NCBI GenBank assembly: GCA_041662665.1
Contig: JBAZSC010000001.1
Coordinates: 193,511 to 257,510, forward strand
DNA length: 64,000 bases
Source of the DNA: Patescibacteria group bacterium
GTDB lineage: Bacteria; Patescibacteriota; JABMPQ01; JAQVVF01
Direction of reading: 5' to 3'
Shown: positions 1 through 64,000 of the stretch, one piece after another
Position numbering within the stretch: position 1 is the first letter of the stretch
How the letters are laid out: each line of letters begins with the position of its first letter
The notes under the pieces: generated by a model
Told to the model about the DNA's origin: nothing
The model's database searches: none
What the model saw: the letters and a program-made list of their open reading frames with translations, nothing else
Made by a program: the position numbers and the translations under genes

Positions 1-695
1 CGAGCCCTTTCTTCAACATTATTATTAAGCTCTTTTAATTCAACCTCTCCATATCTTCTTTTCAAAGCTAATTTAATCAGCAAATCACAAAATTCATTAT
101 TTTTAGGCAAAACAGATCCATGCATGTATGTTCCAAAAACATTTTTGTATCTTGCTCCTTCAAATCCATCTTCGCCATTGTTACCCCAACCTTTCAAAAC
201 TTTGCCTAATGGTTCAACGCCTTCGCCTAGATATGTTTTTCCAGAATGATTTTCAAATCCAACAATTTTTTTAGAATTAATCAAATTAGATTCGATCAAT
301 ATATTTCCAATCATTCGATCATAGCTCGCTAAAGTTTTAACATTCAAAATTCCTAATCCCAATAATTTTGGTCCTTGATGCGGTTGATAATAATGTCCTA
401 ATAATTGATATCCTCCGCAGACAGTTAAAAATACAGCGCCATTTTCTGCTGCTTGTTTCAAATTTGCTTTATTTTCTCTCAAATCTTTAGACGCTAAAAT
501 TTGTTCTTTATCCTGACCTCCGCCAAAAAAATAAAAATCAAATTTTTCAATATTAACTTTTGCATTAACATCCAAATCAGTTATTTCAGTTTCAATTCCT
601 CGCCATTCACATCTTTTTTGAAAAGCTAAAACATTACCGCGGTCGCCGTAAATATTCATGATACGTGGATACAAGTAGCCAATATTTAACTTCAT
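1..695 (-). CDS. gatD: GatD-like glutamine amidotransferase (CobQ/CobB-type GATase domain), partial. The 3' end runs off the window edge.
   Basis: Minus-strand translation from the ATG at 693-695 reads MKLNIGYLYPRIMNIYGDRGN...GGGQDKEQ...TVCGGYQLLGHYY, a class-I GATase-like fold. It lies immediately downstream of murT, as in murT-gatD operons. Confidence 0.7.
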   Translation of the reverse strand, partial: MKLNIGYLYPRIMNIYGDRGNVLAFQKRCEWRGIETEITDLDVNAKVNIEKFDFYFFGGGQDKEQILASKDLRENKANLKQAAENGAVFLTVCGGYQLLGHYYQPHQGPKLLGLGILNVKTLASYDRMIGNILIESNLINSKKIVGFENHSGKTYLGEGVEPLGKVLKGWGNNGEDGFEGARYKNVFGTYMHGSVLPKNNEFCDLLIKLALKRRYGEVELKELNNNVEERA

Positions 696-799
696 AAAAA
701 TTATCAATTATCAATTTTCAATAAATTTTCAATTATCAATTTCCAACAGGACTTTGAAAATTGAACATTGATCATTTATTGAAAATTGGTCATTGAAAA

Positions 800-2191
800 T
801 TATAGCCAGCTTTGTTTTAAGTATCCCTTTTTCGCAATAATATTTCTTAAATCTAGCATGGAAGAATAAGTAGGCAAAATATATAAAGTTTCACCAGCAT
901 CTAATTTCATTTTAGCCATTTCAAGAAGTTTATCATAATCTTTTTCTAGGCCAATTTTATTCAAATCAAGTCCAGCATATTTGAATCTTAAAACAAGTTC
1001 TTCAGCGCGTTGGCCCGCCACAAAAACATAATCAACAAAATTAATTAATCTTTCAAAATCAACATCCCAAATCCAAGAAATATCTCGACCATCAGGAATA
1101 TTATCATTTAAAGTAATAATCATTTTCTTTTTTTTGCCATCAGTTTCAAGCAATTTGATTACTTCATTAAAGCCAGTTGGATTTTTGACAAGCATTAAAA
1201 TCGCATCATTTTTATCTAACTTAAATTTTTCTAGTCTTCCAAAAGCAGCTTTTGTTTTTTCAATTCCTAACTTTATTTTATCAAAAGAAATATCTAAATT
1301 TAAACAGCAAGCAGCTGCAGCCAAGACATTATAAATATTATAAAATCCAGGCAAAGGAAAATGGACACTTATTTTCTTTGCATCTTCTTGCATCAAAATA
1401 TCAGATCCATTAAAACTATTTAATTTAATTTCTTCTGCTGACAAATTTAAATTAGGCCTAGTTAATCCGCATTTCGGGCAATGATATTTGCCAATATGAG
1501 AATAAAAAAGAGCGCTATAAACTAATGGCTCTTTACAATTTGGACAATTTTTTGAATCTGCAGATTCTGCTATTTTTTCTATTTTATAATTTTCATTATT
1601 AACGCCGTAAAAAAAGATATTCTTTTTATTTATAGCAATACTTGAAACAAGGGGATCATCAGCATTCAAAATAATTTTAGTTTCGCCTGATAAATTATCA
1701 ATTGTCTCTTTCCAAAGTTTTGCTAATTTTTCTAACTCGCCATATCGATCTAATTGATCGCGAAATAAATTCATTAACACAACAACTTTTGGATTTGTTT
1801 GTTTGGCTACCAAAGGCACAGTTGCTTCATCGACTTCAAATACCGCCCAATCATAATTTAATTTGCCATTTAACGAACATTTTGAGAGCAGGCTAGAAGT
1901 CACACCAGACAATAAATTTGCGCCAGCTCGATTATGGATAAACTCAAAATTTTCTTCGTTTAAAATATTTGAAATTAATCTTGTAGTCGTAGTTTTTCCA
2001 TTTGTTCCAGAAACAATAATTACGCCTTTTTTTAATTTTGCGCTTAACTTTGTCAAAACTTGTGGATCAATTTTTCGAGCCAAAAGACCAGGCAAAGAAG
2101 TTGCTTGACCTCGATTTAACGCTCTTACAAAAAAAGACGCTAACTTAGCAATAATAATGGCTAAAAAAAGACGCATTTTATAAATTTTCAA
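800..2191 (-). CDS. murT: Lipid II isoglutaminyl synthase subunit MurT (Mur-ligase family with a Cys4 zinc ribbon)
   Basis: A P-loop (GTNGKTTTT), a Mur-ligase central domain and a CPNCKEPL...CPKCG zinc ribbon are present. It is followed by the gatD partner. Confidence 0.8.
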   Translation of the reverse strand: MKIYKMRLFLAIIIAKLASFFVRALNRGQATSLPGLLARKIDPQVLTKLSAKLKKGVIIVSGTNGKTTTTRLISNILNEENFEFIHNRAGANLLSGVTSSLLSKCSLNGKLNYDWAVFEVDEATVPLVAKQTNPKVVVLMNLFRDQLDRYGELEKLAKLWKETIDNLSGETKIILNADDPLVSSIAINKKNIFFYGVNNENYKIEKIAESADSKNCPNCKEPLVYSALFYSHIGKYHCPKCGLTRPNLNLSAEEIKLNSFNGSDILMQEDAKKISVHFPLPGFYNIYNVLAAAACCLNLDISFDKIKLGIEKTKAAFGRLEKFKLDKNDAILMLVKNPTGFNEVIKLLETDGKKKKMIITLNDNIPDGRDISWIWDVDFERLINFVDYVFVAGQRAEELVLRFKYAGLDLNKIGLEKDYDKLLEMAKMKLDAGETLYILPTYSSMLDLRNIIAKKGYLKQSWL

Positions 2192-2327
2192 TTTCTAATT
2201 ACTAATTTCTATTAAATTATTAATTTTTAATTTCTAAAAACTTTAACCAAATTAAATTATTGTTTAGAAATTGATTAATTGAAAATTTAATAAAAATTAG
2301 AAATTGAAAATTAGAAATTAGTATGAC

Positions 2328-2396
2328 TACCCTCAAGAAGAATCGACCGTAAAAATTTTTCATCAAAAATTTTTACTTTCTCGATCCTCAATCTCA
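2328..2396 (-). pseudogene. tRNA 3'-half fragment. It has an anticodon-arm-like segment, a T-arm and an acceptor 3' strand, with a 31-nt palindromic insertion and no 5' half.
   Basis: The reverse complement reads CAGTGAGATTGAGGATCGAG-[AAAGTAAAAATTTTTGATGAAAAATTTTTAC]-GGTCGATTCTTCTTGAGGGTA. This closely matches the anticodon stem and the T-arm/acceptor 3' end of the adjacent tRNA-Arg, but the acceptor 5' strand and D-arm are missing. Confidence 0.45.
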
Positions 2397-2410
2397 CTGT
2401 GTTTTTTAAT

Positions 2411-2482
2411 TGCCCTCAAGAAGAATCGAACTTCTATTTTGAGATCCGCAATCTCACGCTCTATCCGTTGAGCTATGAGGGC
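2411..2482 (-). tRNA. tRNA-Arg (anticodon GCG as read; the isotype should be checked with a tRNA finder)
   Basis: The reverse complement GCCCTCATAGCTCAACGGATAGAGCGTGAGATTGCGGATCTCAAAATAGAAGTTCGATTCTTCTTGAGGGCA folds as a cloverleaf. It has a 7-bp acceptor stem, a D-arm, a 5-bp anticodon stem TGAGA/TCTCA with loop TTGCGGA, and a TTCGATT T-loop. Confidence 0.75.
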
Positions 2483-2492
2483 CTAAACAAAA

Positions 2493-2514
2493 AGATGATG
2501 TTTAAACATCATCT
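2493..2514 (-). terminator. Perfect 9-bp palindrome agatgatgt-ttaa-acatcatct followed by T-run on the minus strand; probable terminator of the upstream minus-strand gene
   Basis: The inverted repeat is visible in the sequence and sits just downstream of the stop of the 2609..3148 gene. Confidence 0.4.
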
Positions 2515-2544
2515 ATATTTTACATTATACTCACTAAAAATCAA

Positions 2545-2600
2545 GTTTTTGGGACTTCTCGTCAGTTTCCGCGTTTTCCGCGTTAGCTTCCGCGTTTTTC
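2545..2600. repeat. Degenerate tandem 'ttccgcgtt' word repeat (about 4 copies), a member of the ccgcg/cggat intergenic word family
   Basis: The stretch reads tttccgcgttttccgcgttagcttccgcgtttttccgcgtg. Confidence 0.6.
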
Positions 2601-2608
2601 CGCGTGTA

Positions 2609-3148
2609 TTAGAAACCTATTCTTCTTGAAAATTTATCAATTGTACCTTCGTCTTGATTTAAATCTTCAGGTAAAAATTTCAATAGCATTTCTCTTACTT
2701 TCAATGGATTCTGATCTTCAAGCTGAATAACTAATGCTGGAAATAAAGATTGCTTTCTTTTAAAATTCAAAACTTTTAAATCAGGTGGATTGTATAAGAT
2801 CCAAAAATTATCTAAATCATCTTCATATGTATATAAAGTATCATTAATTTTGAAGCCTTTTTTCATTATTGCAACTTTCAAAATATTTGGTTTTCTTTGC
2901 GTATAAATGACAATTACAATAGTAAACAAAACAATTAAAACAGCAAACAAAAAATTCATTGTCCATATTGCATAGACCAAAGTTAATGCAGCTAAAATAT
3001 AAACAACCAAAATCCAAGCCGGATTTCGATCATATTGAATGAATTCTCTTGCTTCCCATTTCATCAAAACATCTTCTTTTTTAAAAGCTAAAACTTTTTC
3101 AGTAGTTGCTGTCTGTTCGACAGGTTTATCTGATAATTTTATTGGCAT
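2609..3148 (-). CDS. Small membrane protein with a two-TM hairpin and a ~90-aa C-terminal domain (possibly a bacterial PH/YdbS-like domain)
   Basis: The ORF has two adjacent hydrophobic helices after a ~35-aa N-terminus. There is no recognisable catalytic motif. Confidence 0.4.
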   Translation of the reverse strand: MPIKLSDKPVEQTATTEKVLAFKKEDVLMKWEAREFIQYDRNPAWILVVYILAALTLVYAIWTMNFLFAVLIVLFTIVIVIYTQRKPNILKVAIMKKGFKINDTLYTYEDDLDNFWILYNPPDLKVLNFKRKQSLFPALVIQLEDQNPLKVREMLLKFLPEDLNQDEGTIDKFSRRIGF

Positions 3149-3216
3149 ATTTCTAAATTAAAATATAACAAATCTATTAATATTATAACACAAAACAAAA
3201 TTATATTAAAATCAAT

Positions 3217-3936
3217 TTAATATAATGTAACGCCTTCTGTTTCTCCATGATTAGTTTCAACATCATATGCATCTTCAAGCTGAGAAAGTTCAATTAAATA
3301 TTTTTCCTGGATCGGATAAACTTTATCGTCAAATTCTTGGCACGAATTATAATTAGTAATGTTTTTAATTTCTTGCAGAAATTTTTCGCCTTCTTGTTTT
3401 GCAATTTCGCCATGATTCTGTTCATGCTTTTCTAAAAGAGCATAAAAAGTATTCCATTTTTGTTGCATGTCAATTGACGCTTCATCATAATTTATCCATT
3501 TTGGCATGATATATTCAATATTTACTTCTGCATCTACCGGAGTGCATCCATTGCCAGTTTTTAGAGGCAATGTCCAATCAATTGCATAATTAGCCATTGC
3601 ATAATATCTTTCAGTGCTTGTTGATTCTGGACCTAATTCTTGCATTTGCTTGTTTAATTCTTCCGCAGTAAAACCAGAAATGTCATAATAAGTAGTTTTA
3701 ATTTCCTCAACTAGTTTGTCATTAACAACAACTTCAGCTTTTTCTTGATTTTTTTCTTCAATATTTTGAATTGTAGCTTCTTTATTTTTTGACGCTAGAA
3801 AAATTGGATAAGCTTTCCATGCAAAAAAAGTTAATCCGAAAATAGCTGTCATCCAAAAAGCAATCAAAAGAACAATTATTAAAATCAAAAAAAATTTGCC
3901 ATTATTTGGTTTTGTTTTTAAATTATTTTTTTGCAA
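3217..3936 (-). CDS. Membrane-anchored hypothetical protein carrying an HExxH motif (putative Zn-dependent peptidase, DUF922-like)
   Basis: It has an N-terminal TM helix and the motif EKHEQNHGEIA (HExxH). Confidence 0.4.
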   Translation of the reverse strand: MQKNNLKTKPNNGKFFLILIIVLLIAFWMTAIFGLTFFAWKAYPIFLASKNKEATIQNIEEKNQEKAEVVVNDKLVEEIKTTYYDISGFTAEELNKQMQELGPESTSTERYYAMANYAIDWTLPLKTGNGCTPVDAEVNIEYIMPKWINYDEASIDMQQKWNTFYALLEKHEQNHGEIAKQEGEKFLQEIKNITNYNSCQEFDDKVYPIQEKYLIELSQLEDAYDVETNHGETEGVTLY

Positions 3937-3942
3937 TTTATT

Positions 3943-5328
3943 TTATTTATTTTTTGGTTCAACGTGGACAATTACTCTTTCCACATTTGTAATATTTTCG
4001 CGAATAATATTTTTTAATTTTGTTGCTTGTGCATGAGATTCTTCCAAAGATAAATTATTATCAGCATAGCAATGCATAGTAATATATAATTTGCCATTAA
4101 TTTTGCGAGCAGAAATATTATGAACATCAGCTAATTTATCAAAATTCTTAGCTAATTCCTGCACTTTTTGATTTATTGTTGAAAGTTCTGCATCAGAAAT
4201 TTTTTCACTTTTCAATTCTTTTGTAACAATTGGATCAATGTGAATATTTAATTCAATCTTGGAATCCAAAGCATCTTGGATTAATTTCTCTAATAAACTT
4301 GCTTTTTCATGCGCTTCTTCTACTGTCAAATCATTCGGCAATTCTAAATCAAAGCTCACAAATTTATTATTATCCAAATTTTCAACGACAATGTCATGAA
4401 TAAACATGCTATTTTTTGCAGATAATATTTGAATAGTTTCAACTATTGTTTCATCTTCGGTTTTAATTGAGCTGGTATGAATTGCTATTTCCGAACCAGG
4501 CACTTTTTTGTTAATTTCTGTTTTTAGGCCATTTACAATTTCATCAACTTTTTCAAGTGAAAGTCTTCGGCTAATTTTTATACCCATATCAATAAAAATA
4601 TTTGGACCTAATGATCTAACTCTAATATAATCAGCAATTATTTTTTCATTTGATTTTAAAATAATTTCATCAACAGTTTCTTTGACGCCTTTTGGTGCAG
4701 TATCAACCAAGACATCAATTGTTCTTTTTCCTAATCTGTATCCTGCAATAAGAACAAAGACTGCTACGCCAATTGCTGCGATTGAATCAGCACCTTTTAT
4801 ACCGAAAGCTACAAAAACCAAGCCTAATAAAACAACTGCCGAGCTATAGATATCAGAATTAAAATGCAGAGCATCAGCTTCCAGAGCTTGGCTATTTGTT
4901 GATTTTGCGACTTTGTATAATGCTCTAGACCTTGAAATATCAATTATTATTGAAATAATGATAATCACAAAAGCATACCATGTTGCATGGACTTCTGTAT
5001 CATGTTCAATTAATCTTTTAATAGCTTCATAAATAATCCAAAAGCTTGTTAGAAATAATAATCCAGTTTCAATCAATGCTGACACGCTTTCTATTTTTCC
5101 ATGGCCATATGGATGATCAGAATCTGCAGGTTTGTCGCCAATTTTTACCGCAAAATAGGTCATAACAGCTGCCACCAAATCTAAAGCTGAATGAGCAGCT
5201 TCAGAAATAATGCCCATACTGCCAGTTAAAATACCAACAACTAATTTCATTGCAGTCATTAAAAAACTTGCGATTACAGAACTTAAGGCAACATTCTCTT
5301 TTTTGTGATTTATATGGTTATGCGACAT
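3943..5328 (-). CDS. Cation diffusion facilitator (CDF) family metal efflux transporter with a duplicated cytoplasmic C-terminal domain
   Basis: It has six TM helices with the CDF signature (SEAAHSALD..., HPYGHGKIE). Two C-terminal domain-like modules follow (residues ~300-380 and ~385-455). Confidence 0.8.
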   Translation of the reverse strand: MSHNHINHKKENVALSSVIASFLMTAMKLVVGILTGSMGIISEAAHSALDLVAAVMTYFAVKIGDKPADSDHPYGHGKIESVSALIETGLLFLTSFWIIYEAIKRLIEHDTEVHATWYAFVIIIISIIIDISRSRALYKVAKSTNSQALEADALHFNSDIYSSAVVLLGLVFVAFGIKGADSIAAIGVAVFVLIAGYRLGKRTIDVLVDTAPKGVKETVDEIILKSNEKIIADYIRVRSLGPNIFIDMGIKISRRLSLEKVDEIVNGLKTEINKKVPGSEIAIHTSSIKTEDETIVETIQILSAKNSMFIHDIVVENLDNNKFVSFDLELPNDLTVEEAHEKASLLEKLIQDALDSKIELNIHIDPIVTKELKSEKISDAELSTINQKVQELAKNFDKLADVHNISARKINGKLYITMHCYADNNLSLEESHAQATKLKNIIRENITNVERVIVHVEPKNK

Positions 5329-5495
5329 AAAATATAAAATTCAATATTAACGTGAATAATATCATTAAATGCGATTTTGTCAATTTCTTATTAATAAAAT
5401 TTTAACATTATTTTACTAATTGTTAAATCTTTCTTCTTATGTTATATTATTTATAAATCTTAAAAATTATTAAAACAAAAATTAAACTAAACATT

Positions 5496-6467
5496 ATGAA
5501 GAAAAAGCAATCGGATTTTTGGGTAAAAGTAAAAAAATTATTTCCTGAATTTACTAAAAAAGAACGACCATCTTGGTATCTTGATTTAAAATGGGTATCG
5601 AGTTTATTATTTTTCATCTTTTTTGTTTCAGCACTTCTTATCTATAATTTTAGCCAGATCGTATCCAAGAAAAATGTCGTAGATCAAATGACAACGAATA
5701 TTCAAACTTCTTTGCAAAAAGAATTGACTGATTTTTTTCAGCTTGCCAATCAATTTTTAGCAACAAATGAAAATTACGTCAAAATAATTTTAAACGAAGC
5801 AAAAAATGAATTAGATAAATTAGCTAAAACTTCAGAAGAAGCTTCGAAACAAACTTCAGAACAAAGTGGCGAAAAAATTCAGCCAATTAAAGGTCTCGAT
5901 TTTTCGATAGATAAAAATCAAATTGATAAATATTCAAAAGAAATAGAAACTGCAATTTACAAAGAAATAGCTAATTCATTGCAAGAGATTCAAGACAAAG
6001 GATTGACCAATGCTACTGACCGCGATCAATGGCAAAAAGAATTGACTGACAAAATTAATTTTCCAAAAATTTATTCTCCTGAATTGCATCGCAAATATGT
6101 TTTAATTTCATCCTTATTATTTTTCATTTCTTTCATACTATTTTTCGGCGCCATATTTTTTAGCTATGCATGGGGCAGAGTTTTTACACCAGGACTTTTA
6201 ATCTTGTTAACTAGTATTCCAGGTTTTTACATATTTAATCGCGCTCATAATTATTTAATCCATTCTTCTTTAAAAAATTTAGCTGACAGCAGTAATTTTC
6301 TGATCCAATTATTTGCTCAAGCAGTTTATGATGCCTTTAATCAGCAGATCAATTCCATCTATTTAGTTTACAAAGTCCTATTAGTTCTTGGTATAATTTT
6401 AATGATCACTGCAATTGCTGGCAAGATCTATCACCATTATAAAAATAAAAAGAAAGCAAAAAAATAA
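5496..6467 (+). CDS. Hypothetical membrane protein (N-terminal TM, central coiled-coil, C-terminal multi-TM)
   Basis: The call rests on the ORF and its hydropathy profile only. Confidence 0.45.
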   Translation: MKKKQSDFWVKVKKLFPEFTKKERPSWYLDLKWVSSLLFFIFFVSALLIYNFSQIVSKKNVVDQMTTNIQTSLQKELTDFFQLANQFLATNENYVKIILNEAKNELDKLAKTSEEASKQTSEQSGEKIQPIKGLDFSIDKNQIDKYSKEIETAIYKEIANSLQEIQDKGLTNATDRDQWQKELTDKINFPKIYSPELHRKYVLISSLLFFISFILFFGAIFFSYAWGRVFTPGLLILLTSIPGFYIFNRAHNYLIHSSLKNLADSSNFLIQLFAQAVYDAFNQQINSIYLVYKVLLVLGIILMITAIAGKIYHHYKNKKKAKK

Positions 6468-6490
6468 AATATATTAAATTCAGTAAACAA

Positions 6491-6518
6491 AAACGCCAAA
6501 ATATTTTCTGGCGTTTTT
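6491..6518. terminator. Bidirectional rho-independent terminator between convergent genes (aacgccaaaatattttctggcgtttttt)
   Basis: An imperfect GC-containing stem is followed by a T-run. A [13 protein letters not shown] hairpin sequence recurs at 13281-13309. Confidence 0.55.
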
Positions 6519-6534
6519 TAATATTAAAAATATT

Positions 6535-6858
6535 TTACCTTAATAAAATTAATAATCCAAATACAACTAAAGTAATCACAAAAATCCAGCCAACAGTAAA
6601 CAAAAATAATTTAACAGCTTCTGTTTTTTGTTTTTCAAGATACAGCATTATCGGTTTTCCAAATACTAAAGATCCAGTAACTGTTGCTGATAAAACAAAA
6701 AGTAGTAGAAAAGCAACCGGTCCTAAATAATTTTTCATCGAACCAAAAACCTTTTCCGCATTATTCATTATTAATGTTACTAAGGCGATATAGATTGTTA
6801 ATCCAATAGCGCTCATAAAACTTAATCCAATAATATTTTCCTTTTTTACATCTGTCAT
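6535..6858 (-). CDS. Small integral membrane protein (3 TM)
   Basis: A hydrophobic ORF in a clean intergenic context. Confidence 0.45.
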   Translation of the reverse strand: MTDVKKENIIGLSFMSAIGLTIYIALVTLIMNNAEKVFGSMKNYLGPVAFLLLFVLSATVTGSLVFGKPIMLYLEKQKTEAVKLFLFTVGWIFVITLVVFGLLILLR

Positions 6859-6867
6859 AATTTTATA

Positions 6868-7524
6868 TTATTTAATAAAAAACATAATTCCGCGATAGGC
6901 GAAGTATATTCCAAAAATCGCAAACAAAACAAACATTATAAAACGACTATATTTCATTGCCAAAATATTAAGTTTCGCCAGTGGCTTGGCCGCCAATTTT
7001 GGAAAAAGTAAATAAAAAAATAAAGGCAAGGTTATCGCTAAAACAAAAAAGGATAAATTCATTATCAAGAAAACAACTTTCCAAAAAATATCAATGTCTG
7101 GAGCGCTAACAGTTTCTTTAGCAGCAATAAAATTAAATAAATCAGCATCAGTATTAGTAACAGTGATTACAACACCAATTAAAAATATCTTCCACAATGA
7201 TAATTCATGAGTTTTGCTTTTATCAACTTTCTTTTCTTTCGTAATCAAAACTTTAATGCCAAAAATTATAAAAGCTAATCCTGCTACTAAATCAATAATT
7301 GCTGAAACCAAAGTCGGTTTTTGATCAGGTGAAGCAATCTGTGCTAAAACAACGCCGAGTATAGTAATGCCAATTCCAATTATTAAAGAACCAAGAAGAA
7401 AAACAAGAGTTTTTGTCTTTGGATTTTTTTTATTGCCCAAGAGCAACAAAGCAATTGCTAAAATTCCTGGACTCAATGTTGCCGCTATATCAAGCGGAAT
7501 TATTTTTGCAAGTAATTCCATCAT
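6868..7524 (-). CDS. Multi-TM membrane protein (GAP/LysE-like small transporter fold?)
   Basis: Six predicted TM segments. It overlaps the upstream gene by 4 nt, which suggests an operon. Confidence 0.45.
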   Translation of the reverse strand: MMELLAKIIPLDIAATLSPGILAIALLLLGNKKNPKTKTLVFLLGSLIIGIGITILGVVLAQIASPDQKPTLVSAIIDLVAGLAFIIFGIKVLITKEKKVDKSKTHELSLWKIFLIGVVITVTNTDADLFNFIAAKETVSAPDIDIFWKVVFLIMNLSFFVLAITLPLFFYLLFPKLAAKPLAKLNILAMKYSRFIMFVLFAIFGIYFAYRGIMFFIK

Positions 7525-8960
7525 ATAATTTTGTTTTTATTTTCTAAAACCATTTTCAAAAAGTTCTCAATATATTTTTTTCCTTGATTATATGGCACAT
7601 GAATTTCTGCATGAAATTGCTCGCCATAAATAAATCGTCTAGTGCTTTTTTGCGCTTGGACATAAGTTGATTTTGCAATTACCTCGAATTCTTCGGCAGG
7701 CTCAGCAACTTCCCAGCTATGAACTTCTGGTGCTGTAAAATTATCTTTAAATCCTTCAAAAATTGGATCTTTTTTCTCAAGCTTTATTTTTGTCATGCGA
7801 GTTTTTGGTTCAATCGCCGAAATATCAGACCAGCCCATAGACCTTGCTCTTGTATATCCATAAGCCATTGCCAAAAATTGATGGCCAGCGCAAATTCCAA
7901 GCAATGGAATGTCAGTTTGCCTGATAATTTCAAATTCGCCATTATGTTCAAACATTGGCAGATTTGGATAATCAGCATTATTGCCAGATAGGATAATTGC
8001 TTTTGGTTTATTTTTTAGGCTGTTCAACATCTCCATCGATACTTCAAAATAGGGAACAGTAACAGTTTTTAAATTAAAATTTAATCCTTCAATATGTTTT
8101 GCTAAATCAGTAAAAGTAAAACCATTATGTTCATTTCCAACAATTAAAACATAATCTTTTTCTGGTACAGTTGGCAATTTTGGCTTGCCAGGTGAATATA
8201 ATATTATTTCATTTAGTTGTGCTGCATAACCAATAAATTCTTTAATTAATAATTTAAAATAACGAGCAGTTACTGGTTTAAAATCAATAATATTTCTAAA
8301 TGTATCATTATTTTTAAATTCTGTACCAGAAATTTCTGTCCAAGTTTTATTATCATTGCTTGTCTGCCAAACAAAATTTTTGAGCCAGCCATCTGCATCA
8401 GTGGGTGTGGATAACATCCAAATTCGTGAAATTTCAATTGGTTTTCCTAAATCAAATTTTACAAAATGTTGATTTTCGCAAGGTGGTGGGCTTTGCCAAA
8501 AAGTTACTAAACCTGGATCATCATAATCAATAATATTTTTGGCATTATAGCCTCCAGAGACTTCGATATCTTTTACTTTTGCTCGCGTCAAATTCATAAA
8601 ATGATCATCTGATTCAATGTCTACAAAAAAACGAGAAACAGTCCAATCACTTTTGCTTGTTTCTGTGATTGCTCGAACTCTCCAATAATATTGTTGTTTG
8701 TCCTTCAAAGAATTTTCTTTTTCAATTTTTTTATCAGTTACAAACTCGCCATTTTCTGGCACATTTTTATATTCAATTAAATTTTTAGAATCAAAATTTT
8801 TATTCGTATCTAATTGAATTTCATAATGCCTATTTTTTGGCCCACCAGTTGCATTGAAAAATGAAAGTAGAGGATCAAGTTCTGTCACAATGACATCCCA
8901 ACTTGGATTATTGTTTAATTTTGGCGGAATAATTTCGTGATTTATTGTTTTTGTTGTCAT
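7521..8960 (-). CDS. Fusion protein: FN3-like N-terminal region, then an F5/8 type C (discoidin) domain, then a class-I glutamine amidotransferase (GATase1) domain
   Basis: The C-terminus has LLGICAGHQFLAMAYG and GEQFHAEIH, the Cys-His-Glu triad of GATase1. The central segment WQSPPPCENQHFVKFDLGKP...ARYFKLLIKE...QLNEIILYS matches discoidin-domain signatures. No signal peptide is present. Confidence 0.6.
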   Translation of the reverse strand: MTTKTINHEIIPPKLNNNPSWDVIVTELDPLLSFFNATGGPKNRHYEIQLDTNKNFDSKNLIEYKNVPENGEFVTDKKIEKENSLKDKQQYYWRVRAITETSKSDWTVSRFFVDIESDDHFMNLTRAKVKDIEVSGGYNAKNIIDYDDPGLVTFWQSPPPCENQHFVKFDLGKPIEISRIWMLSTPTDADGWLKNFVWQTSNDNKTWTEISGTEFKNNDTFRNIIDFKPVTARYFKLLIKEFIGYAAQLNEIILYSPGKPKLPTVPEKDYVLIVGNEHNGFTFTDLAKHIEGLNFNLKTVTVPYFEVSMEMLNSLKNKPKAIILSGNNADYPNLPMFEHNGEFEIIRQTDIPLLGICAGHQFLAMAYGYTRARSMGWSDISAIEPKTRMTKIKLEKKDPIFEGFKDNFTAPEVHSWEVAEPAEEFEVIAKSTYVQAQKSTRRFIYGEQFHAEIHVPYNQGKKYIENFLKMVLENKNKII

Positions 8961-9087
8961 ATTTTTAAGTTAAAAATCTAAAGTCAAAAATTAAAAATAT
9001 TTAGAATTCGCTATTCTCATATTATCATATAATTATTTGTTAGAAAATTTATTCTTTGCTATACTAATTTTAAGTGAAATTCGCAAC

Positions 9088-9137
9088 GATTCGCATATTC
9101 GCAACATTTGCATGTATTCGTAAATTCGTATTATATT
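9088..9137 (+). promoter_or_regulatory. Promoter/operator module: ATTCGCA direct repeat, then TTGCAT-N17-TTATAT (copy A, upstream of gadC)
   Basis: The 50-nt block gATTCGCAtATTCGCAacatTTGCATgtattcgtaaattcgtaTTATATttt is nearly identical to 24360-24410. Confidence 0.55.
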
Positions 9138-9159
9138 TTAAAAATAAAAAACAAAATTT

Positions 9160-10578
9160 ATGGCGAAAGCACAAAAAACAGGCAAGTTTTTGGGAGTCTT
9201 TGCATTAGCAATGATCAATGTCTCATTAATTTGCAGTCTTAGAGGTCTACCAACAATGGCAGAATATGGTTTAACTGTCATATTTTTCCTTATGGTTTCA
9301 GTAGTCTTCTTTTTAATTCCGGTCTCTTTAGTTTCTGCAGAATTAGCAACTGGCTGGCCAAAAGGCGGTGGAATTTATGTTTGGGTCAGAGAAGCATTTG
9401 GTGAAAAAATGGGTTTTGTGACAATTATTCTACAATGGGTCCAAAATCTAGTTTTTTATCCAACTGCTCTTGCAGCAACTGCCGCAGTAATCGCTTATTT
9501 ATTTGTTAAACCAGAATTAGCTAATAACCAGTATTATACTTTAGCTGTTATTATCATAGTCTATTGGTTATCAGTTTTAATAAATTTGCGCGGCATGAAA
9601 GTTTCTGGAAGATTCACAAGTATTGGAACAATTTTAGGCATAATTTTTCCAGGTGTATTGCTATTTGTTTTGGGTCTAGCTTGGATATTCAGCGGACAAG
9701 ATTTTGCCTTAACAGTTGATTTAGAGGCTTTGATTCCTGATCTTGGCAAAGTTAACAATTTTGTTTTATTAACTGGCATGTTCTTATTTTTCGCTGGTAT
9801 GGAAGTTTCTGGTGTTCATGCAATGGAAGTCAAAAATCCAACCAAAGATTATCCAAAAGCAATTTTTATTGCTGCTTTAATTGTTACAGCAATTTTTCTT
9901 TTTGGTTCATTAGCAATTGCCTTGATTATTCCAACATCAGAATTAAGTTTAACTGCCGGCATAATGCAGACCTATTTAGCAGTTTTAAACAAATTTAATC
10001 TTGGCTGGTTAGTTCCAATCATTGCTCTTCTAGCAGCACCTGGCATGGTTGTTCAAGTTAGCTCATGGATTGTTGGACCAAGTCGAGGTTTATTAGTTAC
10101 TGCTCAAAATGGTGATTTGCCTCCTTTTTTTCAAAAAATGAACAAAAATAAAATGCCAGTTCATATTATGATTGTTCAAGGAATCTTAGTTTCAATAATC
10201 GCTTGTGTGTTTATGCTTATGCCTTCAGTTAGCAGTTCATTCTGGATTCTGACAGCTCTAGCTGCAATTTTATATTTAACAGTTTACATCATAATGTTTG
10301 CTGCAGCCATTAAATTAAAATACAGCCAGCCAAATACAAAACGTGCTTATGAAGTTCCTGGAGGAAAAATCGGTATGTGGATAATTGCTGGCATTGGAAG
10401 TCTCGCTTGTTTATCAGCAATATTTTTTGGCTTTTTCCCGCCATCGCAAATTTCAACTGGCAGTGTCGGTCGTTATGTCGGACTTTTAGTTATCGGTTAT
10501 ATTGTCTTAGGATTCATTCCATTTATTGTTTATGCTTTTAGAAAAAAATCTTGGAAAAAAACAATTAAAATAGACTAA
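9160..10578 (+). CDS. gadC: APC-superfamily amino acid permease, most likely a glutamate:GABA antiporter (GadC-like)
   Basis: About 12 TM helices with APC-family organisation. It sits immediately upstream of a glutamate decarboxylase gene. Confidence 0.7.
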   Translation: MAKAQKTGKFLGVFALAMINVSLICSLRGLPTMAEYGLTVIFFLMVSVVFFLIPVSLVSAELATGWPKGGGIYVWVREAFGEKMGFVTIILQWVQNLVFYPTALAATAAVIAYLFVKPELANNQYYTLAVIIIVYWLSVLINLRGMKVSGRFTSIGTILGIIFPGVLLFVLGLAWIFSGQDFALTVDLEALIPDLGKVNNFVLLTGMFLFFAGMEVSGVHAMEVKNPTKDYPKAIFIAALIVTAIFLFGSLAIALIIPTSELSLTAGIMQTYLAVLNKFNLGWLVPIIALLAAPGMVVQVSSWIVGPSRGLLVTAQNGDLPPFFQKMNKNKMPVHIMIVQGILVSIIACVFMLMPSVSSSFWILTALAAILYLTVYIIMFAAAIKLKYSQPNTKRAYEVPGGKIGMWIIAGIGSLACLSAIFFGFFPPSQISTGSVGRYVGLLVIGYIVLGFIPFIVYAFRKKSWKKTIKID

Positions 10579-10584
10579 TCATTG

Positions 10585-10665
10585 ATTGAAGATATCCGTA
10601 AAATCCGCGTTTTATCCGTATGAATCCGCATACCGCGGATTTAACGGATTGCACGCGGATGAACT
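10585..10665. repeat. ccgcg/cggat-word palindromic intergenic element between gadC and gadB (aaatccgcg...cgcggattt hairpins)
   Basis: Inverted repeats aaatccgcg/cgcggattt and atccgcg/cgcggat are visible. The same word family occurs at 2545-2600 and 58118-58200. Confidence 0.5.
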
Positions 10666-10696
10666 GAAAACATTTTTACAAGAATAATAAATAATT

Positions 10697-12091
10697 ATGT
10701 TACATAAAAAAAAGAAACAAAGTGAAATTAGCAAAGGCCATTCATCAACTTACAGCCAACGTTATTTTCATGAACCAATTCCAAAATACGAAATTCCAGA
10801 AAAGGAAATGCCTGCAAATGCTGCTTATCAATTAATTCATGATGAATTAAACATGGATGGCAATCCTTCCTTGAATTTAGCGAGCTTTTGTACAACTTGG
10901 ATGGAACCAGAAGCAGATAAATTAATTGCTGAATGCAATAGTAAAAATTTCATTGACCATGATCAATATCCGCAAACCGAAAAAATTCATGAAAGAATGG
11001 TTAATATGATGGCAAGGTTATTTAATAGCCCAGAAGGATCAAATTCAGTTGGCACTGCCACAATTGGTTCGTCAGAAGCAATCATGCTAGGCCTTTTAGC
11101 TCACAAATGGTCTTGGATTAATCGCAGAAAAAAAGAGAAAAAACCATACAACAAACCAAACATTGTTTATGGCGCTGATGTCCATGTTTGTTGGGAAAAA
11201 TTTGCCCGTTATTTTGATGTTGAAGAAAGAATGATTCCAATGGAAAAAGATCGCTTTGTTATTTCGGCAGAGGAGGTTGAGAAAAGAATTGATGAAAATA
11301 CAATTTGCGTTGGCGCAATACTAGGCACAACATTTACTGGACAGCATGATCCAATTGAAGAAATTAATGACTTATTATTAAAAATAAAAAAAGAAAAAGG
11401 CTGGGATATTCCAATCCATGTTGACGGAGCAAGCGGCGGATTTATCGCGCCATTTGTTTATCCGGAATTAAAATGGGATTTCAGATTAGAGCAAGTTAAA
11501 TCAATTAATGTTAGCGGTCATAAATATGGCCTAGTTTATCCAGGCCTTGGCTGGTTAGTTTTTCGCGATGAAAAAGATGTTCCGCAAGACATTGTTTTTA
11601 AAGTTAATTATCTAGGCGGAGACATGCCGACCTACACCTTGAATTTCTCGCGCGGCGGATCAACTGTTATCGCCCAATATTATAATTTCTTGCGTTTAGG
11701 CAGAGAAGGATATACTAGAATAATGAAAAACTGCGTTGACAATGCAAAATATTTATCCGACAAAATGATTAAATCCGGTTATTTTGAATCATTGAATCCT
11801 TCTCAACTTTTGCCAGTAGTTGCTGTTAAATTAAAAAAGAAAGAAAAGTTCACCCTTTATGATTTAGTGGACAAAATTCGTCAACGTGGCTGGATAATTT
11901 CCGCCTATACCTTGCCAAAGAATGCTGAAGACATAGTAATTTTCAGAGTTGTTGTTAGAGAAAACTTGAGCAAAGACATGATTGATATTTTGTTTAACGA
12001 TGTCATGGACGCTTATAAATTCTTGCAAGGAGCTGTCAAAACATTTAGCAAAGGCGTAAAAGCTGAAGATACGACACACAAAATTTGTTAA
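10697..12091 (+). CDS. gadB: Glutamate decarboxylase (PLP-dependent, group II decarboxylase)
   Basis: It contains [17 protein letters not shown] and a PLP-lysine region [23 protein letters not shown], typical of GadA/GadB. Length is 464 aa. Confidence 0.85.
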
Positions 12092-12110
12092 AATAAATAT
12101 TTTTTAAAAC

Positions 12111-12446
12111 ATGGCAAAATCAAAAACAGGGATCACTGTTTTAATAGTGATTATCGTAGCTATCGTAATTGGAGTAATTGTCTGGCACTATTTAGATGTC
12201 AACAAACAAATTAACTCCGTAACGTATACCTGTAATGACAGTAAAACTATTAGTGCAAAATTTTATCAAAGCAAAATCAAATTAACTTTAAGCGACAACC
12301 GCAATTTAACTTTGCCACAAACAAAATCAGCTGATGGAGAACGCTATGCTAACAGAGGAGAAAAAACAATTTTTTGGGGCAAGGGCAATGGTGCGACTTT
12401 AACTGAAAATGGCAAAATTACTTTTGACAAATGCAAAACCAAATAA
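12111..12446 (+). CDS. mliC: MliC-family membrane-bound lysozyme inhibitor (C-type lysozyme inhibitor)
   Basis: An N-terminal anchor is followed by YTC...SADGERYANRGEKTIFWGKGNGATL...KCK. These match the conserved Cys pair and the S-G-x-x-Y and W-x-K-G motifs of MliC. Confidence 0.65.
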   Translation: MAKSKTGITVLIVIIVAIVIGVIVWHYLDVNKQINSVTYTCNDSKTISAKFYQSKIKLTLSDNRNLTLPQTKSADGERYANRGEKTIFWGKGNGATLTENGKITFDKCKTK

Positions 12447-12463
12447 TCTAAAATAATTTTATT

Positions 12464-13264
12464 ATGCCAAAACAAAAAACAGAATCTTCAAAAGTTTTAT
12501 TAACATTGCTGATTCTTTTACTAATTATCGGTTTTGGATCATTTATTTATCTCTGGCAACAAGTCAGTTCAGTAAAAAATACCAAATTAACTTTGCTGAC
12601 TGAAGAATATCCGCCGATTACTTATGAAAAAGATGGTAAAATAACAGGTATCGCTACAGAAGTTGTTGAAGAAATCATGAAAAAACTTGATGTTAATTAT
12701 GATATCAAGCTTTTAAAATGGAGCGATGCTTATGCAAAAGCGCTAGATAATCCTAATACAGTTTTGTTCAGCACTGAAAGAACAAAAGAAAGAGAACATT
12801 TATTTAATTGGGTTGGTCCATTAGGAAAAAACACCACTTATTTTTATGCACCAGCAGATTCAACTTTGCAAATTAACAATTTAGCAGATGCCAAAAAAGC
12901 AGGAAATATTGCTACTTGTTCTTCATGGTTTACAGAACAATATTTGAAGGACCAAGGCTTTAATAATTTACAAAGCTCTATTGATCCCAAGAAGAATATT
13001 ACACAATTGATTAACAAAGATGCGGATCTTTCAATTTTTACTGACATGACTGTCGGCAATTTGGCTCAATCTGCAGGCTATTCTCTGACAGACATCAAGC
13101 CAATTTACAAAGTTATGGAAACGCAATTTTACATCGCTATGTCAAAAGGAACATCAACTGCAATAGTTCGCGACTGGCAAAAAGCTTTTGACAAAATAAA
13201 AAATGATGGAACTCTAGCCAAGATTTATCAGCAGTATGTGCCATATATCAACAATCCATATTAG
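12464..13264 (+). CDS. Family-3 solute-binding protein (amino-acid ABC transporter substrate-binding domain-like)
   Basis: An N-terminal TM/signal is followed by an SBP_bac_3-like fold (LLTEEYPPITYEKDGKITGIATEVVEEIMKKL...). Confidence 0.6.
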   Translation: MPKQKTESSKVLLTLLILLLIIGFGSFIYLWQQVSSVKNTKLTLLTEEYPPITYEKDGKITGIATEVVEEIMKKLDVNYDIKLLKWSDAYAKALDNPNTVLFSTERTKEREHLFNWVGPLGKNTTYFYAPADSTLQINNLADAKKAGNIATCSSWFTEQYLKDQGFNNLQSSIDPKKNITQLINKDADLSIFTDMTVGNLAQSAGYSLTDIKPIYKVMETQFYIAMSKGTSTAIVRDWQKAFDKIKNDGTLAKIYQQYVPYINNPY

Positions 13265-13280
13265 AAATTTTTAAAAACAA

Positions 13281-13309
13281 AAACGCCAAGAAATTTTCTG
13301 GCGTTTTTT
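13281..13309. terminator. Bidirectional terminator hairpin aacgccaagaaattttctggcgttttttt
   Basis: A stem is followed by a T-run between convergent genes. It is a sequence twin of the 6491-6518 hairpin. Confidence 0.55.
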
Positions 13310-13323
13310 TATTATTTAATTAT

Positions 13324-14199
13324 TTATTCAGTATAGCACATCGGCCAAGTTGGATGATCTTTAGTTATCAAGCGCATTATTGAAGCTTGAGCATCAGATG
13401 TGAAATATGATTCTGGGCAAACTCTGCTTCCGCCATATCCAACGCCAAAATCAACATGTGCGCTTTCACCGCCATAAACCAAATTTCCAATCAAATCTCC
13501 TTGCTTTACGAATTGTCCGTCTTGGACAAAAACATTAGCAATCTGCATTTGGCCAATAGCATCATCTTGTGAAAAAGTTTCAAAATTATATGCTGGAGTG
13601 TAGTCTAAATGTTCAATGCCAAAACCAACATGCCAGCCCATTTGTCCAGATTCTTTGGCAGCTGTGTAGTTAGTAATATAGCCATCTGTCACGGCTTGAA
13701 AAGGAATTAAAGTTGCATCAATCATAAAATCAACTCCAGGATGCACAAAACCCCATGGTGCATTTGGAGACAGACTATAAGCTTCTGGAACAGAAAAAAT
13801 TTGGCTTTCATTGACATAAGGAGTTACCAAAGAAAAAGGCATAAAAATAGTTACGGTTTTTTTCTTGCTCTTTATTTTTTTATCATTATATAAATAAGTC
13901 ACTCTAAGATATTTAATGCCAGACGTTAACGAAACTTTTTTGGAATATTTTCCTTTTTTATTTGTTTTTGTTGATGTGAATTTTTTATACTTTCCATTAA
14001 TTTGTTCGGCTTTCTTAATTTTAATCAAAACCTTTGTTTGCACAGGTTTTATTCTGCCATAAATTCGGACTTTTTCACCTTGCGTAATTTCTGTTTTATC
14101 AACATTAATAGTAATTTTTGCCTTGGCTTCTGCTTTAGAAACATGCAGGAAAATAAAACTTAATGGCAGAATGATTGACAAAATAATTATTTTTTTCAT
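13324..14199 (-). CDS. Secreted M23-family (LytM-like) metallopeptidase
   Basis: A signal peptide is present. HPGVDF (H-x-G-x-D) and SAHVDFGV (HxH-like) motifs match the M23 signature. Confidence 0.6.
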   Translation of the reverse strand: MKKIIILSIILPLSFIFLHVSKAEAKAKITINVDKTEITQGEKVRIYGRIKPVQTKVLIKIKKAEQINGKYKKFTSTKTNKKGKYSKKVSLTSGIKYLRVTYLYNDKKIKSKKKTVTIFMPFSLVTPYVNESQIFSVPEAYSLSPNAPWGFVHPGVDFMIDATLIPFQAVTDGYITNYTAAKESGQMGWHVGFGIEHLDYTPAYNFETFSQDDAIGQMQIANVFVQDGQFVKQGDLIGNLVYGGESAHVDFGVGYGGSRVCPESYFTSDAQASIMRLITKDHPTWPMCYTE

Positions 14200-14214
14200 T
14201 TATTTTAAACTAAT

Positions 14215-15408
14215 TTATAAAGTATTTCTCACTCCTAACAAAACTGCATCTGCCCGTCGTTGAAGGTTTTTGCGAGAAGCATACTTTAATGCATTAGCGC
14301 TAAATGCAGTCGGATATGAGCCTTCTTGATATTCAATCGTCAATTTTTGTCGTCCATATTTCCAATCTTTAATTTTAAAAATGCCAAAATATTCTCTTGT
14401 GCCGGATTCTTTACTACTGTCTTGGCTGATAATATGAATTTGGCGCTTTTTGTAATTTACTTGGCAAGTTCCATTAATATACCAATTTGCATCACCATTG
14501 CCTTCATCTTCATCATCAGTGCCCAAAACTTTCGTGCCTTTAAAATATTTTGTATTTGCTGTCACAAAAGTCATAATGTCATTTGGATATCCATACTCCC
14601 ATGTTTTCAAGCTGTACCAAACGCCATTGATTTTGTCTTTTTTTCTTTTTGCCAAATTAATTTTATTGGTTAATTTATATTCGTAAGGCTCAAACAATAC
14701 TGATGGATCAACGCCTGTTTGCAAATAAGGTTTTAGTACATATTTTTTGTAAGCTTTGACTAATTTTGTTTTTGCTTTAGGTTTTAAGTAATCATATGGA
14801 GAAACCAAATAGCCTATATTCCTTTTTGTGCTGGATAATAAAGCATAAGGAAAAGTAGCACTAAGAAAACTAATTTTAACACCATCTGTACGGCCATAGT
14901 CCGCCAGTTCAAATTCTGCACTTGATTGATCTGGATCATAACTCATCCCTAAACCAACGTACTGCCCTCGTTTCACTTTTTGTCCTTTAGAAACATAAGG
15001 CGTCATTATTTCCATATGCGTGCCAATCAAATTTTTTCCATAATTAATTTCAATAAAATATTCTCCGCCATTCTCGTAAATATCTTGTACAGTGCCATCC
15101 GCCCAGCTTTTTACAGGCGTACCAGGCTTTAATTCAATCCAAACATGATCAAGTCCTTCAATATGTCCGCCAGCATGCAAGCCGAAACCTACTAAGCCAG
15201 TTTTGTCACTGTAAAAAATATCTTCAATGTTTGCCGGCAAGCTTAATCTAATTGGCGAGGCATTATCTGGCAAAGTGTAGGTCAAACCATCAGTTTCTGG
15301 ATCAGGTTCAGCTATCGTTTCTGCACAAGAATACTGAGTTAGAAAAAAGATTGCGCAAAAAACAATTATACAAAAAAGGAATTTTGATAGTGATTTTTGT
15401 TTGTACAT
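14215..15408 (-). CDS. Secreted M23-family (LytM-like) metallopeptidase with a C-terminal extension
   Basis: A signal peptide is present. GLHAGGHIEGLDH and GTHMEIMTPYV are M23 HxxxD / HxH-type motifs. Confidence 0.6.
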   Translation of the reverse strand: MYKQKSLSKFLFCIIVFCAIFFLTQYSCAETIAEPDPETDGLTYTLPDNASPIRLSLPANIEDIFYSDKTGLVGFGLHAGGHIEGLDHVWIELKPGTPVKSWADGTVQDIYENGGEYFIEINYGKNLIGTHMEIMTPYVSKGQKVKRGQYVGLGMSYDPDQSSAEFELADYGRTDGVKISFLSATFPYALLSSTKRNIGYLVSPYDYLKPKAKTKLVKAYKKYVLKPYLQTGVDPSVLFEPYEYKLTNKINLAKRKKDKINGVWYSLKTWEYGYPNDIMTFVTANTKYFKGTKVLGTDDEDEGNGDANWYINGTCQVNYKKRQIHIISQDSSKESGTREYFGIFKIKDWKYGRQKLTIEYQEGSYPTAFSANALKYASRKNLQRRADAVLLGVRNTL

Positions 15409-15413
15409 ATTTT

Positions 15414-16070
15414 TTATTTATTTTTTTTAAATATTTTTTGCGAAAGATTAATTGCCGGAAAGGTTCGCCAGTTAAAAGCATAAGAGAGCATCCTGATTAA
15501 AAATATCAAAGCAATGCTCAATATCGCAGAAATTTGCGCGTTTACACTAATATAGGAAGTCAAAATAGCAAAAAGTATTATTCCAACTAAAGAAGCAGTA
15601 ATGTAATATTGGCCAGGCTTTAAAAGCAATGGCTCGCTTTTGGTAAAAATATCGCGCAAAAAACCTCCGCTAACTGCTCCAACCATTCCAATTAAAACTG
15701 CTGCCAAAATATTCAAATCATTTTTCAATGCCATTTGCGTAGAAATAATTGCAAACAATCCCAAGCCCAATGCATCAATAATTATAAAAACTAAATTTAT
15801 TTTCTTAATATAATAAATAAAAATTGGCGTAATTATTGTTGCCACTAAAATTGAAGCAAGATACTGCCAATCTTCAATAATTACCGGCATTTGCGATAAA
15901 AAAACGCCATCTCTAATGATCGCGCCGCTTGCACCAGTAATAAATGCTAAGACAAAAACTCCAGAAAAATCATATTTTTTTTCAGAAGCAACCATTGCTC
16001 CAGTAATTGCTAATAAAAATACAGCAATGACTTCAAAATATAACGGTAATTCAAATTGGCCAATTAGCAT
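15414..16070 (-). CDS. TRIC/UPF0126 family trimeric intracellular cation channel-like membrane protein
   Basis: Two internal repeats carry glycine-rich motifs (GASGAIIRDG, GAVSGGFLRDIF). About 7 TM helices. Confidence 0.65.
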   Translation of the reverse strand: MLIGQFELPLYFEVIAVFLLAITGAMVASEKKYDFSGVFVLAFITGASGAIIRDGVFLSQMPVIIEDWQYLASILVATIITPIFIYYIKKINLVFIIIDALGLGLFAIISTQMALKNDLNILAAVLIGMVGAVSGGFLRDIFTKSEPLLLKPGQYYITASLVGIILFAILTSYISVNAQISAILSIALIFLIRMLSYAFNWRTFPAINLSQKIFKKNK

Positions 16071-16533
16071 ATTTTTTTGTTTTTATTTTTGATTTGTTTT
16101 TCAATCTTTTTGATTCATACTCCGATATTGTAGAGTCTAATATTTTATTAATATCAGCAGGGAATTTTTCTAATTCTTCAATCGTAGGTTTACCTTTTTT
16201 AATGTTTGATAAAACCCAAAAACCCATATTTATCGAATCAAATTTTTTATTATTCTGTCTAAATTTAGTAAAATTGCTAACCAATGTTTTTAAACCACCG
16301 ATGTTTGATACTGATTCTATTAATTCGTTATGCTCATTGGGATAGACTTCCTTTCTAGATAGGGCATATCCTAGTCCAGCCGATGTTATATATAAAATCC
16401 ATTCTTCTCTGGGTTTATCATATTTTTCTAAATATTTTTTTACAAAAGAATATTTTTGTATAAAAGGTTCGTAAGAAAAATAAGCTACTCGCGTAATTTC
16501 CTTTACAAAGCTTGATGTTTCTTGTTTTGCCAT
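16051..16533 (-). CDS. Hypothetical protein
   Basis: The ORF sits between tRNA-Ser and the TRIC gene. No recognisable motif. Confidence 0.4.
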   Translation of the reverse strand: MAKQETSSFVKEITRVAYFSYEPFIQKYSFVKKYLEKYDKPREEWILYITSAGLGYALSRKEVYPNEHNELIESVSNIGGLKTLVSNFTKFRQNNKKFDSINMGFWVLSNIKKGKPTIEELEKFPADINKILDSTISEYESKRLKNKSKIKTKKYANWPI

Positions 16534-16580
16534 ACTGTAGATGTATAAACTTCACTTGATAAAGCTTCGGCGGGCAAAGA

Positions 16581-16666
16581 CGGAGAGGGTGGGATTCGAA
16601 CCCACGAGCCCCAATAAAGGAGCGGAGTTTAGCAAACTCCTTCCATAGCCACTAGGAGACCTCTCC
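16581..16666 (-). tRNA. tRNA-Ser (anticodon GCT) with a long variable arm
   Basis: The reverse complement is GGAGAGGTCTCCTAGTGGCTATGGAAGGAGTTTGCTAAACTCC-GCTCCTTTATTGGGGCTC-GTGGGTTCGAATCCCACCCTCTCCG. The anticodon loop is TTGCTAA, a class-II variable arm is present and the T-loop is TTCGAAT. Confidence 0.85.
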
Positions 16667-16748
16667 ATATGAATTAAAAATAACTAAATTACAAATAACT
16701 AAATTTCTTTTTTATATTATCTTATTTCTAGCTTAAAATCAAGCCCAT

Positions 16749-17456
16749 CTATTTTCCTCTCGCCAAAACCAATCCCCAAATTTCGGAAGGGCCAAAATCA
16801 TAAAAAGATTTAGCGCATTCTTCTAATGTAGCTGAAGTCGTGCAAACATCATCAACCAAAATTATTTTTTTATTTTTAATGAATTCTGGCTTATCGCAAA
16901 AAAATGCGCCTTTGATATTTTTTCGCCGATAAATTGGATTTAAGCTCATTTGCGATTTTGTTTTTTTAGTTCTAGATAAAACATCATTTAAATAAATCAA
17001 TTTAAAATATTTTGCTACTTCAATACATAAAAGTTCGGATTGATTAAAACCTCTTTCTCTTAATCTATTTTTATGCAAAGGAATTGGCAAAATTATAAAT
17101 TCATGATCAATTTTTTCTTTAAATATAGTTTTCTTCAATCCAAAAATCAAAATTTTTGACAATGGTTTAGACAAATCCTGAATATATTTATATTTCAAAG
17201 TATGAATTGCTTTTTGTAGCAGATCATTTTCATAAGTTGCTGAAACAATAATGCCATTTAGTCTTGAAGTCTTTTCACAGTCTTTGCAAAAATTTCCAAG
17301 CTTTGTTGTTTTATGGCATTTTGGACAATCTTGTTTTTCATTTAATTCAATATCCAAAAAACAATGGTCGCACAAAAATTTACCCTCATCACCACAGGAA
17401 ATACATTCAATAGGGAATAGTATATCTAAGCAAAAATTTTTAATTTGTTTTAGCAA
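16749..17456 (-). CDS. comF: ComF-family protein (double zinc ribbon plus phosphoribosyltransferase domain)
   Basis: N-terminal CxxC...CxxC zinc ribbons are present. The C-terminal PRTase motif is IILVDDVCTTSATL. Confidence 0.75.
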   Translation of the reverse strand: MLKQIKNFCLDILFPIECISCGDEGKFLCDHCFLDIELNEKQDCPKCHKTTKLGNFCKDCEKTSRLNGIIVSATYENDLLQKAIHTLKYKYIQDLSKPLSKILIFGLKKTIFKEKIDHEFIILPIPLHKNRLRERGFNQSELLCIEVAKYFKLIYLNDVLSRTKKTKSQMSLNPIYRRKNIKGAFFCDKPEFIKNKKIILVDDVCTTSATLEECAKSFYDFGPSEIWGLVLARGK

Positions 17457-17487
17457 AACTTTATAAACTTTAAAAACTTTATGAACT

Positions 17488-19998
17488 TTATAACTTGTTC
17501 GATTTGTTCAACACGATTCCATTTTTATTTTTTTCAATCTTGATAATAGCATTCTCGCCAAATTCTTCCGAAATTATTCCTTCAGCCAATGGATCTTCAA
17601 TCACTTCGCCAATTGTACCTCGCAAAGGGCGAGCGCCTCTTTCAAAATCAAAACCTTTATCAGCAATTTCTTTTTTAACTAAATCAGAAACTGCAATTTT
17701 GATTTTTTTATTCCATAATCTTTTTTGCAATTCTTTAATTTGCAAATCAATAATTTTCTTGATTGATTCAGGACTTAGCGGTTTGAAAATTACAATTCTG
17801 TCAATTCTATTCAAAAATTCTGGACGATATTCTTTTTTTACATCGCTCAAAATTTCTTTTTTATAATCTTCATAAGTCTTGTCAAAATTTTCTGGATTAT
17901 ATTTTTCAGTCTCGCCAAAGCCAACTGCATTTTTAGTTATCGATTTTGTTCCAGTATTTGATGTCATGATAATTATCGTATTTTTGAAATCAACTTTTGT
18001 GCCTGCAGCATCTGTTAATACGCCATCATCTAAAACTTGCAAAAATAAATTAAAAACATCTGGATGAGCTTTTTCAATTTCATCAAACAAAACAACAGCA
18101 TACGGTTTGCGTTTTATGGCTTCTGTTAATTTTCCGCCTTCTTCATAGCCAATATATCCAGCTGGAGCGCCAATTAATTTGGAAATATTAAATTTTTCGC
18201 TAAACTCTGACATATCAATTCTGATCAAATCATCAATGTTTCCAAAAACTTCCATTGCCAAAACTTTGGCTAATTCTGTTTTTCCAACTCCAGTTGGACC
18301 TAAGAATAGGAAAGAGCCAATTGGTCGATTCGGACTAGAAATTCCAGCTCTTGAGCGTCTTATAAATTTTGCAACTAGCTCAATTGCTTGTTCTTGACCA
18401 ATTACTTTCTTGCCTAAAATATTTTCCAAATTTAATAATTTTTCTTTTTCTTTTGTTACTAATGTATCAAGTGGAATATTTGTCATTAATGATAATGTCT
18501 TGGCAATATCGGAACTAAATATTTCTGGCCAAGTATTTGTATCATCTAAAATTTCATTCAATTTTTCATGCAAAGCTAATTCTTCTTTTTTCAAAATTAA
18601 AGCATCTTTGAATTTTTCTTCTTTGACTTTTTTCTCTTTAATTAATTTAATTTCATCAAGTTTTTGAGATAGAGTCGAAAGTTCGCCATTTATAATTGTT
18701 TTGCCATGTTCGATTTTTAAACGCGATAAAGTTTCATCCAAAACATCAATTGCTTTATCAGGCAAAAATCGATTATGCAAATATCTCTTTGATAAAGAAA
18801 CAGCGCTTTCAAGTGCATCATCAGAAATTTTTGTTCGATGAAATTTTTCAAAATTATTTTTTAATCCTTTTAATATTTTTATAGTTTCTATTTCACTTGG
18901 CTCAACAATTTTAACTAACTGAAATCTGCGTACTAATGCATTATCATTCTCAATTGTTTTTTTGTAATCAGCAAAAGAAGAAGTACAGATAATTTGCAAA
19001 TCATTGGACGACATTGCAGGTTTCAAAATACTTCCGGCATCAAAAGCGCCATTTGATTGGCCCATTGAGATAATGGAATTTATTTCATCAATAAACAAGA
19101 TCACATTTTTATTTTGTGATAATTCATCAATCAATGCTTTCAATCTCATTTCAAATTCACCGCGAAAAACAGTTCCAGCAATCAATTTTGCTGAATCTAA
19201 TTTAAAGATTTTTTTATCTTTCAAAAAACCAGGCACTTTTTTCTCAAATATTTTTTTTGCTAATCCAAAAATAATGGCTGTTTTTCCAACTCCAGACTCG
19301 CCAATTAGTAGAGGATTATTTTTATGTTTTCTGCCTAAAATATTAATAATTCGATCTATCTCTTTTTCTCGTCCGACAATTTTATCGCAATTTTTCAAGA
19401 AATTTTTATCGCAAATATCATTGCAATAAAAACTCAACGCTTCTTTGTCCTTTTTATTCGATCCTTCATAATGCTTGGTCATGTCAGCAAATTTTTCAGT
19501 ATTTTTCAGCATAATGTCTGATTGCTCAATAATATATTTGAGATCGCATTTCAATTCGCGCAATAAAACAAAAGCTTGGCACTTTTTAATTTGTAAAATT
19601 GCCCATAATAAATGTTCAGTTCCAATGAATTTATGATTATGTTTATTCGCGCATGAAAATGATTTTAGCAACAAATTTTTTGTATCGTCAGTTAATGATA
19701 CAAAATCATCATCTTTTTCAGAAGTTTTATTTTTGTTACTCAATAATTTTCCTAAATTTGCATTATTAGAATTATCTTTTTGCTTGATAATTTTTACTTC
19801 CAATTCATTAATTTTTAATCCAGAATTTTTTAAAATTTCAGCAGCAATTCCGCCTTTTTGGGAGGCTAGTCCATACAATAAAAAATCAGAACTTAATTGA
19901 TTAGTTCCAGACTTTTGTGCAGTTGAAAAAGCAATATTGATTGCTTCTTTCAAATTTGTTGAAAATTTATTTAATATCTTTGGTATTTCGTCAATCAT
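17488..19998 (-). CDS. clpC: AAA+ Clp/Hsp100-family chaperone ATPase (ClpC-like, two AAA modules plus a Clp_N domain)
   Basis: Two Walker A motifs (GESGVGKTAI, GPTGVGKTELAK) are present, along with a ClpA/B signature, a short middle coiled-coil and an N-terminal Clp repeat. Confidence 0.8.
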   Translation of the reverse strand: MIDEIPKILNKFSTNLKEAINIAFSTAQKSGTNQLSSDFLLYGLASQKGGIAAEILKNSGLKINELEVKIIKQKDNSNNANLGKLLSNKNKTSEKDDDFVSLTDDTKNLLLKSFSCANKHNHKFIGTEHLLWAILQIKKCQAFVLLRELKCDLKYIIEQSDIMLKNTEKFADMTKHYEGSNKKDKEALSFYCNDICDKNFLKNCDKIVGREKEIDRIINILGRKHKNNPLLIGESGVGKTAIIFGLAKKIFEKKVPGFLKDKKIFKLDSAKLIAGTVFRGEFEMRLKALIDELSQNKNVILFIDEINSIISMGQSNGAFDAGSILKPAMSSNDLQIICTSSFADYKKTIENDNALVRRFQLVKIVEPSEIETIKILKGLKNNFEKFHRTKISDDALESAVSLSKRYLHNRFLPDKAIDVLDETLSRLKIEHGKTIINGELSTLSQKLDEIKLIKEKKVKEEKFKDALILKKEELALHEKLNEILDDTNTWPEIFSSDIAKTLSLMTNIPLDTLVTKEKEKLLNLENILGKKVIGQEQAIELVAKFIRRSRAGISSPNRPIGSFLFLGPTGVGKTELAKVLAMEVFGNIDDLIRIDMSEFSEKFNISKLIGAPAGYIGYEEGGKLTEAIKRKPYAVVLFDEIEKAHPDVFNLFLQVLDDGVLTDAAGTKVDFKNTIIIMTSNTGTKSITKNAVGFGETEKYNPENFDKTYEDYKKEILSDVKKEYRPEFLNRIDRIVIFKPLSPESIKKIIDLQIKELQKRLWNKKIKIAVSDLVKKEIADKGFDFERGARPLRGTIGEVIEDPLAEGIISEEFGENAIIKIEKNKNGIVLNKSNKL

Positions 19999-20129
19999 TT
20001 GGTTTAAATTAGTCTCGATAATTATATTACAGAATTATCAAAAATTCAAGACTAATTGTCAGATTGTTTTTTTTGCTTCATTGCTTCATAGTTCAATTGT
20101 TATATAATAAAAAAAGAGGCAAGATAGCC

Positions 20130-20699
20130 TCACAAAGAGCTTAGTCGTTTACGTACAAATGTTGATCGTGCTGTCAGAATAGTATCTAAAGTTGTTTGAG
20201 CAATTTCCAATGAATTTCTAGCTCCTCTTTCAGCAAAACTGAGCATTTTCATTACACTTTCTCCTCGACAATTTCCATCAATATCACAAAGATCATATTG
20301 TTGATCAATCAAATAGTCATTTCCGTTTTGTACTTCGCAATTATGGTGATAAAATGTGAAACAAACAATTACTTTGCCATTTGGAAAAAATTTCACGAAT
20401 ATTTGTCGAAAACCATGAGTAAGATCAAAGGGCAAAGAAACCATTGGCACCAACCCGCTTTCTTCCTCATAAAACCTCTTTAAGGTATTTCTTCTTTGTG
20501 CATAATCCTGAGATGTCAAGCAATCCATTCTTTCAATCTCTTCCAATCTTTCCATCATTACTTGACATTCATCCTTGAATGGTCCTGTCATCTTCTCTCC
20601 CTCCTTTTTGTGGAAAGAACAATACATTAAACAATATGTTAAATCAACAACTAAATCAAGCCATAATTTATTCACAAAAGCTTCTTGCTCAATATCCAA
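20130..20699 (-). CDS. Hypothetical Cys/His/aromatic-rich protein of atypical composition. The start may be the internal Met at 20591.
   Basis: A 189-aa ORF with 8+ Cys and locally higher GC than its neighbours. Its 5' end overlaps the 5' end of recX on the opposite strand. Confidence 0.35.
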   Translation of the reverse strand: MDIEQEAFVNKLWLDLVVDLTYCLMYCSFHKKEGEKMTGPFKDECQVMMERLEEIERMDCLTSQDYAQRRNTLKRFYEEESGLVPMVSLPFDLTHGFRQIFVKFFPNGKVIVCFTFYHHNCEVQNGNDYLIDQQYDLCDIDGNCRGESVMKMLSFAERGARNSLEIAQTTLDTILTARSTFVRKRLSSL

Positions 20700-21097
20700 G
20701 AACTGTTTTTGAAATTGAAGATAAATTAAAAAAGAAAAACTGCCAGCCAGAAATAATTACTCAAGTCATAAAATATTTAAAAGACAAAAATTATCTTAAT
20801 GATAATGAATATGGGAAAACCTTTTTAGAATTTGAATTAAAAAACAGACCATGTGGCAGAATGTTATGCTATAAAAAATTAGTTAAAAAGGGGATTAGTA
20901 AAGATTTAGCCAGTCAAGTTTTGGATGAAAATTATCCAGATGAAAAAGAAATAGAATTAGCCAAAATTTTAGCAGACAAAAAAATGCGTGAATTAAAATT
21001 TAAAGACAAAAAAACAATCTATCGCAAATTAGGTTATTATTTAAACAGCAAAGGTTTTTCCAGCACAACAATATTAGAGATTATCGAAAATTTCTAA
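20636..21097 (+). CDS. recX: RecX-family recombination regulator (the ORF is open from 20579)
   Basis: Repeated three-helix modules rich in K and L (…NRPCGRMLCYKKLVKKGISKDLASQVLDE…KTIYRKLGYYLNSKGFSSTTILEII) are typical of RecX. Confidence 0.55.
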   Translation: MLNQQLNQAIIYSQKLLAQYPRTVFEIEDKLKKKNCQPEIITQVIKYLKDKNYLNDNEYGKTFLEFELKNRPCGRMLCYKKLVKKGISKDLASQVLDENYPDEKEIELAKILADKKMRELKFKDKKTIYRKLGYYLNSKGFSSTTILEIIENF

Positions 21098-21269
21098 TTT
21101 CTGTTTTCTGTTTTCTGTTTTCTAATACTTGTGGGTATCTTAATTGATGAAATTATTATTATTTGCTATATTATATCTAAGAACTTATTAACATTGAAAA
21201 TCAAAATTAACAACTGAATACATTTTTTCCACAAAATTTTTATATTTTTAGTTTTTTATATTTTTAAAT

Positions 21270-22322
21270 ATGCAACTTCAAGAGCTTTTAGCAGAAGTTA
21301 TAAAACAAAATGCATCTGATCTCCACATCACAGTTGGCAAGCCACCGACAATCAGAGTTGATGACAAGTTAATTCCAATTGCCAATCAAGAAGTACTGAC
21401 ACCAGAAACAACAGAAAATCTAGTTTTGAGTTTGTTAACAAATGAACAAAAAGAAATTCTGATGCAAGATAAAGAGTTTGATTTTTCATACGCTTATAAT
21501 GATCAAGGCAGATTTCGTGTTAATGCCTATTTTCAAAAAAGCTATCTAGCTGCATCTTTAAGATTAATTCCTGCAAAAGTTAAAACTTTTGAAGAATTAA
21601 ATTTGCCAGAAATTTTAAAAAGTTTTGCGAGTGCTCAACAAGGTTTTTTCATTTCTTGCGGTCCTGCTGGTCATGGAAAAACAACAACAGTCGCTGCAAT
21701 GGTTGACTATATTAACAAGCAAAGGTCAGATCATATTATTACTATTGAAGATCCAATTGAATATACTTTTATTCAAGACAAATGCTTAATTGATCAGCGC
21801 GAAGTCCATCTTGATACTCATTCTTTTCCGCAAGCTTTAAAATCTTGTTTGCGTCAGGATCCAGACGTTATCTTTGTCGGTGAAATGCGAGATCTGGAAA
21901 CAATATCAACAGCTGCAACTTTGGCAGAAACAGGTCATTTAGTTTTATCAACTTTACACACTAATAACGCTGCCGATACAATTGACCGTATGGTTGGTGT
22001 TTTTCCGCCTCATCAACAAGAACAAATTCGATTTCAATTAGCTAGTTCATTATTGGGCATGATATCTCAAAGACTAATTCCAAGAATCGACAAGCCAGGC
22101 CGTATTGTTGTTGCCGAAGTTTTAAAAATCAATGCTGCAGCCAGAAACTTAATTCGCGAAGGCAAAACATATCAGTTAAACAATATAATTTTAACCAGCA
22201 AACAAGAAGGCATGATTTCTTTAGATACTTCATTAGCAGAATTGGTTAAATCAAAAATAATCAGCAAAGAAAATGCCTTAGCTTATGCAATTGATCAGAA
22301 AAATTTGAGTATGCTATTATAA
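21270..22322 (+). CDS. pilT: Type IV pilus retraction ATPase PilT
   Basis: A 350-aa GspE-family ATPase without the N-terminal GSPII domain. It has Walker A GPAGHGKTTT, Asp/His boxes and the C-terminal PilT motif. Confidence 0.8.
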   Translation: MQLQELLAEVIKQNASDLHITVGKPPTIRVDDKLIPIANQEVLTPETTENLVLSLLTNEQKEILMQDKEFDFSYAYNDQGRFRVNAYFQKSYLAASLRLIPAKVKTFEELNLPEILKSFASAQQGFFISCGPAGHGKTTTVAAMVDYINKQRSDHIITIEDPIEYTFIQDKCLIDQREVHLDTHSFPQALKSCLRQDPDVIFVGEMRDLETISTAATLAETGHLVLSTLHTNNAADTIDRMVGVFPPHQQEQIRFQLASSLLGMISQRLIPRIDKPGRIVVAEVLKINAAARNLIREGKTYQLNNIILTSKQEGMISLDTSLAELVKSKIISKENALAYAIDQKNLSMLL

Positions 22323-22400
22323 CGAGTAGTATGTAGCAGGTAGTAAGTAGAAAGTAGTAAGTCTACTTTCTACTTTCTACTTGCTACTTTCTACATTTTA
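22323..22400. repeat. Complex palindromic 'gtagaaagtag / ctactttctac' word-repeat hairpin between pilT and the pilin gene
   Basis: The stretch reads gtagtaagtagaaagtagtaagtctactttctactttctacttgctactttctac. Confidence 0.5.
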
Positions 22401-22437
22401 TAAATTAATTTATTTGAAAGGGGGTGAAAAAGAAAAA

Positions 22438-22878
22438 ATGAAAAAGTTCTTCACGTTAAAGAAAGACCACAAAGGTTTCACTTTGATTGAGTTGTTGGTT
22501 GTTATTGCTATTATTGGTATTTTGGCAGCCATCGTATTCGTTGCTTTAGGCACAGCAAGAAGAAAAGCAAGAGATGCAAGACGCGAATCAGATGTTCGCC
22601 AAGTAGCCTTGGCAATGGAGTTGTATCATGATGATAATGGCGCTTATGTAACAAACGCTGGTGCAGCAGTTCCAGCAATTGGCACATATATGCCAACAGC
22701 GCCATCAGATCCAGGTTCAGGAAGCTATGTTTGGGTAAACAATGTTGCTGATTCTCAAGATTATGTTGTTTATGGAACATTAGAAAAAACTTGTACAAAC
22801 ACTTGCTACATTGTAGCAAATCCAGATGGAGTACAAGAAGTTGATCAAGCAGCTGCACCTACATTAGCAAATCCATAA
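22438..22878 (+). CDS. pilA: Type IV major pilin (PilA-like) with a prepilin class-III signal
   Basis: [27 protein letters not shown]... carries the G/FTLIE processing and methylation motif. A strong terminator lies downstream. Confidence 0.8.
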
Positions 22879-22888
22879 TTTTCATATT

Positions 22889-22923
22889 TAAACTGGCGGA
22901 GCAAAAAATGTTCCGCCAGTTTA
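22889..22923 (+). terminator. Rho-independent terminator aaactggcgga-gcaaaaaatgt-tccgccagttt (11-bp perfect stem)
   Basis: A perfect inverted repeat sits immediately after the pilA stop. Confidence 0.7.
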
Positions 22924-23064
22924 ACATATGTTTCTAGAAAAACAAGAAAAAATATCGCTAATCATTTGCAAATTTTTGCTAATATTTTGCTAATAGTTAC
23001 TAAATAGATTGGCAAATAATTTGCATAAATTAGCAAAAGATTGGCGTCCATTTTTTAGATTTTT

Positions 23065-23493
23065 ATGAAAAACCAAAAGGGTTTTACTTTAATTGAGATA
23101 CTAGTTGTTGTTTCTATCGTCGGAATTCTTGCATCAATTGCTCTAATTGGCGTTGATGATGCCAGAAAAAAAGCACGTGATGCTCGGCGAGTTTCTGATT
23201 TGTATCAGATTTCTCAAGCCATTGAAATGTATAACAATGCAACAGGTCAGTATCCAGAAAATTTATCATCAAATCTTACCTCATATTTTCCAAGAGGATT
23301 ACCCAAGGATCCAAATCCAAGTAATAATTACGATTATATTCGTAGTCTCTCCAAATGTTATATTTTGCGTGCCAAATTAGATCGTAATAATAAAGATATC
23401 CTAAAAAGAGATTTAGATAATGAAATTACCTGCGGAGCATCAATAGATTGCAATGACGATTCTCTTTTCTATTGTGTAGGAAATAATCAATGA
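23065..23493 (+). CDS. Second type IV pilin / pseudopilin with a prepilin signal
   Basis: MKNQKGFTLIEILVVVSIVGIL... is followed by a C-terminal domain containing a Cys pair. Confidence 0.75.
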   Translation: MKNQKGFTLIEILVVVSIVGILASIALIGVDDARKKARDARRVSDLYQISQAIEMYNNATGQYPENLSSNLTSYFPRGLPKDPNPSNNYDYIRSLSKCYILRAKLDRNNKDILKRDLDNEITCGASIDCNDDSLFYCVGNNQ

Positions 23494-23524
23494 ATTATGA
23501 ATCAGGAATTATGAATAAAGAATA

Positions 23525-24343
23525 ATGAATCTTATGTTAATCCTAGCTAGCGTAATAATATTAATATTTGGTTTAGTTATCGGCAGTTTTCTTAATGTTG
23601 TCATAAACCGTCTCAATCTTCATCAAAACTTAATTTCGCCAGGCTCGCATTGTCCAAACTGCAAACACAATTTAAATTTTTGGGATTTAATTCCTGTTTT
23701 CAGTTTCATTTTTTTAAGAGGAAAATGCCGTTATTGTCAAAAAAAAATTTCTTGGCAATATCCATTAGTTGAGCTGACAACTGCAATTTCATTTTTATTA
23801 TTATTTTTCAAATTTGTTGATATTAATAATATTAATCTTGATTTTCTTGTTATTTTAGAACAGCTTTTAATCTATTTCTTTTTCACAAGCATCCTGATAA
23901 TAATTTTTGTTTACGATCTTAAGCATTATTTGATTCCGAATAAAATTATATATCCAGCATTAATTATAACTTTGATTTTGCAAATTATCCCAATATCCCA
24001 ATATCCCAATATCCCAATATCTAATTTAATAATTGGCTCATTAATTCCAGGAATATTCTTTCTGCTTTTAGTCCTTGTTTCCAAAGAAAAATGGATGGGA
24101 GCAGGCGATGTCAAATTAGGTTTTTTATGCGGTCTAATGATCGGTTATCCAAATATTTTTGTTGCTTTATTTATCTCCTTTGTTTTAGGAGCAATTATTG
24201 GTATCATTTTAATTATTTCAAAGAAAAAAGATCTCAAAGACAAAATGCCATATGGCACTTTATTAACTTTTGCAACTTTTATTTCTATTCTATTTGGCAC
24301 TCAAATTATAAATTGGTACTTTAGCTTTTTAGGCATAGTGTGA
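23525..24343 (+). CDS. pilD: Prepilin peptidase PilD (A24 family) with an N-terminal zinc-binding CxxC...CxxC
   Basis: The motifs CPNCKHNL...CRYCQKKISWQYPLVEL are present, with multiple TM helices and a conserved GAGDVKL region. Confidence 0.8.
   Translation: MNLMLILASVIILIFGLVIGSFLNVVINRLNLHQNLISPGSHCPNCKHNLNFWDLIPVFSFIFLRGKCRYCQKKISWQYPLVELTTAISFLLLFFKFVDINNINLDFLVILEQLLIYFFFTSILIIIFVYDLKHYLIPNKIIYPALIITLILQIIPISQYPNIPISNLIIGSLIPGIFFLLLVLVSKEKWMGAGDVKLGFLCGLMIGYPNIFVALFISFVLGAIIGIILIISKKKDLKDKMPYGTLLTFATFISILFGTQIINWYFSFLGIV
23986..24021 (+). repeat. 8-nt tandem repeat (tatcccaa) x4.5 inside the pilD coding sequence
   Basis: The stretch reads ttatcccaatatcccaatatcccaatatcccaatatc. The unit length is not a multiple of 3. 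Confidence 0.8.
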
Positions 24344-24359
24344 TACAATATTTTTAGTA

Positions 24360-24410
24360 GATTCGCATATTCGCAACATTTGCATTCATTCGTATATTCG
24401 TATTATTTAT
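24360..24410 (+). promoter_or_regulatory. Promoter/operator module, copy B: ATTCGCA direct repeat, then TTGCAT-N17-TTATTT
   Basis: gATTCGCAtATTCGCAacatTTGCATtcattcgtatattcgtaTTATTT is [13 protein letters not shown] to 9088-9137. Confidence 0.55.
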
Positions 24411-24433
24411 TATAAAAAATAAAATAAAAAAAA

Positions 24434-25948
24434 ATGAACAAGATCAAGTATTATCTGGCAGGCATTTTTTGTGTTTGCCTAATGTTTGGAATCAGTCATT
24501 TTGCTTTGGCTGATTCTACAATTTCTGGGAAAATTTTAAAAACCAATGGTGATCCAGTAATAGGCGATACTGTTTATCTCCGCAGTAATAGCAATGTTTA
24601 TGTCGATACTACTGATGCCAATGGTAATTATACTTTCACTGTTGATGACGCACCGATCACTGATAGCTATACGTTAATTCCTAATGACATTAATTATATA
24701 TACGAAGTAGGATATATAATAGCTCATTCTGAATATTTTTATCCGCAATCTAGACCTATTTCAATTGTCGATGGTGTAAATCAAGCAGACATCGATTTTA
24801 CCATGAGTCATCATGGAATGGTATCTGGAAAAATCACCGATAGTAGTGGCAATCCGATTGATGAAGTTTTGTTCTATATGTGGGATAAAAATGGCCAATC
24901 TTTTTATGAATATTCCTATTCTGATATTCTAGGTAATTATTATGCGACTCCGCTATATGGTTCGAGCCAAAGCATTAATGCGCAAGGAAATTATCAGGCT
25001 TATGTTTTCAAAGAAGGTTATTTGCCAGTATATATAAGTAGCTTAGCAATTGTCGATAATCAAACTCTTTCACAAAATGTTACTTTAACAGGAAAAAGTC
25101 ATGTTTCTGGCAATATAAAATCGAAAAAAGGAACGAATCTAGCAGATATTGTTGTCAAAGTCTATCGTTTAGGCGATGATGACGCTTATGCTGTTTCACA
25201 AAGCGATGCAAATGGTAACTATCAAATTGATCTTGGTCGGACAGGAGATCCAGATGATTTTGGTGATTTTTCTGCCAAAGGAAAATATATTCTAGAAGTT
25301 GCAGGCGATGATACTTCTGCATATACAAAAAAATCAAAAAATATTTCTGTAACATCTGATGAATCAAGCCTTTCCAAAAATTTTACCTTAAGCAAAAAGA
25401 AAGGTTCTCTTTCAGGTAAAGTTAAGACCAAGAAAAATACAAAAATTGAAGGCGCAATGGTTAAAGTCAATTTAATCAGTGATCCACAGATTACTTCTAC
25501 AACATATTCTGATTCAAGCGGCAGATATAGTTTTGCTCACTTAACAACTGGCAATTATCAAATTACTGTTAGTAAAGATGGCTACGTTAATTATGAAATG
25601 ACTAATAAGAAAATCAAAAAAGGAACTAAAAAGACTTTTAAATTAACAACAGCTGGTAATATCTCTGGTTATGTTTTTGACAATGTTACCAAGAAACCTC
25701 TTTCTGGTATTTATGTTTATCTAGTCAATTCAGATATTTATGCTTCCACCAATAGCCAAGGCTATTATGTTATAAAAAACGTTCCTACAGGTAATCGCAA
25801 GATTTATGTAAGGAATTATAACTATCAAGAACAATTTTATTTCAAAGCTTCAAGTATCAGCAAGGCAAAGACAATCAAAGTCAAGAAAAACAAAGAGAAT
25901 AAAAAAAATAATTTCTATTTGACATCTTATCAAAGAACATATCGATAA
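24434..25948 (+). CDS. Secreted protein with multiple carboxypeptidase-regulatory-like (CarbopepD_reg / Cna-B-like) beta-sandwich repeats
   Basis: A signal peptide is followed by at least five repeats of the form SG.I...G.P..G..V.L......TD..GNY.F. Confidence 0.6.
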   Translation: MNKIKYYLAGIFCVCLMFGISHFALADSTISGKILKTNGDPVIGDTVYLRSNSNVYVDTTDANGNYTFTVDDAPITDSYTLIPNDINYIYEVGYIIAHSEYFYPQSRPISIVDGVNQADIDFTMSHHGMVSGKITDSSGNPIDEVLFYMWDKNGQSFYEYSYSDILGNYYATPLYGSSQSINAQGNYQAYVFKEGYLPVYISSLAIVDNQTLSQNVTLTGKSHVSGNIKSKKGTNLADIVVKVYRLGDDDAYAVSQSDANGNYQIDLGRTGDPDDFGDFSAKGKYILEVAGDDTSAYTKKSKNISVTSDESSLSKNFTLSKKKGSLSGKVKTKKNTKIEGAMVKVNLISDPQITSTTYSDSSGRYSFAHLTTGNYQITVSKDGYVNYEMTNKKIKKGTKKTFKLTTAGNISGYVFDNVTKKPLSGIYVYLVNSDIYASTNSQGYYVIKNVPTGNRKIYVRNYNYQEQFYFKASSISKAKTIKVKKNKENKKNNFYLTSYQRTYR

Positions 25949-26040
25949 ATTAAGATAATAAAAAGACTAGATAAAATCTAGTCTTTTTTGTATTAGAGAT
26001 TAATTAGAGAAAAGTATTAGAGATTTAATTCGAGAAAAAT

Positions 26041-26925
26041 TTATTCCGCTATCTCAATCATTCGATTAGCATGATCTTTTCCTTTTGTATTTACCTCAAA
26101 ATAATGATAATAACTGTCATCATTTTTCATAAAATCATATTGAGGTAAAGATCCAGCACTTCCAACAATTGTCATTGTAATACTTAGCAAATTAAATGGA
26201 AAATACATATGCAGATGTCCAGAATATACTTCTTTGACATTATTTTTTGGTTCATTAATTATTTCATAAAATTTATCATAGCTTGCAAATGTCTGCTTTG
26301 TTCCGCCATCATTAATATCAAAAACATCTTCAAAAGGAATTTTTGTTGGTCGATGCATAAAAATAAAAGCTGGAAATTTATTTGTTGCCAAATCTTGTTT
26401 AAGCCAGTTTAACTGTTCATCAGAAAATCCTTCTAAATTCCATGAATTATCCAAAATTACGAAATGATTTTTTTCATAATCAAAAGATTGATAAAGATCT
26501 TTATAATAATTTAAAAAAACAGATTTATCTTGTTCATCAGCTAGAATATCATGATTGCCAGGAACAATATAATAAGCAATATTCAAATTTTTCGCCATAT
26601 AATTTTTGAATTCTTGAAATTCAGCATCAGTTCCATTTTGTGTAAAATCTCCTAAATGGATAAAAAATTTTGCATTGCTTTTGTTTACTTTTTCAACTAT
26701 TTGTTTGTAGATTTTGTTCAAATCATCATTTTGTCTGCCAGAATCAGAGGCAACAGCAAAAGTAAAATCAGTTTCATTGGTCACAAGATTTTTTATTTTT
26801 TCAGTTATCCTGGCTTTATTAGCCGAATTATCAATCCTTGGTTTTAAAATATAAAAATAAAAACCAGCCAGTGCCAACAGGAATAATATTAATGCTAAAA
26901 TAAAACATGAAATATACTTTTTCAT
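26041..26925 (-). CDS. Membrane-anchored calcineurin-like metallophosphoesterase
   Basis: It has an N-terminal TM helix and the motifs GDFTQNG, GNHD and GHLH of the MPP superfamily. Confidence 0.7.
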   Translation of the reverse strand: MKKYISCFILALILFLLALAGFYFYILKPRIDNSANKARITEKIKNLVTNETDFTFAVASDSGRQNDDLNKIYKQIVEKVNKSNAKFFIHLGDFTQNGTDAEFQEFKNYMAKNLNIAYYIVPGNHDILADEQDKSVFLNYYKDLYQSFDYEKNHFVILDNSWNLEGFSDEQLNWLKQDLATNKFPAFIFMHRPTKIPFEDVFDINDGGTKQTFASYDKFYEIINEPKNNVKEVYSGHLHMYFPFNLLSITMTIVGSAGSLPQYDFMKNDDSYYHYFEVNTKGKDHANRMIEIAE

Positions 26926-27013
26926 GAGTTTATGATATCATAAAAAAGAGAAAACAGAAAACAGGAAAAAAACAAGCACTGTTTTCTATTTTCTGTTTTC
27001 TAATAAATATATC

Positions 27014-28066
27014 ATGCCTTCATCACCCGAACAATATCCGCAACTAGCCGACATCAAAGAATCAGGAGAAGTAAAAAAAGCTCCTGGTTTTGAACTTGAA
27101 AAATCAAAAGAGTTAGATCAATTTGCTGCAGAAGCAAACAAGATAGCTGAAGCAATTAAAGAAGACAAACCAGTTTTGCTTGAGCAGGTTTTAGAATTAA
27201 GAGAAGCATTAGAAAAAATGGTTGAATCAGATCCAAGAATAGAAGCAAAAAGACTATTTGGTGAAGGATATATGGGACCTGAAGAAATTGAAAAACATTT
27301 TACTTTAGAAAATGGTGAAAAACTATTTGAATATACGTCTGAAGAAAAGCAAAAAATTGTTAGAATGTTGCGTGAAAAATTAGATGATCCGCAGATTAGA
27401 GATTTAATTAAGCGAACACCAAAAGAAGAATTGCGAGAAAGATTCCAGCTTTTTCTTTTTCCTGATAAATTCAAGGATGGCACGCCTGTTACAATGAAGA
27501 GTCTTTATGAAAGATTCCAGCCAGAAATGACAAGGCGAGGCTTAGGAGAATTATTTCATGGCAAAATTGACGATAACGATTGCTGGTATTATAACAAGGA
27601 AAATAAAGAACCTTTTTTTACGTCTGATTCCAACCCATTATCTTGGAAACTATTAAGCAGAGGCAATCTTAAAGGATCTGAGAATCATGATTATTTTGAA
27701 GAAACAAAATTTTTACGAGAATACTTAAGACAAAACAATTTAGCAACTGAAGATGAACTCAACGAATGTAGCGATGAGAGATTAGTAGAATTAAGGCAAC
27801 TAAATGAGCGTGATTGGAAGAAAGCGGCAAAACAATTATCAGAAATCATGATTAATAAAAACTATCGAATTAATCCTTTAGAAGCTGTTTTTATGCATTC
27901 AATCAAGGAAAGCGTGTTGATGAGCGCTAGGACAGCCAAATGTTCTTCTTCTGGTGGATATATTTACGTCGGTTTTTATGGACATGGTATAGGTATTGGT
28001 CAATCATGGAATGGGAATGATTTAACCAGAGGGATTTCGAATTTGGGCGTTGCACTTTCCTGCTAA
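27014..28066 (+). CDS. Hypothetical E/K/R-rich cytoplasmic protein, tandem paralog A
   Basis: A 350-aa protein with no TM or signal peptide. The N-terminal ~170 aa are ~85-90% identical to the next ORF. Confidence 0.55.
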   Translation: MPSSPEQYPQLADIKESGEVKKAPGFELEKSKELDQFAAEANKIAEAIKEDKPVLLEQVLELREALEKMVESDPRIEAKRLFGEGYMGPEEIEKHFTLENGEKLFEYTSEEKQKIVRMLREKLDDPQIRDLIKRTPKEELRERFQLFLFPDKFKDGTPVTMKSLYERFQPEMTRRGLGELFHGKIDDNDCWYYNKENKEPFFTSDSNPLSWKLLSRGNLKGSENHDYFEETKFLREYLRQNNLATEDELNECSDERLVELRQLNERDWKKAAKQLSEIMINKNYRINPLEAVFMHSIKESVLMSARTAKCSSSGGYIYVGFYGHGIGIGQSWNGNDLTRGISNLGVALSC

Positions 28067-28128
28067 TTTTTTTGAAGACTAGTTGAGTTAGCTAGAAATT
28101 ATGCGTTTAAAAGTAGATAAATAATTTG

Positions 28129-28176
28129 ATGACAAAAGAACAAGCCAAAATCAGAATTGAAAAACTAAAAAAATAG
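28129..28176 (+). pseudogene. Duplicated 5' stub of ligA (MTKEQAKIRIEKLKK*), marking the junction of a tandem duplication
   Basis: atgacaaaagaacaagccaaaatcagaattgaaaaactaaaaaaatag is ~80% identical to the start of ligA at 29270. Confidence 0.6.
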
Positions 28177-28187
28177 TATTTTAACAA

Positions 28188-29249
28188 ATGCCATCATCAC
28201 CAGAACAACAACCACAACTAACAGATATCAAAGAATCAGAAGAAGTAAAAAAAGCTCCTGGTTTTGAACTTGAAAAATCAAAAGAGTTAGATCAATTTGC
28301 TGCAGAAGCAAACAAGATAGCTGAAGCAATTGAAGAAGACAAACCAGTTTTGCTTGGTCAGGTTTTAGAATTAAGAGAAGCATTAGAAAAAATGATAGAA
28401 TCAGATCCAAGAATAGAAGCAAAGAGATTATTTGGCGAAAGCTATATGGGTCCAGATGAAATAGAAGCATATTTTACAGTTCAAGAAGAGAATGGAAGAG
28501 TTGAAAAGCTATTTGAATACACTCCAGAAGAAAGAAAAAGAATTAATCAAATGCTACGAGAAAAGTTAGATGATCCGCAAATCAAAGATTTAATCGCTAG
28601 AACTCCAAGAGAAGAATTGCGAGAAAGATTTCAGCTTTTTCTTTTTCCAGATAAATTCAAAGATGGAACACCTGTTACAATGAAAAGCTTAAACGATAAA
28701 TTTAGCGCCGAAATGGAAAAACGAGGTCGAGGATCTTTGATGTATAAACATCCAAGAGAAAAGGAATGGTATTATAATGACGATCGTAGAGAAAATTTCT
28801 TTACAACAAATTCAAATTTATTATCTTGGAAGCTACTAAGTAGGAGCACTCTTAAAGGATCTATGGGCCATGATTGTTTTGAAGAAACAAAATTTTTAAG
28901 AGAATATTTAAGACAAAACAATTTGGCAGGTGAAGACGAACTAGCTGAGTGCAGTGATGAGAGATTGACAGAATTAAAACAATTGAATGGACAAGATTGG
29001 AAAGAAGCATCAAGGCAATTATCAGAACTTAAAATAAATAAAAACTATAGAATAAATCCATTAGAAGCTATTTTCATGCACGCAATTAAACAAAGCGAAA
29101 TATATGGCAGAGCTGCTAGAACAGCCTGGCGTTCTTCTTATGGTGGAATGCTTAGCGTCGGCGAATATGGACAAGGTATGGCTATCGGCGCTGATTATGA
29201 TAATTTAGATAAAGAAATTTCCAATGTTGGTATTGTACTCTCTCTCTAG
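28188..29249 (+). CDS. Hypothetical E/K/R-rich cytoplasmic protein, tandem paralog B
   Basis: A 353-aa paralog of 27014..28066. The C-terminal half is ~60% identical. Confidence 0.55.
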   Translation: MPSSPEQQPQLTDIKESEEVKKAPGFELEKSKELDQFAAEANKIAEAIEEDKPVLLGQVLELREALEKMIESDPRIEAKRLFGESYMGPDEIEAYFTVQEENGRVEKLFEYTPEERKRINQMLREKLDDPQIKDLIARTPREELRERFQLFLFPDKFKDGTPVTMKSLNDKFSAEMEKRGRGSLMYKHPREKEWYYNDDRRENFFTTNSNLLSWKLLSRSTLKGSMGHDCFEETKFLREYLRQNNLAGEDELAECSDERLTELKQLNGQDWKEASRQLSELKINKNYRINPLEAIFMHAIKQSEIYGRAARTAWRSSYGGMLSVGEYGQGMAIGADYDNLDKEISNVGIVLSL

Positions 29250-29269
29250 CAAAATTTAGAAACAATATT

Positions 29270-31333
29270 ATGGATAAGCAACAAGCTAAAATCAGAATTG
29301 AAAAATTAAAAAAAGAAGTTAACCATCATCGTTATCTTTATCATGTTTTAGACAAGCCAGAAATTTCTGACTCTGCTTTGGATTCTTTAAAAAATGAATT
29401 ATTTAAATTAGAACAGCAATATCCAGAATTTATAACATCAGATTCTCCAACTCAAAGAGTGGGAGGAGAAGCGCTCAAAGAATTCAAAAAAGTTAAGCAT
29501 GATGTTCGCATGCTCTCTTTTAACGATGCTTTTTCAAAAGTTGATATGCATGATTGGCAAAAGAGAATGGAGAATTATTTAAAAGAAAAAAAAGAATTTA
29601 ATTTTTATTGCGAGCCAAAAATTGATGGTTTGGCAATTTCATTAATTTATAAAAATGGTCAATTTATTTTAGGTTCAACTAGAGGTAATGGCTTTATCGG
29701 TGAAGATGTGACCATAAATTTAAAAACAATTGAAAGCATTCCTCTTAATTTAGAAAAAAAAGATCACAAAATTTATCTCAAAAATTATAATTCAACTGAA
29801 TTAAAAAAAGTTGATCAGCTTTTAGAAAAATTTAATTTAAATAGTTCAGAATTAGAAGTTCGTGGCGAAATTTACTTAGATAAGAATGATTTTGAAAAAT
29901 TAAATAAAGAACAAGAAAAAAATCATCTCCAAATTTTCGCCAATCCGAGAAATGTTGCTGCAGGTAGTATCAGGCAATTAAATCCAAAAATTACTGCCTC
30001 AAGAAAACTAAAATGTTTTGTTTATCATGTTATCACAGACTTAGGCCAAACAACTCATGAGCAAGAACATTTAATGCTTAATCGTTTAGGTTTTAGAATT
30101 AATCCTTACACTGAATTAGCAAATAACATGGAAGAAGTTTTTACATATCACGAAAAAATTGGCAAAATCAGAAATAGGCTAGAATATGAAATTGATGGTG
30201 TCGTGGCTATTATTAACGATAACAAATTGTGGCAAAAATTAGGAATTGTTGGCAAAGCACCTCGTGGTTGCATGGCTTACAAATTTCCTGGCAGAGAAGC
30301 AACAACTATTGTAGAAGATATTAAAGTTCAAGTAGGCAGAACTGGTGCCTTAACGCCAGTTGCACATTTGAAGCCAGTGCCACTTGGTGGTGTCACAATT
30401 TCGCATGCCACTTTGCATAATATGGATGAAATCAAGCGTTTAGGAATTAAAATTGGCGATACTGTTATTATTCAAAGAGCAGGCGATGTTATTCCTGATG
30501 TTGTTAAAGTTCTCACAAATTTACGGACTGGCAAAGAAAAAGAATTCCACATGCCAAGCAAATGTCCAATTTGCGGATCAAAAGTTTTTAGAAAAAAAGA
30601 AGAGGTTGCTTATTATTGTTCCAACAAAAATTGTTTTGCCTTGCAAGAGCGAGCAATCACTCATTTTGTTTCAAGAACTGCTTTTGATATTGAAGGATTA
30701 GGTCCAAAAATAATTGAGCAATTAATCAGCAATGATTTAATTGATAATGCTTCAGATTTATTCACTTTAAAAATTGATGATTTAAAACCATTAGAAAGAT
30801 TTGCTGAAAAATCAGCGACCAACATAATCAATTCAATCAACAAAGCAAAAGATGTTACTCTAGCAAAATTTATTTATGCTTTAGGCATTCGTCATGTTGG
30901 CGAAGAAACTGCATTTGACCTTGCTAATCATTTTGGCAATTTAGAAAATCTAGAAAAAGCGTCACTTTCAGAATTAGAAAAAATTAGAGATATTGGAGGC
31001 GTTGTTGCAAAAAGCATTCATGAATATTTTCAAAATCAGAAAAACCTTGACTTTGTTCATAATTTAATAAAAAATGGCATAAGGATCCAAAAACAAAAGC
31101 AAATCGCTCAAAAATTAGCTGGCAAAACTTTTGTTTTAACAGGAACGCTTGAAAAATATTCCAGAGACGAGGCTAAGAAAAAAATCCGTGATTTAGGCGG
31201 AGACGTGTCATCATCTGTTAGCTCCGAAACTAATTATGTTGTTGCAGGTTCTGAGCCAGGTTCCAAATATGACAAAGCCAAGGCGCTCAAAATTAAGATT
31301 CTTAATGAAAAAGAGTTCCTCGATTTAATTTAA
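29270..31333 (+). CDS. ligA: NAD-dependent DNA ligase LigA
   Basis: The KxDG adenylation motif (EPKIDGLAISL), OB fold, Zn finger (CPICGSK...C), HhH and C-terminal BRCT are all present. Length is 687 aa. Confidence 0.9.
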   Translation: MDKQQAKIRIEKLKKEVNHHRYLYHVLDKPEISDSALDSLKNELFKLEQQYPEFITSDSPTQRVGGEALKEFKKVKHDVRMLSFNDAFSKVDMHDWQKRMENYLKEKKEFNFYCEPKIDGLAISLIYKNGQFILGSTRGNGFIGEDVTINLKTIESIPLNLEKKDHKIYLKNYNSTELKKVDQLLEKFNLNSSELEVRGEIYLDKNDFEKLNKEQEKNHLQIFANPRNVAAGSIRQLNPKITASRKLKCFVYHVITDLGQTTHEQEHLMLNRLGFRINPYTELANNMEEVFTYHEKIGKIRNRLEYEIDGVVAIINDNKLWQKLGIVGKAPRGCMAYKFPGREATTIVEDIKVQVGRTGALTPVAHLKPVPLGGVTISHATLHNMDEIKRLGIKIGDTVIIQRAGDVIPDVVKVLTNLRTGKEKEFHMPSKCPICGSKVFRKKEEVAYYCSNKNCFALQERAITHFVSRTAFDIEGLGPKIIEQLISNDLIDNASDLFTLKIDDLKPLERFAEKSATNIINSINKAKDVTLAKFIYALGIRHVGEETAFDLANHFGNLENLEKASLSELEKIRDIGGVVAKSIHEYFQNQKNLDFVHNLIKNGIRIQKQKQIAQKLAGKTFVLTGTLEKYSRDEAKKKIRDLGGDVSSSVSSETNYVVAGSEPGSKYDKAKALKIKILNEKEFLDLI

Positions 31334-31435
31334 TTACAAAATTATTCACGCAGTTCATAAAGTCTTTAAAGTTATAAAGTTCGTAAAGTCGACTTTAAAA
31401 ACTTTATAACTTTAAGAACTTTATAAACTAAACTT

Positions 31436-31726
31436 ATGTCAGACATTATAACCAAATCCGAAGTCGAAAAAGTTGCAAAATTAGCTCGCATTAAAATTAC
31501 TGAACAAGAAAAAGAAAAATTTGCCAAGCAATTGACTGGTATTTTAGATTACGTTAATCAATTATCAGAAGTTAATACTGACAATGTAAAACCAACAGCT
31601 CAAGTTACTGAATTAAAAAACGTTATGCGACCAGATGAAATCAAGTCTTTCGAAAATCCTGCTGAGCTAGTTGAAAGTGCGCCTGAAAGTAGAGATAGGC
31701 AAGTCAAGGTAAAGAGCATTTTATAA
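31436..31726 (+). CDS. gatC: Asp/Glu-tRNA amidotransferase subunit C
   Basis: A 96-aa protein with KLARIKITEQEKEKFAKQLTGILDYVNQL, typical of GatC. Confidence 0.8.
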   Translation: MSDIITKSEVEKVAKLARIKITEQEKEKFAKQLTGILDYVNQLSEVNTDNVKPTAQVTELKNVMRPDEIKSFENPAELVESAPESRDRQVKVKSIL

Positions 31727-31743
31727 AATTCCAAATTACAAAA

Positions 31744-31833
31744 CCCAAATTTCAAACAAATCCCAAATTACAAATTCCAAAAGACGACGGTTTGTAATTT
31801 GTATATTGAAATTTGTTTGGGATTTGGAATTTG
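31744..31833. repeat. Palindromic 'caaa/tttg' word-repeat element with an 11-bp inner stem (caaattacaaa/tttgtaatttg), in the gatC-gatA spacer
   Basis: Visible in the sequence. It overlaps the 5' extension of the gatA ORF given in the ORF track, which is therefore probably not translated. Confidence 0.5.
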
Positions 31834-31854
31834 TTATTTATAATCTATCAAATT

Positions 31855-33267
31855 ATGTTAAACAAACTCAACTTAACCGATTTATCCGCCAAATTACAAC
31901 GCAAAGAAATTTCTTCATCTGAATTAGTTTCTGATTGCTTAAAAGAAATAAAAGAGCAAGATTCAAAAATTGGCGCCTTTTTGGAAGTCTTTGAAGAAGA
32001 TGCAATTAACCAAGCCAAAGAAATTGACAAAAAAGAAAAGCTTGGTCCATTAGAAGGTATTCCAATTGCCATTAAAGATGTTCTGCTAGTTAAAGGCAAA
32101 AAAAGTACCAGCGGTTCAAGAATATTGGAAAATTATATTGCTTCATATGATGCAACAGCAGTTGCCAAATTAAAACAAGCTGGCATGATTATTATGGGCA
32201 AAACTAACTGCGATGAATTTGCCATGGGTTCATCAACCGAAACTTCAGCTTTTCAAAAAACCAGAAATCCAGTTAATTTAGAATATGTTCCAGGCGGTTC
32301 ATCAGGTGGATCTTGTGCAGCAGTTGCCGCCAACTTTTTGCCAGTTGCTTTAGGTACAGATACAGGCGGATCAATTCGCCAGCCAGCAGCTTTTTGCGGA
32401 GTTTACGGTCTAAAACCAACTTATGGCAGAGTAAGCCGATATGGATTATCAGCTTTAGGATCAAGCTTTGATTCTGTCGGTCCATTTGCAAGATCAGCTG
32501 AAGATTTGGCCTGGATTTTTTCAACAATTGCCGGAAACGATCCCAAAGATTCCACATCTTCAAAACTTGAAACTCAAGAATTAATTAATCAAACATTTCC
32601 AGTAATCAAAGGCTTAAAAATTGGTTTGCCAAAAGAATGTTTTGGAGAAGGAGTAAATACGGAAGTTAAAGAAAAAGTTGAATTAGCAATAAAAAAATTA
32701 GAAAAACTTGGCGCCAAAATTCAAGAGGTTAGTCTTCCTCATTCAAAATATGCCTTAGCTGTTTATTATGTTTTATTACCAGCCGAAGCATCAGCTAATT
32801 TAGCTCGCTTTGATGGAGTTCGCTATGGCTATTCTTCTAAATCAAATGATTTGCTTTTAAATTATTTAGAATCAAGAGCTCAAGGTTTTGGCGATGAAGT
32901 GAAAAGAAGAATAATGATTGGCACTTATATTTTATCAGCTGGCTATTATGACGCTTATTACAAAAAAGCACAAAAAGTCAGAACAAAAGTTATTGAAGAT
33001 TACAAAAAAGTTTTTGAACAAGTTGATTTATTGGCAACACCAACAACTCCAACAACTGCTTTCAAATTTGGTGAAAATTCAGATGATCCAGTTGCGATGT
33101 ACATGAACGATATTTTGACAGTTTCAGCTAACGTTGCTGGTGTACCTGCAATTTCCATTCCATGTGGTTTTGACAGCAAAAAATTGCCAATTGGTTTGCA
33201 ATTAATTGCTAATCATTTCGAAGAAACAAAATTATTACAAGCTGCCAAGGCTTTTGAAACATTATAG
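31855..33267 (+). CDS. gatA: Glutamyl-tRNA(Gln) amidotransferase subunit A (amidase family)
   Basis: Amidase signature [13 protein letters not shown] and Ser-cisSer-Lys triad context. The start is taken at the Met at 31855, downstream of the hairpin element. Confidence 0.85.
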
Positions 33268-33447
33268 AGTTGAATCATGAATAAAGAATTATGAATTACG
33301 ATTTAGTTAATATTCAAATTATCTATAATCATAATTCGCAATTTTAACATAATTCATTATTCATAATTCTTGATTCTTATAAAATTTCAGCTAAATTTCA
33401 GAAACAAACTTTATACTATTATTGTTATTAATCTAATTTCCGAAAAT

Positions 33448-34776
33448 ATGTTAAGTAATACTAATTTAGAACAAAACATCAAAACAGAAGAAAAAGTAAG
33501 CAATGTTTCAAAAGTCAATTTTCCAACTCAAGAAAAAAAAGTTAAATCCAAAAAGAATTTAGGAATTTTGAAAGTTGTAATTATTTGTGTTGTCGTCAGT
33601 TTTATCGTTTCAACAATTGCTGGTTTTGCCTCTAGTGGTTTAGGCAATGTTATTGTCCAAAGTTTGAGCAATCGAAAATTAACAATTCCTGACAAAATAA
33701 TTACTGTCAAAGAAGAATCTCAAACAATTGATGTTGCCAAAAAAGTCCAGCCTTCAGTTGTTTCAATTGTTGTTTCCAAAGACCTGCAAAAATTATATCA
33801 ATACGATTCATCTCCTTTTCAAAACGATCCATTTTTTAAAGATTTTTTTCAAGATTCTGGTTTGAATGAGCAACAGCAACAAAATCAAAATCAACAAAAT
33901 GGCCAGCAAGAAATTGGCGGAGGTACTGGTTTCGTTATTTCTTCAGATGGCGTTATCTTAACTAATCGCCATGTTGTCTCAGATCAAGAGGCAAGTTATA
34001 CTGTTGTCACCAATGACAATAAAAAATATGATGCCAAAATTCAAGCTATTGATCCAACTAATGATGTTGCAGTTTTAAAAATTGATGCTAATAATTTAAC
34101 TCCAGTTGAGCTTGGCAACTCTGATGCTTTGCAAATTGGCCAAGACGTTATTGCAATCGGTAATGCGATGGGTGAATATCATAATACTGTTACTAAAGGC
34201 GTTGTTTCAGGCCTTGGTCGAGCAATTACTGCTGGCGATCAATACAGCCAAGCAGTAGAAAGCTTAGACAATATTATTCAAACTGATGCTGCAATTAATC
34301 CTGGCAATTCTGGCGGACCATTACTTAATATCGATGGCCAAGTTGTTGGTATTAATACAGCGATGGATTATTCAGGACAATCAATTGGTTTTGCGATTCC
34401 AATTAATGATGCCAAGACAGATATTGATTCAGTAAAAAAAGATGGCAAAATCTCCAAGCCATTTTTGGGAGTTCGCTATCAAATTATTAACAAAAGTTTA
34501 GCAACAAAAAATAATTTGAAATATGAATATGGCGCTCTAGTTTTACGAGGTACGAGCCAAGATGAAGTTGCTATTGCTCCAGGCAGTCCAGCAGACAAGG
34601 CAGGTTTAGTTGAAAATGATATTATCTTAGAGCTTAATGGTACCAAAATTGATTCTAATAATACTTTGGCGAAATTAATTGCCAAATATAAGATAGGTGA
34701 TGAAGTTACATTAAAAATTTCACATAAAGGCGAGGAAAAAGAGGTTAAGCTAAAATTAGAAGAACGAAAAAGCTAA
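33448..34776 (+). CDS. htrA: HtrA/DegP-family serine protease with an N-terminal membrane anchor and a C-terminal PDZ domain
   Basis: Catalytic His (TNRHVV), Asp and GNSGGPLLN are present, plus a PDZ domain and a Q-rich linker. The ORF is open from 33370, but the likely start is MLSNTN at 33448. Confidence 0.8.
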   Translation: MLSNTNLEQNIKTEEKVSNVSKVNFPTQEKKVKSKKNLGILKVVIICVVVSFIVSTIAGFASSGLGNVIVQSLSNRKLTIPDKIITVKEESQTIDVAKKVQPSVVSIVVSKDLQKLYQYDSSPFQNDPFFKDFFQDSGLNEQQQQNQNQQNGQQEIGGGTGFVISSDGVILTNRHVVSDQEASYTVVTNDNKKYDAKIQAIDPTNDVAVLKIDANNLTPVELGNSDALQIGQDVIAIGNAMGEYHNTVTKGVVSGLGRAITAGDQYSQAVESLDNIIQTDAAINPGNSGGPLLNIDGQVVGINTAMDYSGQSIGFAIPINDAKTDIDSVKKDGKISKPFLGVRYQIINKSLATKNNLKYEYGALVLRGTSQDEVAIAPGSPADKAGLVENDIILELNGTKIDSNNTLAKLIAKYKIGDEVTLKISHKGEEKEVKLKLEERKS

Positions 34777-34785
34777 ATAATATAA

Positions 34786-34823
34786 AATTAATTTTAAAAG
34801 CACTTAACAAGTGCTTTTTTTAT
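34786..34823 (+). terminator. Terminator hairpin aaagcacttaacaagtgcttttttt, copy 1 of an identical 38-bp module
   Basis: aaaattaattttaaaagcacttaacaagtgctttttt is repeated exactly at 36901-36938. Confidence 0.6.
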
Positions 34824-34868
34824 TTTTAAAATCATGTTATATTATATTTACTATAAAAAAATTTAATT

Positions 34869-34909
34869 AAAACAAAATGGAAACAAAATGGAAACAAAAT
34901 GGAAACAAA
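34869..34909 (+). repeat. 11-nt tandem repeat (atggaaacaaa) x3.7 spanning the start codon of the BNR-repeat protein gene
   Basis: aaaacaaaATGgaaacaaaATGgaaacaaaATGgaaacaaaatttgcg places three ATGs in three different frames. Only the first ATG opens the long ORF. Confidence 0.8.
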
Positions 34910-36895
34910 ATTTGCGTTGTCTTTTTTAGTATTCTTTTTGCGTGTTTAATCTTTGGTTTTGCAAAGGCAGAAACTTATACTTGGGAACAATCAAATATTG
35001 ATACTTCAGTAACAAATGTTACGTCTGTCGTTTCAAATGAAGGAATCATTTATGTTTCCACAAGTAGCGCAAAAGTATATAAATCATCTGACGGCACAAT
35101 TTGGACCCAAATAAATAATAATTATTTTGATGATCAAAATAATAACAATACTTTAAATTCGCTTTATATATTCAATAATTATTTATACGCTTCAACATCG
35201 GTCAAGACTCCAGTTGGCCCTGGCTACTCAGCTGAAGTTCAAAGATGTCCAATATCAACTTGTAATTCTCAATCGGATTGGGAAACTGTCGTTGATTCAA
35301 CTCATGGAATTCCAGTTGGCAGTAATTATATCCGCGCAATTAATTCAATATACTCGAAAGATAATTATTTATATATTGGCTATCTTTATTATACAACCGT
35401 ACTTGATTCTTATACTTTAAGAATATCGAGATCTCTTGATGGATCAACATGGTCAACTATTTTAACTGGAGATGCTAGTAGTACAAGCGCATCTGTTGCA
35501 GTAATGGCAACGTTTAACAGCCAGCTTTATACTGGTGAAGGATATTTTGGTACTGGAACGACAAGCAGTGTTTATTCTTGCACTCTTTGCGATGGAACTG
35601 ATTGGGTAGGATCAAACACTGATGGTTTCGGAGACTCAAATAATAGGACTGTTAAGTCTTTAGCAGTTTTCAATAACGAACTTTATGCGGGAACAGAGAA
35701 ATCTTCTGGAAATGCTGAATTATGGAAAACATCGGATGGATCTGCTTGGACGCAAGTTGGCAGTGATGGATTTGGTGATTCAACCACGCAAGGTTTTTAT
35801 TCTTTAATGAATTATCAAGATCATTTTTATTTAGGAACTTATGGAACTACTTCAAATGCCAAAGTTTGGGCAACAACAAATGGCACTGATTGGGAACAAA
35901 AAAATAGCGATGGTTTTGGAAGCAGTGTTTCAAATGTAACTGGATTTGCTACAGTTGATGGTTATCTTTATGCCGCAACTGGAGGATTGACATCTAAAGC
36001 TCAATCATATAGAACTGATCTTCGTCCCACACTAGTTCCAGGAAGTGTAGTCGCATCACAGATTATGGATAATTCTGGGCAAGTCTCTGTCGCATTTCAA
36101 GTTGAAGATCCAGATCATAATACCATGAAAGCAAAAGTTGAGTATTCAGTTGATAATGGCTCAACATGGTCAGATCAGATGACTTTCTCAAATCCTTCAG
36201 CAACTTTTGGTACGCCAACAATCGATAGCAGTGATGAATATAGAATACAAAATATTTCCACTTCGCAAGGCACTAATGATGTCCATCTAACTTGGAATGC
36301 TAATACTGATTTACCAAATGCAAATATTAGCAGCGTTTTGGTCAGAGTAACTGGCAATGATGGTGTAACAAGTACAGAGACAGTAAATTCTAGCGCTTTT
36401 AGTTTAGTTCTTGATCGTATTATTTTGTCTTCAAGCATGAATGGTCAAACACTTTCTATTTGTAATTTAAAATTTTTCTTCAAGAAATTACCAGCAAAGT
36501 TAAAAAAAAACAATGCATATTATTTAAAATGTGATAAATTTAAAAAGTATCCGCCTAAATTTAAAAAAGCTAAAAAAATGGCGTTGAAAAAGTATTGGAA
36601 AATTACAACTAACTTAAATAAATATAAAGCCAAAACCACTGAACAAAAATTCAAAATAAAGATCACGTATAAATATACAACAAAACAATTTAAAAATTTG
36701 AAAAAGAGAAACAAATTAGCCAAAGAAAAAAATCTTGAGCTTTTTGTTAGAGATAAAACTAAAAAATGGAAAGAAATTAAAGAAATATGGAAAAATGCCA
36801 AGTTAAAACATAATCTTAAGAAAAATAATTTTTCTGTAACTTATTTCAAAAAATTTCCGCAAAAAAAGTTTTTATTTAGTATTGGTTTAAAATAA
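34877..36895 (+). CDS. Secreted BNR/Asp-box repeat (beta-propeller-like) surface protein with a lysine-rich low-complexity C-terminal tail
   Basis: A signal peptide is followed by repeated S-x-D-G-x-x-W motifs (SSDGTIWTQ, SLDGSTWST, TSDGSAWTQ, TNGTDWEQ) and DGFGDS motifs. The last ~135 aa are K-rich low complexity. Confidence 0.6.
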   Translation: METKWKQNGNKICVVFFSILFACLIFGFAKAETYTWEQSNIDTSVTNVTSVVSNEGIIYVSTSSAKVYKSSDGTIWTQINNNYFDDQNNNNTLNSLYIFNNYLYASTSVKTPVGPGYSAEVQRCPISTCNSQSDWETVVDSTHGIPVGSNYIRAINSIYSKDNYLYIGYLYYTTVLDSYTLRISRSLDGSTWSTILTGDASSTSASVAVMATFNSQLYTGEGYFGTGTTSSVYSCTLCDGTDWVGSNTDGFGDSNNRTVKSLAVFNNELYAGTEKSSGNAELWKTSDGSAWTQVGSDGFGDSTTQGFYSLMNYQDHFYLGTYGTTSNAKVWATTNGTDWEQKNSDGFGSSVSNVTGFATVDGYLYAATGGLTSKAQSYRTDLRPTLVPGSVVASQIMDNSGQVSVAFQVEDPDHNTMKAKVEYSVDNGSTWSDQMTFSNPSATFGTPTIDSSDEYRIQNISTSQGTNDVHLTWNANTDLPNANISSVLVRVTGNDGVTSTETVNSSAFSLVLDRIILSSSMNGQTLSICNLKFFFKKLPAKLKKNNAYYLKCDKFKKYPPKFKKAKKMALKKYWKITTNLNKYKAKTTEQKFKIKITYKYTTKQFKNLKKRNKLAKEKNLELFVRDKTKKWKEIKEIWKNAKLKHNLKKNNFSVTYFKKFPQKKFLFSIGLK

Positions 36896-36900
36896 TTAAA

Positions 36901-36938
36901 TAAAATTAATTTTAAAAGCACTTAACAAGTGCTTTTTT
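36901..36938 (+). terminator. Terminator hairpin, copy 2 of the identical 38-bp module
   Basis: Same sequence as 34786-34823. Confidence 0.6.
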
Positions 36939-37047
36939 CTTTTCAAAAGTATTATTTTGTTGTAAGATAATATAAAGTAAATATAATTGTGATAGGTATA
37001 ATTTCCTAGTTACTAGTTACTTTTTTACTAATTACTAAGTTTTTATC

Positions 37048-37239
37048 ATGCCAAAAAAAACTTTGACCAGGACAAAAGCTGGAATTGATACAAAAATAAT
37101 TTCACGAACCGCAATCGCGACATCAATTTTTGTTTTGTTAGCTTTGATTGCCGGTTTTTCTTATGGAATGTCAATTAAATTTACAGGCGAAAAAAACAAA
37201 GCAGTTGCCAACAATTTTTTTCAACAATATATAAAATAA
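37048..37239 (+). CDS. Small single-TM hypothetical protein
   Basis: A 63-aa ORF with a hydrophobic core. Confidence is low. Confidence 0.3.
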   Translation: MPKKTLTRTKAGIDTKIISRTAIATSIFVLLALIAGFSYGMSIKFTGEKNKAVANNFFQQYIK

Positions 37240-37313
37240 CTGTTCAATTGTTAAATTGTTAACTTTGTTAATATTTTAACAATTTAACTATTTAGCAATT
37301 AAACAATTTAGCT

Positions 37314-37769
37314 ATGTTAAAAGACCGAATCAATAAAGATTTAATTACTGCATTAAAAGCAAAAGATCAGGAAAAATCTTCAATTTTAAGATTAATTAAT
37401 TCTGAAATCAAAAACGAAGAAATCGCCAAGAAAAAAAGAGAGCAAGGCTTAAATGACGAAGAAACTCAAGCTGTAATTGCTCGCCAAATCAAACAAATCA
37501 ATGATTCTATTGAATCTTTTAAGGCTGGAAAAAGAGAAGATCTAGTCAAGGAAGAAGAACAAAAATTAGCAATCTTAAAAGTCTATTTGCCAAAACAAAT
37601 AGAAAAAGCAGAAGTTGAAAAAATCGTTGATGAAGTCATTGCTCAAGTAAAGCCATCGAGTCCATCAGATTTTGGCAAGGTTATGGGGCAAGTTATGGCA
37701 AAAGTCAAAGGCAAAACTGATGGAAAAGTTGTGAATGAACTTGTTAGAAAAAAATTGAATGAGAATTAA
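37314..37769 (+). CDS. yqeY: GatB/YqeY-domain protein
   Basis: A 151-aa protein with MLKDRINKDLITALKAKDQEKSSILRLINSEIKN, typical of YqeY. Confidence 0.75.
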   Translation: MLKDRINKDLITALKAKDQEKSSILRLINSEIKNEEIAKKKREQGLNDEETQAVIARQIKQINDSIESFKAGKREDLVKEEEQKLAILKVYLPKQIEKAEVEKIVDEVIAQVKPSSPSDFGKVMGQVMAKVKGKTDGKVVNELVRKKLNEN

Positions 37770-37800
37770 GAATTATGAATCAAGAATTATGATTTGAATA

Positions 37801-38181
37801 ATGAATAAAACAAAAATAAAATCTTTTACAGATTTAAATGCTTGGAAAGAAGCGCATGTCTTAGTTATAATGATTTATAAAATTACTAAAACATTTCCCA
37901 AAGATGAATTGTTTGGATTAATTAATCAGCTTAGAAGATGCGCTGTTTCTATAACCTCAAACATTGCAGAGGGATTTAGCAGACCAACTTACAAAGAAAA
38001 AATAAAATTTTATTATACTTCTTTAGGTTCTGTAACTGAACTTCAAAATCAAATTTTAGTTGCGAGAGATATTGAATATTTATCAAACAAAGATTTTCAA
38101 AAAATTGCCAATCAAAGCATAACTGTCCATAAACTTATAAATGGATTGATTAAAAAATCAAAAACATTTAAAAAATCATGA
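37801..38181 (+). CDS. Four-helix-bundle protein (23S rRNA intervening-sequence protein family), copy 1
   Basis: AWKEAHVLVIMIYKITKTFPKDELFGLINQLRRCAVSITSNIAEGFSR is present. The gene is flanked by inverted 'aattatgaat' word repeats at 37770-37800 and 38176-38235. Confidence 0.75.
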   Translation: MNKTKIKSFTDLNAWKEAHVLVIMIYKITKTFPKDELFGLINQLRRCAVSITSNIAEGFSRPTYKEKIKFYYTSLGSVTELQNQILVARDIEYLSNKDFQKIANQSITVHKLINGLIKKSKTFKKS

Positions 38182-38217
38182 TTCATAATTCTAAATTCAA
38201 ATCATAATTCTTAATTC

Positions 38218-38775
38218 ATGATTCATAATTCTCGTAAAAAAAGTGTAGTCAATATCCCAAATGCCTTATCTCTTTTTCGATCTATTGTAATTTTTGTTGT
38301 CTTTTTTGCCCTTTTTGCTGATATTAATTTTCTGCTTCTTCAGATTTTAGTTGTTTTAGCAATTGTTAGTGACAAAATTGATGGCAGCTGGGCAAGACAT
38401 TTCAAAGAAACATCGAGATTTGGCATGCTCTTTGATTCATATGCTGATGCTGGATTTATTGCTATTTGTCTTATTTATGCAATCTTAAAATTAGATTTTC
38501 CAATTTACATTTTGTATTTTGGTTTGCCATTTGTTTTTATAATTTTACTTTTCTATTTAATATTTTCAATATTTGGCAAAAAAATTATTTCTTTTTGGGA
38601 TTTTGGCAAAAGGTTAGAATCAAAATCTACAGCCGTTGTATTATTCACTCTAATTATTTTTTATTTTTTCGATCTTCCGCTTAAAGTATATGTTGCTTGG
38701 TTCATGTTCGTTTATATTTATCTTTATTTATTTTATTATTTATATATAGCTATAAAACATGCAAAGAAAAAGTGA
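38218..38775 (+). CDS. CDP-alcohol phosphatidyltransferase family protein, paralog 1
   Basis: D-x2-DG-x2-AR...G...D-x3-D pattern (DKIDGSWARHF...FDSYADAG). Multi-TM. Confidence 0.7.
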   Translation: MIHNSRKKSVVNIPNALSLFRSIVIFVVFFALFADINFLLLQILVVLAIVSDKIDGSWARHFKETSRFGMLFDSYADAGFIAICLIYAILKLDFPIYILYFGLPFVFIILLFYLIFSIFGKKIISFWDFGKRLESKSTAVVLFTLIIFYFFDLPLKVYVAWFMFVYIYLYLFYYLYIAIKHAKKK

Positions 38776-39364
38776 AAAACCAAAAATAAAAGACATTATA
38801 AAAATTCCTAACATTTTAACAAGCATTAGAATAATAATTGCTTTGACAATTATTGCCTTATTTTTTACTAACAACCATATTTGGTTAGTAAAATGGCTTT
38901 TTGTAATCGGAATTTTAACCGACACATTAGATGGCAACATTGCTCGTCTTTTTAATCAAAAATCAAGATTAGGAGTCATGCTAGAACCAATAGCTGACAC
39001 TTTATTAGTAGCAGGTACAGTTTTGTTTGTTACTTTCAGACTCGATCTTCCAAAGTTAATATTCTTAATTTATGTTGCAGTAGTCTTTGTTGGATTTCTT
39101 GGAATAGTTTTTGTCTATTTAATCAGAAGAGAATGGTTCGCTGACAAACTGGTAGTTTCTGAAATTGCAATTGTTTTTGTTTATGGAACAGGTATTTTTT
39201 ATCTTTTTGGATTGCCATACAAAAATTATCTAGCGCTATTTACAATTGGCTTTGGGATTGCTGCTTTAATAGATCTAATCATAAAATTAAAAAGGTTTAA
39301 AGGCCGAGCGAAATTTAAATTAGAAAAACTTCAGAATAGCAAAGATTTCAAAATGCTGAAATAA
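38759..39364 (+). CDS. CDP-alcohol phosphatidyltransferase family protein, paralog 2
   Basis: DTLDGNIARLFNQKSRLGVMLEPIADTLL is present. It is a tandem paralog of the previous gene. Confidence 0.7.
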   Translation: MQRKSEKPKIKDIIKIPNILTSIRIIIALTIIALFFTNNHIWLVKWLFVIGILTDTLDGNIARLFNQKSRLGVMLEPIADTLLVAGTVLFVTFRLDLPKLIFLIYVAVVFVGFLGIVFVYLIRREWFADKLVVSEIAIVFVYGTGIFYLFGLPYKNYLALFTIGFGIAALIDLIIKLKRFKGRAKFKLEKLQNSKDFKMLK

Positions 39365-39471
39365 TACGAATATACGAATTTATGCAAATCAACGAATTTA
39401 CGAATGAGCGAATTCGCGTATATTTGCATATTTGTAGATTTGCATAGATTCGTAGATTTGTATTATATTTT

Positions 39472-40581
39472 ATGAATAAGTCACCAAGTAAAATAATTTT
39501 AATCGGCATTATCTTAATTCTTGCCGCAACTGTTGGGATTATTTTTTTTACAAAAGATAATAAAAAATCAGTAACTGGTGAAACAATAATTGATTTAACT
39601 TCGTCAAAAAAAGATTCCGCCTCCGCTCCAAAAGATTCAGCAGACAAAGCAGAAAATTCAAATTCGGAAATTAATTTAACTGCAGTTGGCGATATTATTA
39701 TGTCTCGCCATGTTGGCGTAAAAATCAAAGAATCTGGTGACAATGCTTTGCCGTTTCGAAAAGTTAGCGATATCTTGTCAGCAGGCGATATCACATTTGG
39801 TGATCTAGAAGCTCCTTTTTTAAATCAAGGCGATTTAATTACTGAAGGTATGAGCTTTAAAGCTGAGCCAGAATTTATTGAAGGCATAAAATTAGCAGGT
39901 TTTGATGTTATGGCTATGGCAAATAATCATACTAAAAATCAAGGCCCAGAAGGTTTGCTTTTCACTTTCGATCTATTAAATCAAAATAATATTAAGTTTT
40001 GCGGAGCAGGAAAAAATTTCGCTGAAGCACATCAGCCAGCGATTTTAGAAAGCAAAGGCAAAAAATTTGCTTTTCTAGCTTATACTTATTCTGACGGTAT
40101 TGACTTCCAAACTCATTTGAGCGAAAATGAACCAGACGTTGCTTTTTGGGATGCTAATCAAGCAAAAATAGATATCGACCAAGCTAAAACTCAGGCAGAT
40201 AGCGTTATAGTCTATATGCACGCTGGACAAGAATATTCTCCAAAGCCAATTCAAGATCAAATCAATTTTGCACATAGTGCAATTGATAATGGCGCAGATC
40301 TAGTCTTAGGCTCTCATCCGCATTGGGTTGAGACAACAGAAAAATATAAAGATAAATACATAATTTATTCAATGGGTAATTTTGTTTTTGATCAAGATTG
40401 GTCGCAAGAAACAAAAGAAGGTGTTATAGTTAAATTAAAATATAAAGACAACAGATTTAATCAAGCCGAATTTATTCCAGTTATTATTGAAGATTTTAAT
40501 CAGCCAAGGGTAGCTAATGATGCGGAAAAGTCGAAAATATTTAATCAAATGGAATTGAAAAGTTCTGTAATTAATTTCTAA
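39472..40581 (+). CDS. capA: CapA/PgsA-family metallophosphatase-like protein (poly-gamma-glutamate synthesis/capsule CapA family)
   Basis: An N-terminal TM helix and the motifs VGDIIMSRHVG, ANNHTKNQG, YMHAGQEY and LGSHPHWV of the PGA_cap domain. Confidence 0.75.
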   Translation: MNKSPSKIILIGIILILAATVGIIFFTKDNKKSVTGETIIDLTSSKKDSASAPKDSADKAENSNSEINLTAVGDIIMSRHVGVKIKESGDNALPFRKVSDILSAGDITFGDLEAPFLNQGDLITEGMSFKAEPEFIEGIKLAGFDVMAMANNHTKNQGPEGLLFTFDLLNQNNIKFCGAGKNFAEAHQPAILESKGKKFAFLAYTYSDGIDFQTHLSENEPDVAFWDANQAKIDIDQAKTQADSVIVYMHAGQEYSPKPIQDQINFAHSAIDNGADLVLGSHPHWVETTEKYKDKYIIYSMGNFVFDQDWSQETKEGVIVKLKYKDNRFNQAEFIPVIIEDFNQPRVANDAEKSKIFNQMELKSSVINF

Positions 40582-40589
40582 TGATCAAG

Positions 40590-40700
40590 ATACAAGAAAC
40601 AAACAAATCAAAATATTCAAATTACAATGACCAAACTCGTCGAGTTTGATTTTTGGTTATTTTAATTTGAAATTTGTTTGTATCTTGTTTCTTGGTTATT
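40590..40700. repeat. Long palindromic 'caaa/tttg' word-repeat hairpin region between convergent genes; it includes the perfect palindrome caaactcgtcgagtttg
   Basis: Inverted repeats are visible. It probably acts as a bidirectional terminator. Confidence 0.5.
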
Positions 40701-40717
40701 TGCAAATAAAAAAGCCA

Positions 40718-41281
40718 TCACTTCGATGACTTATGAAAAGGTTCAAAAAAATCAGGATGTTCAAGTAAAAACCACAAAATTTCAGGATCTCCATAATCAA
40801 TCATTCGTAAATTACCTTTAGTATCATAACAGAAATTATTTTGTTCCCAATGATGTGCAAGCTGAGCTGATCCAAGATTGAACGATTTACAATCAGGATC
40901 AAATGGATGAATTCTATATAAATCTAAATACATTGCTTTTGCCGCTTGAAAATCAAAATCAGCTTGATATCCTCTTTTTTGAATATTGACCAATCCTATT
41001 GAAAAATAAGTTGGCATCATATTCTTCCGTTTGTAACGAGCAGAATAAACAAATTCTAGCCAATTATGCTTAATAGCTAATGGCCAACGTTTTCTGATTG
41101 CATAGAAGATATCTCTGATACATCTATCCCAAAAACTAATTTTTCTAATGGGTGATCTGCAGTCATTAAGTCCAGCAAAATTAAACCAATTACGCCATAT
41201 TTCATCAAAAATATAAGTTTTGGCAACCTTTATCGCAAATGGTCCTACTAAAAATACAATTCTGTTATTGCCTAAATGCAT
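40718..41281 (-). CDS. Hypothetical protein with a protein-kinase-like minimal motif set (possible small atypical kinase)
   Basis: FAIKVAK (VAIK-like), HHWEQNNFCYDTKGNLRMIDYGD (catalytic-loop and DFG-like) and a Trp-rich sequence. The homology call is weak. Confidence 0.35.
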   Translation of the reverse strand: MHLGNNRIVFLVGPFAIKVAKTYIFDEIWRNWFNFAGLNDCRSPIRKISFWDRCIRDIFYAIRKRWPLAIKHNWLEFVYSARYKRKNMMPTYFSIGLVNIQKRGYQADFDFQAAKAMYLDLYRIHPFDPDCKSFNLGSAQLAHHWEQNNFCYDTKGNLRMIDYGDPEILWFLLEHPDFFEPFHKSSK

Positions 41282-41352
41282 TTTTTGTCCTCCTGGTTTG
41301 TGAAAGTGCTAACTTCTAATCTTATTAAAAAATTATCTTAAAGTCAATTATC

Positions 41353-41931
41353 ATGCAAAATATTTTTGAAATTAGAATTCATGCTCGAGCCCAACAAGGC
41401 GCAAATACAGTTGCGCATTTTTTCGCTGAAAGCGTTATTAATTATGGCAAATATGCTCAAGCCTTTCCATATTTTGGACCAGAAAGATCAGGCTCGCCAT
41501 TAATGTCTTTTGTCAGGATTTCTGATGAGCCAATTAGAATTTATTCTCAAGTTTATAATCCAAATATTTCAGTTGTCATTGATCAAACTTTGCTAAATAC
41601 TGAAAATGTTGCTAAAGATTTTACAGAAAAACAAATGGTTTTAGTTAATTCTCCTAAATCAAGCGAACAAATTAATCAAATTCTAAAAAGCAAAGCCAAA
41701 ATTTATTCAGTTGATGCCAATAAAATTTCAGAAGAAATTTTTGGCAAAACAATTCCAAACACAGTTTTGCTCGGCGCTTTGATTAAAGTTTTAGAAATAG
41801 ATAATCAAAAATTTATTACTCTTGATCATGTTGTAAAAACAATTAATCAAGAATTTCCAGCGAGATATGGACAATTGTTGACTGATCAAAACGTTAAAGC
41901 TGTAAAAACCGGATATGACTCAGTCATATAG
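41353..41931 (+). CDS. porG: Pyruvate/2-oxoacid:ferredoxin oxidoreductase gamma subunit
   Basis: IRIHARAQQGANTVAHFFAESVINYGKYAQAFPYFGPERSGSP is diagnostic of the POR gamma subunit. Confidence 0.85.
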   Translation: MQNIFEIRIHARAQQGANTVAHFFAESVINYGKYAQAFPYFGPERSGSPLMSFVRISDEPIRIYSQVYNPNISVVIDQTLLNTENVAKDFTEKQMVLVNSPKSSEQINQILKSKAKIYSVDANKISEEIFGKTIPNTVLLGALIKVLEIDNQKFITLDHVVKTINQEFPARYGQLLTDQNVKAVKTGYDSVI

Positions 41932-42080
41932 TTTTAATTTATAATTTTAAATTTCTAATTTCTATTAAATTTTTAATGCTTTAATTTTTAAATCTATTTT
42001 TGATCGTCGATGTTTAGAAATTAATTCATTAGGAATTTAATAAAAATTAGAAATTAGAAATTGAAAATTAAATAAAATTT

Positions 42081-42335
42081 ATGTCAGATTTACATATCGG
42101 TGCAAAAATTATTGAGCCAGGTTCATCAATTAGTAATAAAACTGGTTCTTGGAAATTACAGATTCCAATTGTTGATCGAAAAAAATGTCAAAATTGTTTG
42201 CAATGCGTCCAATATTGTCCAGAAAATTGCATTAAGGCAAAAGATGACAAACTAGATTATATTGATTTGAATTACTGCAAAGGTTGTGGAATCTGTGCGC
42301 ATGAATGTCCAAACAAATCGATAATCATGAAGTAG
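42081..42335 (+). CDS. porD: POR delta subunit (2x[4Fe-4S] ferredoxin)
   Basis: Two CxxCxxCxxxCP clusters are present. Confidence 0.85.
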   Translation: MSDLHIGAKIIEPGSSISNKTGSWKLQIPIVDRKKCQNCLQCVQYCPENCIKAKDDKLDYIDLNYCKGCGICAHECPNKSIIMK

Positions 42336-42430
42336 GAGTTAAATTTCCGAATATCATAATATCCGAATATTTTTTTTAATCAAAGCACGATATTCGGATA
42401 TTGAGATATTAAGATATTAAAAATCTAAAC

Positions 42431-43585
42431 ATGAATAATAAATTTAAAGCCATTACTGGTTCTCAATCAGCAGTTGAATCAATGCGCCAGATAAATCCTG
42501 ACGTTGTTTCAATTTATCCAATTTGCCCGCAGACATTCATTATTGAATTTTTTTCGCAATTAGTTGCTGATGGCAAAGTTGATACTAAAGTTATTACTGC
42601 TGAATCAGAACATTCTGTTATGTCAGCTTGTGTTGGAGCATCTGCATCAGGTGCCAGAGTCATCACTTCGACAGCATCATTAGGTTTGGCCTTGATGTGG
42701 GAAGTATTAGGTGTTGCTTCAGGATTGCGCTTGCCAATTGTTATGCATCTTGTAATGCGTGCTTTGTCAGCTCCAATTAATATCCATAGCGATCATTCAG
42801 ATGCTATGGGAGCAAGAGAACAAGGTTGGATTCAATTATTTTGCGGCAATAATCAAGAAGTTTATGATTTTTCAATCATTGCCCAAAGATTAGGAGAAAA
42901 ATTATTTTTGCCAATAATGGTTTGCCAAGATGGTTTTACAACTTCGCATAGTGTTGAAAAAACATTTGTTTTAGAAGATAATGATGTTAAAAATTTTGTT
43001 GGCGAATTCAAACCAGATCGTCCGCTTTTGGATATTAAAAATCCAACAACTTACGGTCCATTGTCATTGCCAAACACTTTTACAGAAATAAAAAAACAGC
43101 AATTTGATGTCTACAATAATGTTGGCCAAGAATTTTTAAATATTAGTTCAGAATTATCAAAATTAACAAATCGAAATTATAATTTAATTGAAGAATATAA
43201 AACAGAAGATGCTGATACAATTATAATCATTTTAGCTTCAACAGCTTCAACTTCAAAAGTTGTTATTGATGAATTAAGAGCCAAAGGACAAAAAGTTGGT
43301 TTAATTAGACCAATATTATTCCGTCCGTTTCCATATCAAGAAATTTCCAAAGCTTTAGCTAATGCAAAAAAAGTCGCAGTTTTAGATCGATCAATTGCAT
43401 TTGGCGCTATGCCTCCATTATATTCTGATGTTATGCTGTCTCTAAGTTCTTTAGAATCAAAACCACAAGTTGCATCATATATTTACGGTTTAGGCGGTCA
43501 TGATACGGTTTTGGCTGATATTAGAAAGGTTTTTCAAGACTTAGAAAAAGGAGAATTTATAGGTAAGGCAAAATTTTTGCACTAA
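42431..43585 (+). CDS. porA: POR alpha subunit
   Basis: 384-aa product with a POR/KOR alpha-subunit N-terminal domain (…VSIYPICPQTFIIEFFSQLVADGK…). Confidence 0.85.
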   Translation: MNNKFKAITGSQSAVESMRQINPDVVSIYPICPQTFIIEFFSQLVADGKVDTKVITAESEHSVMSACVGASASGARVITSTASLGLALMWEVLGVASGLRLPIVMHLVMRALSAPINIHSDHSDAMGAREQGWIQLFCGNNQEVYDFSIIAQRLGEKLFLPIMVCQDGFTTSHSVEKTFVLEDNDVKNFVGEFKPDRPLLDIKNPTTYGPLSLPNTFTEIKKQQFDVYNNVGQEFLNISSELSKLTNRNYNLIEEYKTEDADTIIIILASTASTSKVVIDELRAKGQKVGLIRPILFRPFPYQEISKALANAKKVAVLDRSIAFGAMPPLYSDVMLSLSSLESKPQVASYIYGLGGHDTVLADIRKVFQDLEKGEFIGKAKFLH

Positions 43586-43683
43586 ACATTGTTTAATTGC
43601 TCAATTGTTAAATTGCTAACAATTTAACAAATAAAAATTTTGGAATGCAAAATTTTTATCAATGTAACAATTTTGTAATAATG

Positions 43684-44412
43684 TTAAATACTAATAATCC
43701 GTTAATCATTGCACACAGAGGAGCTTCTTCGTATGCTTTTGAAAATACCTTAGATTCATTCAGGAAAGCATGTACTTTTGGCGCGGATATGATTGAACTA
43801 GATATCAGAGTTACAAAAGACAATGAATTAATTGTCTTTCATGATTCAGCAATTGATCGCATGACCGATGGTTCTGGTTTAGTCCAATATTTTACTCTTG
43901 CTGATTTAAAAAAAATTAAAATTCATGGAGAAGCAATTCCAACTTTGGAAGAGGTTATAAAAGTAACTTTAGGAAAAACAAATTATAACTTTGAAGTAAA
44001 AAATATTCCTTTAGCAAGCATCGATAAATTAATCGCGCTTTTGGATAAATATAATCTTCGCTATAAAGTAATAATTTCTTCATTTAATAGAAAAATTATT
44101 TTAAGAATAATAGAAATTGACCGCCAAATAAAAATTGCTTTATTGTGTTGGCAACTCAGAAAAAATAATCTCAAATTTATCCAGAAAAATGATCTGAATT
44201 ATGTGCATCCATATTATGGATTTTTAACTAGAAAAAAAATCAAGCAAGTCCATAATTTAGGCATTAAAATTAATACCTGGACTGTCAATTGGTCACTAGA
44301 TTTGAAATGGGTAATGGAATTAGGTGTTGATGGCGTGATTACGAATCGACCTGATTTAGCAAAAGCAGTCTTAGGCAAAATGAACAGACAAAAAACAACG
44401 CTCCATAGTTAA
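43684..44412 (+). CDS. Glycerophosphodiester phosphodiesterase (GDPD family), inserted inside the por operon
   Basis: IIAHRGASSYAFENTLDSF...ELDIRVTKDNELIVFHD is present. The ORF is open from 43645. Confidence 0.8.
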   Translation, partial: LNTNNPLIIAHRGASSYAFENTLDSFRKACTFGADMIELDIRVTKDNELIVFHDSAIDRMTDGSGLVQYFTLADLKKIKIHGEAIPTLEEVIKVTLGKTNYNFEVKNIPLASIDKLIALLDKYNLRYKVIISSFNRKIILRIIEIDRQIKIALLCWQLRKNNLKFIQKNDLNYVHPYYGFLTRKKIKQVHNLGIKINTWTVNWSLDLKWVMELGVDGVITNRPDLAKAVLGKMNRQKTTLHS

Positions 44413-44445
44413 AAAGTTCCTAAAGTTATAAAGTTTATAAAGTAA

Positions 44446-44790
44446 ATGAAAATTAAAAAATTTGAAGAAATTATTTCTTGGCAGAAAGCCGGAACTTTAA
44501 GTCTAAATATATATAAACTTTTTAAGCATTCAAGAGATTTCAGTTTTAGAGATCAGATTCAAAGAGCCTCGATATCAATGATGAATAATATTGCTGAAGG
44601 ATTTGAAAGAAAAACTAATAAAGAATTTAAAAATTTTCTTTATATCGCTAAAGGCTCTTGCGCTGAAGTCAGATCAATGTTATATATTGCTTTCAAACTA
44701 GAATACATAAATCAAAAACAGTTTAATGAAAATTATAAATTATGTTTAGAAATATCAAAAACAATTTCAGGTCTAATCAAGACTTTATGA
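44446..44790 (+). CDS. Four-helix-bundle protein (23S rRNA IVS family), copy 2, inside the por operon
   Basis: ISMMNNIAEGFERKTNKEFKNFLYIAKGSCAEVRSMLYIA is present. It is flanked by inverted 'agttataaagttt' repeats. Confidence 0.75.
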   Translation: MKIKKFEEIISWQKAGTLSLNIYKLFKHSRDFSFRDQIQRASISMMNNIAEGFERKTNKEFKNFLYIAKGSCAEVRSMLYIAFKLEYINQKQFNENYKLCLEISKTISGLIKTL

Positions 44791-44820
44791 ACTTTATAAC
44801 TTTAAAAACTTTATAACTAT

Positions 44821-45771
44821 ATGATAACCCTTAAAGAATTAGTAAAAAAACCAAATTATTTAGAATCCGGTCACGGCACTTGTCGCGGTTGTACTGCTAT
44901 TCCTCAAATCGTTAGAACAATTCTCAAAGCATCAGACAAGCCAGTCATCGTTGCTAATGCTACAGGTTGCATGGAAGTCACAACAACAATCTATCCGACA
45001 ACTTCTTGGAAAGTTCCTTGGATTCATTCTACTTTTGAGGCAGTTGGCGCATTGGTCTCTGGTGTTGAAACTGCTCACAGAGCTTTAGCCAATAAAACAA
45101 TTCAAGATGCAAATGGCAAAGAAATAAAAATTGAGGATTGCAATTTTGTCGCTTTTGCTGGAGACGGAGGTTCATATGATATCGGTTTGCAAGCTTTATC
45201 TGGTATGTTAGAAAGAGGCCATAATTGTCTTTTTGTTTGTTATGATAATGAAGCTTATATGAACACTGGAATTCAAAGATCTGGAGCTACTCCTTTTGGC
45301 GCTGAAACTTCAACAACACCAGACGGAAAAAAACATCATGGCAAAGAAGAAAAAAGAAAAAATTTAACAAAAATTGCTATTGCTCATGATATTCCATATG
45401 TTGCCCAATCATCTGTTTCTCATTGGCAAGATTTATACGAAAAAGCGCATAAAGCTTTCGAAATAAAAGGTCCAAAATTTATGAATGTCATTGCTCCTTG
45501 CACAGTTGGCTGGAAATTTAATGAAAATTTAGGCATTGAAATTTCTCGTCTTGCAGTTGAAACAAATTTTTGGCCTCTTTACGAAGTTGAAAATGGAAAA
45601 TACAAAATTAATTACAAACCAGAAAAAAGAAAATCAATTGAAGAATTTTTAAAACCGCAAAAACGTTTCGCACACTTGTTCGAAGCAGGCAATCGTAATC
45701 TAATTGTTAAAATACAGAAAGATGTTGATCAGGAGTGGGAAAAGCTGGTAAAAAACACCAAAACACTCTAA
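44821..45771 (+). CDS. porB: POR beta subunit (TPP-binding)
   Basis: GCMEVTTT..GDGGSYDIGLQ is the TPP-binding region of the POR beta subunit. Confidence 0.85.
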   Translation: MITLKELVKKPNYLESGHGTCRGCTAIPQIVRTILKASDKPVIVANATGCMEVTTTIYPTTSWKVPWIHSTFEAVGALVSGVETAHRALANKTIQDANGKEIKIEDCNFVAFAGDGGSYDIGLQALSGMLERGHNCLFVCYDNEAYMNTGIQRSGATPFGAETSTTPDGKKHHGKEEKRKNLTKIAIAHDIPYVAQSSVSHWQDLYEKAHKAFEIKGPKFMNVIAPCTVGWKFNENLGIEISRLAVETNFWPLYEVENGKYKINYKPEKRKSIEEFLKPQKRFAHLFEAGNRNLIVKIQKDVDQEWEKLVKNTKTL

Positions 45772-45856
45772 CACTCCAACACTTTTTTAAAAACACTAAA
45801 ACATTAAATTTTTGTGTGTTCAAGTGTTCGAGTGTTTAAGTGTTCATCTCAACGTC

Positions 45857-46267
45857 ATGACAAAATTCCAAGAAAAACTGAAATTAAAAATGGATGAGTA
45901 TGTGCATTTCGTTTATCTTGTAACAAAAAAGTTTCCAAGAGATGAATTATATGGAGTTACATCACAAATTCGTCGAGCTAGCCTTTCTGTAATACTCAAC
46001 TATCTCGAAGGCTATGCTAGAAGAAGACCGGCTGTTCAGTTGAATTTTTTTGAAACCTCATATGGTTCATTGAAAGAATCAAAATATTTGTTGCATTTTT
46101 CGATGAAAGAAAAATATTTATCAATAGAGGATTATAAGCATGCTATCAAATTAGCAGAAGAAATTGGTGCAATGCTTTGGTCTGAAATAAAATCATTAGA
46201 CAATAAGACGCAAAAACACCCTAAAACTTTAACAAAGAAACACTCGAATACTAAAACACTCAAATAG
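45857..46267 (+). CDS. Four-helix-bundle protein (23S rRNA IVS family), copy 3
   Basis: YGVTSQIRRASLSVILNYLEGYARRR is present. It is flanked by the exact 17-bp direct repeat cgagtgtttaagtgttc at 45839-45855 and 46291-46307. The ORF is open from 45812. Confidence 0.7.
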   Translation: MTKFQEKLKLKMDEYVHFVYLVTKKFPRDELYGVTSQIRRASLSVILNYLEGYARRRPAVQLNFFETSYGSLKESKYLLHFSMKEKYLSIEDYKHAIKLAEEIGAMLWSEIKSLDNKTQKHPKTLTKKHSNTKTLK

Positions 46268-46293
46268 GTCACTACATATGTATTTTTTTTCGA

Positions 46294-46980
46294 GTGTTTA
46301 AGTGTTCTAGTGTTTCAGTGTTTAATAACACATCCATGCAAAACAAAACAAAAAATTTAGAAAAGCAGAATAAGCAACATAATACTACGCTAATCATCAG
46401 CCTCAGTATTTTTGTTGGGCTTTTGATTTTCATTTTAATTATTTCAAGTGCTTCATTCTTATTTATAAAATATTTTAACAATCAAAAATCAAAATCATTT
46501 TCTAATGCCAAAAAATGGCAATTGGCTTTAGATGGCTTAGAAGAAGAACCAATAGTTACAGTTCCAACCGAAGATCAAGATGAAAGAAAGCAAAATACTG
46601 GAACGATCGGTCAAACTATTTCAAACGAAATTTTAGATTTGCAAATTAATTCAAATAAAAAAATAAATCTAAAATCTAGCCAGCCAGCAAAAGATAATGA
46701 TTTTTATAAAATAGATTTTTCTCTAAAAAATAATACTGCTGATGATCAAAAAATATCAATTTTATATTTTAGCTCCGAAGATCCAGATGATGGCGAATTT
46801 TCTTTAGTCATTCCAAGTCAAAATGATAATCAGTCAGTATTTGAAGAAGAAATCTCGCTTTCTCCTGGCCAAAAGAAGAGTGGCAGTCTAATTTTCGAAG
46901 TCAATAAAAATGTCCCCAACATTGATTTTATTTATGATGATAATACAAATACAAAAATCTTAATAAAATTAGAAAAATAG
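46294..46980 (+). CDS. Membrane-anchored hypothetical protein with an extracytoplasmic beta-rich domain
   Basis: An N-terminal TM helix (LIISLSIFVGLLIFILIISS). The likely start is the internal Met near 46336. Confidence 0.45.
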   Translation: MFKCSSVSVFNNTSMQNKTKNLEKQNKQHNTTLIISLSIFVGLLIFILIISSASFLFIKYFNNQKSKSFSNAKKWQLALDGLEEEPIVTVPTEDQDERKQNTGTIGQTISNEILDLQINSNKKINLKSSQPAKDNDFYKIDFSLKNNTADDQKISILYFSSEDPDDGEFSLVIPSQNDNQSVFEEEISLSPGQKKSGSLIFEVNKNVPNIDFIYDDNTNTKILIKLEK

Positions 46981-47086
46981 AAAGTGTTTATAACTTATTG
47001 CTTTTACCTTGAATCTTGTACTTCAATATAAAAGAAAATTGTGTTATAATAAAATAGTCAAATTTAGATATAACAAAAACAACAAT

Positions 47087-47611
47087 ATGAAAAGAATAAC
47101 TGCCTTTTTGGTAATTGTCGGCTTATTTTTTAGCATTTCAAATTGTTTTGCAACAAAAATAAATTATCAAGATTCTGGTCTAGGAATCTCAATTTTGCTT
47201 CCCTCAACTTGGACTCTCACTTCCAGCAAGGGAAGCCGTTTTTTTTATGGTAAGAACATAATTCTATTTAGCATTCAAAAAGCTGGTGTTTCAACTTCTG
47301 AGATAAATAGTTGGAAGAAAAATCATCTGGGATTAGCAAACAGTTTTGCAATTGAGTATGCAAAAGGTTTTTCTCAAGGTGTTACATCTATACATCCAAC
47401 TAGAGTAAAGAACTATACAAAATTACCTTACAAAGCAGCAAAAGTTATCTACAAAGGACATTCAGGCAATACAAAAATTAAAACAGCCCAAATAATTATA
47501 ATAAAAAATAAAAAACTTTATCTATTAACAGGTTTTGCAAAATTAAAGAAATTCGATGAATCAAATACAAAATATTTTGCACCGGTTTTTCAATCATTCA
47601 GATTGTTATAA
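47087..47611 (+). CDS. Secreted hypothetical protein
   Basis: A signal peptide MKRITAFLVIVGLFFSISNCFA is present. The ORF is open from 47009. Confidence 0.45.
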   Translation: MKRITAFLVIVGLFFSISNCFATKINYQDSGLGISILLPSTWTLTSSKGSRFFYGKNIILFSIQKAGVSTSEINSWKKNHLGLANSFAIEYAKGFSQGVTSIHPTRVKNYTKLPYKAAKVIYKGHSGNTKIKTAQIIIIKNKKLYLLTGFAKLKKFDESNTKYFAPVFQSFRLL

Positions 47612-47626
47612 AAATAAAAAAATAGC

Positions 47627-48361
47627 ATGAACAATATTTCATTTCAATCCCAATATATTTTTAGTAAAAAAAGATTCTTTTATTTTTTGGCAATTATTGG
47701 AATGTTGATCTTTTCAGCCTACGCTTTCATTAATCTTTATCTAAAAGATTTTAGCACTGCAATCTTAGAATTCGTCTTTGTTGTGATGCTTTTAGCAGCA
47801 ATAATCTTAATTAATTTTCCAAAATATTGGAATACTGCATTATTTTTAGGCTCTTTAACTATTACATTCATTTCAATTCATAATTACTCAACAGGCGGAT
47901 TTGATTCTACAGGCTTGTACTGGGTTTATATGTTTCCACCAATTATCTTTATGGTTCAAGGTTATAAAAAAGGACTATATTGGTCAATCATCTTTTATGC
48001 AATTCTTTTAATTATCTTTTTCCTTCATCTTTCAAATGTTAGCTTGCCAAAATATTTTAGTTTCCCTTATTCAACATATACTTTGATAATTTTTTTAATT
48101 TCTTTAGCAATTATTCTTATCCTATTCTGCATTTATCAGCGTGAGCAAGAACGTTTCCAAAAATTATTAAATGTTCAAATAGAACAAAACAAAAAAGTAA
48201 GTGAAAACCTTAGAAAATCTCTTTTTGCGAGAGACGAAAGTTTTAAAAAAACTGAAGAAAAAACCAATGAACTAGAAACATTAAACAGTCTAATGATTGG
48301 CAGAGAGCTAAAAATAATAGAATTGAAAAACAAAATAAAAGAATTAGAAGAAAATAAATAA
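47627..48361 (+). CDS. Polytopic membrane sensor-like protein (5-6 TM) with a C-terminal coiled-coil ending in the LMIGRELKIIELK motif
   Basis: A hydrophobic core is followed by ...NELETLNSLMIGRELKIIELKNKIKELEENK. Confidence 0.5.
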   Translation: MNNISFQSQYIFSKKRFFYFLAIIGMLIFSAYAFINLYLKDFSTAILEFVFVVMLLAAIILINFPKYWNTALFLGSLTITFISIHNYSTGGFDSTGLYWVYMFPPIIFMVQGYKKGLYWSIIFYAILLIIFFLHLSNVSLPKYFSFPYSTYTLIIFLISLAIILILFCIYQREQERFQKLLNVQIEQNKKVSENLRKSLFARDESFKKTEEKTNELETLNSLMIGRELKIIELKNKIKELEENK

Positions 48362-48390
48362 AATAAGTTTTATATTTTCTAGAAAAAAAT

Positions 48391-51069
48391 ATGAGCATAA
48401 TACATAATGATACAATTTACCATCAAGCTTTTAACGCCAGTACTGATATTCTGGTTATCTTAGATTTAAAAGGAAATATCACTGATATAAATAATAGAAT
48501 ATTAAGTGTTGATGGCTATACAAAAGAAGAATTAATTGGAAAAAATATTGGATCTCTGGCAGGAATTTTTACTGTCAAAAGCGTTTCCATGATGCTTAAA
48601 AATTTTGCTTTAAGAATGTCTGGAGCTGAAGTTAAACCTTATCAAGTAGAAGCAATAACAAAAAAAGATAAACATATATTCTATGAAATTTGTGCATCAT
48701 CTATTATTGATGAAAACAAAAAAAGAGTTGGTGAAATTGTATCCCTTCATGAAATCACTGATCTCATAAAAAAAGAAAAGGAAATTAATATTTCCAAAGA
48801 ATACTACAAGACATTAATTGATACTGCACCTGATGGAGTGATTATCACTGATTCGAAAGGCAAAATTCAGGAAACTAACAAAAGGATTCTAGAGCAATTT
48901 GGTTATTTGAAAGAAGAATTAATTAATAATAATATTTGTTCTTTGATTTGTGAGTCAAACAGAAATACAAATATTTGTAATTATATTTTCGAAGATAAAA
49001 TTACGAGTCGAATCAAAATCAAATTTAATAGAAAAGACAATACAACTTTTATCGGCCAAGTAAGCTCCTCAAAAATCAGCTATTTGCGCGACGTTATCAT
49101 AATTACTATTCGCGATGTTACAAAAGAAGAAAATATGGAGGTTTCGCTTTATTCATTGAATCGCGCCTTAAAAGCTATTTCAAGTTGTAATCTGGCTTTA
49201 TTAAAAGAAAAAGATGAACGGAAATTACTTAAAACCATCTGCAAAATAATTTGCGAACAAGCAGGCTATCGTCTCGCATGGGTAGGATATGCCGAAAATG
49301 ATAAGGAAAAAACTATACGTCCAGTAGCTTGGGCAGGGTTTGAAAGCGAATATATTGAAAATGCTAAACTCAGCTGGTCGGAAAAAGCAGAACGTGGTCG
49401 CGGACCTGCTGGCATTGCTATCCGCAGTGGAGAAACTGTCTATGTCCAAGATTTTGAAATTGACAAGCTTATGACTCCATGGCGAAAAGCTGCATTACAA
49501 CGCGGATATCGATCTGGTATTGCTATTCCATTAAAGAACGGAAAAGAAAAAGTATTTGGCGCTCTTTTAATATATTCAACGAAAGCATATGCTATTAATC
49601 CCGAAGAAATTAAATTAATGGAAGAGCTATCTCGTGATATGTCATTTGGCATAAGTGTCCTTCGTATTCGCGCAGAGCGCGAAAAGAATATCTTGTCCGT
49701 TATTGAAAGCCGAAAAAGATATTCAAAACTTTTCGAGAGTATTAAAAACGCTGTTGCAATTTATACTGTAAAAAATAATGGACAAGATGTAATAATCAAA
49801 AGTTTAAATCCAGCAGCTGAAAAAATTGAAAAAATTAAAAAAGAAGAAGCTATTGGCAAAGATGTAACAAATGTTTTTCCAGGCGTTGAAAAATTTGGCA
49901 TACTTGAAGTTTTTAAAAGAGTATGGAAAACAGGTAAGCCCGAACATTTTCCATTAGGTCAGTATAAGGATAAGAGAATTATTGGTTGGCGAGATAATTA
50001 TATCTACAAAATAAGTAATGATGAAATTGTTGCCGTCTATGAAGACAAAACAAAAGAAAAACAAGATGAAGAAAAATTGAAGAATCAATCCAAATTTCTT
50101 CAAGAATTAATAAATCAATCTCCGTTACCAACTTTTATTCTCGATTCTTTGGGAAAATATGTTATGGCAAATAAAGCAATGCTGCAACTTTATCAAATTC
50201 CTTCCAAAGCAACAATTTATAGGACAGATTTTTTCAAGAATCCTACTAATATCAAACAAGGCACAATAAAATATGTCAAAGAAGCATTGCAAGGAAAAAT
50301 TGTCGAGACTCCGCCAATCGAATTTATTTCTGCTGATAAAGTAAAAACTATTACCAAAAGCAAAATTTTTCCAATTTTCAATACGGAAGGCAAGGTTACA
50401 AATATTGTAATTATTCAACAAGATGTTAGCAGTTTTGTAAAAAAAGAAGAAAAATTAGGAAAAATTAATGATCTTTTTGCGCAAATTTTAAGAACAGAAA
50501 AAATGCAACAGGTTTATGATCTAATTCAAAATTTTGCTGTAAGTTATTTGCAATCAGAATTCGGTTTTATTGGTATTAAGACAGAAGAAGATTGGATGCA
50601 AATCGTATCAATTAGTCGTCCAGGTTGGGAAAAATGCAATATGAAAGTCAAAGATATGATTTTCAAAGATTTAAAAAATACTTTTGGTGCAATTATTACG
50701 GAAGGCAAACCGATTCTATCAAACAATCCGCTTAAACATCCAAAAAGCAAAGGCAAATTACCACAAGGTCATCCGCCTATATCAAGCTTTTTAGGAGTGC
50801 CAATCAATATTGCAGGTAAAACAATTGGAAATATCTGTGTCGCCAACAAAAAAGGTGGTTACAAAGATTATGATTTGCAATTGCTTGAAAATTTAAGCTT
50901 CAATATCGGTGGCCTTTTGGAGTTATACAAAACTCGAGACAGTCTCGATACACGAAACAAAGAACTGGAAAGATTCAATAACCTTATGATAGGTAGAGAA
51001 TTAAAAATGATTGAACTAAAAGAAAAAATAAAAAAAATGGAAAAAGAACAGCAAGGAAGAATAATCTGA
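48391..51069 (+). CDS. Cytoplasmic multi-sensor protein: PAS-PAS-GAF-PAS-PAS-GAF with no recognisable output domain, ending in a coiled-coil with the LMIGRELKMIELK motif
   Basis: PAS-like segments (ILVILDLKGNITDINNRIL, IITDSKGKIQETNKRILEQFGY) and GAF-like segments are present. No H-box or ATPase motifs. The C-terminus is ...LERFNNLMIGRELKMIELKEKIKKMEKEQQ. Confidence 0.6.
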   Translation: MSIIHNDTIYHQAFNASTDILVILDLKGNITDINNRILSVDGYTKEELIGKNIGSLAGIFTVKSVSMMLKNFALRMSGAEVKPYQVEAITKKDKHIFYEICASSIIDENKKRVGEIVSLHEITDLIKKEKEINISKEYYKTLIDTAPDGVIITDSKGKIQETNKRILEQFGYLKEELINNNICSLICESNRNTNICNYIFEDKITSRIKIKFNRKDNTTFIGQVSSSKISYLRDVIIITIRDVTKEENMEVSLYSLNRALKAISSCNLALLKEKDERKLLKTICKIICEQAGYRLAWVGYAENDKEKTIRPVAWAGFESEYIENAKLSWSEKAERGRGPAGIAIRSGETVYVQDFEIDKLMTPWRKAALQRGYRSGIAIPLKNGKEKVFGALLIYSTKAYAINPEEIKLMEELSRDMSFGISVLRIRAEREKNILSVIESRKRYSKLFESIKNAVAIYTVKNNGQDVIIKSLNPAAEKIEKIKKEEAIGKDVTNVFPGVEKFGILEVFKRVWKTGKPEHFPLGQYKDKRIIGWRDNYIYKISNDEIVAVYEDKTKEKQDEEKLKNQSKFLQELINQSPLPTFILDSLGKYVMANKAMLQLYQIPSKATIYRTDFFKNPTNIKQGTIKYVKEALQGKIVETPPIEFISADKVKTITKSKIFPIFNTEGKVTNIVIIQQDVSSFVKKEEKLGKINDLFAQILRTEKMQQVYDLIQNFAVSYLQSEFGFIGIKTEEDWMQIVSISRPGWEKCNMKVKDMIFKDLKNTFGAIITEGKPILSNNPLKHPKSKGKLPQGHPPISSFLGVPINIAGKTIGNICVANKKGGYKDYDLQLLENLSFNIGGLLELYKTRDSLDTRNKELERFNNLMIGRELKMIELKEKIKKMEKEQQGRII

Positions 51070-51102
51070 GGGCAATAGCAATATTATAATTAATCTAAAA
51101 AA

Positions 51103-51192
51103 ATGAATAAAGTGATGCTAGATCGAGAAGTAAAAATGGCGGAATTAAAGGAAGAAATAAAAGAATTAGAACAAGAAAATGAAAAAAAGTAA
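51103..51192 (+). CDS. Micro-ORF (29 aa) MNKVMLDREVKMAELKEEIKELEQENEKK, carrying the same coiled-coil motif
   Basis: It is not in the ORF track because it is under 60 aa. The motif RE[LV]KM[IA]ELKEEIKELE parallels the C-termini of the two preceding proteins. Confidence 0.3.
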   Translation: MNKVMLDREVKMAELKEEIKELEQENEKK

Positions 51193-52171
51193 CATTATCA
51201 TAATTATCATCGTCGCAATTTTAGTAATCGCAATAGCAGTTGCCAGTTATTTTATTTTTCTAAAACCGAAAGAATCAAAAACAGCCAAAATAGCTTTTGA
51301 TAACTTCGTTGGTCATGCTCAAATCTATGTCGCTTTGGAAAAAGGATACTTCAAAGAAAACGGTGTAAATGTTGAGCCAGTTTTAACAAAAAGTTATCAA
51401 GAGGCTCAAAATCTTTTTATTGATAACAAGGTTGATGGAGTTTTTGAAGTTTTTTCTGATACAGTTCTAAACAGCATTAAAAACTATATTCCTTCAGAAG
51501 TTGTCTTCGTTAATGACGCTTCGATTTCTGCAGATGTCATTATCGCAAAGCCTGATATAAATTCTCTTTCTGATTTAAAAGGCAAGACAATTGGCGTCGA
51601 TGGCATAAATACTTTTTCTCACATTTTTGTGTTATCAGCATTAGAAAAAAATGGATTGCTCGAGAAAGATATTTTCCTGAAAAATATTTCTGCTCCAAAC
51701 GTATTATCAGCTCTCGAAAGCGGAGAGGTTGATGCTGTTCATACCTGGGATCCTATAAAATCTCAAGCTGTAACAAAAGGATATAAAGTAATTGCTCAAG
51801 CCGGAGATACGCCAAATTTAATTACTGATGTGCTTTCTTTTAATGATCAATTTGTAAAAAATAATCCTAAGACAGTACAGGCAATTGTTAAAGCAATGCT
51901 ACAAGCCGAAGAATATACATCACAAAACAAAGAAGAAGCAGCAAAGATCATGGCCAAAGCCGAAGGTACAACAGAACAGGAAATGTTTCAAGGACTTTCT
52001 GGTCTCAATCAATTTAATAAACAAGAAAACATACGACTAATGACTGACAATAATCAAGCTGATTCGCTTTTTACAATTGGTAGAGAAATAATCAACTTTT
52101 ATCAAAATCGCGGAGAAACAGGTCATGTTCCTGATCTCACTCAGATTATTAATCCAAGTTTTTTAAAATAA
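51179..52171 (+). CDS. NMT1/SsuA-like periplasmic substrate-binding protein (membrane-anchored)
   Basis: A signal/anchor is followed by an SBP fold (AKIAFDNFVGHAQIYVALEKGYFKENG...). It is positioned as a sensor partner upstream of the histidine kinase. Confidence 0.55.
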   Translation: MKKSNIIIIIIVAILVIAIAVASYFIFLKPKESKTAKIAFDNFVGHAQIYVALEKGYFKENGVNVEPVLTKSYQEAQNLFIDNKVDGVFEVFSDTVLNSIKNYIPSEVVFVNDASISADVIIAKPDINSLSDLKGKTIGVDGINTFSHIFVLSALEKNGLLEKDIFLKNISAPNVLSALESGEVDAVHTWDPIKSQAVTKGYKVIAQAGDTPNLITDVLSFNDQFVKNNPKTVQAIVKAMLQAEEYTSQNKEEAAKIMAKAEGTTEQEMFQGLSGLNQFNKQENIRLMTDNNQADSLFTIGREIINFYQNRGETGHVPDLTQIINPSFLK

Positions 52172-52177
52172 TCAAAA

Positions 52178-54487
52178 ATGAAAATTAGATCAAAAATTAT
52201 TTTAGCTGTCGGTATTGTAACAGTTTCAATTGTATTAACATACTCAATTTTTTCGATTTTGATAACTAATTCAAGAGTAAGTCGAGAAGTAAAAAGACAG
52301 TTGACTGAAATTGCTGTGGAAAAAATTGATACCTTAGATCGTTTTATGTCAGAAAGGCTATCGGATATTAATATTATTGTTAACGATCCAATGATGAGGT
52401 CAGAGTTGACTTCTTTAGAAGAAAGAATGTTTTACCTGCGCGATTATGAAAAGTACAGCAAGCGTTACGTGTCTATGTCGATTTATGATAATTCCGGTAT
52501 TAAAATTGGTGATACCAGAAGTGTTGGAATCGGTGACAATGAATCGCAAAAAGATTTCGTAAAAAAAGCACTCAATGGGGAGGTTTATTTTGATCCATAT
52601 CCAATTTATTCTGAATACATAAATACCTACACATTCCATTTCTCTGGACCGTTAGTTGATTCATCCGGAAATATTTTTGGTGCTGTTGTCACTCGTTTTC
52701 CTACAACTAAAATCAATGATTTGCTTGCTGTAAACAGCCAGAATCCAGAAACAAATTTTTCCGCAGATTTAATTACTAAAGATGGAATTATAATTTATTC
52801 TAATTACAAACGTGAATCAATCAATAAGCAATTTAGCGATAATTTAAAAGCATTAGATCAATTAAAAAATGATTCAAGCCTCGAAATAGCTACATCAACT
52901 GAAAAAAAGTATGAAGATAAAAATCAAATTTTTGTAGCAGTCAAAGAAAAAGGTTTTTTAGATTATCCTGGTCAAGGTTGGATATTGCTATTGCATTGGG
53001 ACACTTCTGAATTATTGGGCTCTTTATTGAGGAGCATTATTTTAGAGTATGCTTCAATTTCACTTTTTTTCATAATTATTTTATATCCTATCGTCAGATT
53101 TTATGCTAACAGCTTTTCAAAACCTATCCTTGAACTAAATGAAGCAACTAAATATGTTCAAAAAAGAGATTTTGACCATCCAGTAAATATTAAAACAAAA
53201 GACGAAATCGGAATTTTTGGTCAAACTTTTAATTCAATGTTAAGGCAATTAAAGCCATTATATTCAGAAATGGAAAACATGATCAAATCAAAAACAAAAG
53301 AATTATCTGGAAAAGTAGCGCTAATTGAAGAGAAGAATACAGATTTAGTAAATACTAAAAAAGCTACGCTTAATCTTCTAGAGGATATTCAAAATGAGAA
53401 AAACAGCAGCGAGGCAGAAAAAAATAAGATCGAAATTATCTTGAAAAGCATTGGCGATGGAGTATTTGTCATTGATGAGCAAGAAAAAATAATACTTTTT
53501 AATAAAACAGCCGAAGAAATTTCTGGCTTTACTGAACAAGAAGCTTTGGGCAAGCCATACAAAGAAATTTTAAAATTTATCAACGAAAAGAATGGTCATA
53601 TTAATGATGATTTTGTTAAGAACGCATTAAAAAGTGGCTATCTTCAATCTATGTCAAATCACACTATTCTTTATAAAAAGAAAGGCAAAAAAATTCCCGT
53701 TGCTGATAGTTCTGCTCCATTAAAATCAAAAGAAGGAAAAATTATTGGTTGCGTTGTTGTATTCAGAGATGTTACAAGAGAAAGAGAAATAGATAGAATG
53801 AAATCAGAATTTGTTTCTGTTGCTTCTCATCAGCTTAGGACGCCATTGACTTCAATCAAGTGGCTGTTAGAAATGATGCTTGAAGGCGATGTCGGCAAAA
53901 TAACTAAAAAGCAAGAAAAACATCTCAAAGATGTTTTCGCTTCTAACGAAAGAATGATCACCTTAGTCAATGATTTATTGAATGTTTCACGTATTGAAGC
54001 TGGTAAAATAAAAATTGAACCTAAAGAAGTCCAAATTGAAGATGTTTTGTCTCAAATCGTTGAATCATTAAAACCGATGTCACAAAAAAAGAATATAACA
54101 ATGCTCTGCCATCATCCAGAACCAAAATTACCGAAACTTTTTATTGATCCTACAAGAATTGGTGAGGCATTCAAAAATTTAATTAGTAATGCCATAAAAT
54201 ATACTAATGATGGCGGGAAAATAGAATTATCATGCAAAAAAATGGATCATATGGTAGAATTTGCTATTAAAGATAATGGAGTTGGAATTCCAAAAGATCA
54301 GCAAAAAAGAGTCTTTGAAAAATTCTTTAGAGCTGATAATATAATAAGGATGCAGACTGAAGGTACTGGTTTGGGTTTGTATATCACGAAATCAATTATT
54401 GAATCATCAGGTGGAAAAATTAGATTTGAATCGCAAGAAGGAAAGGGAACTACTTTTTATTTTACATTGCCAATCAAAAAAACTTAA
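52178..54487 (+). CDS. Sensor histidine kinase (extracytoplasmic Cache-like domain, HAMP, PAS, HisKA, HATPase_c)
   Basis: Two TM helices bracket a ~250-aa sensor domain. The H-box is SHQLRTPLTSI, and the N, G1 and G2 boxes are present (NAIKYTNDGG, GTGLGL). Confidence 0.8.
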   Translation: MKIRSKIILAVGIVTVSIVLTYSIFSILITNSRVSREVKRQLTEIAVEKIDTLDRFMSERLSDINIIVNDPMMRSELTSLEERMFYLRDYEKYSKRYVSMSIYDNSGIKIGDTRSVGIGDNESQKDFVKKALNGEVYFDPYPIYSEYINTYTFHFSGPLVDSSGNIFGAVVTRFPTTKINDLLAVNSQNPETNFSADLITKDGIIIYSNYKRESINKQFSDNLKALDQLKNDSSLEIATSTEKKYEDKNQIFVAVKEKGFLDYPGQGWILLLHWDTSELLGSLLRSIILEYASISLFFIIILYPIVRFYANSFSKPILELNEATKYVQKRDFDHPVNIKTKDEIGIFGQTFNSMLRQLKPLYSEMENMIKSKTKELSGKVALIEEKNTDLVNTKKATLNLLEDIQNEKNSSEAEKNKIEIILKSIGDGVFVIDEQEKIILFNKTAEEISGFTEQEALGKPYKEILKFINEKNGHINDDFVKNALKSGYLQSMSNHTILYKKKGKKIPVADSSAPLKSKEGKIIGCVVVFRDVTREREIDRMKSEFVSVASHQLRTPLTSIKWLLEMMLEGDVGKITKKQEKHLKDVFASNERMITLVNDLLNVSRIEAGKIKIEPKEVQIEDVLSQIVESLKPMSQKKNITMLCHHPEPKLPKLFIDPTRIGEAFKNLISNAIKYTNDGGKIELSCKKMDHMVEFAIKDNGVGIPKDQQKRVFEKFFRADNIIRMQTEGTGLGLYITKSIIESSGGKIRFESQEGKGTTFYFTLPIKKT

Positions 54488-54561
54488 AATTTCAAACTAA
54501 AAAGTAAAACAACAATTTAAAACCCAAATAACTTTCGTTGATTATTTTTAATTTTAAATAC

Positions 54562-54939
54562 ATGGAAAAAAGCAAAATTTTAATTGTGGAGGACGATCAA
54601 TTTTTAGTAAAAATTTATCAAACAAAATTAGAAAGTGAAGGATTTGATATTGAACTAGCATTAGATGGAGAAGAAGGAATTAAAAAAGCAGCAAAATTTA
54701 TGCCTGAATTAATTCTTCTTGATTTAATTTTGCCGAAAATGAATGGCTTCGAAGTTTTGAAAAAATTAAAATCAGAAGAAAAAACTAAGAATATTCCAGT
54801 TATAATTTTATCCAATCTCGGCCAAGAGAGCGATGTCAAGCAAGGCAAAGAATTAGGAGCAGCTGATTATCTTGTTAAGTCAGATCATTCAATAAATGAG
54901 ATAATTGATAAAATTAAAAAAGAACTCGAAAAGAAATAA
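54562..54939 (+). CDS. Single-domain response regulator (CheY-like receiver)
   Basis: KILIVEDD...LDLILPKMNGFEV...K is present. The ORF is open from 54538. Confidence 0.75.
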   Translation: MEKSKILIVEDDQFLVKIYQTKLESEGFDIELALDGEEGIKKAAKFMPELILLDLILPKMNGFEVLKKLKSEEKTKNIPVIILSNLGQESDVKQGKELGAADYLVKSDHSINEIIDKIKKELEKK

Positions 54940-54948
54940 TTATTTTTT

Positions 54949-56634
54949 ATGCAACCAGAAAAATTAAAAGAACTGCTTGTAGATAGTAAACTTATTAAGG
55001 AGGATGATTTCAATAACGCTTTAAAAGAAGCGCAACAAAGCAACCAATCTCTTGAAAATATGCTTGTTGAAAAAAATTTAATTTCCGATGAAAATCTTGG
55101 CCAGCTTATTGCAAATGACCTAGGTTTTAAATTTGTTAATTTAAAACGTGAAGGTATAGACCAAAATATTTTTTCTATAATTCCTCAAATTGTTGCCAAA
55201 AATCAGAATGCAATTGCATTTGGAAAAGATAACAATGGTATTAAGATTGCCATGAATGATCCAAAGAATTTAGATTTTATTAGCCTGATGGAGAAAAAAA
55301 CTGGTGAAAAAGTAATACCTTATTATGCATCCAAAAGAGATATTTCAATGGCTTTAGATCTATACAATAAAGGTTTGGAACAGAAATATGAAGAATTAAT
55401 AAAAAAAGATATTGCTCAAATAAAAAAACCAGAAGCTGAAGAAGTGCCAATTGTAAAATTAATTGATACCTTGATTGAATATGCTTATCAAAATCGGGCT
55501 TCAGATATTCACATTGAGCCTTTGAAAGAAAGTATCATTGTTAGATTTAGAATTGATGGAGTCTTGCATAAAGTTTTAGAATTGCCTAAAAATCTTTTAG
55601 AAGCTTTGATTTCTCGTCTAAAAATATTGGCTAAGCTTCGAACTGATGATCATTTTTCTGCACAAGACGGAAAAATCGTTCAAAAGATTAATGGCAATGA
55701 TATTGATATTAGAATTTCTATTATTCCAATCACTAATGGTGAAAACGCTGTTTTGAGAATTCTATCAGAACGCGCTCGACAATACACATTAGAAAATTTA
55801 GGTTTGCAGGGAAATGATTTAGATAAAATCCAAAATGCCATCAAAAAACCTTGGGGCATGATTCTGGCAACTGGTCCAACAGGTTGTGGAAAAACGACAA
55901 CTCTTTATTCAATCTTAAAAATTTTGAATACCACAAAAGTCAATATCGCCACAATTGAAGATCCAGTTGAATATGATATTGAAGGCGTTAATCAAATTCA
56001 AGTAAATCCGCGTACTAATCTGACTTTTGCCAAAGGTCTCAAATCAATAGTCCGCCAAGATCCAGATATTATTATGGTTGGAGAAATTAGAGATGAAGAG
56101 ACAGCCGGTATTGCTATCAATTCTGCCATGACTGGCCATTTAGTTTTATCAACTTTGCATACTAATGATGCAGCTACAACCTTGCCTAGATTGATTGATA
56201 TGAAAGTTGAGCCTTTCTTAGTTTCTTCAACAATCAACATCATAATTGCTCAACGTTTAGTTCGCAAAATTTGTGAAAAATGTCGTGCAAGTGAAATAAT
56301 TCCTCAAGAAAAAATTGATATTCTTAAAAAACAGTTAGATCCAAGAATTCAGCAACTTATTGACAAATACGTTGTTGATCATGAATTAACAGTTTACAAA
56401 AGCAAAGGTTGCACTGCTTGTCAAAATACTGGCTATTCTGGTCGTATTGGAATTTTCGAAGTTATGGAAATCAAAGAAAATATCAAAGAGCTAATCATGA
56501 AAAAAGCCAATGCTCAAGAAATCGAAGATCAAGCAATCAAAAATGGCATGACTACAATGGTTGAAGATGGTTTAAAAAAAGTTTCCTCTGGAGTTACTAC
56601 GCTAGATGAAGTCTTGAGAGTTACAAAAGAATAA
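54949..56634 (+). CDS. pilB: Type IV pilus assembly ATPase PilB (GspE family, with an N-terminal GSPII domain)
   Basis: Walker A GPTGCGKTTT, Asp/His boxes and a tetracysteine motif (CEKC...CTAC) are present. Length is 561 aa. Confidence 0.85.
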   Translation: MQPEKLKELLVDSKLIKEDDFNNALKEAQQSNQSLENMLVEKNLISDENLGQLIANDLGFKFVNLKREGIDQNIFSIIPQIVAKNQNAIAFGKDNNGIKIAMNDPKNLDFISLMEKKTGEKVIPYYASKRDISMALDLYNKGLEQKYEELIKKDIAQIKKPEAEEVPIVKLIDTLIEYAYQNRASDIHIEPLKESIIVRFRIDGVLHKVLELPKNLLEALISRLKILAKLRTDDHFSAQDGKIVQKINGNDIDIRISIIPITNGENAVLRILSERARQYTLENLGLQGNDLDKIQNAIKKPWGMILATGPTGCGKTTTLYSILKILNTTKVNIATIEDPVEYDIEGVNQIQVNPRTNLTFAKGLKSIVRQDPDIIMVGEIRDEETAGIAINSAMTGHLVLSTLHTNDAATTLPRLIDMKVEPFLVSSTINIIIAQRLVRKICEKCRASEIIPQEKIDILKKQLDPRIQQLIDKYVVDHELTVYKSKGCTACQNTGYSGRIGIFEVMEIKENIKELIMKKANAQEIEDQAIKNGMTTMVEDGLKKVSSGVTTLDEVLRVTKE

Positions 56635-56667
56635 AAAGTCGCTTTGACTTTTTTACTAAATATAGAT

Positions 56668-57057
56668 ATGTTAAAAAAAATTTTAATTGCCGAAGATGAA
56701 TCAACAATGCAAAATGTTTTAAAAAGCAAAGTTGAAGAATTAGGGTACGAAGTTATCCAAGCATATGACGGAGAAGAAACTTTGGAAAAAGTAAAAACAG
56801 AAAAGCCAGATTTAATATTGTTAGATATTATCATGCCAAAAAAATCAGGTTTTGATGTTTTAAAAGAATTAAAAATAAAACAAAGATCAGAAATTCCAGT
56901 CATTATTTTAACTAATCTCGGACAAGAAAGCGATATTAAAACTGGCAAAGAATTAGGTGCGCTTGACTACATTTTGAAAGCTAATGTTTCTTTGCAAGAT
57001 TTAATGTCAAAAATTAGCAATTATTTAGAAAAAAACAAAAATGGCAAGAAAATTTAA
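56668..57057 (+). CDS. Single-domain response regulator embedded between pilB and pilC
   Basis: KILIAEDE...LDIIMPKKSGFDV...K receiver motifs are present. The ORF is open from 56644. Confidence 0.7.
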   Translation: MLKKILIAEDESTMQNVLKSKVEELGYEVIQAYDGEETLEKVKTEKPDLILLDIIMPKKSGFDVLKELKIKQRSEIPVIILTNLGQESDIKTGKELGALDYILKANVSLQDLMSKISNYLEKNKNGKKI

Positions 57058-58117
57058 CATTTCAATCGGCAGAATAACAATAACTGATAAAGCTCTGTTT
57101 ACAAAGCATATGGCAGTCATGCTTAAAGCTGGGCTTACAATTAACGATGCTTTAGACGTTGCTTTTGAAGAATCAACTGGTCGATTCTCAAATATTTTAA
57201 GAGACGTAAAAGAAAAAGTTTTGGCAGGCTCAACTCTGGCTGATGCATTATCAAAGTATGAAAAAGTCTTCTCAAATCTTTACGTTAATATAATTAGAGT
57301 TGGCGAAAAAAGCGGTACTTTGGTTGAAAGTTTAGAGCAATTAGCAATTCAGCTAGAAAAAGAAAATGAGCTTCGCAGCAAAATTTCTCAAGCCATGCTC
57401 TATCCAATTATTGTTTTAGCTGCTGTAATTTTAGTTGGTGGCGGTATTTCAATTTTTGTTTTGCCAAAATTAACGAGCCTTTTTCAAGTTTTTCAAGGTC
57501 AATTGCCATTGTCTACCCAAATCTTACTTTATATTGTGAATATCTTAGTAAAATACGGCATTTATATTTTTCCTGGATTAATAGTTTTAACATTTTTTTT
57601 AATCTGGCTTACTCGCACAAAATTAATTAAGCCAATTTGGCATGCTATTTTATTAAAAATGCCTATTGTCAGCCCAATTGTAAAAAATTTAAGCCTCGCT
57701 CAATTCAATCGAAATTTTGGCACATTATTAAAAAGCGGTTTGCCAGCAACAGAAAGTTTGGAGATTGTCGCTGACAGTATGCAAAATGAAGTTTATAGAA
57801 GAAAAATAAAATACATTTCCAAAGAAATACAAAGCGGCAAAAATATTTCTGATGTCATTTCCAAAATGGACAAAATATTTCCTAAGGTCACTTCAAAAAT
57901 GATTAATGTCGGCGAAAAATCTGGAACTTTAGATACAGTCTTAATTTTTCTTGCCAAATTTTATGAATCCGAAGTCGACAAAGCCTCAAAAAATTTGTCA
58001 GTAACTTTAGAGCCAGTATTGTTAGTCATAATTGGTTTTGTTGTCGGTTTTGTTGTTATGGCAATCATCACTCCAATTTACTCGTTAACAAGTACAATCG
58101 GCAGTCAAACTCCGTAA
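57041..58117 (+). CDS. pilC: Type IV pilus platform protein PilC (GspF family)
   Basis: Two T2SSF repeats, each with a GEKSGTL motif, and three TM segments. Confidence 0.8.
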   Translation: MARKFNISIGRITITDKALFTKHMAVMLKAGLTINDALDVAFEESTGRFSNILRDVKEKVLAGSTLADALSKYEKVFSNLYVNIIRVGEKSGTLVESLEQLAIQLEKENELRSKISQAMLYPIIVLAAVILVGGGISIFVLPKLTSLFQVFQGQLPLSTQILLYIVNILVKYGIYIFPGLIVLTFFLIWLTRTKLIKPIWHAILLKMPIVSPIVKNLSLAQFNRNFGTLLKSGLPATESLEIVADSMQNEVYRRKIKYISKEIQSGKNISDVISKMDKIFPKVTSKMINVGEKSGTLDTVLIFLAKFYESEVDKASKNLSVTLEPVLLVIIGFVVGFVVMAIITPIYSLTSTIGSQTP

Positions 58118-58206
58118 CTACGGATAATTCGGATTACATGCGGATATTAACGGATTTATTTTCGTTCCGCGTGCAATCCGTATAATTCGCACGTATTTAA
58201 AAAAAT

Positions 58207-58653
58207 ATGAGAGGATTTACATTGATTGAATTAATTTTGGTCATTGCTATTTCCGCGACATTAGCAGCCTTGGCAGTTCCAACTATTGGTCAGTTTTCAA
58301 ATCGTACCCAAATCGATGCTACTGAAACAGAAATTATCAGTGCTTTAAGACTTGCTCAAGCAAAAGCAATGGCAGTTGAACAAGACTCCAAATTTGGAGT
58401 TTATTTTGATAATGTTAATCAAAAATTTTATATTTTTAGAGGACTAAATTTTGGCGATAATCCATCAGAAAATATTGAATATAATTATCCAAATGTAATC
58501 AATGTTGCTCAAAGTTTTACAGGCAACCAAGCTGATTTTGAAAAACTTTTCGGCACAACCACTGACACAGGAAATATCGTTATTACAAATAATATTGGGC
58601 AAACCAGAACCATTAATGTTAGTTCTGTTGGCAAAATTGAATACGCGGAATAA
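58207..58653 (+). CDS. Pseudopilin/minor pilin (GspH-like) with a prepilin signal
   Basis: MRGFTLIELILVIAISATLAALAVP is present. Confidence 0.75.
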   Translation: MRGFTLIELILVIAISATLAALAVPTIGQFSNRTQIDATETEIISALRLAQAKAMAVEQDSKFGVYFDNVNQKFYIFRGLNFGDNPSENIEYNYPNVINVAQSFTGNQADFEKLFGTTTDTGNIVITNNIGQTRTINVSSVGKIEYAE

Positions 58654-58697
58654 ACGGATTACACGCGGACACTTTTATTTTTTATTAAATTTATTTA

Positions 58698-59150
58698 ATG
58701 GTTATAATAACAAAATCAGGCCAACCATTATTATATGAAAAAGAATCTTATGTATTAAGAGGAATATGGATGGATATTTATAATTCTTTGGGTCCAGGAC
58801 ATAAAGAAATTGTTTATGGAAATGCATTTGAACATACATTAAGAAATAATAAAATTCCATTTATTAGAGAACCAATTATTTCATTGATTTATGACGGAAA
58901 AAAGGTTGGTACTTATCGTCCTGATTTTATAACTTTTAACGAAATTATCGTTGAGTTTAAGTCTTTGAATATAATTCCCCAAGTTTTTTATAAAAAGATC
59001 TATCAGTATTTAAAAAGTTCTCAATATAAATTAGCTTTTATCGTTAATTTTGGAACAACCGAATTACAAATTATCAGACGTATTTATGACATCAAACGTC
59101 AAAAAAAATCAGTGGCATCCGCGTGCAATCCGTACAAATTCGTATTGTAA
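58698..59150 (+). CDS. GxxExxY protein (PD-(D/E)XK-like fold family), inserted inside the pilus operon
   Basis: GHKEIVY (GxxExxY), RPDFIT and EFK motifs are present, with a C-terminal YLK...AFIVNFG. Confidence 0.7.
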   Translation: MVIITKSGQPLLYEKESYVLRGIWMDIYNSLGPGHKEIVYGNAFEHTLRNNKIPFIREPIISLIYDGKKVGTYRPDFITFNEIIVEFKSLNIIPQVFYKKIYQYLKSSQYKLAFIVNFGTTELQIIRRIYDIKRQKKSVASACNPYKFVL

Positions 59151-62016
59151 AGGCCAAAGTCTAGTTGAAATTGTCATTGCTTTAGGAATTTTCGTTATAA
59201 TCACAAGTGGCATAATAACGCTGTCTTTAGGTTCTCTAATTTCCGAACGCCAAGGCGGAGAAATTACTCAAGCCACTTTTTTTATGCAACAAGGCGCTGA
59301 AGCAACGAGATCAATTCAAGATTTAGCATACAATAAATTAGCATATTATTCAGATGGCTTAACTCATGGCCTTGATAATTCTTCAGGCGTCTGGGAGTGG
59401 TCAGGATTAAATAACATTAAAGATCAATTTACCAGAACGATAAAAATAGAAGACGTAACGCGTGATACCTCTGGCAATATTGGAGCAGGAATAAATGACT
59501 TAGAAACAAAAAAAATAACCGTTTCATCAGATTGGGCATTTGCTTTAGGCCGTGCCAATCAGGTTCAATCAATTTTTTATCTTACAAATTGGAATCGAGG
59601 ATTATGGGTTGAAGATACAGTTGCTGATTTTAGCGATGGCATTTTTAATGATACTTATGTATCCAATGATTTTGGCGGAGAAATAAAACTTGCAAAAAAT
59701 TCAAATACAACTTGGCAATGCGGTACTCAATCAGGAACTTTAAATCTTCCTTCCGTCGTCAATGCTACAGATGTTGTTACAGTTGGCAATATTTCTTACG
59801 TTACGACTCTTAATAATACAAGTGGTGCGGAATTTTATATTATAGATGTTTTCAATCCAGCTAGTCTTTCAATACTAGGATCATTGAATATTGGCACTGC
59901 TGCAAATGGAGTTTTTGTTAGTGGCAATTACGCCTATGTCGCTACCAACAGCGATTCTCAAGAACTAATGGTTATTGACATTACTAATCCTGGCAGTTTA
60001 TCAATTAATGGATCATATGATGCTGATTTCGCCAGCAATGCCAATAATGTTTTTGTTGATTCAGGCTATGCTTATCTTGTTACTAACATTAATAATTCTG
60101 GCGGACCAAACCCAGAATTCTATGTATTAGATGTTTCTACTCCAACCTCGCCTAGCTTGGAAGGTTCTTTAGATATCGGCGCAAATATTTTTTCTGCTTT
60201 TTATGATAATAATAAAGTTTATGTAAGTTCTTCTAATAATAGTGCTGAAATGAACATTGTCGATGTCTCAACAAAAAATAATCCTAACATTATTGGTTCG
60301 TACGATGCTCCATCGAGCTTTGATGGAACTGACACTTTTGCTTCTGGCAACACCGCTTATTTAACAACTAACGATAATGGCATTGGAGATGAATTTTATG
60401 TTCTAAATGTTACTAATCCTGGAAGCATAACAGTTATTGGCTCTTATAATGTTAACGGCAATGCCCTTTCTGTTTTTGTTGATCCAGGTGCTACAACAGC
60501 ATTTATTGGAAACTCTCAGAGCCTTCAGCAATTTAAAGTAATAGACATCACAACTCCATCATCACCGACTTTGCTCAAATCTTTTAATGCTAATGGTAAT
60601 GTTCGCAGTGTTTATTTTGCTAACAATAAAGTCTATTTAACTTCAGACAGCGGTACTCAAGAATTTCAAATTTTTCAACCAAACACTGGTAATTCCTGGG
60701 ATTGTATCAAGCAAACTGGTATTTATGATAGTACTGGCCTGCAAGATGCAACTGACGTTAATGTGGTTGCAGTTAGCAACCGAGCCTATATTACTACAGT
60801 TAATAATGCTGCAGGAAATGAATTCTATATTCTTGATATTTCAACACCGTCAACGCCAACTCTGCTTGGTTCTCTTGACTTGAACGCTGATGCTAACGCT
60901 CTGTATATCAATGGCAATTACGCCTATATTGCTACGTCTAGCGATAATCAGGAATTAATGGTTGTAAACATTACGAATCCAGGATCTTTGTCTATCAATG
61001 GTTCATATGATGCCGACTCCAATGTTGATGCCACTGATGTTTTTGTCTCTGGAAATTATGCTTACTTAACTACTAAAGTAAACTCAACTGTTGGCATTAA
61101 TCCAGAATTCTATATTCTTGATATTACAACTCCTACCAACCCCGCGCTAACTGGATATTTGGAGCCTGATACCAATGTAAATTCTGTTTTTTATTCCAAC
61201 GATAAAGCATATCTTGCCACAATTAAAGACATTCAAGAATTAATTATTGTTGATGTAACAAACAAAGCTATTCCTGCAGTTGCTGGAATCTATGATGCGC
61301 CAACTGGGATTGATGCTTCAGCTGTCTGGGTTAATGGCAATACTGCCTATTTTGTTAGAAAAAATATGATCGGTAGCAATCCAGAATTTCAAGTTCTTGA
61401 TGTTACAAATCCTGCTTCAGTTTTTGAAATTGGCAGCTTAGACCTTCAAGCAGCCGGTCTATGCATATATGTTGACAACAATCATGCCTTTGTAGGCACC
61501 TCTGCCACAGATCAAGAAGCGCAAATTATTGATATCTCTAATCCCGCAAGTCCATCTCGCATTAATTCCATTGATGCCAATGGCGATGTTAATGGAATAT
61601 CCTCTGCCGTCAACGCTATTTATCTTGCGACCGCAAATAATTCTGAAGAATTTCAAATCTGGAGTCAAGTTGCAACATACCAGACATTTGGCACTTATGA
61701 ATCATCAGAGTTCGGTCCAGTTTCTAATTTTAATTTAATAAAATGGACTGAAAATATTCCTTCAGTTAATGAAGATTTGCTAGTTCAAATCAAGACCGCT
61801 CCTGATAATGCTGGCGTTCCAGGAGTTTGGTATTCAAATTGGTGTGGACCGTTAGGCAAGATCGGCAATGATACCAACTTTTTTACTGATTCAAATGGCC
61901 AGATAATTAATCCAAATATGATTGGAGATAATTGGATAAAATATAAATTGACTTTAACCGGTAATGGTACTGATACTCCAGCCTTGCGAAGCCATACAGT
62001 TAATTATAAACCATAA
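59086..62016 (+). CDS. Modular type IV pilin: prepilin-like N-terminus (…KGQSLVEIVIALGIFVI) fused to a ~900-aa LVIVD-repeat beta-propeller-like domain
   Basis: A class-III signal-like KG|QSLVE is followed by a hydrophobic helix. There are at least 12 repeats of the pattern G.YAY(V/L)(A/T)T..........(L/F).V(I/V)D(I/V)(T/S)NP..., for example QELMVIDITNPGSLSINGSYDA. The ORF is open from 59050, and its 5' end overlaps the GxxExxY gene. Confidence 0.6.
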   Translation: MTSNVKKNQWHPRAIRTNSYCKGQSLVEIVIALGIFVIITSGIITLSLGSLISERQGGEITQATFFMQQGAEATRSIQDLAYNKLAYYSDGLTHGLDNSSGVWEWSGLNNIKDQFTRTIKIEDVTRDTSGNIGAGINDLETKKITVSSDWAFALGRANQVQSIFYLTNWNRGLWVEDTVADFSDGIFNDTYVSNDFGGEIKLAKNSNTTWQCGTQSGTLNLPSVVNATDVVTVGNISYVTTLNNTSGAEFYIIDVFNPASLSILGSLNIGTAANGVFVSGNYAYVATNSDSQELMVIDITNPGSLSINGSYDADFASNANNVFVDSGYAYLVTNINNSGGPNPEFYVLDVSTPTSPSLEGSLDIGANIFSAFYDNNKVYVSSSNNSAEMNIVDVSTKNNPNIIGSYDAPSSFDGTDTFASGNTAYLTTNDNGIGDEFYVLNVTNPGSITVIGSYNVNGNALSVFVDPGATTAFIGNSQSLQQFKVIDITTPSSPTLLKSFNANGNVRSVYFANNKVYLTSDSGTQEFQIFQPNTGNSWDCIKQTGIYDSTGLQDATDVNVVAVSNRAYITTVNNAAGNEFYILDISTPSTPTLLGSLDLNADANALYINGNYAYIATSSDNQELMVVNITNPGSLSINGSYDADSNVDATDVFVSGNYAYLTTKVNSTVGINPEFYILDITTPTNPALTGYLEPDTNVNSVFYSNDKAYLATIKDIQELIIVDVTNKAIPAVAGIYDAPTGIDASAVWVNGNTAYFVRKNMIGSNPEFQVLDVTNPASVFEIGSLDLQAAGLCIYVDNNHAFVGTSATDQEAQIIDISNPASPSRINSIDANGDVNGISSAVNAIYLATANNSEEFQIWSQVATYQTFGTYESSEFGPVSNFNLIKWTENIPSVNEDLLVQIKTAPDNAGVPGVWYSNWCGPLGKIGNDTNFFTDSNGQIINPNMIGDNWIKYKLTLTGNGTDTPALRSHTVNYKP

Positions 62017-62057
62017 AAACTAGTAACTAGTAATTTGTAACAGGATCCGATTTACTT

Positions 62058-62573
62058 ATGAAACAAAAAGGCTTTACATTGATAGAGCTGATGCTCTCAA
62101 TAGCAATCATTTCCATTTTTATAACTGGCTTGGCTTATTTTAGTATTGATATTTTTAAATCAAAAGCTAAGGCTTCATCTGTTGCCGAAGTTCAAGAAAA
62201 TGTTCGTTTTGCTATGCAAAAAATGTCATTATATATTTTAAATTCACAAGAAGGAATTAATAATGCAGATTCGCAATTTTACCCAACCAATCCAGGAAGA
62301 TTGCATGTTAATATGGGACCAGGAGCAGGGGACGATGTAATTTTTACAGTTAGCTCTAATCAAATCCAAATAACAATTGGCGCTGCATCTGCCGTACCAA
62401 TTACAACTAATGAAGTAAAAATAAATACTTTAACTTTCAAGAATAATTCTAGTAATAATACTCCTGGAAATTACACCATCAATATCACAGGCCAATACAA
62501 TAATTTAGGAACAAAAAAAGAATTTGATTATACTTATGATACGGAAACATCAGTGACTTTAAGGAGACCTTAA
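62058..62573 (+). CDS. Minor pilin with a prepilin signal
   Basis: [26 protein letters not shown] is present. Confidence 0.75.
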   Translation: MKQKGFTLIELMLSIAIISIFITGLAYFSIDIFKSKAKASSVAEVQENVRFAMQKMSLYILNSQEGINNADSQFYPTNPGRLHVNMGPGAGDDVIFTVSSNQIQITIGAASAVPITTNEVKINTLTFKNNSSNNTPGNYTINITGQYNNLGTKKEFDYTYDTETSVTLRRP

Positions 62574-62674
62574 ATTAATTATAAAGTTAATATTTTATGA
62601 CAAGAAATATTGAATATTTAATATTAAATATTAACTATAAAAAAATATAATATTCAATATTTAATATTCAATTT

Positions 62675-63067
62675 ATGTCAGAAAAAGGACAAATAGCTCT
62701 CATCGCAGTCTTAATTATTTCTGCCGCAGTTTTAATCGTATCGTTGGCGATCAGTTCAATTGGCGTTAATGAAACTTTAATGAGCTTTGATGATCAGCAA
62801 GGCGAGCAGTCTTTTTTGATTGCCGATTCTTGTGTTAATGAAGCATTGATGCGTTTGAAAAGAGTTAAAGCAGGAGAAGAAGCAGCTTATGTTGGAGGTA
62901 CTTTGAATTTTGGTACAGATTCATGTATAATTACAGTAACTCCTCAAGTCAACAATCAAATTATTGATGTTACTTCAACTGTTAATTCAAAAATAAATCG
63001 AAAAATCCAAGTCGTTTTGCAATGGAATCCAACTTATGCTTTAACTTCTTGGCAAGAAATACAATAA
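62675..63067 (+). CDS. PilX-like pilus assembly protein (PilX N-terminal-type hydrophobic segment)
   Basis: MSEKGQIALIAVLIISAAVLIVSLAISS is followed by a small globular domain. Confidence 0.55.
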   Translation: MSEKGQIALIAVLIISAAVLIVSLAISSIGVNETLMSFDDQQGEQSFLIADSCVNEALMRLKRVKAGEEAAYVGGTLNFGTDSCIITVTPQVNNQIIDVTSTVNSKINRKIQVVLQWNPTYALTSWQEIQ

Positions 63068-63071
63068 AAAT

Positions 63072-63248
63072 ATGATACAACAAAAAACAACAGCTCAAGA
63101 TATACAGGACAATATTTTTAAAAAAATGACTGCTGATCAAAAAATTAAATTAGGCAGTCAATTATGGAGGCTAGCAAAAGATTTAGTTGGTAATAAAATT
63201 GATTATGGAACAAACAGATCCAAGACAACTTTTAATAAACATCGTTAA
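63072..63248 (+). CDS. 58-aa small ORF (MIQQKTTAQDIQDNIFKKMTADQKIKLGSQLWRLAKDLVGNKIDYGTNRSKTTFNKHR) overlapping the start of the nucleotidyltransferase gene; possibly a cognate partner
   Basis: It is not in the ORF track because it is under 60 aa. It overlaps the downstream ORF by ~44 nt in another frame. Confidence 0.25.
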   Translation: MIQQKTTAQDIQDNIFKKMTADQKIKLGSQLWRLAKDLVGNKIDYGTNRSKTTFNKHR

Positions 63249-63768
63249 AATTCTTGAAAAATTAAAAATTCCTTATTTTGTAACTGGTGGCATGGCTGTT
63301 TTAATTTGGGGAAGACCGCGATTTACCGCTGATATTGATCTCATTATTGTTTTAAAGGCAGATGACATCAACAAACTTGAAAAAGCTTTATTAGCATTTA
63401 GTAAAGCTGGTTATGTTGATAAAGAAGCCATCAAAGATGCTTTTTTTAGGCACGGAGAATTTAACTTTATTGACGGAGAAACAGGCGTAAAAGTTGATTT
63501 TTGGATTTCCAAAAATGATCAATTTGATTCATCTAGATTAAAAAGAAAAATTACTAAAAATATCTTAAACAAAAATATATATTTTTCTTCGCCAGAAGAT
63601 CTGATTCTAATAAAACTTTTATGGTACAAAGAATCACCACTAAGTCGTCAGCTAGAAGATGTTGAATCTGTATTCAAGATTTCTGGTGATAAACTTGATA
63701 AAAAATATTTAAAGCAATGGGCAAGTAAATTAGGAGTCTCAGAAATATTAAAAAAAATTAAATATTAA
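63205..63768 (+). CDS. Nucleotidyltransferase-fold protein (AbiEii/ANT(2'')-like minimal NTase)
   Basis: VTGGMAVLIWGRPRFTADIDLII carries the GG...D-x-D signature of pol-beta-type NTases. The ORF is open from 63187. Confidence 0.5.
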   Translation: MEQTDPRQLLINIVKILEKLKIPYFVTGGMAVLIWGRPRFTADIDLIIVLKADDINKLEKALLAFSKAGYVDKEAIKDAFFRHGEFNFIDGETGVKVDFWISKNDQFDSSRLKRKITKNILNKNIYFSSPEDLILIKLLWYKESPLSRQLEDVESVFKISGDKLDKKYLKQWASKLGVSEILKKIKY

Positions 63769-63781
63769 TTACAAATCTTTC

Positions 63782-64000
63782 ATGTCATTTTTTTCCAAAA
63801 AATATTTCGGCATTGATATTTATGATAATTCAATAAAAATAATGGAATTATCAGGAAATTCTATCTCAGCAAATTTAGCAACTTACAGTAGTCTTGATTT
63901 ACAGCCAGACATTGTAAAAAATGGCCAAGTTATAAATCAAAATTTATTAACGCAAGCAATTAAGCAAGCTCTTTCAAATGCAAAACCAAAAAAAATTTCG
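63782..64000 (+). CDS. pilM: Type IV pilus assembly protein PilM, N-terminal part (truncated by the window edge)
   Basis: MSFFSKKYFGIDIYDNSIKIMEL... is the actin-like PilM N-terminus. Confidence 0.7.
   Translation, partial: MSFFSKKYFGIDIYDNSIKIMELSGNSISANLATYSSLDLQPDIVKNGQVINQNLLTQAIKQALSNAKPKKIS

Follow-up and report, generated by a model that had tools for sequence, protein, structure and literature searches.

The closest described systems for the locus discussed here are genes that are diversified by diversity-generating retroelements (DGRs). In Bordetella phage BPP-1, the Mtd target site consists of an IMH plus a hairpin/cruciform (Guo et al. 2011, PMC3240598). In Thiohalocapsa PB-PSB1, the DGR target loci have been duplicated and recombined (Dore et al. 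2024, PMC10907252), and the DGR targets of the CPR bacteria have no signal peptide, no transmembrane segment and no recognisable Pfam domain (PMC8144416).

The locus lies in a 64-kb window, being the whole stretch of DNA that was analysed, and contains two neighbouring genes, referred to as A and B, followed by ligA. Genes A and B are probably an old tandem duplicate in the CPR DGR variable-protein family, and both copies appear to be out of the DGR circuit now. The features of the locus are:

27014-28066, forward strand: copy A, encoding 350 aa (NCBI WC663_01175) and belonging to the CPR DGR variable proteins (ORF; homology to P0002-P0010).
27067-27249, forward strand: gene-conversion tract in A, with its partner at 28241-28423 (the two copies differ at 5 of 183 nt, with an exact run of 91 nt).
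27944-28066, forward strand: variable-repeat equivalent of A, the last ~40 codons, non-canonical now (alignment to the family template repeats).
28067-28128, forward strand: spacer after A, from the ancestral gene-ligA junction, with the relic of a degraded CTTGR element (collinear with the L004 spacer; 0 CTTGR motifs).
28129-28176, forward strand: 15-codon ligA 5' stub, ATG to TAG (MTKEQAKIRIEKLKK and stop; tblastn, blastn).
28177-28187, no strand assigned: duplication junction, 11 nt from the stub stop codon to the ATG of B (read from the sequence).
28188-29249, forward strand: copy B (353 aa, NCBI WC663_01180; ORF; exact match to MFA6295944.1).
28241-28423, forward strand: gene-conversion tract in B (comparison with A).
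29133-29249, forward strand: variable-repeat equivalent of B, eroded further than that of A (alignment to the family template repeats).
29250-29269, forward strand: shortened spacer between B and ligA, in which a ~45-nt deletion spans the expected CTTGR site (spacer alignment; 0 CTTGR motifs).
29270-31333, forward strand: ligA, the gene of the NAD-dependent DNA ligase, intact (by Pfam, it has all of the adenylation, OB, Zn-finger, HhH and BRCT domains).

The paralogy of the two ORFs, as put forward in the original prediction, is borne out by the 72% amino acid identity of their products (BLASTP E=0). The DNA identity is 91% over the first 290 nt and ~77% over the rest, with differences at 264 of the 1068 aligned columns, indels included. 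Both reading frames are intact and are under purifying selection (dN/dS ~0.19). The N-terminal halves had been described as ~85-90% identical; the high identity is confirmed, but it does not extend over the half and is confined to an internal tract, codons ~18-79. Similarly, the C-terminal halves, described as ~60% identical, are indeed divergent, but not uniformly so: outside the conversion tract the amino acid identity is mostly 70-82%, and it is lowest at aa 176-205 (38%) and aa 301-350 (46%). The perfectly identical DNA stretches of ~90 nt are also present, the longest exact run being 91 nt (27067-27157 = 28241-28331). Promoter and terminator scans gave scores no better than those of shuffled sequence.

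The ligA-like 15-codon stub between the copies is real, and it is a duplication scar and no gene. The stub matches the ligA start in 13 of 15 residues (tblastn) and in 39 of 48 nt, and its 35-nt core is 94% identical to it (blastn E=3e-9, within the window). It stops at the TAG after 15 codons, and the ligA domains are only found in the downstream gene. In the syntenic locus of the related MAG CAZNOH01 (L004), a single copy of the gene is located directly 5' of ligA, without a stub, and the order A-spacer-stub is collinear with the gene-spacer-ligA arrangement of this single-copy locus, with spacers of 62 and 64 nt, respectively. This is also in agreement with the predicted extent of the duplicated unit, from upstream of the gene into the 5' end of ligA: the right breakpoint is after ligA codon 15, and the left breakpoint is at most ~14 nt upstream of the gene ATG, where A+T-rich sequence blocks a finer placement. 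A tandem duplication of the segment from just 5' of the gene ATG through ligA codon 15 would generate, in this order, copy A, the ancestral spacer, the ligA stub, copy B and the intact ligA.

An origin of B (or A) as a remote paralog that was inserted or recombined into the locus, with no local tandem duplication, is highly improbable. Such an origin would fit the mosaicism of aa 81-120, where the nearest sequence is P0003 for A (88%) and P0002 for B (86%), the identity between A and B being only 70%. However, the ligA stub and the spacer after A are as predicted for a tandem duplication, and A and B are mutually closest, when compared with the other family members, in aa 1-80 and in aa 206-300 (79% versus at most 69% for others in the latter region). 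The possibility that the repeat arose as an artefact of assembly, for example by expansion or mis-joining, and that the stub is unreal, can be virtually dismissed. Assemblies do break at the paralogs: contig L001 stops 82 nt into B, while L006 and L007 stop within family genes. Nevertheless, A and B differ at the 264 columns mentioned above, with both frames intact, and the independent ENA assembly contig L001 (a k141 contig, from a different assembler) corresponds to window positions 25641-28269 with 0 mismatches, so that it covers A and the stub and reaches into B. The A-stub-B junction is identical in this second assembly and is thus seen in more than one assembly. In addition, a JGI contig (P0011) begins inside B.

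The duplication, which had been considered recent, is old, as shown by saturation at synonymous positions: between A and B, dS reaches 1.2 from codon 98 to the end, against ~0 for codons 16-75. The stub is also only 81% identical to ligA. The proposed gene conversion is supported. The conversion tract of 183 nt has 5 differences (27067-27249 / 28241-28423), third-codon positions differ at 2 of 65 sites in the tract and at 115 of 282 outside (Fisher p=1.4e-10), and an exact run of 91 nt never arose when the difference positions were permuted 20,000 times. Codons ~18-79 would have been homogenised by this ~183-nt conversion between A and B at some time after the duplication. In the last 30-45 codons, dN/dS between A and B is raised (pN 0.39 vs pS 0.29), as is also expected under ongoing diversification.

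The function of the family had been given as unknown; it is the DGR variable-protein family of Patescibacteria (CPR). Protein A is 62-71% identical to P0002-P0010, including P0005 (62% over 100% of the length of A) and P0006 (63%), which are confirmed DGR targets having cognate template repeats (TRs) with adenine-specific mismatches. The confirmed targets among the relatives of A and B comprise full-length homologs with 62-65% identity and distant homologs with 27-41% identity. In four independent cassettes (L008, L009/L010/L011, L012 and L013, of which L008, L012 and L013 hold distant members), family members are followed by bAvd and RVT_1, a reverse transcriptase (RT), and have a TR alongside. 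The variable repeat (VR) of these relatives is the C-terminal ~110 nt, corresponding to the last ~38 codons of the C-terminal domain, and it differs from the TR almost only at adenines: the VR/TR mismatches are 15/28 at TR-A versus 2/81 elsewhere in L009, 19/19 at TR-A in L012, 16 at TR-A versus 1 elsewhere and 17 versus 3 in L008, and 15/27 at TR-A versus 2/82 elsewhere in L017. In the relatives, the reverse transcriptase and bAvd would copy the TR and rewrite the VR, randomising the positions of the TR adenines. The diverging C-terminus of A and B, originally seen as a generic half of the protein, corresponds at its divergent end to a former variable repeat.

In the protein, a disordered N-terminus is followed by a helical region (aa ~30-143) and by a C-terminal domain of ~200 aa; long forms of the family carry an AAA_5 ATPase. 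The AF2 model of A has a pLDDT of 90, and a Foldseek search with the predicted model gave no match to Mtd, to another solved variable protein or to the C-type-lectin fold, on which DGR variable regions are usually built. A profile search against the PDB also gave no match, and Pfam, NCBIfam, PADLOC and PDB sequence searches with A and B gave none above threshold. Weak EnY2 matches, below the Pfam cut-off, are confined to the close family, and among 65 aligned family members there are only isolated, single-member weak Pfam matches. Six copies of the family are present in the genome of at least 1.1 Mb, and the family proteins are presumably ligand binders. The earlier suggestion of an effector/immunity or adaptor family is not supported, and a pair of effectors of the polymorphic toxin/immunity or anti-phage defence kind, diversifying by recombination, is a very unlikely identity for the family. 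The family is indeed multicopy and mosaic, an AbiEii toxin-antitoxin pair adjoins some copies, and the AAA_5/STAND-like fusions resemble DGR-diversified conflict systems (PMC10907252). On the other hand, PADLOC gives 0 matches, the Pfam and NCBIfam matches are only sub-threshold, with none to a toxin or immunity family, and few conserved polar residues suggest catalysis, as the invariant or near-invariant columns are mostly Gly/hydrophobic plus R285, T160, T231 and S312. Moreover, A and B are paralogs of the same family, not a toxin and its antidote.

The signatures of DGR targets are absent from A and B. When the VR equivalents are compared with two family TRs, both from other genomes, the mismatches of A are 8/25 at TR-A versus 22/77 at non-A positions and 7/23 versus 29/69 (p=0.89), and those of B are 13/28 versus 33/77 and 12/27 versus 33/78 (p=0.51), in alignments with 9-20 gap columns (11 in the 7/23-versus-29/69 alignment of A, 9 in the 12/27-versus-33/78 alignment of B). 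The adenine bias is significant at p<=3e-5 in seven relatives, of which two are from the genome of A and B. The conserved IMH-like 3' end, which in the subfamily is common with the TR, is GGGCGTTTCTTTTTCCCG; the corresponding end of A matches GGGCGTTTCTTTTTCCCGC at 15 of 19 positions, that of B at 9 of 19. Within the 64-kb window, out of a genome of at least 1.1 Mb, blastn and an adenine-tolerant scan detect no TR, the best candidates having 24-25 non-A mismatches, as in shuffled controls; the same scan recovers a cognate TR as positive control. With two RTs and two Avds as queries, tblastn finds nothing in the window at E<0.05, and two 23S_rRNA_IVP/bAvd-like ORFs at 44.4-46.3 kb have no RT alongside. 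Since remote DGR targets are known, the missing nearby RT and Avd are compatible with targeting of A and B. Among the best 120 of 6863 RT matches, no sequence exceeds 57% identity to the RT of L009, and the label WC663 does not occur. The same uncoupled pattern is seen for P0004, a remote paralog in the genome of the L009 cassette; retired members thus exist even in a genome that has a DGR.

The region downstream of the VR is also different. Within 70 nt downstream of the stop codon, four confirmed targets have 4, 4, 4 and 2 CTTGR motifs (the L012 cluster reaches 3 if a start at the stop codon is allowed), and the fifth confirmed target, the AAA_5 protein of L008, has a cluster of 3. The inferred targets L007 and L003 have 4 and 3 motifs, while A, B, P0004 and P0008 have 0, at a background of 0.13 per 60 nt. 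The cluster is a criterion derived here, from a correlation across 13 sites (targets or candidates), and it may function as a target-site signal. The element is degraded after A and has been removed with the ~45-nt deletion after B. No hairpin is predicted after the VR of the cognate targets or after A and B (z-scores -0.4 to +1.6). It is conceivable, although rather doubtful, that this CPR DGR lineage marks its targets by direct CTTGR repeats, with no hairpin/cruciform, and that loss of the cluster retires a target. If so, A (degraded) and B (deleted) would document, as a natural before/after series, how targets are decommissioned once a gene has been duplicated, CTTGR would provide a sequence-only test for live versus fossil DGR targets in CPR genomes, and the target-recognition rules of BPP-1 would be extended to the largest reservoir of cellular DGRs.

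It is unlikely that A and/or B are live DGR targets, being rewritten in trans by a second, distinct TR elsewhere in the genome. In the same genome, P0170/WC663_03780 and P0003/WC663_03680 differ at 15 of 38 VR residues and by ~6% outside the VR, and the VR of P0170/WC663_03780 is A-biased (p=5e-8) and is followed by 4 CTTGR motifs, showing that a DGR has been active in the lineage. Remote targets and architectures of a TR without adjacent RT occur in the family (L017), and dN is similar to or greater than dS in the VR equivalents of A and B. These VR equivalents, however, are only ~63% identical, with a 6-nt indel and many T/C third-position differences; with this identity and the indel, they are not both recent products of one TR. 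In addition, the IMH-like 3' ends are eroded, that of B far more than that of A, the downstream CTTGR element is missing in both, and a search of 15 billion proteins gives no protein variants of A or B. The VR length and scaffold that A, B and P0002 have in common are distinct and could fit a second, unseen TR. The genes A and B appear to be uncoupled from the retroelement, and it is probable that no other TR in the genome acts on them. Outside the DGR circuit, their evolution would now proceed by ordinary mutation, together with duplication and conversion.

With these comparisons, an unannotated gene family of Patescibacteria, for which the searches gave no Pfam, NCBIfam or source name, becomes recognisable as a DGR variable-protein family, which holds live as well as retired targets. 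As both coexist, surveys that count paralogs as targets would overestimate the share of a genome that is diversified by DGRs. The locus shows the multiplication of a target and then its decay, through a neighbour-clipping tandem duplication, conversion and the loss of target-site signals.

When considering the known systems, the CPR DGR variable proteins (RT clade 2 of Roux et al.; Paul et al. 2017, as cited in PMC10907252) are the closest, at least as outlined there, the relatives of A and B being confirmed targets. Signal peptides, transmembrane segments and recognisable Pfam domains are missing from the family, as they are from the CPR targets; unlike the latter, A and B have no cognate TR in the window, no adenine bias, indels in the VR and no CTTGR cluster. 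As in Mtd of BPP-1, the VR of the family is at the extreme C-terminus and ends in a conserved G/C-rich block common with the TR, and a conserved non-coding element follows within ~50 nt; unlike in BPP-1, this element is a cluster of CTTGR direct repeats for which no hairpin is predicted. As in Thiohalocapsa PB-PSB1, targets expand by duplication and exchange segments, and the targets of one locus are diversified unequally, whereas here a simple tandem event cut into a housekeeping gene, transposon remnants were not observed and the genome is tiny. A and B are an instructive case of a known type of system, rather than a new one.

Two paralogous genes stand in tandem upstream of ligA in the window (31% G+C; source labelled "Patescibacteria group bacterium" at NCBI, a MAG with locus tags WC663_*), and a short ligA-like ORF lies between them.

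27014-28066: ORF A (WC663_01175), 350 aa
28129-28176: ligA-like stub ORF, 48 nt, MTKEQAKIRIEKLKK*, between A and B
28188-29249: ORF B (WC663_01180; MFA6295944.1), 353 aa
27067-27249 and 28241-28423: near-identical A/B block, 5 differences in 183 nt, with a 91-nt exact run

The two proteins are 72% identical, and at the DNA level the identity is 91% over the first 290 nt and about 77% over the rest. The stub repeats the start of ligA (29270; MDKQQAKIRIEKLKK...), with 13 of 15 residues and 39 of 48 nt being identical and with a core of 35 nt at 94% identity (blastn within the window, E=3e-9); the ligA gene downstream of B is complete. This confirms the paralogous ORFs and the ligA stub of the original prediction. 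It is very unlikely that the two copies are an assembly artefact, since window 25641-28269, with all of A, the stub and its spacer and the first 82 nt of B, is matched without a mismatch by an ENA contig from a different assembler (L001), since a JGI contig begins within B (P0011), and since 264 of 1068 aligned columns differ between A and B, with open frames kept in both. JGI labels B as a "PAS domain-containing protein"; Pfam detects no PAS domain in window 28188-29249.

The gene order of the window (prepilin peptidase, CarboxypepD_reg protein, metallophosphoesterase on the minus strand, family gene, ligA, gatC, gatA) is also found in the related MAG CAZNOH01 (locus L004), where the family gene (P0007) is single-copy and the stub is absent. 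In an alignment with L004, the 3' end of A, the 62-nt spacer and the stub correspond to the gene end, the 64-nt spacer and the start of ligA, and the spacer between B and ligA has lost about 45 nt; this is the pattern expected from a tandem duplication, which has left a ligA scar. The duplicated segment would begin no more than about 14 nt before the ATG and end at codon 15 of ligA. Because only about 11 nt upstream of the ATG of B have been duplicated, B would depend on read-through from A; promoter scans gave nothing better than shuffled sequence. A DUF6922-AbiEii pair (type IV toxin-antitoxin) is inserted directly upstream of the family gene at the ligA locus of CAZNOH01 (L004:9052-9966) and is found upstream of WC663_03680 in the window's genome (L006:53-967), being absent at the window locus, which indicates that this module has been rearranged between the two genomes. 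Between the divergent metallophosphoesterase gene and A there is an imperfect inverted repeat (window 26941-27002; 24-nt arms, 88% complementary, CTGTTTT heptamers), whose CTGTTTTCTGTTTTCTGTTTTCTAATA motif recurs at 21094-21127, upstream of ORF 21270-22322, with 0 matches in shuffled sequence.

Concerning the interpretation, the tandem duplication and the gene conversion of the original prediction stand, and its "recent" age and "conserved N-terminal half" do not. The duplication is old, as dS is 1.2 (saturated), with dN/dS about 0.19, over codons 98 to the end of A/B; over codons 16-75 dS is about 0 (Nei-Gojobori in both cases). The near-identical stretch is the 183-nt block, where third-codon differences are 2/65 vs 115/282 outside (Fisher p=1.4e-10) and where the length of the exact run is reached by no permutation. 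This block is a tract of recent A/B gene conversion within an old duplicate pair. A and B are mutually closest over aa 1-80 and 206-300, and over aa 81-175 each is nearer to other paralogs, so that some mosaic exchange with the wider family has taken place.

A and B have no significant match in Pfam, NCBIfam, PADLOC or PDB sequence searches. Close homologs (60-71% identity) are few; the same MAG adds three full-length copies and one gene interrupted by an assembly gap, so that six family copies are present (WC663_01175, 01180, 03575, 03680, 03780/85 and 04835), and CAZNOH01 has three. An exhaustive HMMER search gave 252 representatives, in which the conserved region corresponds to aa ~145-335 and is often C-terminal in proteins of up to 1290 aa; an AAA_5 ATPase domain is found in 6 of the 10 long relatives scanned (~860 aa or more). 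Model confidence in AF2 is high (pLDDT 90 over the full length, 92.8 for aa 140-350); a Foldseek search gives no significant hit in PDB or BFVD, and C-type lectins, whose fold would be expected for DGR variable regions, appear only at E 5-9. In three genomes one paralog (P0008, P0009 or P0004) directly follows a Wzz-like gene in a glycosyltransferase/polysaccharide cluster (L002:1810-3497, L005:9292-11017, L014:5288-7071).

The nature of the family follows from its relatives in diversity-generating retroelement (DGR) cassettes. At L009 (P0005, with 62% identity to A) and L008 (P0164, 27% identity), a gene for the accessory protein bAvd and one for an RVT_1 reverse transcriptase (RT) come directly after the family gene, and the same arrangement is seen at L012 and L013. 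A repeat of the last ~115 nt of the gene is present within every cassette except L013, and the mismatches between this template repeat (TR) and the gene occur almost exclusively at TR adenines, also at L017.

Mismatches between TR and family gene
L009, P0005: 15/28 at TR adenines vs 2/81 at other TR positions
L012, 688-aa member: 19 at TR adenines vs 0 elsewhere
L008, P0164: 16 at TR adenines vs 1 elsewhere
L017, P0006: 15/27 at TR adenines vs 2/82 at other TR positions

The cassettes are canonical DGRs, and the genomic context together with the adenine-specific mismatches identifies the family gene as the DGR variable protein; A and B can thus be assigned, by homology, to a family of DGR variable proteins. 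The equivalent of the variable repeat (VR) comprises the last β-strands of the C-terminal domain in the AF2 model, and by likeness to other DGR variable proteins this domain may bind a ligand. At L017:2874-4300, the P0006 TR (4118-4226) lies ~230 nt downstream, and neither an Avd nor an RT gene is adjacent; a Trp-repressor-like HTH protein is encoded next, then proteins without Pfam hits. The arrangement resembles a DGR that is split or has no RT. The L009 variable protein recurs with an identical VR in another sample (L011:1599-2635), where the Avd match behind it is in two pieces and the aligned part of the RT has only 86% identity; the cassette there may be decaying or a variant one.

A and B themselves are probably no longer DGR targets, every testable target signature being absent in them. 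There is no RT in the 64-kb window, no Avd homolog lies next to A or B, and an adenine-tolerant scan that did detect its positive control, the L009 TR, gave no TR in the window for either 3' end. Against two family TRs, L009 and L017, both from other genomes, no adenine bias is seen for A (p=0.89) or B (p=0.51), and 9-20 gap columns are needed; strong bias (p<=3e-5) is found for P0005, P0006, P0007, P0009, P0010, P0008 and P0170, of which P0008 and P0170 belong to the window's own genome. The conserved 3' block GGGCGTTTCTTTTTCCCGC is eroded, with 15/19 positions kept in A and 9/19 in B. Between the two genes, the VR equivalents share only ~63% identity, with a 6-nt indel and many synonymous T/C differences, so that A and B are not both recent copies of one TR. 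It is nevertheless conceivable, if rather improbable, that A or B is a live target, as A, B and P0002 have in common a VR length of their own, to which a second TR might correspond, and as dN is close to or higher than dS over the final 30-45 codons of A/B, which is compatible with ongoing diversification and also with relaxed constraint or past DGR activity. The missing cassette components, the unbiased and eroded 3' ends and the lack of the downstream CTTGR cluster described below speak against a live target, and A and B appear now to evolve conventionally. Retired members can coexist with a working DGR, as indicated by P0004, a remote paralog in the genome of the L009 cassette, which shows no bias, has indels and lacks a CTTGR cluster. 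For the Wzz-adjacent paralog, the target signatures range from clear in P0009 to lost in P0004. Two stand-alone 23S_rRNA_IVP/bAvd-like four-helix-bundle ORFs (window 44446-44790 and 45812-46267) flank a 2-oxoacid:ferredoxin oxidoreductase-like gene, the latter ORF being bracketed by AACACT/AGTGTT-rich repeats; no reverse transcriptase is near either.

A cluster of CTTGR motifs occurs within ~50 nt after all five confirmed target genes, with counts of 2-4 in the first 70 nt beyond the stop codon (background 0.13 per 60 nt); in the same interval A, B, P0004 and P0008 have none.

CTTGR clusters (3-4 direct motifs) directly 3' of the stop codon of family DGR target genes
L008:7915-7952 and 8994-9046
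L009:9033-9060
L012:5643-5670
L017:3905-3932
L007:513-540
L003:11042-11069

The cluster at L008:7915 led, as a successful blind prediction, to a second L008 target, a 935-aa AAA_5 protein upstream of P0164 (L008:5112-7919, VR 7783-7899), whose VR differs from the same L008 TR by 17 mismatches at TR adenines and 3 elsewhere. Only two such clusters occur within the window, 60832-60883 (+), in ORF 59050-62016, and 23290-23321 (-); neither follows a family gene and both are probably due to chance.

The duplication itself is ordinary; of some value to DGR research are the identification of the family, the coexistence of live and retired targets and the CTTGR cluster as a candidate element of the target site. 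It is possible that the CTTGR cluster is a target-side recognition signal of this DGR lineage. No hairpins are predicted in the regions with CTTGR clusters, in contrast to the target site of BPP-1 (PMC3240598). The family itself is in agreement with the typical absence of recognisable domains from CPR DGR targets (PMC8144416), and its identity also agrees with a 2017 study as summarised in PMC10907252.

Follow-up and report, generated by a model that had tools for sequence, protein, structure and literature searches.

Stochastic bet-hedging is well known in host-adapted pathogens. The opa genes of Neisseria carry CTCTT pentamer repeats in the part that encodes the signal peptide, and the number of units sets the frame of the mature protein. 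In the lic1 locus (licA) of Haemophilus influenzae and H. haemolyticus, 5'-CAAT-3' repeats together with three alternative start codons give rise to translational phase variation (PMC2992063), and the multiple-start logic is also described in PMC5084427. Genes of Neisseria meningitidis with variable-number SSRs have been predicted in silico (Siena et al. 2016, PMC5084427).

No paper on phase variation in Patescibacteria turned up in our full-text search. These bacteria (CPR) are very small episymbionts, most of them uncultured, that attach to host bacteria by means of surface proteins, and to our knowledge next to nothing has been described of how they vary those proteins. Here we describe an 11-nt tandem repeat at the start of a gene for a secreted beta-propeller protein in a 64-kb stretch of Patescibacteria DNA, hereafter the window, which is AT-rich (~30% GC). 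As in opa, the repeat lies in the leader-peptide coding part of a gene for a putative surface protein. As in licA, it is a non-triplet SSR at the 5' end of an ORF with ATGs in several frames, among which the unit number would select, and the effect would be translational and downstream of the promoter (PMC2992063). We lean towards reading this repeat as a slippage-prone SSR contingency switch acting on the translation of the propeller gene. The copy number would then change frequently and reversibly within populations, and the product would be under fluctuating selection.

Results

The repeat and its start codons

The tract is located at 34870..34911 on the + strand and reads AAACAAAATGG three times, followed by a partial copy, AAACAAAAT, which makes 3.8 perfect copies in 42 nt. 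Tandem Repeats Finder (TRF) assigns it a period of 11, 100% matches and a score of 84, one of the top three scores in the window, and it is the sole perfect repeat with a period >8 that TRF finds in the 64 kb. The two-unit pattern occurred in none of 100 dinucleotide-preserving shuffles. Eight perfect repeats of this class were found across the ~955 kb surveyed, and this is the only one with an internal ATG that opens a long ORF.

Each full unit carries one ATG, at 34877, 34888 and 34899, and three units add up to 33 nt, or 11 codons (METKWKQNGNK). Since the unit length of 11 nt is not a multiple of three, a change by one unit alters the frame or the start. An earlier note on this DNA had described an 11-nt repeat spanning the start codon and three ATGs in three frames, only the first of them productive, and both descriptions are borne out. 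ATG1 opens the 672-aa ORF (34877..36895, +), while the other two open short out-of-frame ORFs: METKWKQNLRCLF from ATG2 (34888..34929, +; 13 codons, stop TAG at 34927-34929) and METKFALSFLVFFLRV from ATG3 (34899..34949, +; 16 codons, stop TAA at 34947-34949).

The 672-aa product is identical to the NCBI entry WC663_01205, a hypothetical protein of a Patescibacteria group bacterium on a 645-kb contig, and an exact look-up of the product in the contig index returned no record. MAG assemblies can mis-handle repeats, and beyond this general point nothing specific suggests that the tract is an assembly or sequencing artefact. We regard such an origin as very improbable, given that the 42-nt tract is shorter than reads and than the k-mers of the usual MAG assemblers, that the start of the 672-aa ORF needs exactly this arrangement, that the same 672-aa product stands in records of NCBI and JGI, and that the unit also occurs in an independent assembly from another sample, as described below.

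To describe the effect of unit number, a copy-number series of 0-7 units was built in silico. With two or fewer ATG units the ORF has no in-frame ATG, so that three is the minimum number that yields one, and at three units the in-frame ATG is the 5'-most. At four or five units the in-frame ATG is retained with out-of-frame ATGs ahead of it, and at six the state in which the first ATG is in frame comes back, with 11 extra residues. The earlier proposal that gain or loss of a unit toggles expression therefore survives for loss, which is strictly off at two or fewer units in this series. A unit gain does not remove the productive ATG: with at least three units the distance between ATG and ORF is kept and only out-of-frame upstream ATGs are added.

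An ortholog with one unit fewer

In a protein database of 5.8e9 sequences, we found the window's own protein and one close ortholog (P0002), which shares 78% identity with it and is called as 463 aa; the next match shares 34%. The ortholog is encoded on a Logan contig of 7358 bp (SRR22388014_104181, hereafter L001), whose gene order, gatA, a 231-aa gene, htrA, the propeller gene, a 63-aa gene and yqeY, is syntenic with the window. At L001 3634-3664 lies a 31-nt tract with 2.8 copies of the unit and two ATGs, versus three in the window. The tract flanks are nearly identical in the two sequences, and the sole difference in the tract is exactly one unit.

In L001 the propeller frame, KWKQNGNKICVVFF..., runs through 669 codons to its terminal stop without interruption and shares 79% amino acid identity with the window protein. 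Neither tract ATG is in this frame, and there is no in-frame ATG, GTG or TTG before 4257 (~200 codons). The product of the gene caller, which runs from an internal Met (4257-5648) and covers 463 of the 669 codons, is truncated because the two-unit allele has no in-frame start. Near-cognate in-frame codons, ATT and ATA, are present upstream of the ORF in L001, implying that the OFF state may be leaky. The comparison of orthologous loci that the earlier note had proposed thus gives three units versus two, the latter without an in-frame start and with an intact ORF, for one comparator, a k=31 Logan contig.

We estimated omega between the window and L001 by the Nei-Gojobori method. Over the whole ORF it is 0.125, and over the 205 codons that precede the internal Met it is 0.136, with dS of ~0.7-1.0. 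Such a low omega at this dS suggests that the ORF as a whole stayed functional in both lineages and that its N-terminal third was translated through most of the divergence between the two sequences, and the purifying selection upstream of the internal Met implies that the start loss in L001 is recent or reversible. Judged from its sequence, the OFF allele of L001 is otherwise intact and non-decayed. A translational switch driven by the repeat would be expected to leave this signature, an intact ORF combined with a one-unit loss that removes the start.

An exact DNA scan for the junction of repeat and ORF, ATGGAAACAAAATTTGCGTTGTC, yielded 0 matches in metagenome contigs and 0 in genome contigs, and a protein-guided scan of metagenome contigs returned only a paralog-like locus with 29% identity (L002).

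Initiation of translation and the promoter

A tetramer resembling a Shine-Dalgarno (SD) sequence is present at -22 to -4 in 3 of the 48 ORFs of at least 150 aa in the window, against a background of 10%. Upstream of the starts of these 48 ORFs (-1 to -20), G is depleted and A is enriched. Both observations imply that initiation in this genome is SD-independent. The repeat unit itself resembles the start regions of other genes, e.g. aaaaaacaaaaATGG at 57041. The leader together with the repeat is less stably folded than 192 of 200 shuffles (z = +1.56), and in such an A-rich open leader the 5'-most AUG would probably be preferred.

Several other ways in which the repeat might act were considered and ruled out. 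Sequestration of the start by RNA structure is one of them, as the leader folds worse than its shuffles. A mechanism based on SD or ribosome-binding-site spacing is another, in a genome without SD motifs, and the earlier suggestion that the repeat changes the distance between the ATG and a ribosome binding site has to be given up since a separate site of this kind is absent. As to transcription, a match to the sigma-70 consensus, TTAACA-17-TAAAAT, is found at 34804-34832 (+), and the alignment of intergenic modules points to an extended -10-like element, TGTTATATT (34836..34844, +), that is conserved in L001. The repeat lies downstream of these -10 elements, which rules out a promoter-spacing mechanism and speaks against the claim that repeat changes would move the ATG relative to the promoter, a spacing that would stay unaffected. 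Because the predicted promoter elements are upstream of the repeat, a switch at this locus would be translational rather than transcriptional.

The switch that we favour would operate as follows. Each unit is a copy of the typical A-rich translation start region of this genome with its own ATG, and since 11 is not a multiple of three, successive ATGs fall in three different frames. The productive one is followed by two further units. In the three-unit state of the window, this productive ATG is the 5'-most and the gene would be ON. Slipped-strand mispairing or short-repeat deletion could remove one unit and lead to the state seen in L001, with no in-frame start, and the gene would be OFF. Gain of a unit would keep the productive ATG and place one or two out-of-frame ATGs ahead of it, which in a host without SD sites should capture ribosomes, so that expression would be lowered or abolished. 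With six units, the first ATG would once more be the in-frame one.

The 5' end of the gene is unusually conserved. The first ~120 nt (34881-35000) share 95-97% nucleotide identity between the window and L001, compared with 79% for the whole gene. Third positions agree in 29 of the first 30 codons, versus a fraction of 0.60 elsewhere (P=4e-6), and no other 30-codon window of the gene exceeds 25 of 30. Conservation continues for ~50 nt past the stop codon of the last out-of-frame ORF. In a comparison of two sequences, this synonymous conservation could be due to the overlapping short frames, to selection for an open leader or to a recent recombination tract.

The same conservation of third positions could be taken as a constraint on RNA, DNA or overlapping frames, as expected if the repeat were a fixed cis-regulatory element of translation. 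The units would then serve, independently of copy number, as a landing pad or as decoy starts, whose two tiny ORFs tune or couple the main ORF, and the reliance of an SD-less genome on A-rich open leaders would fit such a role. We consider this explanation improbable, however, because a two-unit ortholog without an in-frame start is not tolerable for a fixed element. In addition, the short ORFs alone leave the conservation past the last out-of-frame stop unexplained, and with two sequences, constraint and a recent recombination tract look alike.

The encoded protein

The ORF from ATG1 encodes a signal peptide, a beta-propeller, a beta domain of low confidence and a lysine-rich tail. The predicted signal peptide, METKWKQNGNKICVVFFSILFACLIFGFAKA (34877..34969, +), is based on the translation and on the AF2 model, in which residues 9-25 form a helix. 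Its layout has three parts, METKWKQNGNK-ICVVFFSILFACLIFGF-AKA, namely a repeat-encoded Lys-rich n-region, a hydrophobic core of 17 residues and an AKA cleavage motif. Residues ~30-380 are modelled as all-beta with pLDDT mostly between 75 and 95, and residues ~390-530 as a beta domain with low confidence. Foldseek searches with residues 30-380 gave 7-8-bladed propellers as top matches, with sialidases and sortilin only among many others. The product is thus a predicted beta-propeller with a basic tail, either secreted or located at the surface, and we infer its surface exposure from these features.

The earlier note had labelled the product a BNR/Asp-box protein, and this label rests on a loose resemblance. 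The canonical Asp-box reads S-x-D-x-G-x-T-W. The motifs of the product, S-S-D-G-T-I-W, S-L-D-G-S-T-W, T-S-D-G-S-A-W and T-T-N-G-T-D-W, follow S-x-D-G-x-x-W instead, with a gap between D and G that is one residue shorter. Pfam and NCBIfam searches with the 672-aa product gave no significant family, and no Pfam BNR model matched it even at E<=10; a homolog (P0003) matched BNR_6 (PF15899) only at E=2.6. Membership in the BNR/Asp-box group was rejected on the absence of both a Pfam BNR match and the canonical motif, although the propeller fold itself agrees.

What the product does share is a repeat of ~48 residues, W-x-Q-V...DGFGD...LYAGT, which is common to at least 100 database proteins, many of them from Patescibacteria and several with signal peptides. 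Proteins of this kind (DGFGD/W-x-Q-V propellers) occur in Patescibacteria, Chloroflexota and others, are Pfam DUF6242-like and have partners with NHL/SBBP repeats. They have the near-invariant W, GFG and LY columns in common with the window protein, and also the predicted propeller fold. The product is assigned to an unnamed DGFGD-repeat beta-propeller family. It differs from the other members in that no curated family reaches the threshold for it, and in that it shares the ~170-residue lysine-rich tail with its one ortholog alone.

This tail comprises residues ~505-672 (window 36390-36892, ~170 aa), is rich in K, N, F and Y, and is modelled with low confidence. Its omega against the L001 protein is 0.07, indicating that it is real coding sequence. 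The K-rich tail may act as a cell-surface anchor in this lineage. The ORF at 24434-25948, which encodes a signal-peptide protein and adjoins pilD, likewise has a K-rich C-terminus.

Genomic context

The propeller gene is bracketed by two 71-nt modules in direct orientation. The upstream module (34776..34846, +) contains the intrinsic terminator hairpin of htrA (34796-34818) with a T run and, behind it, a promoter-like region for the propeller gene. The downstream module (36894..36964, +) combines the propeller gene's terminator (hairpin 36914-36936) with the promoter region that serves the 63-aa gene. The modules share 82% identity and an identical core of 39 nt (34782-34820 = 36900-36938), and the hairpin reads AAAAGCACTTAACAAGTGCTTTT in both. 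The identical flanking terminator modules reported earlier are therefore real, with the corrections that the identical stretch measures 39 nt and that the first range had been placed ~3 nt off.

An HtrA-guided scan of GTDB representative genomes gave two further loci, L003 and L004. The HtrA identity to the window is 92% in L001, 86% in L003 and 84% in L004. Both L003 and L004 carry htrA, a single terminator-promoter module, the 63-aa gene and yqeY, and the propeller gene is absent from both. The downstream module of the window is orthologous to the single module at these empty sites. When the six intergenic modules were aligned, the upstream copies of the window and L001 clustered together and the downstream copies clustered with the empty sites, while hairpins identical to each other were seen only in the window. 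This grouping indicates that the duplication is older than the split of the gene-bearing lineages and that the copies in the window were homogenised later.

By this comparison of gene content, the propeller gene is accessory, being present in the window and L001 and absent from L003 and L004. Contingency-type surface genes often show such patchy presence. The alignments are equally compatible with an insertion that duplicated the module and with a deletion through recombination between its two copies. No recombinase ORF is found in 33000-39000, where the neighbours are gatA, htrA, the gene of the 63-aa membrane protein and yqeY. The idea of a mobile element that brings its own recombinase finds no support, with no integrase, transposase or attachment-site signature at the locus. 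The earlier idea of a cassette is consistent with the presence or absence of the gene at a conserved site and with the flanking direct repeats, but not with the lack of a mobility gene.

The same neighbourhood holds a second presence/absence difference, less than 2 kb from the repeat. An ORF of 231-254 aa lies between gatA and htrA in L001 (1455-2150), L003 (5248-5943) and L004 (5177-5941), and the window has only an inverted heptamer array in this place (33268-33369). Inverted arrays of this type are found in many intergenic regions of the window, where an imperfect array of a 7-9-nt unit is followed by an array of its reverse complement, the unit being specific to the region. Examples are located at 2186-2321, 22325-22394, 26944-27002, 33271-33376, 37241-37310, 39365-39460, 42342-42420 and 45762-45846, and others exist; the unit pairs include TTTCTAA/AAATTAG, AGTAGTA/TCTACTT and AACACTCC/GTGTTCAA. 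These arrays would fold into long periodic hairpins and could be terminators or protein-binding arrays.

Two further repeated features of the window deserve a description. The tandem paralogs at 27014-28066 (350 aa) and 28188-29249 (353 aa) are identical over >90 nt near their 5' ends (27067-27190 and 28241-28364), and an NCBIfam search gave no family for either. The prepilin peptidase gene pilD (ORF 23525-24343, +) contains the window's other perfect non-triplet repeat, 8 nt x 4.5, TATCCCAA, at 23986-24021, which encodes IIPISQYPNIPISN; a one-unit change would frameshift pilD. In three relatives at 82-84% identity, no change in the length of this repeat was found, and the segment, ILPIPEYPNISIQN, has the same length. 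The pilD repeat was for this reason not taken as a second variable locus, and its stability gives no sign of a general habit of repeat instability in these genomes.

Assembly and stability of the repeat

The unit number in L001 has to be read with its assembly in mind. Logan contigs are built with k=31 and represent non-branching paths after conservative simplification. Since the 42-nt tract of the window contains exactly one repeated 31-mer (34870 = 34881), a Logan contig would be unable to show three units, and the tract of L001 is exactly 31 nt. Ten rotated 31-mers (e.g. AACAAAATGGAAACAAAATGGAAACAAAATG) exist only with at least three units. The contigs are non-branching and the ends of L001 fall in intergenic repeat arrays of the inverted kind described above, so that a three-unit loop is likelier to break a contig than to collapse silently, a behaviour that we reason from the published description of the assembler (Minia3). 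The two-unit allele is probably real, or at least dominant in its sample, rather than a result of loop removal during graph simplification.

The coincidence between the 31-nt tract and the 31-mer uniqueness of Logan also fits an account of the repeat as a stable relic. The N-terminus would go back to an old triplication of the start region, and L001 would carry either a one-off deletion, which makes it a young pseudogene, or a k=31 collapse. The low copy number of 3.8, the dispensability of the gene, which is absent from L003 and L004, and the stability of the pilD repeat in relatives are all in line with this account. So is the slow switching of short tracts in the literature, where tetranucleotide tracts of 5-11 copies showed rare switching, if any (De Bolle et al., to the extent summarised in PMC2992063). 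It is harder to reconcile with an OFF allele that carries no other lesion in 669 codons at dS ~0.7-1.0 and an omega of 0.13, the part upstream of any usable start included, which would require the pseudogene to be very young. Moreover, both lineages have perfect units, and the sole difference between the tracts is one unit, which is the type of mutation that slippage makes. Taken together, we consider a stable relic doubtful, though deserving of serious attention. The small number of copies and the constant length of the pilD repeat have led us to temper the claim of a switch.

Discussion

As described above, the reading that we favour is a translational switch in which the number of repeated start regions decides whether the propeller ORF has an in-frame first ATG. 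If this is true, stochastic bet-hedging operates in the reduced genomes of Patescibacteria too. The locus would also provide a signature that can be mined in thousands of MAGs, namely non-triplet perfect repeats with ATGs at gene starts. Two properties of current resources bear on such a search. Fixed-k assemblies such as Logan leave tracts above k+period-1 bases unrepresentable, and OFF alleles of such loci are truncated or missed by gene callers, systematically so in protein databases.

A more detailed proposal can be formulated from the in silico series and the two sequences, which we put forward tentatively and hold unlikely to be right in all its parts. The locus might be a contingency switch that is OFF at two or fewer units, fully ON at three or six and attenuated at four or five, with the initiation region itself as the repeated unit, in SD-less Patescibacteria and for a secreted propeller involved in host-cell contact. 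The conservation of the 5' 90-120 nt might then reflect three-frame or open-leader selection, and the gene might be the first phase-variable surface gene of CPR.

Our comparison resembles the survey of N. meningitidis in that it combines an SSR near the translation start with a length polymorphism between genomes that alters the frame. In that survey a strong case needs variation within several clonal groups, and by this measure a range of one unit in one comparison is weak to moderate (Siena et al. 2016, PMC5084427).

The differences from the two best described systems lie mainly in the position of the ATG. In opa, a fixed ATG is located upstream of the repeat, which has many more units, whereas in the window the start codon and the charged n-region of the signal peptide both come from the repeat itself. 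The start codons of licA are also upstream of the repeat, with 5-56 tetramers, whereas in the window the ATG is inside a unit that is unusually long, at 11 nt, and present in 3-4 copies. A change in unit number shifts a fixed ATG in licA, while expansion in the window would add new upstream ATGs. The host of licA is a proteobacterial pathogen, and that of the window belongs to the SD-less Patescibacteria, for which the switch is deduced from sequence. With these distinctions, the locus is plausibly, and we think probably, a new member of SSR-mediated phase variation.

Follow-up and report, generated by a model that had tools for sequence, protein, structure and literature searches.

Four-helix-bundle genes enclosed by inverted arrays of short tandem words between operon genes of a Patescibacteria group bacterium: candidate IVS-type cassettes

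Three small genes of one protein family lie between the genes of housekeeping operons in a 64-kb stretch of DNA from a Patescibacteria group bacterium (the whole of the sequence analysed, referred to here as the window), and one of them helps to separate porA from porB. A preliminary description of this sequence proposed that the three genes are small cassettes inserted between genes, each bounded by terminal repeats and carrying its own promoter and terminator. The question raised by this locus is whether gene and repeats form a unit, and if so, of what kind.

Three genes of the PF05635 family

The ORFs described at 37801–38181, 44446–44790 and 45857–46267 are all present on the forward strand. 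Each matches PF05635 (E-values of 6e-36, 2e-34 and 2e-24 for copies 1, 2 and 3 respectively) and TIGR02436, and no other ORF of the 64-kb window does so. Copy 1 (37801–38181) encodes a 126-aa protein homologous to the protein data bank entry 2GSC (XCC0516) and lies between the YqeY and CDP-OH transferase genes. Copy 2 (44446–44790; 114 aa) lies between a glycerophosphodiester phosphodiesterase (GDPD) gene and porB, and its final codons, ACT TTA TGA, form the first word of its downstream repeat. Copy 3 (45857–46267; 136 aa) lies between porB and a DUF4352 gene and exceeds the Pfam bAvd threshold (44.2 bits); AACAC words encode an extension that makes up its C-terminal 16 residues. Domain and profile searches recognised no HUH, nuclease or recombinase domain in the four-helix-bundle protein. 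The window contains no transposase, integrase or RNase III gene, and an Rfam search of it returned a single tRNA and nothing else.

Arms of copies 1 and 2

The arms are composed of tandem words of 7–8 nt. Those of copy 1 are located at 37761–37806 and 38188–38233 (46 nt, 87% complementary). The upstream arm consists of approximately six heptamers (GAATTAA, GAATTAT, GAATCAA, GAATTAT, GATTTGA, AT..) and includes both the YqeY stop codon (37767–37769) and the start codon of the four-helix-bundle gene (37801–37803). The downstream arm is made of inverted heptamers, (ATNATTC)n, pairs with the upstream arm in the MFE and centroid folds, and includes the start codon (38218) of the CDP-alcohol phosphatidyltransferase gene. 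The copy 2 arms are located at 44405–44443 and 44782–44820 (39 nt, 90% complementary). The upstream arm carries the words AAAGTTNNT and includes the GDPD stop codon (44410–44412), and the downstream arm carries the words ACTTTNNN and terminates one base ahead of the porB start codon (44821). The inverted repeats first reported for these genes, an 18-mer at 37782 with its reverse complement at 38195 (copy 1) and a 13-mer at 44424 with its reverse complement at 44806 (copy 2), are both present and are parts of these longer arms.

Among the window's 61 ATG-initiated ORFs with a length of 100 aa or more, the flank-inverted-repeat score is 30 for copy 1 and 27 for copy 2, with a next best score of 14 and a median of 8; copy 3 scores 12–15 on the same scale. 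The window holds 21 long inverted repeats. In only five are the arms separated by more than 300 nt, and three of these five enclose exactly the three four-helix-bundle ORFs. RNA folding predicts a long arm–arm stem closing copies 1 and 2 in both the MFE and centroid structures (z of -6.2 and -4.2 respectively).

Arrays of copy 3

Copy 3 has four word arrays on the forward strand. The outer upstream array (45746–45808) consists of AACAC words, overlaps the 3' end and stop codon (45769–45771) of porB, and is the canonical upstream arm of the copy 3 subfamily. The inner upstream array (45811–45846) consists of GTGTT words and pairs locally with the outer one. Downstream, an inner array of AACAC words (46212–46264) lies within the 3' extension of the ORF and is followed by an outer array of GTGTT words (46280–46330), the subfamily's canonical downstream arm. 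An exact 17-mer, CGAGTGTTTAAGTGTTC, occurs in the inner upstream array (45829–45845) and again in the outer downstream array (46291–46307). This direct repeat had been noted previously with its first coordinate displaced by 10 and was likened to a target-site duplication. The repeat itself is real, but it belongs to two GTGTT-word arrays, built on the 8-nt word GTGTTNNN, that are the subfamily's own arm architecture, and the target-site interpretation is rejected. Folding of copy 3 predicts two local hairpins (z -5.9) and no enclosing stem, and for its ortholog in metagenomic locus L105 the predicted enclosing stem is weak (12 bp, z -1.8).

The same words away from the genes

Words of the same types occur in the window without an ORF. 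A hairpin of GAATNAT/ATNATTC words (33271–33376, forward strand) can be aligned to the two copy 1 arms placed end to end, down to their atypical inner unit GATTT, and 88 of its 105 BLAST hits adjoin four-helix-bundle ORFs in other genomes. A second forward-strand hairpin (31352–31429) is built from copy 2-type words, AAAGTNNT and ACTTTNNN, in 39-nt arms with no spacer. Solo arrays are also present: copy 1-type heptamers at 23485–23531 on the forward strand have no inverted partner, and copy 2-type words at 17456–17493 on the reverse strand lie between two minus-strand genes and match the upstream arms of copy 2-family cassettes in two metagenomic loci (L103, L101). At loci of the copy 1 family, GAATNNN arrays away from four-helix-bundle genes reach 15.9 per 100 kb, versus none in 855 kb of other phyla. 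Many window spacers without a four-helix-bundle gene hold word arrays and hairpins, and comparison of orthologous spacers with the relative L082 shows that these turn over. The possibility that the repeats are simply generic intergenic words is thus borne out as far as their abundance here is concerned, but not as regards position, as their relation to the four-helix-bundle genes is strict and word-specific.

Cassettes in other genomes

The arms belong to the gene and not to the site, and every protein subfamily retains a characteristic word: GAATNAT for copy 1, AAAGTNNT for copy 2 and AACAC/GTGTT for copy 3. Relatives of copy 1 are found in YqeY/CDP-OH, ProRS/FolD, FolD/GreA and S26 peptidase/HisRS contexts, all with (GAATNAT)n...(ATNATTC)n arms. 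Copy 2 relatives in AI-2E/HsdM, GT2/NTP-transferase and RRF/RseP contexts carry AAAGTNNT/ACTTTNNN arms, and copy 3 relatives in PorB/DUF4352, FtsW/MurG and HxsD/x contexts carry AACA(C/A)/(G/T)TGTT arms. Further subfamilies with a word of their own are present at loci L121, L124, L131 and L176, and the grouping of word variants agrees in part with the protein tree.

Flank statistics were obtained for 56 unique metagenomic loci and 160 control ORFs from the same loci. The median flank-inverted-repeat score is 15 for the four-helix-bundle genes versus 7 for the controls (p=2e-24), and the best-scoring controls are themselves further four-helix-bundle genes. At these loci the arms contain four to five units, and 360 of 377 unit spacings are 7 nt. 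Cassette arms abut or overlap the upstream stop codon and the downstream start codon. Neighbouring genes are on the same strand upstream in 50/50 and downstream in 46/49 cases, with median gaps of 29.5 nt and 23.5 nt respectively. Where a genome carries paralogous cassettes, these share 98.4% identity across 432 nt (L083) or 95.4% across 458 nt (L141), with homology ending at the outer arm edges; the arms are inherited and duplicated together with the ORF.

The two arms, when compared between loci, are also seen to change in a compensatory way. GAAT-up/ATTC-down arms are found at 43 of the 56 loci and GTAT-up/ATAC-down arms at four; one locus is discordant (GTAT-up/ATTC-down), and at eight one arm is unclassifiable. 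AACACT/AGTGTT of copy 3 corresponds to AAACAAT/ATTGTTT in its L105 ortholog. The arm match is 14.7 within a locus versus 11.8 between loci (permutation p<=1e-4). Concerted evolution acting on the arms as DNA, rather than selection for RNA pairing, could account for this pattern.

Insertion sites, age and transcription signals

In the window, porA (42431–43585) is separated from porB (44821–45771) by the GDPD gene (43645–44412, forward strand) and copy 2, as originally described. In other genomes porB usually follows porA directly: the two are adjacent in 75 of 77, at an estimated median distance of 38 nt, and none of the 77 has a GDPD gene between them. A true empty site in a close relative was not found; a relative with an 85% identical PorB carries, at the site upstream of porB, a four-helix-bundle gene of a different subfamily (28% identical).

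Copy 1 has a dN/dS of 0.05 against its ortholog in L082 and copy 3 has a dN/dS of 0.10 against that in L105, with dS above 1. Both copies still occupy these sites in relatives for which dS is saturated, and mobility here is therefore slow or ancient. On these substitution rates, copies 1 and 3 are judged to be old at their sites and under purifying selection, and a recent insertion is rejected. Of the original cassette proposal, the idea of a small unit between genes, in which mutually inverted arms enclose a four-helix-bundle ORF, is upheld: the arms move with the subfamily and duplication runs from arm to arm. An own promoter and terminator are unlikely, given that the gaps of about 25–30 nt to the co-directional neighbours consist of arms and that promoter-like sites occur at chance frequency (58 versus 51±8). 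No terminator-like site adjoining a cassette was found.

Proposed mode of action

The explanation that we favour, with moderate confidence, is that these units are IVS-type cassettes inserted co-directionally between operon cistrons, co-transcribed with the host operon and released by RNase III from a paired-arm RNA stem. Such a cassette comprises four to six tandem words of 7–8 nt, a PF05635 four-helix-bundle ORF and the same words inverted; it would have no promoter of its own and would be transcribed within the host operon. Once transcribed, the arms of copies 1 and 2 are predicted to form a dsRNA stem of some 40 bp that encloses the ORF, and in copy 3 two local hairpins may bracket the ORF instead. 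By analogy with rRNA IVSs, for which cleavage has been demonstrated, RNase III would cut the stem, release the four-helix-bundle mRNA and part the flanking cistrons undamaged. The ORF-less hairpins and solo arrays may be cassette derivatives or landing pads, and the most economical way for cassettes to spread or to displace one another would be recombination between words that they share.

The 23S rRNA IVSs with an ORF, known from Leptospira and Coxiella burnetii and identified here also on Azospirillum lipoferum plasmid p2, share with the window cassettes a PF05635 ORF in sense to the host transcript, placed in the loop of a long stem formed by terminal inverted repeats. Tandem heptamers of variable copy number immediately 5' of the start codon, the lack of a recombinase gene and a sporadic, apparently horizontal distribution are also common to both. 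In A. lipoferum, the four-helix-bundle ORF lies inside a 23S rRNA gene between heptamer arms of 30 nt (90% complementary; closing stem z -9.3). In Coxiella, S23p is encoded in the loop, tandem heptamers precede its ATG, and RNase III sites have been mapped in the stem (PMC4990558). The same anatomy is found in Calothrix, Nostoc, Stanieria and Riemerella and at XCC0516 of Xanthomonas. The window cassettes differ in that their host transcript is an mRNA operon, that their arms overlap neighbouring stop and start codons, and that many subfamilies with their own words coexist in one genome beside ORF-less versions. Their ORFs are under strong purifying selection, whereas Coxiella S23p is reported to be decaying and probably untranslated, and RNase III excision, demonstrated for the rRNA IVSs, is the presumed process here.

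The protein, which is homologous to Avd and to the pentameric toroid XCC0516, probably acts on its own word arrays. In Pseudanabaena the arrays on both gene flanks are direct and not inverted, and because of this and the solo arrays of the window, arm–arm pairing cannot explain everything. What matters may be the words as such. Orphan intergenic heptamer arrays are known in cyanobacteria as STRR. Such orphan heptamers have been described as GGGAATC in Xanthomonas and GGGGAYT in Nostoc (PMC4692102) and as TAACTGA in Beggiatoaceae, cyanobacteria and Bacteroidetes (PMC4679880). Like the window arrays, they are tandem, mostly intergenic and near gene ends, often lie between co-directional genes, frequently form convergent (inverted) pairs and differ in length between relatives; they have no known function or partner protein. 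These studies made no link to PF05635, whereas here the arrays bracket PF05635 genes in a subfamily-specific manner, which connects a widespread orphan protein family with unexplained bacterial heptamer repeats.

Alternative explanations

A less probable reading, though one to be taken seriously, places the words and not the stem at the centre: in the manner of REP/RAYT, the tandem words, as DNA or single-stranded RNA, would be the binding target of a cognate four-helix-bundle pentamer. The pentamer would mobilise arrays and cassettes or regulate ORF-less arrays genome-wide, with the inverted arrangement being autoregulatory or a by-product. The existence of one word per protein subfamily, including L121, L124, L131 and L176, its partial co-clustering with the protein tree, the ORF-less hairpins and solo arrays in the same genomes with their GAATNNN excess, and the direct arrays of Pseudanabaena are consistent with this. 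The arms hold four to five units and a homologue is homopentameric (five chains in 2GSC; PMC4990558). XCC0516 has a GGGAATC x4 array spanning its start codon and, per a supplementary table, is embedded in one of 186 such arrays in Xanthomonas (PMC4692102), and a heptamer-binding, possibly mobile protein, then unidentified, was explicitly postulated by MacGregor in 2015 (PMC4679880). Co-inheritance of word and protein is, however, also expected if both simply move as one unit, binding is putative for every member, no nuclease, recombinase or HUH domain is recognisable, and many hairpin words of the window have no visible cognate gene within 64 kb. REP elements and REPINs with RAYT likewise feature one protein gene between inverted short repeats that are also scattered as gene-less intergenic hairpins, but RAYT is an HUH/Y1 transposase, of which the four-helix bundle has no features, REP is one palindromic unit and not a tandem array, several protein–word pairs occur per genome here, and mobilisation by the four-helix-bundle protein is only putative.

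Autonomous insertion cassettes with their own promoter and terminator, duplicating the target site in a transposition-like manner, are improbable and already largely refuted. Discrete units with paralogue identity from arm to arm, the adjacency of porA and porB elsewhere and the exact 17-nt repeat around copy 3 agree with such cassettes, but that repeat represents two word arrays, there are no direct repeats around copies 1 and 2 or their relatives, a promoter or terminator would not fit into arm-made spacers of about 25 nt, and co-directionality (96/99), chance-level promoter-like sites and the lack of adjoining terminator-like sites and of a transposase or integrase argue against them. Integron cassettes are also small promoter-less single-gene units between genes, and MITE/IS elements also have terminal inverted repeats, but there is no integrase, single 3' site of the attC type or cassette array here, and no transposase or target-site duplication. 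It is very improbable that three ordinary small genes lie by coincidence between generic intergenic hairpins acting as terminators or mRNA stabilisers. The arrays in many other spacers and their turnover relative to L082 fit this, but matched arms enclose four-helix-bundle genes only, control ORFs of the same loci lack them, and a given subfamily keeps its flanking words across dozens of unrelated contexts and several phyla. Least credible is an origin as remnants or accessory genes (Avd) of diversity-generating retroelements (DGRs), even though DGRs are common in CPR bacteria, all three proteins match the Avd PHROG (E-values of 1e-11 to 9e-6) and copy 3 passes the bAvd threshold. No reverse transcriptase motif or suitably sized ORF is found near any copy, no template/variable repeat pair is found within 33–51 kb, and the NCBIfam Avd equivalog gives 22–38 bits against a cutoff of 80. 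Avd belongs to a homologous four-helix-bundle fold family and acts on structured RNA with a partner enzyme, whereas the window genes stand alone in housekeeping operons, and housekeeping genes are their neighbours in every context examined.

Three genes of the four-helix-bundle family

The window has a base composition of 31% G+C and carries three ORFs on the plus strand that the preliminary description had assigned to the four-helix-bundle (4HB, 23S-IVS) family; all three were confirmed as PF05635/TIGR02436 members by profile match. Copy 1 (37801–38181) matches PF05635 with an E-value of 6e-36 (123.3 bits) and TIGR02436 with 118.3 bits, copy 2 (44446–44790) with 2e-34 (118.7 bits) and 116.2 bits, and copy 3 (45857–46267) with 2e-24 (86.6 bits) and 85.9 bits, so that each exceeds the curated cutoffs of 33.8 bits for PF05635 in Pfam and 24 bits for TIGR02436. 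No fourth member was identified in the window by phmmer analysis of all six-frame ORFs. The crystallised pentameric homologue XCC0516 (PDB 2GSC) exhibits homology with copy 1 (E 4.6e-19), and the core motif noted for Xcc0516 homologues, R-x3-S-x3-N-x2-E(G) (PMC3936711), is present in an alignment of the three copies with 15 homologues, where S50, N54, E57 and G58 are invariant and R46 is nearly so. This family-wide alignment was too divergent to serve as a query for finding loci. Each copy has thousands of relatives of approximately 65–78% identity spread over many CPR phyla. A profile search of viral contigs with the copy-1 family provided no match, nor did PADLOC.

Word arrays bordering the three genes

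Each ORF is flanked by arms composed of tandem short words, and arm, ORF and inverted arm together are referred to here as a cassette. The arms of copy 1 (37761–37806 and 38188–38233) are 46 nt long, 87% complementary and built from the unit GAATTAT, while those of copy 2 (44405–44443 and 44782–44820) are 39 nt long, 90% complementary and built from AAAGTTAT. The terminal repeats originally quoted for all three copies are present, though the true arms of copies 1 and 2 are longer than was described. Copy 3 uses the units AACACTNN and GTGTTNNN. Its exact 17-nt direct repeat (45829–45845 and 46291–46307) exists, with the first coordinate corrected by 10, and forms part of a pair of arrays made of GTGTTNNN, an 8-nt word; two further arrays, of AACAC (45746–45808 and 46212–46264), consist of a word complementary to these, and the positions of the four arrays give the layout AACAC1, GTGTT1, ORF, AACAC2, GTGTT2. 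The words are 7 nt long in copy 1 and 8–9 nt in copies 2 and 3, and are arranged in tandem directly 5' of the start codon.

The arms overlap the stop codons of the upstream genes YqeY (37767–37769), GDPD (44410–44412) and PorB (45769–45771). The start codon of the CDP-OH transferase (38218) is inside the downstream arm of copy 1, and that of porB (44821) lies just past the downstream arm of copy 2. As 7 and 3 have no common factor, ATG and TGA (in the form ATGA) are available in every reading frame wherever three GAATCAT units occur. In arms of the copy-1 type (37761–37806 and 38188–38233 in the window, and loci L111–L190 of other genomes), upstream genes terminate within the arm and downstream genes can begin within it, in any frame. 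Judging from these sequences, the all-frame starts and stops may be the reason why the cassettes sit harmlessly between cistrons.

Intergenic hairpins and ORF-less arrays

Tandem Repeats Finder identified arrays of 7–9-nt words in numerous spacers of the window, where two neighbouring arrays are often inverted relative to each other. An inverted-repeat scan found 21 long inverted repeats, 16 of which are local hairpins with 0–63 nt between the arms; in the other five, more than 300 nt separate the arms, and three of this group enclose exactly the three 4HB ORFs. When the flanks of the 61 ATG-ORFs of at least 100 aa were scored, copies 1 and 2 reached 30 and 27, with the next best at 14 and a median of 8. 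Hairpins are therefore generic in this window, and enclosure of a gene is limited to the 4HB genes. The concern that the repeats are mere generic intergenic words is thus borne out for the hairpins, but only the 4HB genes are enclosed by one. No Rfam family was found for the window hairpins.

Four features share words with the cassettes and contain no ORF: a hairpin (33271–33376) and a solo array (23485–23531) of copy-1 words, and a hairpin (31352–31429) and a solo array (17456–17493) of copy-2 words. The joined arms of copy 1 align with the hairpin at 33271, including its atypical inner unit. When the ORF-less arrays and hairpins were searched by BLAST, 88 of 105 and 67 of 80 matches in other genomes adjoin 4HB ORFs. 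The density of GAATNNN arrays of at least three units, leaving aside those near 4HB genes, is 15.9 per 100 kb in copy-1-family loci, and no such array was found in 855 kb from other phyla.

Other spacer hairpins (699–801, 2183–2319, 22326–22394, 31733–31839, 39361–39466, 40586–40694, 41933–42072 and 42350–42410) contain the words TTTCTAA, AATATCCG, ACGAAT, CAAGANA, GTAGTAN, CAATTAT and AAATTCC. Some resemble the arms of other 4HB subfamilies, the hairpin at 31733 matching the upstream arm of locus L121 (1259–1288) and that at 699 matching L121 644–666. In the syntenic relative L082, the orthologous spacers have a different word or none. A perfect 8-nt array, TATCCCAA x4.5 (23986–24021, 100% matches), lacks an inverted counterpart and was not matched in any of the fetched loci.

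Arms travel with the gene subfamily

The copy 1 subfamily was found between YqeY and the CDP-OH transferase (also in syntenic L082), ProRS and FolD, FolD and GreA, and S26 peptidase and HisRS; the cassettes on either side of FolD belong to one genome and encode an identical protein twice. Its words are (GAATNAT)n upstream and (ATNATTC)n downstream; the start codon falls within the last unit and the stop codon adjoins the first. Relatives of copy 2 lie between AI-2E and HsdM, GT2 and NTP-transferase, and RRF and RseP, with AAAGTNNT upstream and ACTTTNNN downstream, and their C-terminal "TL*" codons form the first downstream word. The copy 3 subfamily lies between PorB and DUF4352 (also in syntenic L105), between FtsW and MurG, and beside HxsD, with AACA(C/A) upstream and (G/T)TGTT downstream. 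Four loci found by chance (L121, L124, L131 and L176) represent further 4HB subfamilies with yet other words. The words are thus specific to each subfamily, and the arms belong to the gene, not the site. In one copy-2-family locus (L099, 2375–2460), a tRNA-like sequence, read by eye, directly follows the downstream arm and precedes the type I restriction gene hsdM.

A metagenome scan with the copy-1 family provided 80 loci, of which 56 are unique with both flanks. The median flank inverted-repeat score of these 56 is 15, versus 7 for 160 control ORFs located in these loci (Mann-Whitney p=2e-24); 79% of the family loci and 5% of the controls score at least 13, and the top-scoring controls are additional 4HB genes or their immediate neighbours. 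Arms mostly contain 4–5 units, and 360 of 377 unit pairs are spaced at 7 nt. The cassettes are placed co-directionally and spacer-free in operons, with neighbours on the same strand upstream (50/50) and downstream (46/49) at median gaps of 29.5 and 23.5 nt, respectively.

The two arms of a cassette also vary together. GAAT is paired with ATTC at 43 loci and GTAT with ATAC at four, a discordant GTAT/ATTC pair occurs once, and eight loci have one unclassifiable arm. Copy 3 likewise has the words AACACT/AGTGTT in the window versus AAACAAT/ATTGTTT in the orthologous L105 cassette. Variable unit numbers make column alignment of the arms unreliable, so complementarity was compared within and across loci, giving 14.7 and 11.8, respectively (permutation p<=1e-4).

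Duplication, turnover and age of the cassettes

Arm and ORF are inherited and duplicated as a unit. The two cassettes flanking FolD in locus L083 are 98.4% identical over 432 nt and the two in L141 are 95.4% identical over 458 nt, and in both pairs the homology stops at the outer edges of the arms. A truncated copy-1-family ORF in L152 (1642–1911), its frame broken after approximately 90 codons and an intact copy following about 500 nt downstream, is a probable pseudogene; cassettes would therefore also decay.

Copy 2 was noted at the outset to split porA from porB together with a GDPD gene. A PorB search of genome contigs provided at least 80 loci from many phyla, with PorB of at most 60% identity among the matches listed. 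In 75 of 77 other genomes among these distant matches, one of them from Moraniibacteriota, porA directly adjoins porB, the arrangement that the preliminary description had suggested looking for; a GDPD gene lies between them in 0 of the 77 listed, and no 4HB gene was found in the 80 listed loci. The orthologous sites in the syntenic relatives L082 and L105 both bear cassettes, and no close relative with a truly empty site was found. The PorB of L105 is 85% identical to that of the window, and the 4HB protein encoded 5' of the L105 porB shares only 28% identity with copy 2, so a different 4HB subfamily occupies the same site. The spacers of the por operon also differ: between porG and porD there are 149 nt with a hairpin in the window versus 20 nt without a hairpin in L082, and the porD–porA spacer contains AATATCCG words in the window versus GAATCAT words in L082.

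Copies 1 and 3 have long occupied their sites, as dS between copy 1 and L082 and between copy 3 and L105 is 1.1–1.5, similar to that of adjacent genes. The 4HB ORFs are under purifying selection, with dN/dS values of 0.05 for copy 1 (L082 ortholog) and 0.10 for copy 3 (L105 ortholog). The dN/dS comparison disregards one row, h174, because of a wrong reading frame.

The contigs of two relatives break exactly at cassettes, L001 beginning at porB and L105 inside a 4HB gene, and a considerable proportion of the contigs on which these genes are found measure only 0.5–2 kb. The cassette repeats are probably a systematic cause of fragmented CPR metagenome assemblies.

Expression signals and predicted folds

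Promoter-like sites in the window are at chance level (58 versus 51±8), and a terminator scan found no terminator-like site adjoining any cassette. In the predicted folds of copies 1 and 2, an arm–arm stem closes the whole ORF in both the MFE and centroid structures (z -6.2 and -4.2), and copy 3 is predicted to form two local hairpins bracketing the ORF (z -5.9). No RNase III motif was found in the window.

Relationship to rRNA intervening sequences and heptamer arrays

ORF-bearing intervening sequences (IVSs) of rRNA have been known since 1993 and intergenic heptamer arrays since 1990. The Coxiella IVS carries S23p (PF05635) in a loop closed by a stem of inverted repeats, with RNase III sites mapped in the stem and 2–3 tandem GACAGAT heptamers 5' of the ATG; the same 2016 study called the origin of ORF-bearing IVSs and the role of their ORF unclear (PMC4990558). 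The window cassettes have an IVS-type architecture. Inverted terminal repeats are able to enclose the ORF in a predicted stem in copies 1 and 2, and tandem heptamer-like words lie directly 5' of the start codon in all three. An rRNA IVS replaces a helix tip in 23S or 16S rRNA; the window copies instead lie between protein genes, and no rRNA is present in the window, where Rfam finds only one tRNA. A 4HB copy on Azospirillum lipoferum p2, identified by tblastn of plasmids and lacking an annotated CDS, is positioned inside a 23S rRNA gene (Rfam, L191 1792–4990) and has inverted GGACAGA-type heptamer arrays (30 nt, 90%) with a predicted closing stem (z -9.3).

Cyanobacterial and Riemerella plasmid copies exhibit the same design with the words AGGGTGT, GGAGTCA, CAGAGGG and AAGGTTY. 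On Pseudanabaena galeata pPg_01 (L193 1375–1990), the 4HB gene is located between cas6 and cas4 with (CTAAAAG)14 upstream and (CCAAAAG)10 downstream, arrays that are direct and not inverted. XCC0516, beside bccP, has a GGGAATC x4 array over its start codon (PMC4692102, supplement), and the Xanthomonas genome contains 186 GGGAATC arrays and 70 inverted pairs, for which that study did not find a function (PMC4692102). For TAACTGA arrays, a repeat-binding and possibly mobile protein was postulated and not identified (PMC4679880), and the 2015 heptamer-array studies of Xanthomonas, Nostoc and Beggiatoaceae named no partner protein (PMC4692102, PMC4679880). PF05635 genes have already been noted in CPR rRNA insertions and within cas operons; a full-text literature search found no published description of word arrays flanking them outside rRNA.

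Interpretation of the cassettes

The finding is real: these are IVS-type elements living in mRNA operons. In the mechanism we propose, the cassette would be co-transcribed with its host operon, the arm–arm stem would form in vivo and be cleaved by RNase III, spread would occur by recombination between shared words, and the 4HB protein would interact with its own words. The main rival, which is compatible with the IVS-cassette explanation, holds that words and a word-binding protein come first, as in REP/RAYT systems. The direct arrays of Pseudanabaena and the existence of solo arrays favour it, and, as in REP/RAYT, the window has a gene set between inverted repeats whose sequence recurs, dispersed, in intergenic regions. 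RAYT, however, is an HUH/Y1 (IS200/IS605-like) transposase, whereas the window copies match only PF05635 and bAvd.

Other readings were rejected. The 17-nt repeat of copy 3 had been likened to a target-site duplication, but it falls inside the word arrays, and no such direct repeats were seen outside the arms of copies 1 and 2 or in the flanks of the related loci compared, which argues against a transposon. Coincidence was dismissed because flank inverted-repeat scores at the metagenomic loci are far above those of control ORFs and the subfamily words are kept in unrelated contexts. The family includes the accessory protein Avd of diversity-generating retroelements (DGRs); a DGR was rejected since no RT motif was found in six frames of the window, the neighbouring ORFs all belong to other families, and no template/variable repeat pair occurs within 33000–51000. 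Integron cassettes have a single 3' attC and are arrayed by an integrase, whereas the window cassettes have repeats on both sides and are scattered among housekeeping genes; no integrase is encoded beside the window copies or among called neighbours of the fetched subfamily loci.

These results show that PF05635 genes are generally word-array cassettes with subfamily words, in operons of several phyla and in rRNA. Three hitherto separate threads are concerned, namely ORF-bearing rRNA IVSs, intergenic heptamer arrays and the very large orphan PF05635 family that includes Avd. If the generalisation holds, it provides an annotation rule, because the "four helix bundle protein" genes, which number in the hundreds of thousands, could each be called with their flanking repeats as one element; it also accounts for the breaks of CPR assemblies at these sites, and it suggests that processing stems punctuate the operon transcripts of these reduced genomes. 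The finding plausibly bears on heptamer repeats in bacteria as well, a puzzle of long standing. A broader proposal, which we offer tentatively and regard as rather doubtful, is that PF05635 4HB proteins are the missing partners of heptamer and octamer arrays in CPR, cyanobacteria (STRR), Xanthomonas (GGGAATC), Beggiatoaceae and Bacteroidetes (TAACTGA), each subfamily recognising its own word. ORF-less arrays and hairpins would then be non-autonomous targets, and an ORF-bearing 23S rRNA IVS would be a copy of an operon-dwelling element that landed in rRNA.

A repeat-bracketed ORF upstream of copy 1

A 71-nt direct repeat of 82% identity (34776–34846 and 36894–36964) brackets a repeat-rich ORF of 672 aa (34877–36895) and contains the terminator-like hairpin AAAAGCACTTAACAAGTGCTTTTTT. 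The ORF is missing from L082, and from the sequence the region has the appearance of an insertion or deletion between two copies of a terminator region. Overlapping the start codon of this ORF is a perfect tandem repeat of an 11-nt unit, AAACAAAATGG x3.8 (34870–34911); the unit length is not divisible by 3 and an ATG is present in every unit, making the start a candidate for slippage-controlled (phase-variable) expression.

Follow-up and report, generated by a model that had tools for sequence, protein, structure and literature searches.

The gene at positions 59086..62016 on the plus strand of the window, by which we mean the whole 64,000-nucleotide stretch of DNA from an ultrasmall member of the Patescibacteria analysed here, encodes a modular pilin of 976 amino acids in which two LVIVD beta-propellers are placed between conserved parts of the protein. 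We consider it probable, at roughly 60%, that this protein serves a type IV pilus as a modular minor pilin, with the propellers as its tip-borne binding head. Those Patescibacteria that have been cultivated live attached to other microbes, and host choice and host binding in these organisms are poorly understood. The best-supported attachment device of these bacteria is the type IV pilus (PMC11623550, PMC11665869). For the binding head of such a pilus the window locus offers a clear candidate, and in near relatives the putative head is replaceable while the pilin carrier stays unchanged, which makes hypotheses on host specificity testable.

The open reading frame begins with an ATG at 59086, where both the NCBI and the JGI gene calls also start the gene, and ends with a stop at 62016, in agreement with the coordinates of the original prediction. 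Its product is identical to P0001, a deposited protein of a Patescibacteria MAG, and gives Pfam matches to LVIVD (1e-39), Beta_propel (9e-17) and N_methyl (0.0027). The N-terminus reads …KG|QSLVEIVIALGIFVIITSGIITLSL and continues with about 20 hydrophobic residues, the make-up of a class III signal peptide, as had been proposed from the KG|QSLVE segment and the hydrophobic helix. Among full-length homologues the glutamate at +5 is invariant (16/16) and conservation begins at Gly-1, the leaders being free to vary in both length (2-26 aa) and sequence. Of the 120 best homologues, 64 show the pattern of G/A/S|xxxxE with a hydrophobic stretch, including one false positive.

The profile matches expected by the original prediction were found in part. 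The LVIVD model (PF08309) scores 134 bits against a gathering score of 20.2, but N_methyl (PF07963) reaches 17.7 bits against a curated cut-off of 21.2 and TIGR02532 gave no match at E<=0.01, thresholds that describe a detection tool rather than a biological criterion. N_methyl was detected at E<=0.001 in 25 of 63 family members. Residue +1 is Gln in place of Phe or Met, and Gln is uncommon at this position among bacterial pilins; it probably lowers the N_methyl score. Judged by its sequence the prepilin motif is genuine yet atypical, and we call it atypical because of the sub-threshold N_methyl score, the missing TIGR02532 match and the Gln at +1. A start downstream of KGQSLVE was considered and rejected. 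No in-frame ATG, GTG or TTG occurs before Met69, and the codons of the alpha1 helix are under strong purifying selection, with a dN/dS against L001 of 0.07 over alpha1N and 0.11 over the pilin module at a dS of ~1, low values that are also compatible with a very recent loss.

The part of the protein ahead of the propellers is a pilin module of ~185 aa. Mature residues 1 to ~149 (59155..59601, plus strand) comprise the alpha1 helix with Glu5 followed by an antiparallel beta-sheet, and the AF2 prediction shows this long helix and sheet, although the pilin and C-terminal parts of the full-length model are of low confidence. The predicted fold is nearest to that of the tip pseudopilins. GspI and GspK (EpsI, XcpV, XcpX) of type II secretion belong to this group, but their extra domains are unrelated to those of the window pilin, which gave no sequence-level match to the GspI and GspK models. 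A profile of the pilin module compared with PDB sequences returned weak pilin matches (E 0.007-0.6) over alpha1N only; its top match, LigA, looks spurious. A word-indexed search for homologues of the N-terminal module yielded only two proteins and identified a stand-alone homologue of 156 aa, but it missed known close relatives and is therefore uninformative on family size.

The gene had been placed in a pilB-pilC-pseudopilin operon directly behind a GxxExxY gene, and the domain matches agree. A PilB-type assembly ATPase (54949..56634; T2SSE 2e-131, MshEN) and a PilC-type platform protein (57041..58117; T2SSF 3e-62) lie upstream, followed by a weakly GspH-like minor pilin of 148 aa with the N-terminus MRG|FTLIE (58207..58653; TIGR02532 27.1 bits against 16.3; GspH E 1e-9, under its cut-off). 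Downstream are a minor pilin of 171 aa (MKQKG|FTLIE; 62058..62573; N_methyl 2.6e-9, TIGR02532) and a pilin-like protein of 130 aa without Glu5 (MSEKG|QIALI...; 62675..63067), a candidate capping subunit whose orthologues in L001 and L006 also lack this residue. Further away in the window are a PilT-like ATPase of 350 aa (21270..22322; T2SSE 1.4e-46), two short pilins (22438..23493) whose translations carry the canonical …KG|FTLIE and which are candidates for the major pilin, and the prepilin peptidase PilD (23525..24343; A24_N_bact 3.8e-37, Peptidase_A24 1.1e-17), the enzyme expected to cleave the window pilin at G|Q. All of these genes are on the plus strand. The order pilB, pilC, ~150-aa pilin, modular pilin, ~175-aa pilin, ~130-aa Glu5-less protein and pilM is kept in L001, L003 and L006, in the last at just ~40% identity. 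Together with the class III-type N-terminus and the predicted helix and sheet, this synteny of the minor-pilin cluster supports the reading of the window protein as a modular pilin, as originally proposed.

It is also the synteny with pilB, pilC and the other minor pilins that suggests incorporation into a filament. A different reading is that of a pilin-like anchored surface protein that never polymerises, its class III signal serving only for export and for anchoring in the membrane or cell wall. Archaeal proteins with class III signals outside pili provide a precedent, and the Gln at +1 and low N_methyl score would suit such a protein, as would the frequency of LVIVD propellers in ordinary surface proteins and the occurrence of the C-terminal domain in numerous surface proteins other than pilins, which have Sec-type N-termini and reach 5802 aa. 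The invariant Glu5, the resemblance to tip pseudopilins and the conserved position among three other minor pilins beside pilB/pilC argue against it, and we consider an anchored protein unlikely. As a minor pilin, the protein would enter the membrane through its hydrophobic alpha1 helix and would be cleaved behind Gly23 by PilD. Its GspI/GspK-like module may then assemble with the GspH-like 148-aa, the 171-aa and the Glu5-less 130-aa minor pilins, and this four-pilin complex would prime assembly on PilB/PilC and finish at the pilus tip. There both propellers would be presented as a head binding a surface or host-cell ligand. Patescibacteria are not known to possess an outer membrane or a secretin that would restrict a bulky tip.

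The LVIVD repeats had been described as a dozen or more, and 14 cores are present, 13 from a motif scan and the last (EFQIWSQ) identified by eye. They do not make up one propeller of ~900 aa, as first thought, but two units of 328 aa (aa 209-536 and 537-864) that are 47% identical to each other, with the pilin module before them and a domain of 112 aa behind. Each unit corresponds to a predicted seven-bladed propeller, the first at 59731..60693 with seven cores (aa 249, 293, 344, 388, 436, 482 and 526 in the motif scan) and the second, assigned from its repeat cores, the AF2 model and its identity to the first, at 60694..61677, both on the plus strand. Beta_propel (PF09826) scores 61.6 bits against a gathering score of 22.4, and the choice-of-anchor B model (TIGR04312) scores 73.6 bits, under its NCBIfam cut-off of 100. 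In the AF2 model the region is all-beta with pLDDT mostly 85-95, and its best Foldseek matches are tandem-propeller proteins, including AIP1, UTP proteins, DDB1 and BT4663; the model thus predicts that the repeats fold as propellers. With a pilin helix predicted as well and no later start available, the findings that the original prediction had named as contrary to it did not appear. A PDB sequence search with the propeller returned no informative relatives. We know of no ligand, function or solved structure for LVIVD propellers, and the window pilin would place them in a defined biological setting.

The propellers were thought to be simply grafted onto a pilin N-terminus, but instead they are inserted at a fixed site between two conserved parts. 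Upstream of this site is the segment W-x-E-D-T-x-A-D-F-S-D-G ... G-G-E-I-K-L (59602..59730, plus strand), for which we use our own label, the hairpin, and in which D181, F182, G185, G198 and L202 are invariant among homologues. Downstream is the 112-aa C-terminal domain (61678..62013, plus strand), which is not of LVIVD type, is predicted with low confidence to be all-beta, and has no relative in Pfam and no sequence match in the PDB. It was found in 438 cluster representatives at E<=1e-3, almost always at the C-terminus, and about half of the top 150 proteins that carry it have a prepilin N-terminus. Natural 'empty' forms of 310-330 aa have the C-terminal domain almost directly after the hairpin, and once aa 216-860 are taken out of the window pilin, the two align over their whole length.

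The nearest relatives, P0009 and P0010, have a DUF4082/lectin cassette at the propeller site. Their N-terminal and C-terminal flanks are 88-92% and 81-87% identical to those of the window pilin, whereas the middles are unrelated. The DNA shows the same picture, the flanks being 82.7% and 81.5% identical to L001 while the stretch from 59692 to 61688 is without similarity. A genome scan with the single protein found two close species only, each with the other cassette, and elsewhere in the family the modules include Laminin_G_3, H_lectin, DUF4082 and PSII_BNR, among others. Judging from these alignments the putative binding head is a replaceable cassette. A recent foreign origin of the propeller cassette was sought in its composition, but its GC3 of 0.247 compares with 0.20-0.27 for the genes around it and gives no signal; the GC content of the cassette is higher because of its amino-acid composition.

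A tentative extension, which we hold to be somewhat less probable than not, is that this minor pilin is a widespread 'socket' in Patescibacteria, a GspI/K-like module plus conserved domain with one insertion site, in which whole heads are exchanged by recombination between strains. With each exchange the pilus would recognise a different surface or host, and the window strain would have switched recently from a lectin-type head to the double propeller. In such a scheme the heads would include lectins, DUF4082 and LVIVD propellers, the last in one to about four copies, and their exchange would be comparable to the swapping of receptor-binding modules by phages.

The exchange of modules also bears on whether the propellers bind a ligand at all. 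PilY1/PilC of type IVa pili likewise has a propeller at the tip with the minor pilins (PMC8179133, PMC11623550), but PilY1 is not a pilin and its propeller is of a separate family. A PilY1-like regulator, whose propellers would steer priming or the extension and retraction of the pilus, by ion binding for instance, would agree with the acidic stretch G-x-D-G-D-E-T-D-Y-F that most family members have in their C-terminal domain and for which calcium binding is a speculation. In the window pilin, however, this stretch is degenerate (GKIGNDTNFF), and a Pfam search with a limit of E<=0.1 gave no PilY1-type C-terminal propeller domain (IPR008707). Close relatives have lectin-type modules in place of the propellers, so interchangeable binding heads fit better than a conserved regulatory core, and a PilY1-like role seems to us very unlikely.

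The propeller-bearing architecture is not as unusual as the original prediction supposed. Raynaud et al. 2021 (PNAS, PMC8179133) list, in their Dataset S1, about 30 proteins combining IPR012902 with one to 13 copies of IPR013211, the LVIVD repeat, and the paper singles out a Falkowbacteria protein of 860 aa as the most extreme modular pilin. That study gives domain strings only, calls the LVIVD motif 'of unknown function' and argues that modular pilins are adhesins exposed at the tip. The window pilin resembles these proteins in having a bulky extra module borne by a prepilin N-terminus and a small pilin module. It differs in that their modules are grafted at the C-terminus through a short linker, whereas here the module is between the hairpin and the C-terminal domain. 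Since its N-terminus scores under the N_methyl threshold, the window pilin could be missed by a domain-string search of this kind.

A characterised analogue is PilX2 of Nanosynbacter lyticus TM7x (Saccharibacteria), a propeller-bearing minor pilin that promotes host binding; its deletion reduced binding from ~10.6% to 4.6% (Grossman et al. 2024, PMC11623550). It, too, belongs to the Patescibacteria; it combines a lollipop pilin part with a seven-bladed beta-propeller, has a non-canonical signal peptide and is the largest pilin of its own locus. PilX2 has a single RCC1-repeat propeller whereas the window pilin has two LVIVD propellers and no Pfam match to RCC1. PilX1 of TM7x and PilC/PilB of Streptococcus sanguinis are minor pilins with jelly-roll/lectin or vWA modules, and the DUF4082/Lectin_like cassette of P0009 and P0010 is of the same general type, although the module families differ. 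By analogy with PilX2 and S. sanguinis PilB, the two propellers would most likely sit at the pilus tip as a binding head, and an adhesin or host-recognition role may be suggested. Because N_methyl with LVIVD had been catalogued and PilX2 characterised, the window pilin is a good example rather than a new kind of protein, and its value is incremental. What goes beyond the original prediction is the fixed insertion site with its 'empty' forms, the DUF4082/lectin swap in relatives and an overwritten native start codon.

Relatives have a native leader of five residues, MKQKG or MYSKG, encoded by ATG AAA CAA AAA GGT or ATG TAT AGC AAA GGT, where the window reads TCG TAT TGT AAA GGC. In its place is a leader of 23 aa, MTSNVKKNQWHPRAIRTNSYCKG (59086..59154, plus strand), whose coding sequence overlaps with the 3' end of the GxxExxY/PD-(D/E)XK gene (58698..59150, plus strand; TIGR04256 95.9 bits against a cut-off of 35, PDDEXK_3 3e-26). 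That gene is absent at the corresponding site in L001, L003 and L007, and is bracketed by an inverted repeat with its left arm at 58654..58686 and its right arm at 59101..59133, within the leader-coding region. As read from this comparison, the native ATG has been overwritten by a stem-loop cassette carrying the GxxExxY gene, and the 23-aa leader is encoded inside the cassette. Expression of the pilin may be reduced or lost, as every in-frame start lies within the upstream gene and ribosomes have to pass through the stem arm.

The gene could even be decaying and no longer productively expressed, with TCG where the native ATG stood and the only usable start 65 nt within the upstream gene. We find this highly improbable, since the frame of 2.9 kb is intact with an in-frame ATG that both gene calls use, leaders of 20-26 aa are known in other family members, and P0002 has a similarly long leader while sister proteins have MRG|. 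A copy of the palindrome without an ORF follows pilC and precedes the first minor pilin (58121..58190); it is absent in L001, and its predicted RNA fold has an energy of -28.9 kcal/mol (z -4.8).

The modular pilin is encoded on the forward strand by an open reading frame that runs from an ATG at 59086 to the stop codon at 62016, and its 976-aa product has an identical deposited counterpart, a hypothetical protein from a Patescibacteria MAG (645-kb contig). The frame lies at the coordinates originally given, and Pfam and NCBIfam searches confirmed its setting, after a GxxExxY gene among pilB, pilC and pseudopilin genes, as the original prediction had described. A response regulator precedes PilB (54949-56634; T2SSE, 2e-131), a second one (56644-57057) lies between pilB and pilC, and PilC (57041-58117; T2SSF, 3e-62) is followed by a 148-aa pilin, MRG|FTLIE (58207-58653), and the GxxExxY/PD-(D/E)XK gene (58698-59150; TIGR04256, 95.9 bits against a cut-off of 35). 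Downstream come a 171-aa pilin, MKQKG|FTLIE (62058-62573), a 130-aa pilin-like protein (62675-63067) and, between this last minor pilin and pilM, an AbiEii-like nucleotidyltransferase (63070-63781). The nucleotidyltransferase and the second regulator are extra genes relative to L001, a relative's contig (GCA_964574655.1); L003, from another relative, also has a regulator in the pilB-pilC gap.

A prepilin N-terminus had been proposed, and several observations argue for it. The segment reads …KG|QSLVEIVIALGIFVIITSGIITLSL, and in the 16 full-length homologues conservation begins at the Gly, with leaders free in length and sequence and Glu at +5 invariant (16/16). The pattern G/A/S|xxxxE plus a hydrophobic stretch is present in 64 of the 120 best homologues (one a false positive), and in roughly a dozen others the gene call is truncated at the N-terminus and starts inside the helix. 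The protein scores below the Pfam N_methyl threshold (17.7 vs 21.2 bits) and did not match TIGR02532 in the NCBIfam scan, likely because Gln replaces Phe/Met at +1; of 63 family members, 25 match N_methyl at E<=0.001. In the AlphaFold2 model of the whole protein (mean pLDDT 77) a helix at residues 22-79 precedes four strands, and the N-terminal 178 residues modelled alone from a 42-sequence alignment (pLDDT 88.5, pTM 0.72) gave a helix of 60 residues together with an antiparallel sheet. Foldseek returned no significant match for this module, which also has a stand-alone 156-aa homologue annotated as type II secretion system protein. Against the syntenic L001, dN/dS was 0.11 over the module and 0.07 within the hydrophobic helix (dS about 1). 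From the KG| motif, the invariant Glu5, this purifying selection and the predicted fold, we concluded that the protein begins with a genuine minor-pilin module, of predicted GspI/GspK structural type.

The repeats match Pfam LVIVD (1e-39) and Beta_propel (9e-17). A motif scan found seven LVIVD cores in residues 209-536 and six in 537-864, where a seventh (EFQIWSQ) was identified by eye; the two units, of 328 aa each, share 47% identity. AlphaFold2 predicts an all-beta region (pLDDT mostly 85-95), the best Foldseek matches in the PDB being tandem-propeller proteins (AIP1, UTP proteins, DDB1, BT4663), and a PDB sequence search found no related solved structure. The cores, the model and these matches indicate two seven-bladed propellers, so that the propeller fold originally predicted stands, as two domains and not one of ~900 aa. 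Propeller identity is higher within the protein (47-50%) than between orthologues (40-43%), and family lengths cluster near 620, 945, 1265 and 1650 aa, which suggests that propeller copy number changes often. The propellers also match large ~1400-aa non-pilin LVIVD proteins of the predatory bacteria Bdellovibrio and Micavibrio (26-31% identity, 49-62% query coverage), among the better matches listed.

The final 112 residues form a non-LVIVD domain. When 1.84 billion cluster representatives were scanned in full with HMMER, 438 contained it (E<=1e-3), and it nearly always lay at the very C-terminus. A prepilin N-terminus is present in roughly half of the top 150 of these proteins, at lengths of ~300 to 1800 aa, and 19 of the 150 are 297-365 aa long (mostly 310-330). 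Twelve of these short members were aligned with the modular pilin minus residues 216-860, and the alignment extended from end to end; in them a few residues separate W-x-E-D-T-x-A-D-F-S-D-G…G-G-E-I-K-L from the Y-x-T-x-G-T-Y-E-S-S-E-F that comes after it. This alignment indicates that the variable module is an insertion at a fixed site and not a terminal graft. Modules found on this chassis include LVIVD, Laminin_G_3, DUF4082, H_lectin, PSII_BNR, Cadherin-like and others, and many members have no recognisable domain.

The module differs even between near relatives. L001 and the window are collinear, sharing 80-84% DNA identity in pilB and pilC, in the 148-aa pilin gene, at both ends of the modular pilin gene, and in the 171-aa gene, the 130-aa gene and pilM. 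Similarity within the modular pilin ends at 59691 and returns at 61689; the intervening 1997 nt of the window encode the propellers, and in L001 an unrelated DUF4082/Lectin_like module of 1061 nt takes their place. Compared with P0009 and P0010, its nearest relatives, the protein is 88-92% identical in the N-terminal flank and 81-87% in the C-terminal flank, with unrelated middles. Database proteins match the propeller cassette at 40-46% identity at best, and GC3 gave no sign of recent foreign origin. A chassis of >85% identity was found in only two GTDB species representatives, both with a lectin-type cassette.

The start of the gene has also been altered. In relatives the start codon and leader read ATG-TAT-AGC-AAA-GGT (MYSKG|) or ATG-AAA-CAA-AAA-GGT (MKQKG|), where the window has TCG-TAT-TGT-AAA-GGC. 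An inverted repeat (58654-58686 / 59101-59133) flanks the GxxExxY gene on both sides, and its right arm is directly upstream of this lost start; this cassette is absent from the site in all relatives examined. The only in-frame starts, ATG 59086 and TTG 59050, are both within the GxxExxY gene, and therefore the 23-aa basic leader MTSNVKKNQWHPRAIRTNSYCKG is supplied by the inserted element. It is possible that this takeover reduced or abolished expression; the gene may still work, since leaders of 20-26 aa occur in other family members and a long one in P0002, the double-propeller orthologue on the relative's contig L006. P0002 (39% identical) has a 22-aa leader (L006 3874-3945), its codons containing GTTACYG-type short repeats, where its sister proteins P0003 and P0005 have MRG|, and by sequence is a second instance of leader replacement in this family.

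Copies of the flanking palindrome without an ORF occur at 58121-58190 (predicted hairpin -28.9 kcal/mol, z -4.8; absent in L001) and around 10600-10660 (-36 kcal/mol, z -7.0), and the core TCCGCGTGCAATCCGT has 6 matches against 0.06 expected. Four small ORFs between ordinary genes each have their own long inverted repeat (37761-38233, 44405-44820, 45811-46264 and 58654-59133), with arms of 33-46 nt that are 73-90% complementary. Three are 23S_rRNA_IVP genes (37801-38181, 44446-44790, 45812-46267), the fourth is the GxxExxY gene, and all four resemble mobile stem-loop cassettes. In L006 an IVP gene occupies the pilB-pilC gap.

The cluster contains four pilin-like genes in conserved order. The last small one, encoding the 130-aa protein, has a prepilin-like N-terminus without Glu5 (G|QIALI, G|LTALV) in 3/3 lineages (window 62675-63067, L001 10487-10891, L006 7610-7993) and no Pfam or NCBIfam match. 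Absence of Glu5 marks the topmost tip-complex subunit in type II secretion and type IV pilus systems (GspK; GspHIJK/core minor pilins). Given this conserved cluster with its Glu5-less member and the GspI/K-like fold predicted for the pilin module, the modular pilin is best read as a core minor pilin; such subunits prime assembly and finish at the pilus tip, where the propellers would be exposed. A binding role for the cassette is suggested by its interchange with lectin-type modules and by analogy with the modular pilin PilB of S. sanguinis (PMC8179133) and with PilX2 of TM7x, whose deletion halves host binding (PMC11623550). PilX2 is likewise a minor pilin with a seven-bladed propeller, although of the RCC1 type, whereas the modular pilin has two predicted LVIVD propellers. 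The protein is a well-defined candidate for the host-recognition head of a Patescibacteria pilus, and the idea of module swapping is testable.

In an InterPro search for N_methyl proteins that carry additional domains, Raynaud et al. 2021 listed 30 proteins with IPR012902 followed by one to thirteen motifs of IPR013211, the LVIVD repeat, calling a Falkowbacteria protein the most extreme modular pilin (PMC8179133). The architecture, originally thought not to be a standard annotated one, is therefore already catalogued, though uncharacterised; the underlying observation was confirmed and its interpretation was largely right. To our knowledge, three features are absent from that study: an insertion site that is fixed and accompanied by a conserved C-terminal domain, cassette replacement between near relatives, and start-codon takeover by a stem-loop cassette.

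Elsewhere in the window are two adjacent paralogous 350-aa proteins (27014-28066 and 28188-29249) whose N-terminal halves read MPSSPEQ(Y/Q)PQL… and which belong to no Pfam family. About 35 kb upstream of the cluster, a second group of pilus genes (21270-24343) encodes a PilT-like ATPase (21270-22322), two short canonical G|FTLIE pilins (22438-22878 and 23065-23493) that are likely candidates for the major pilin, and the prepilin peptidase PilD (23525-24343; A24_N_bact 3.8e-37, Peptidase_A24 1.1e-17).
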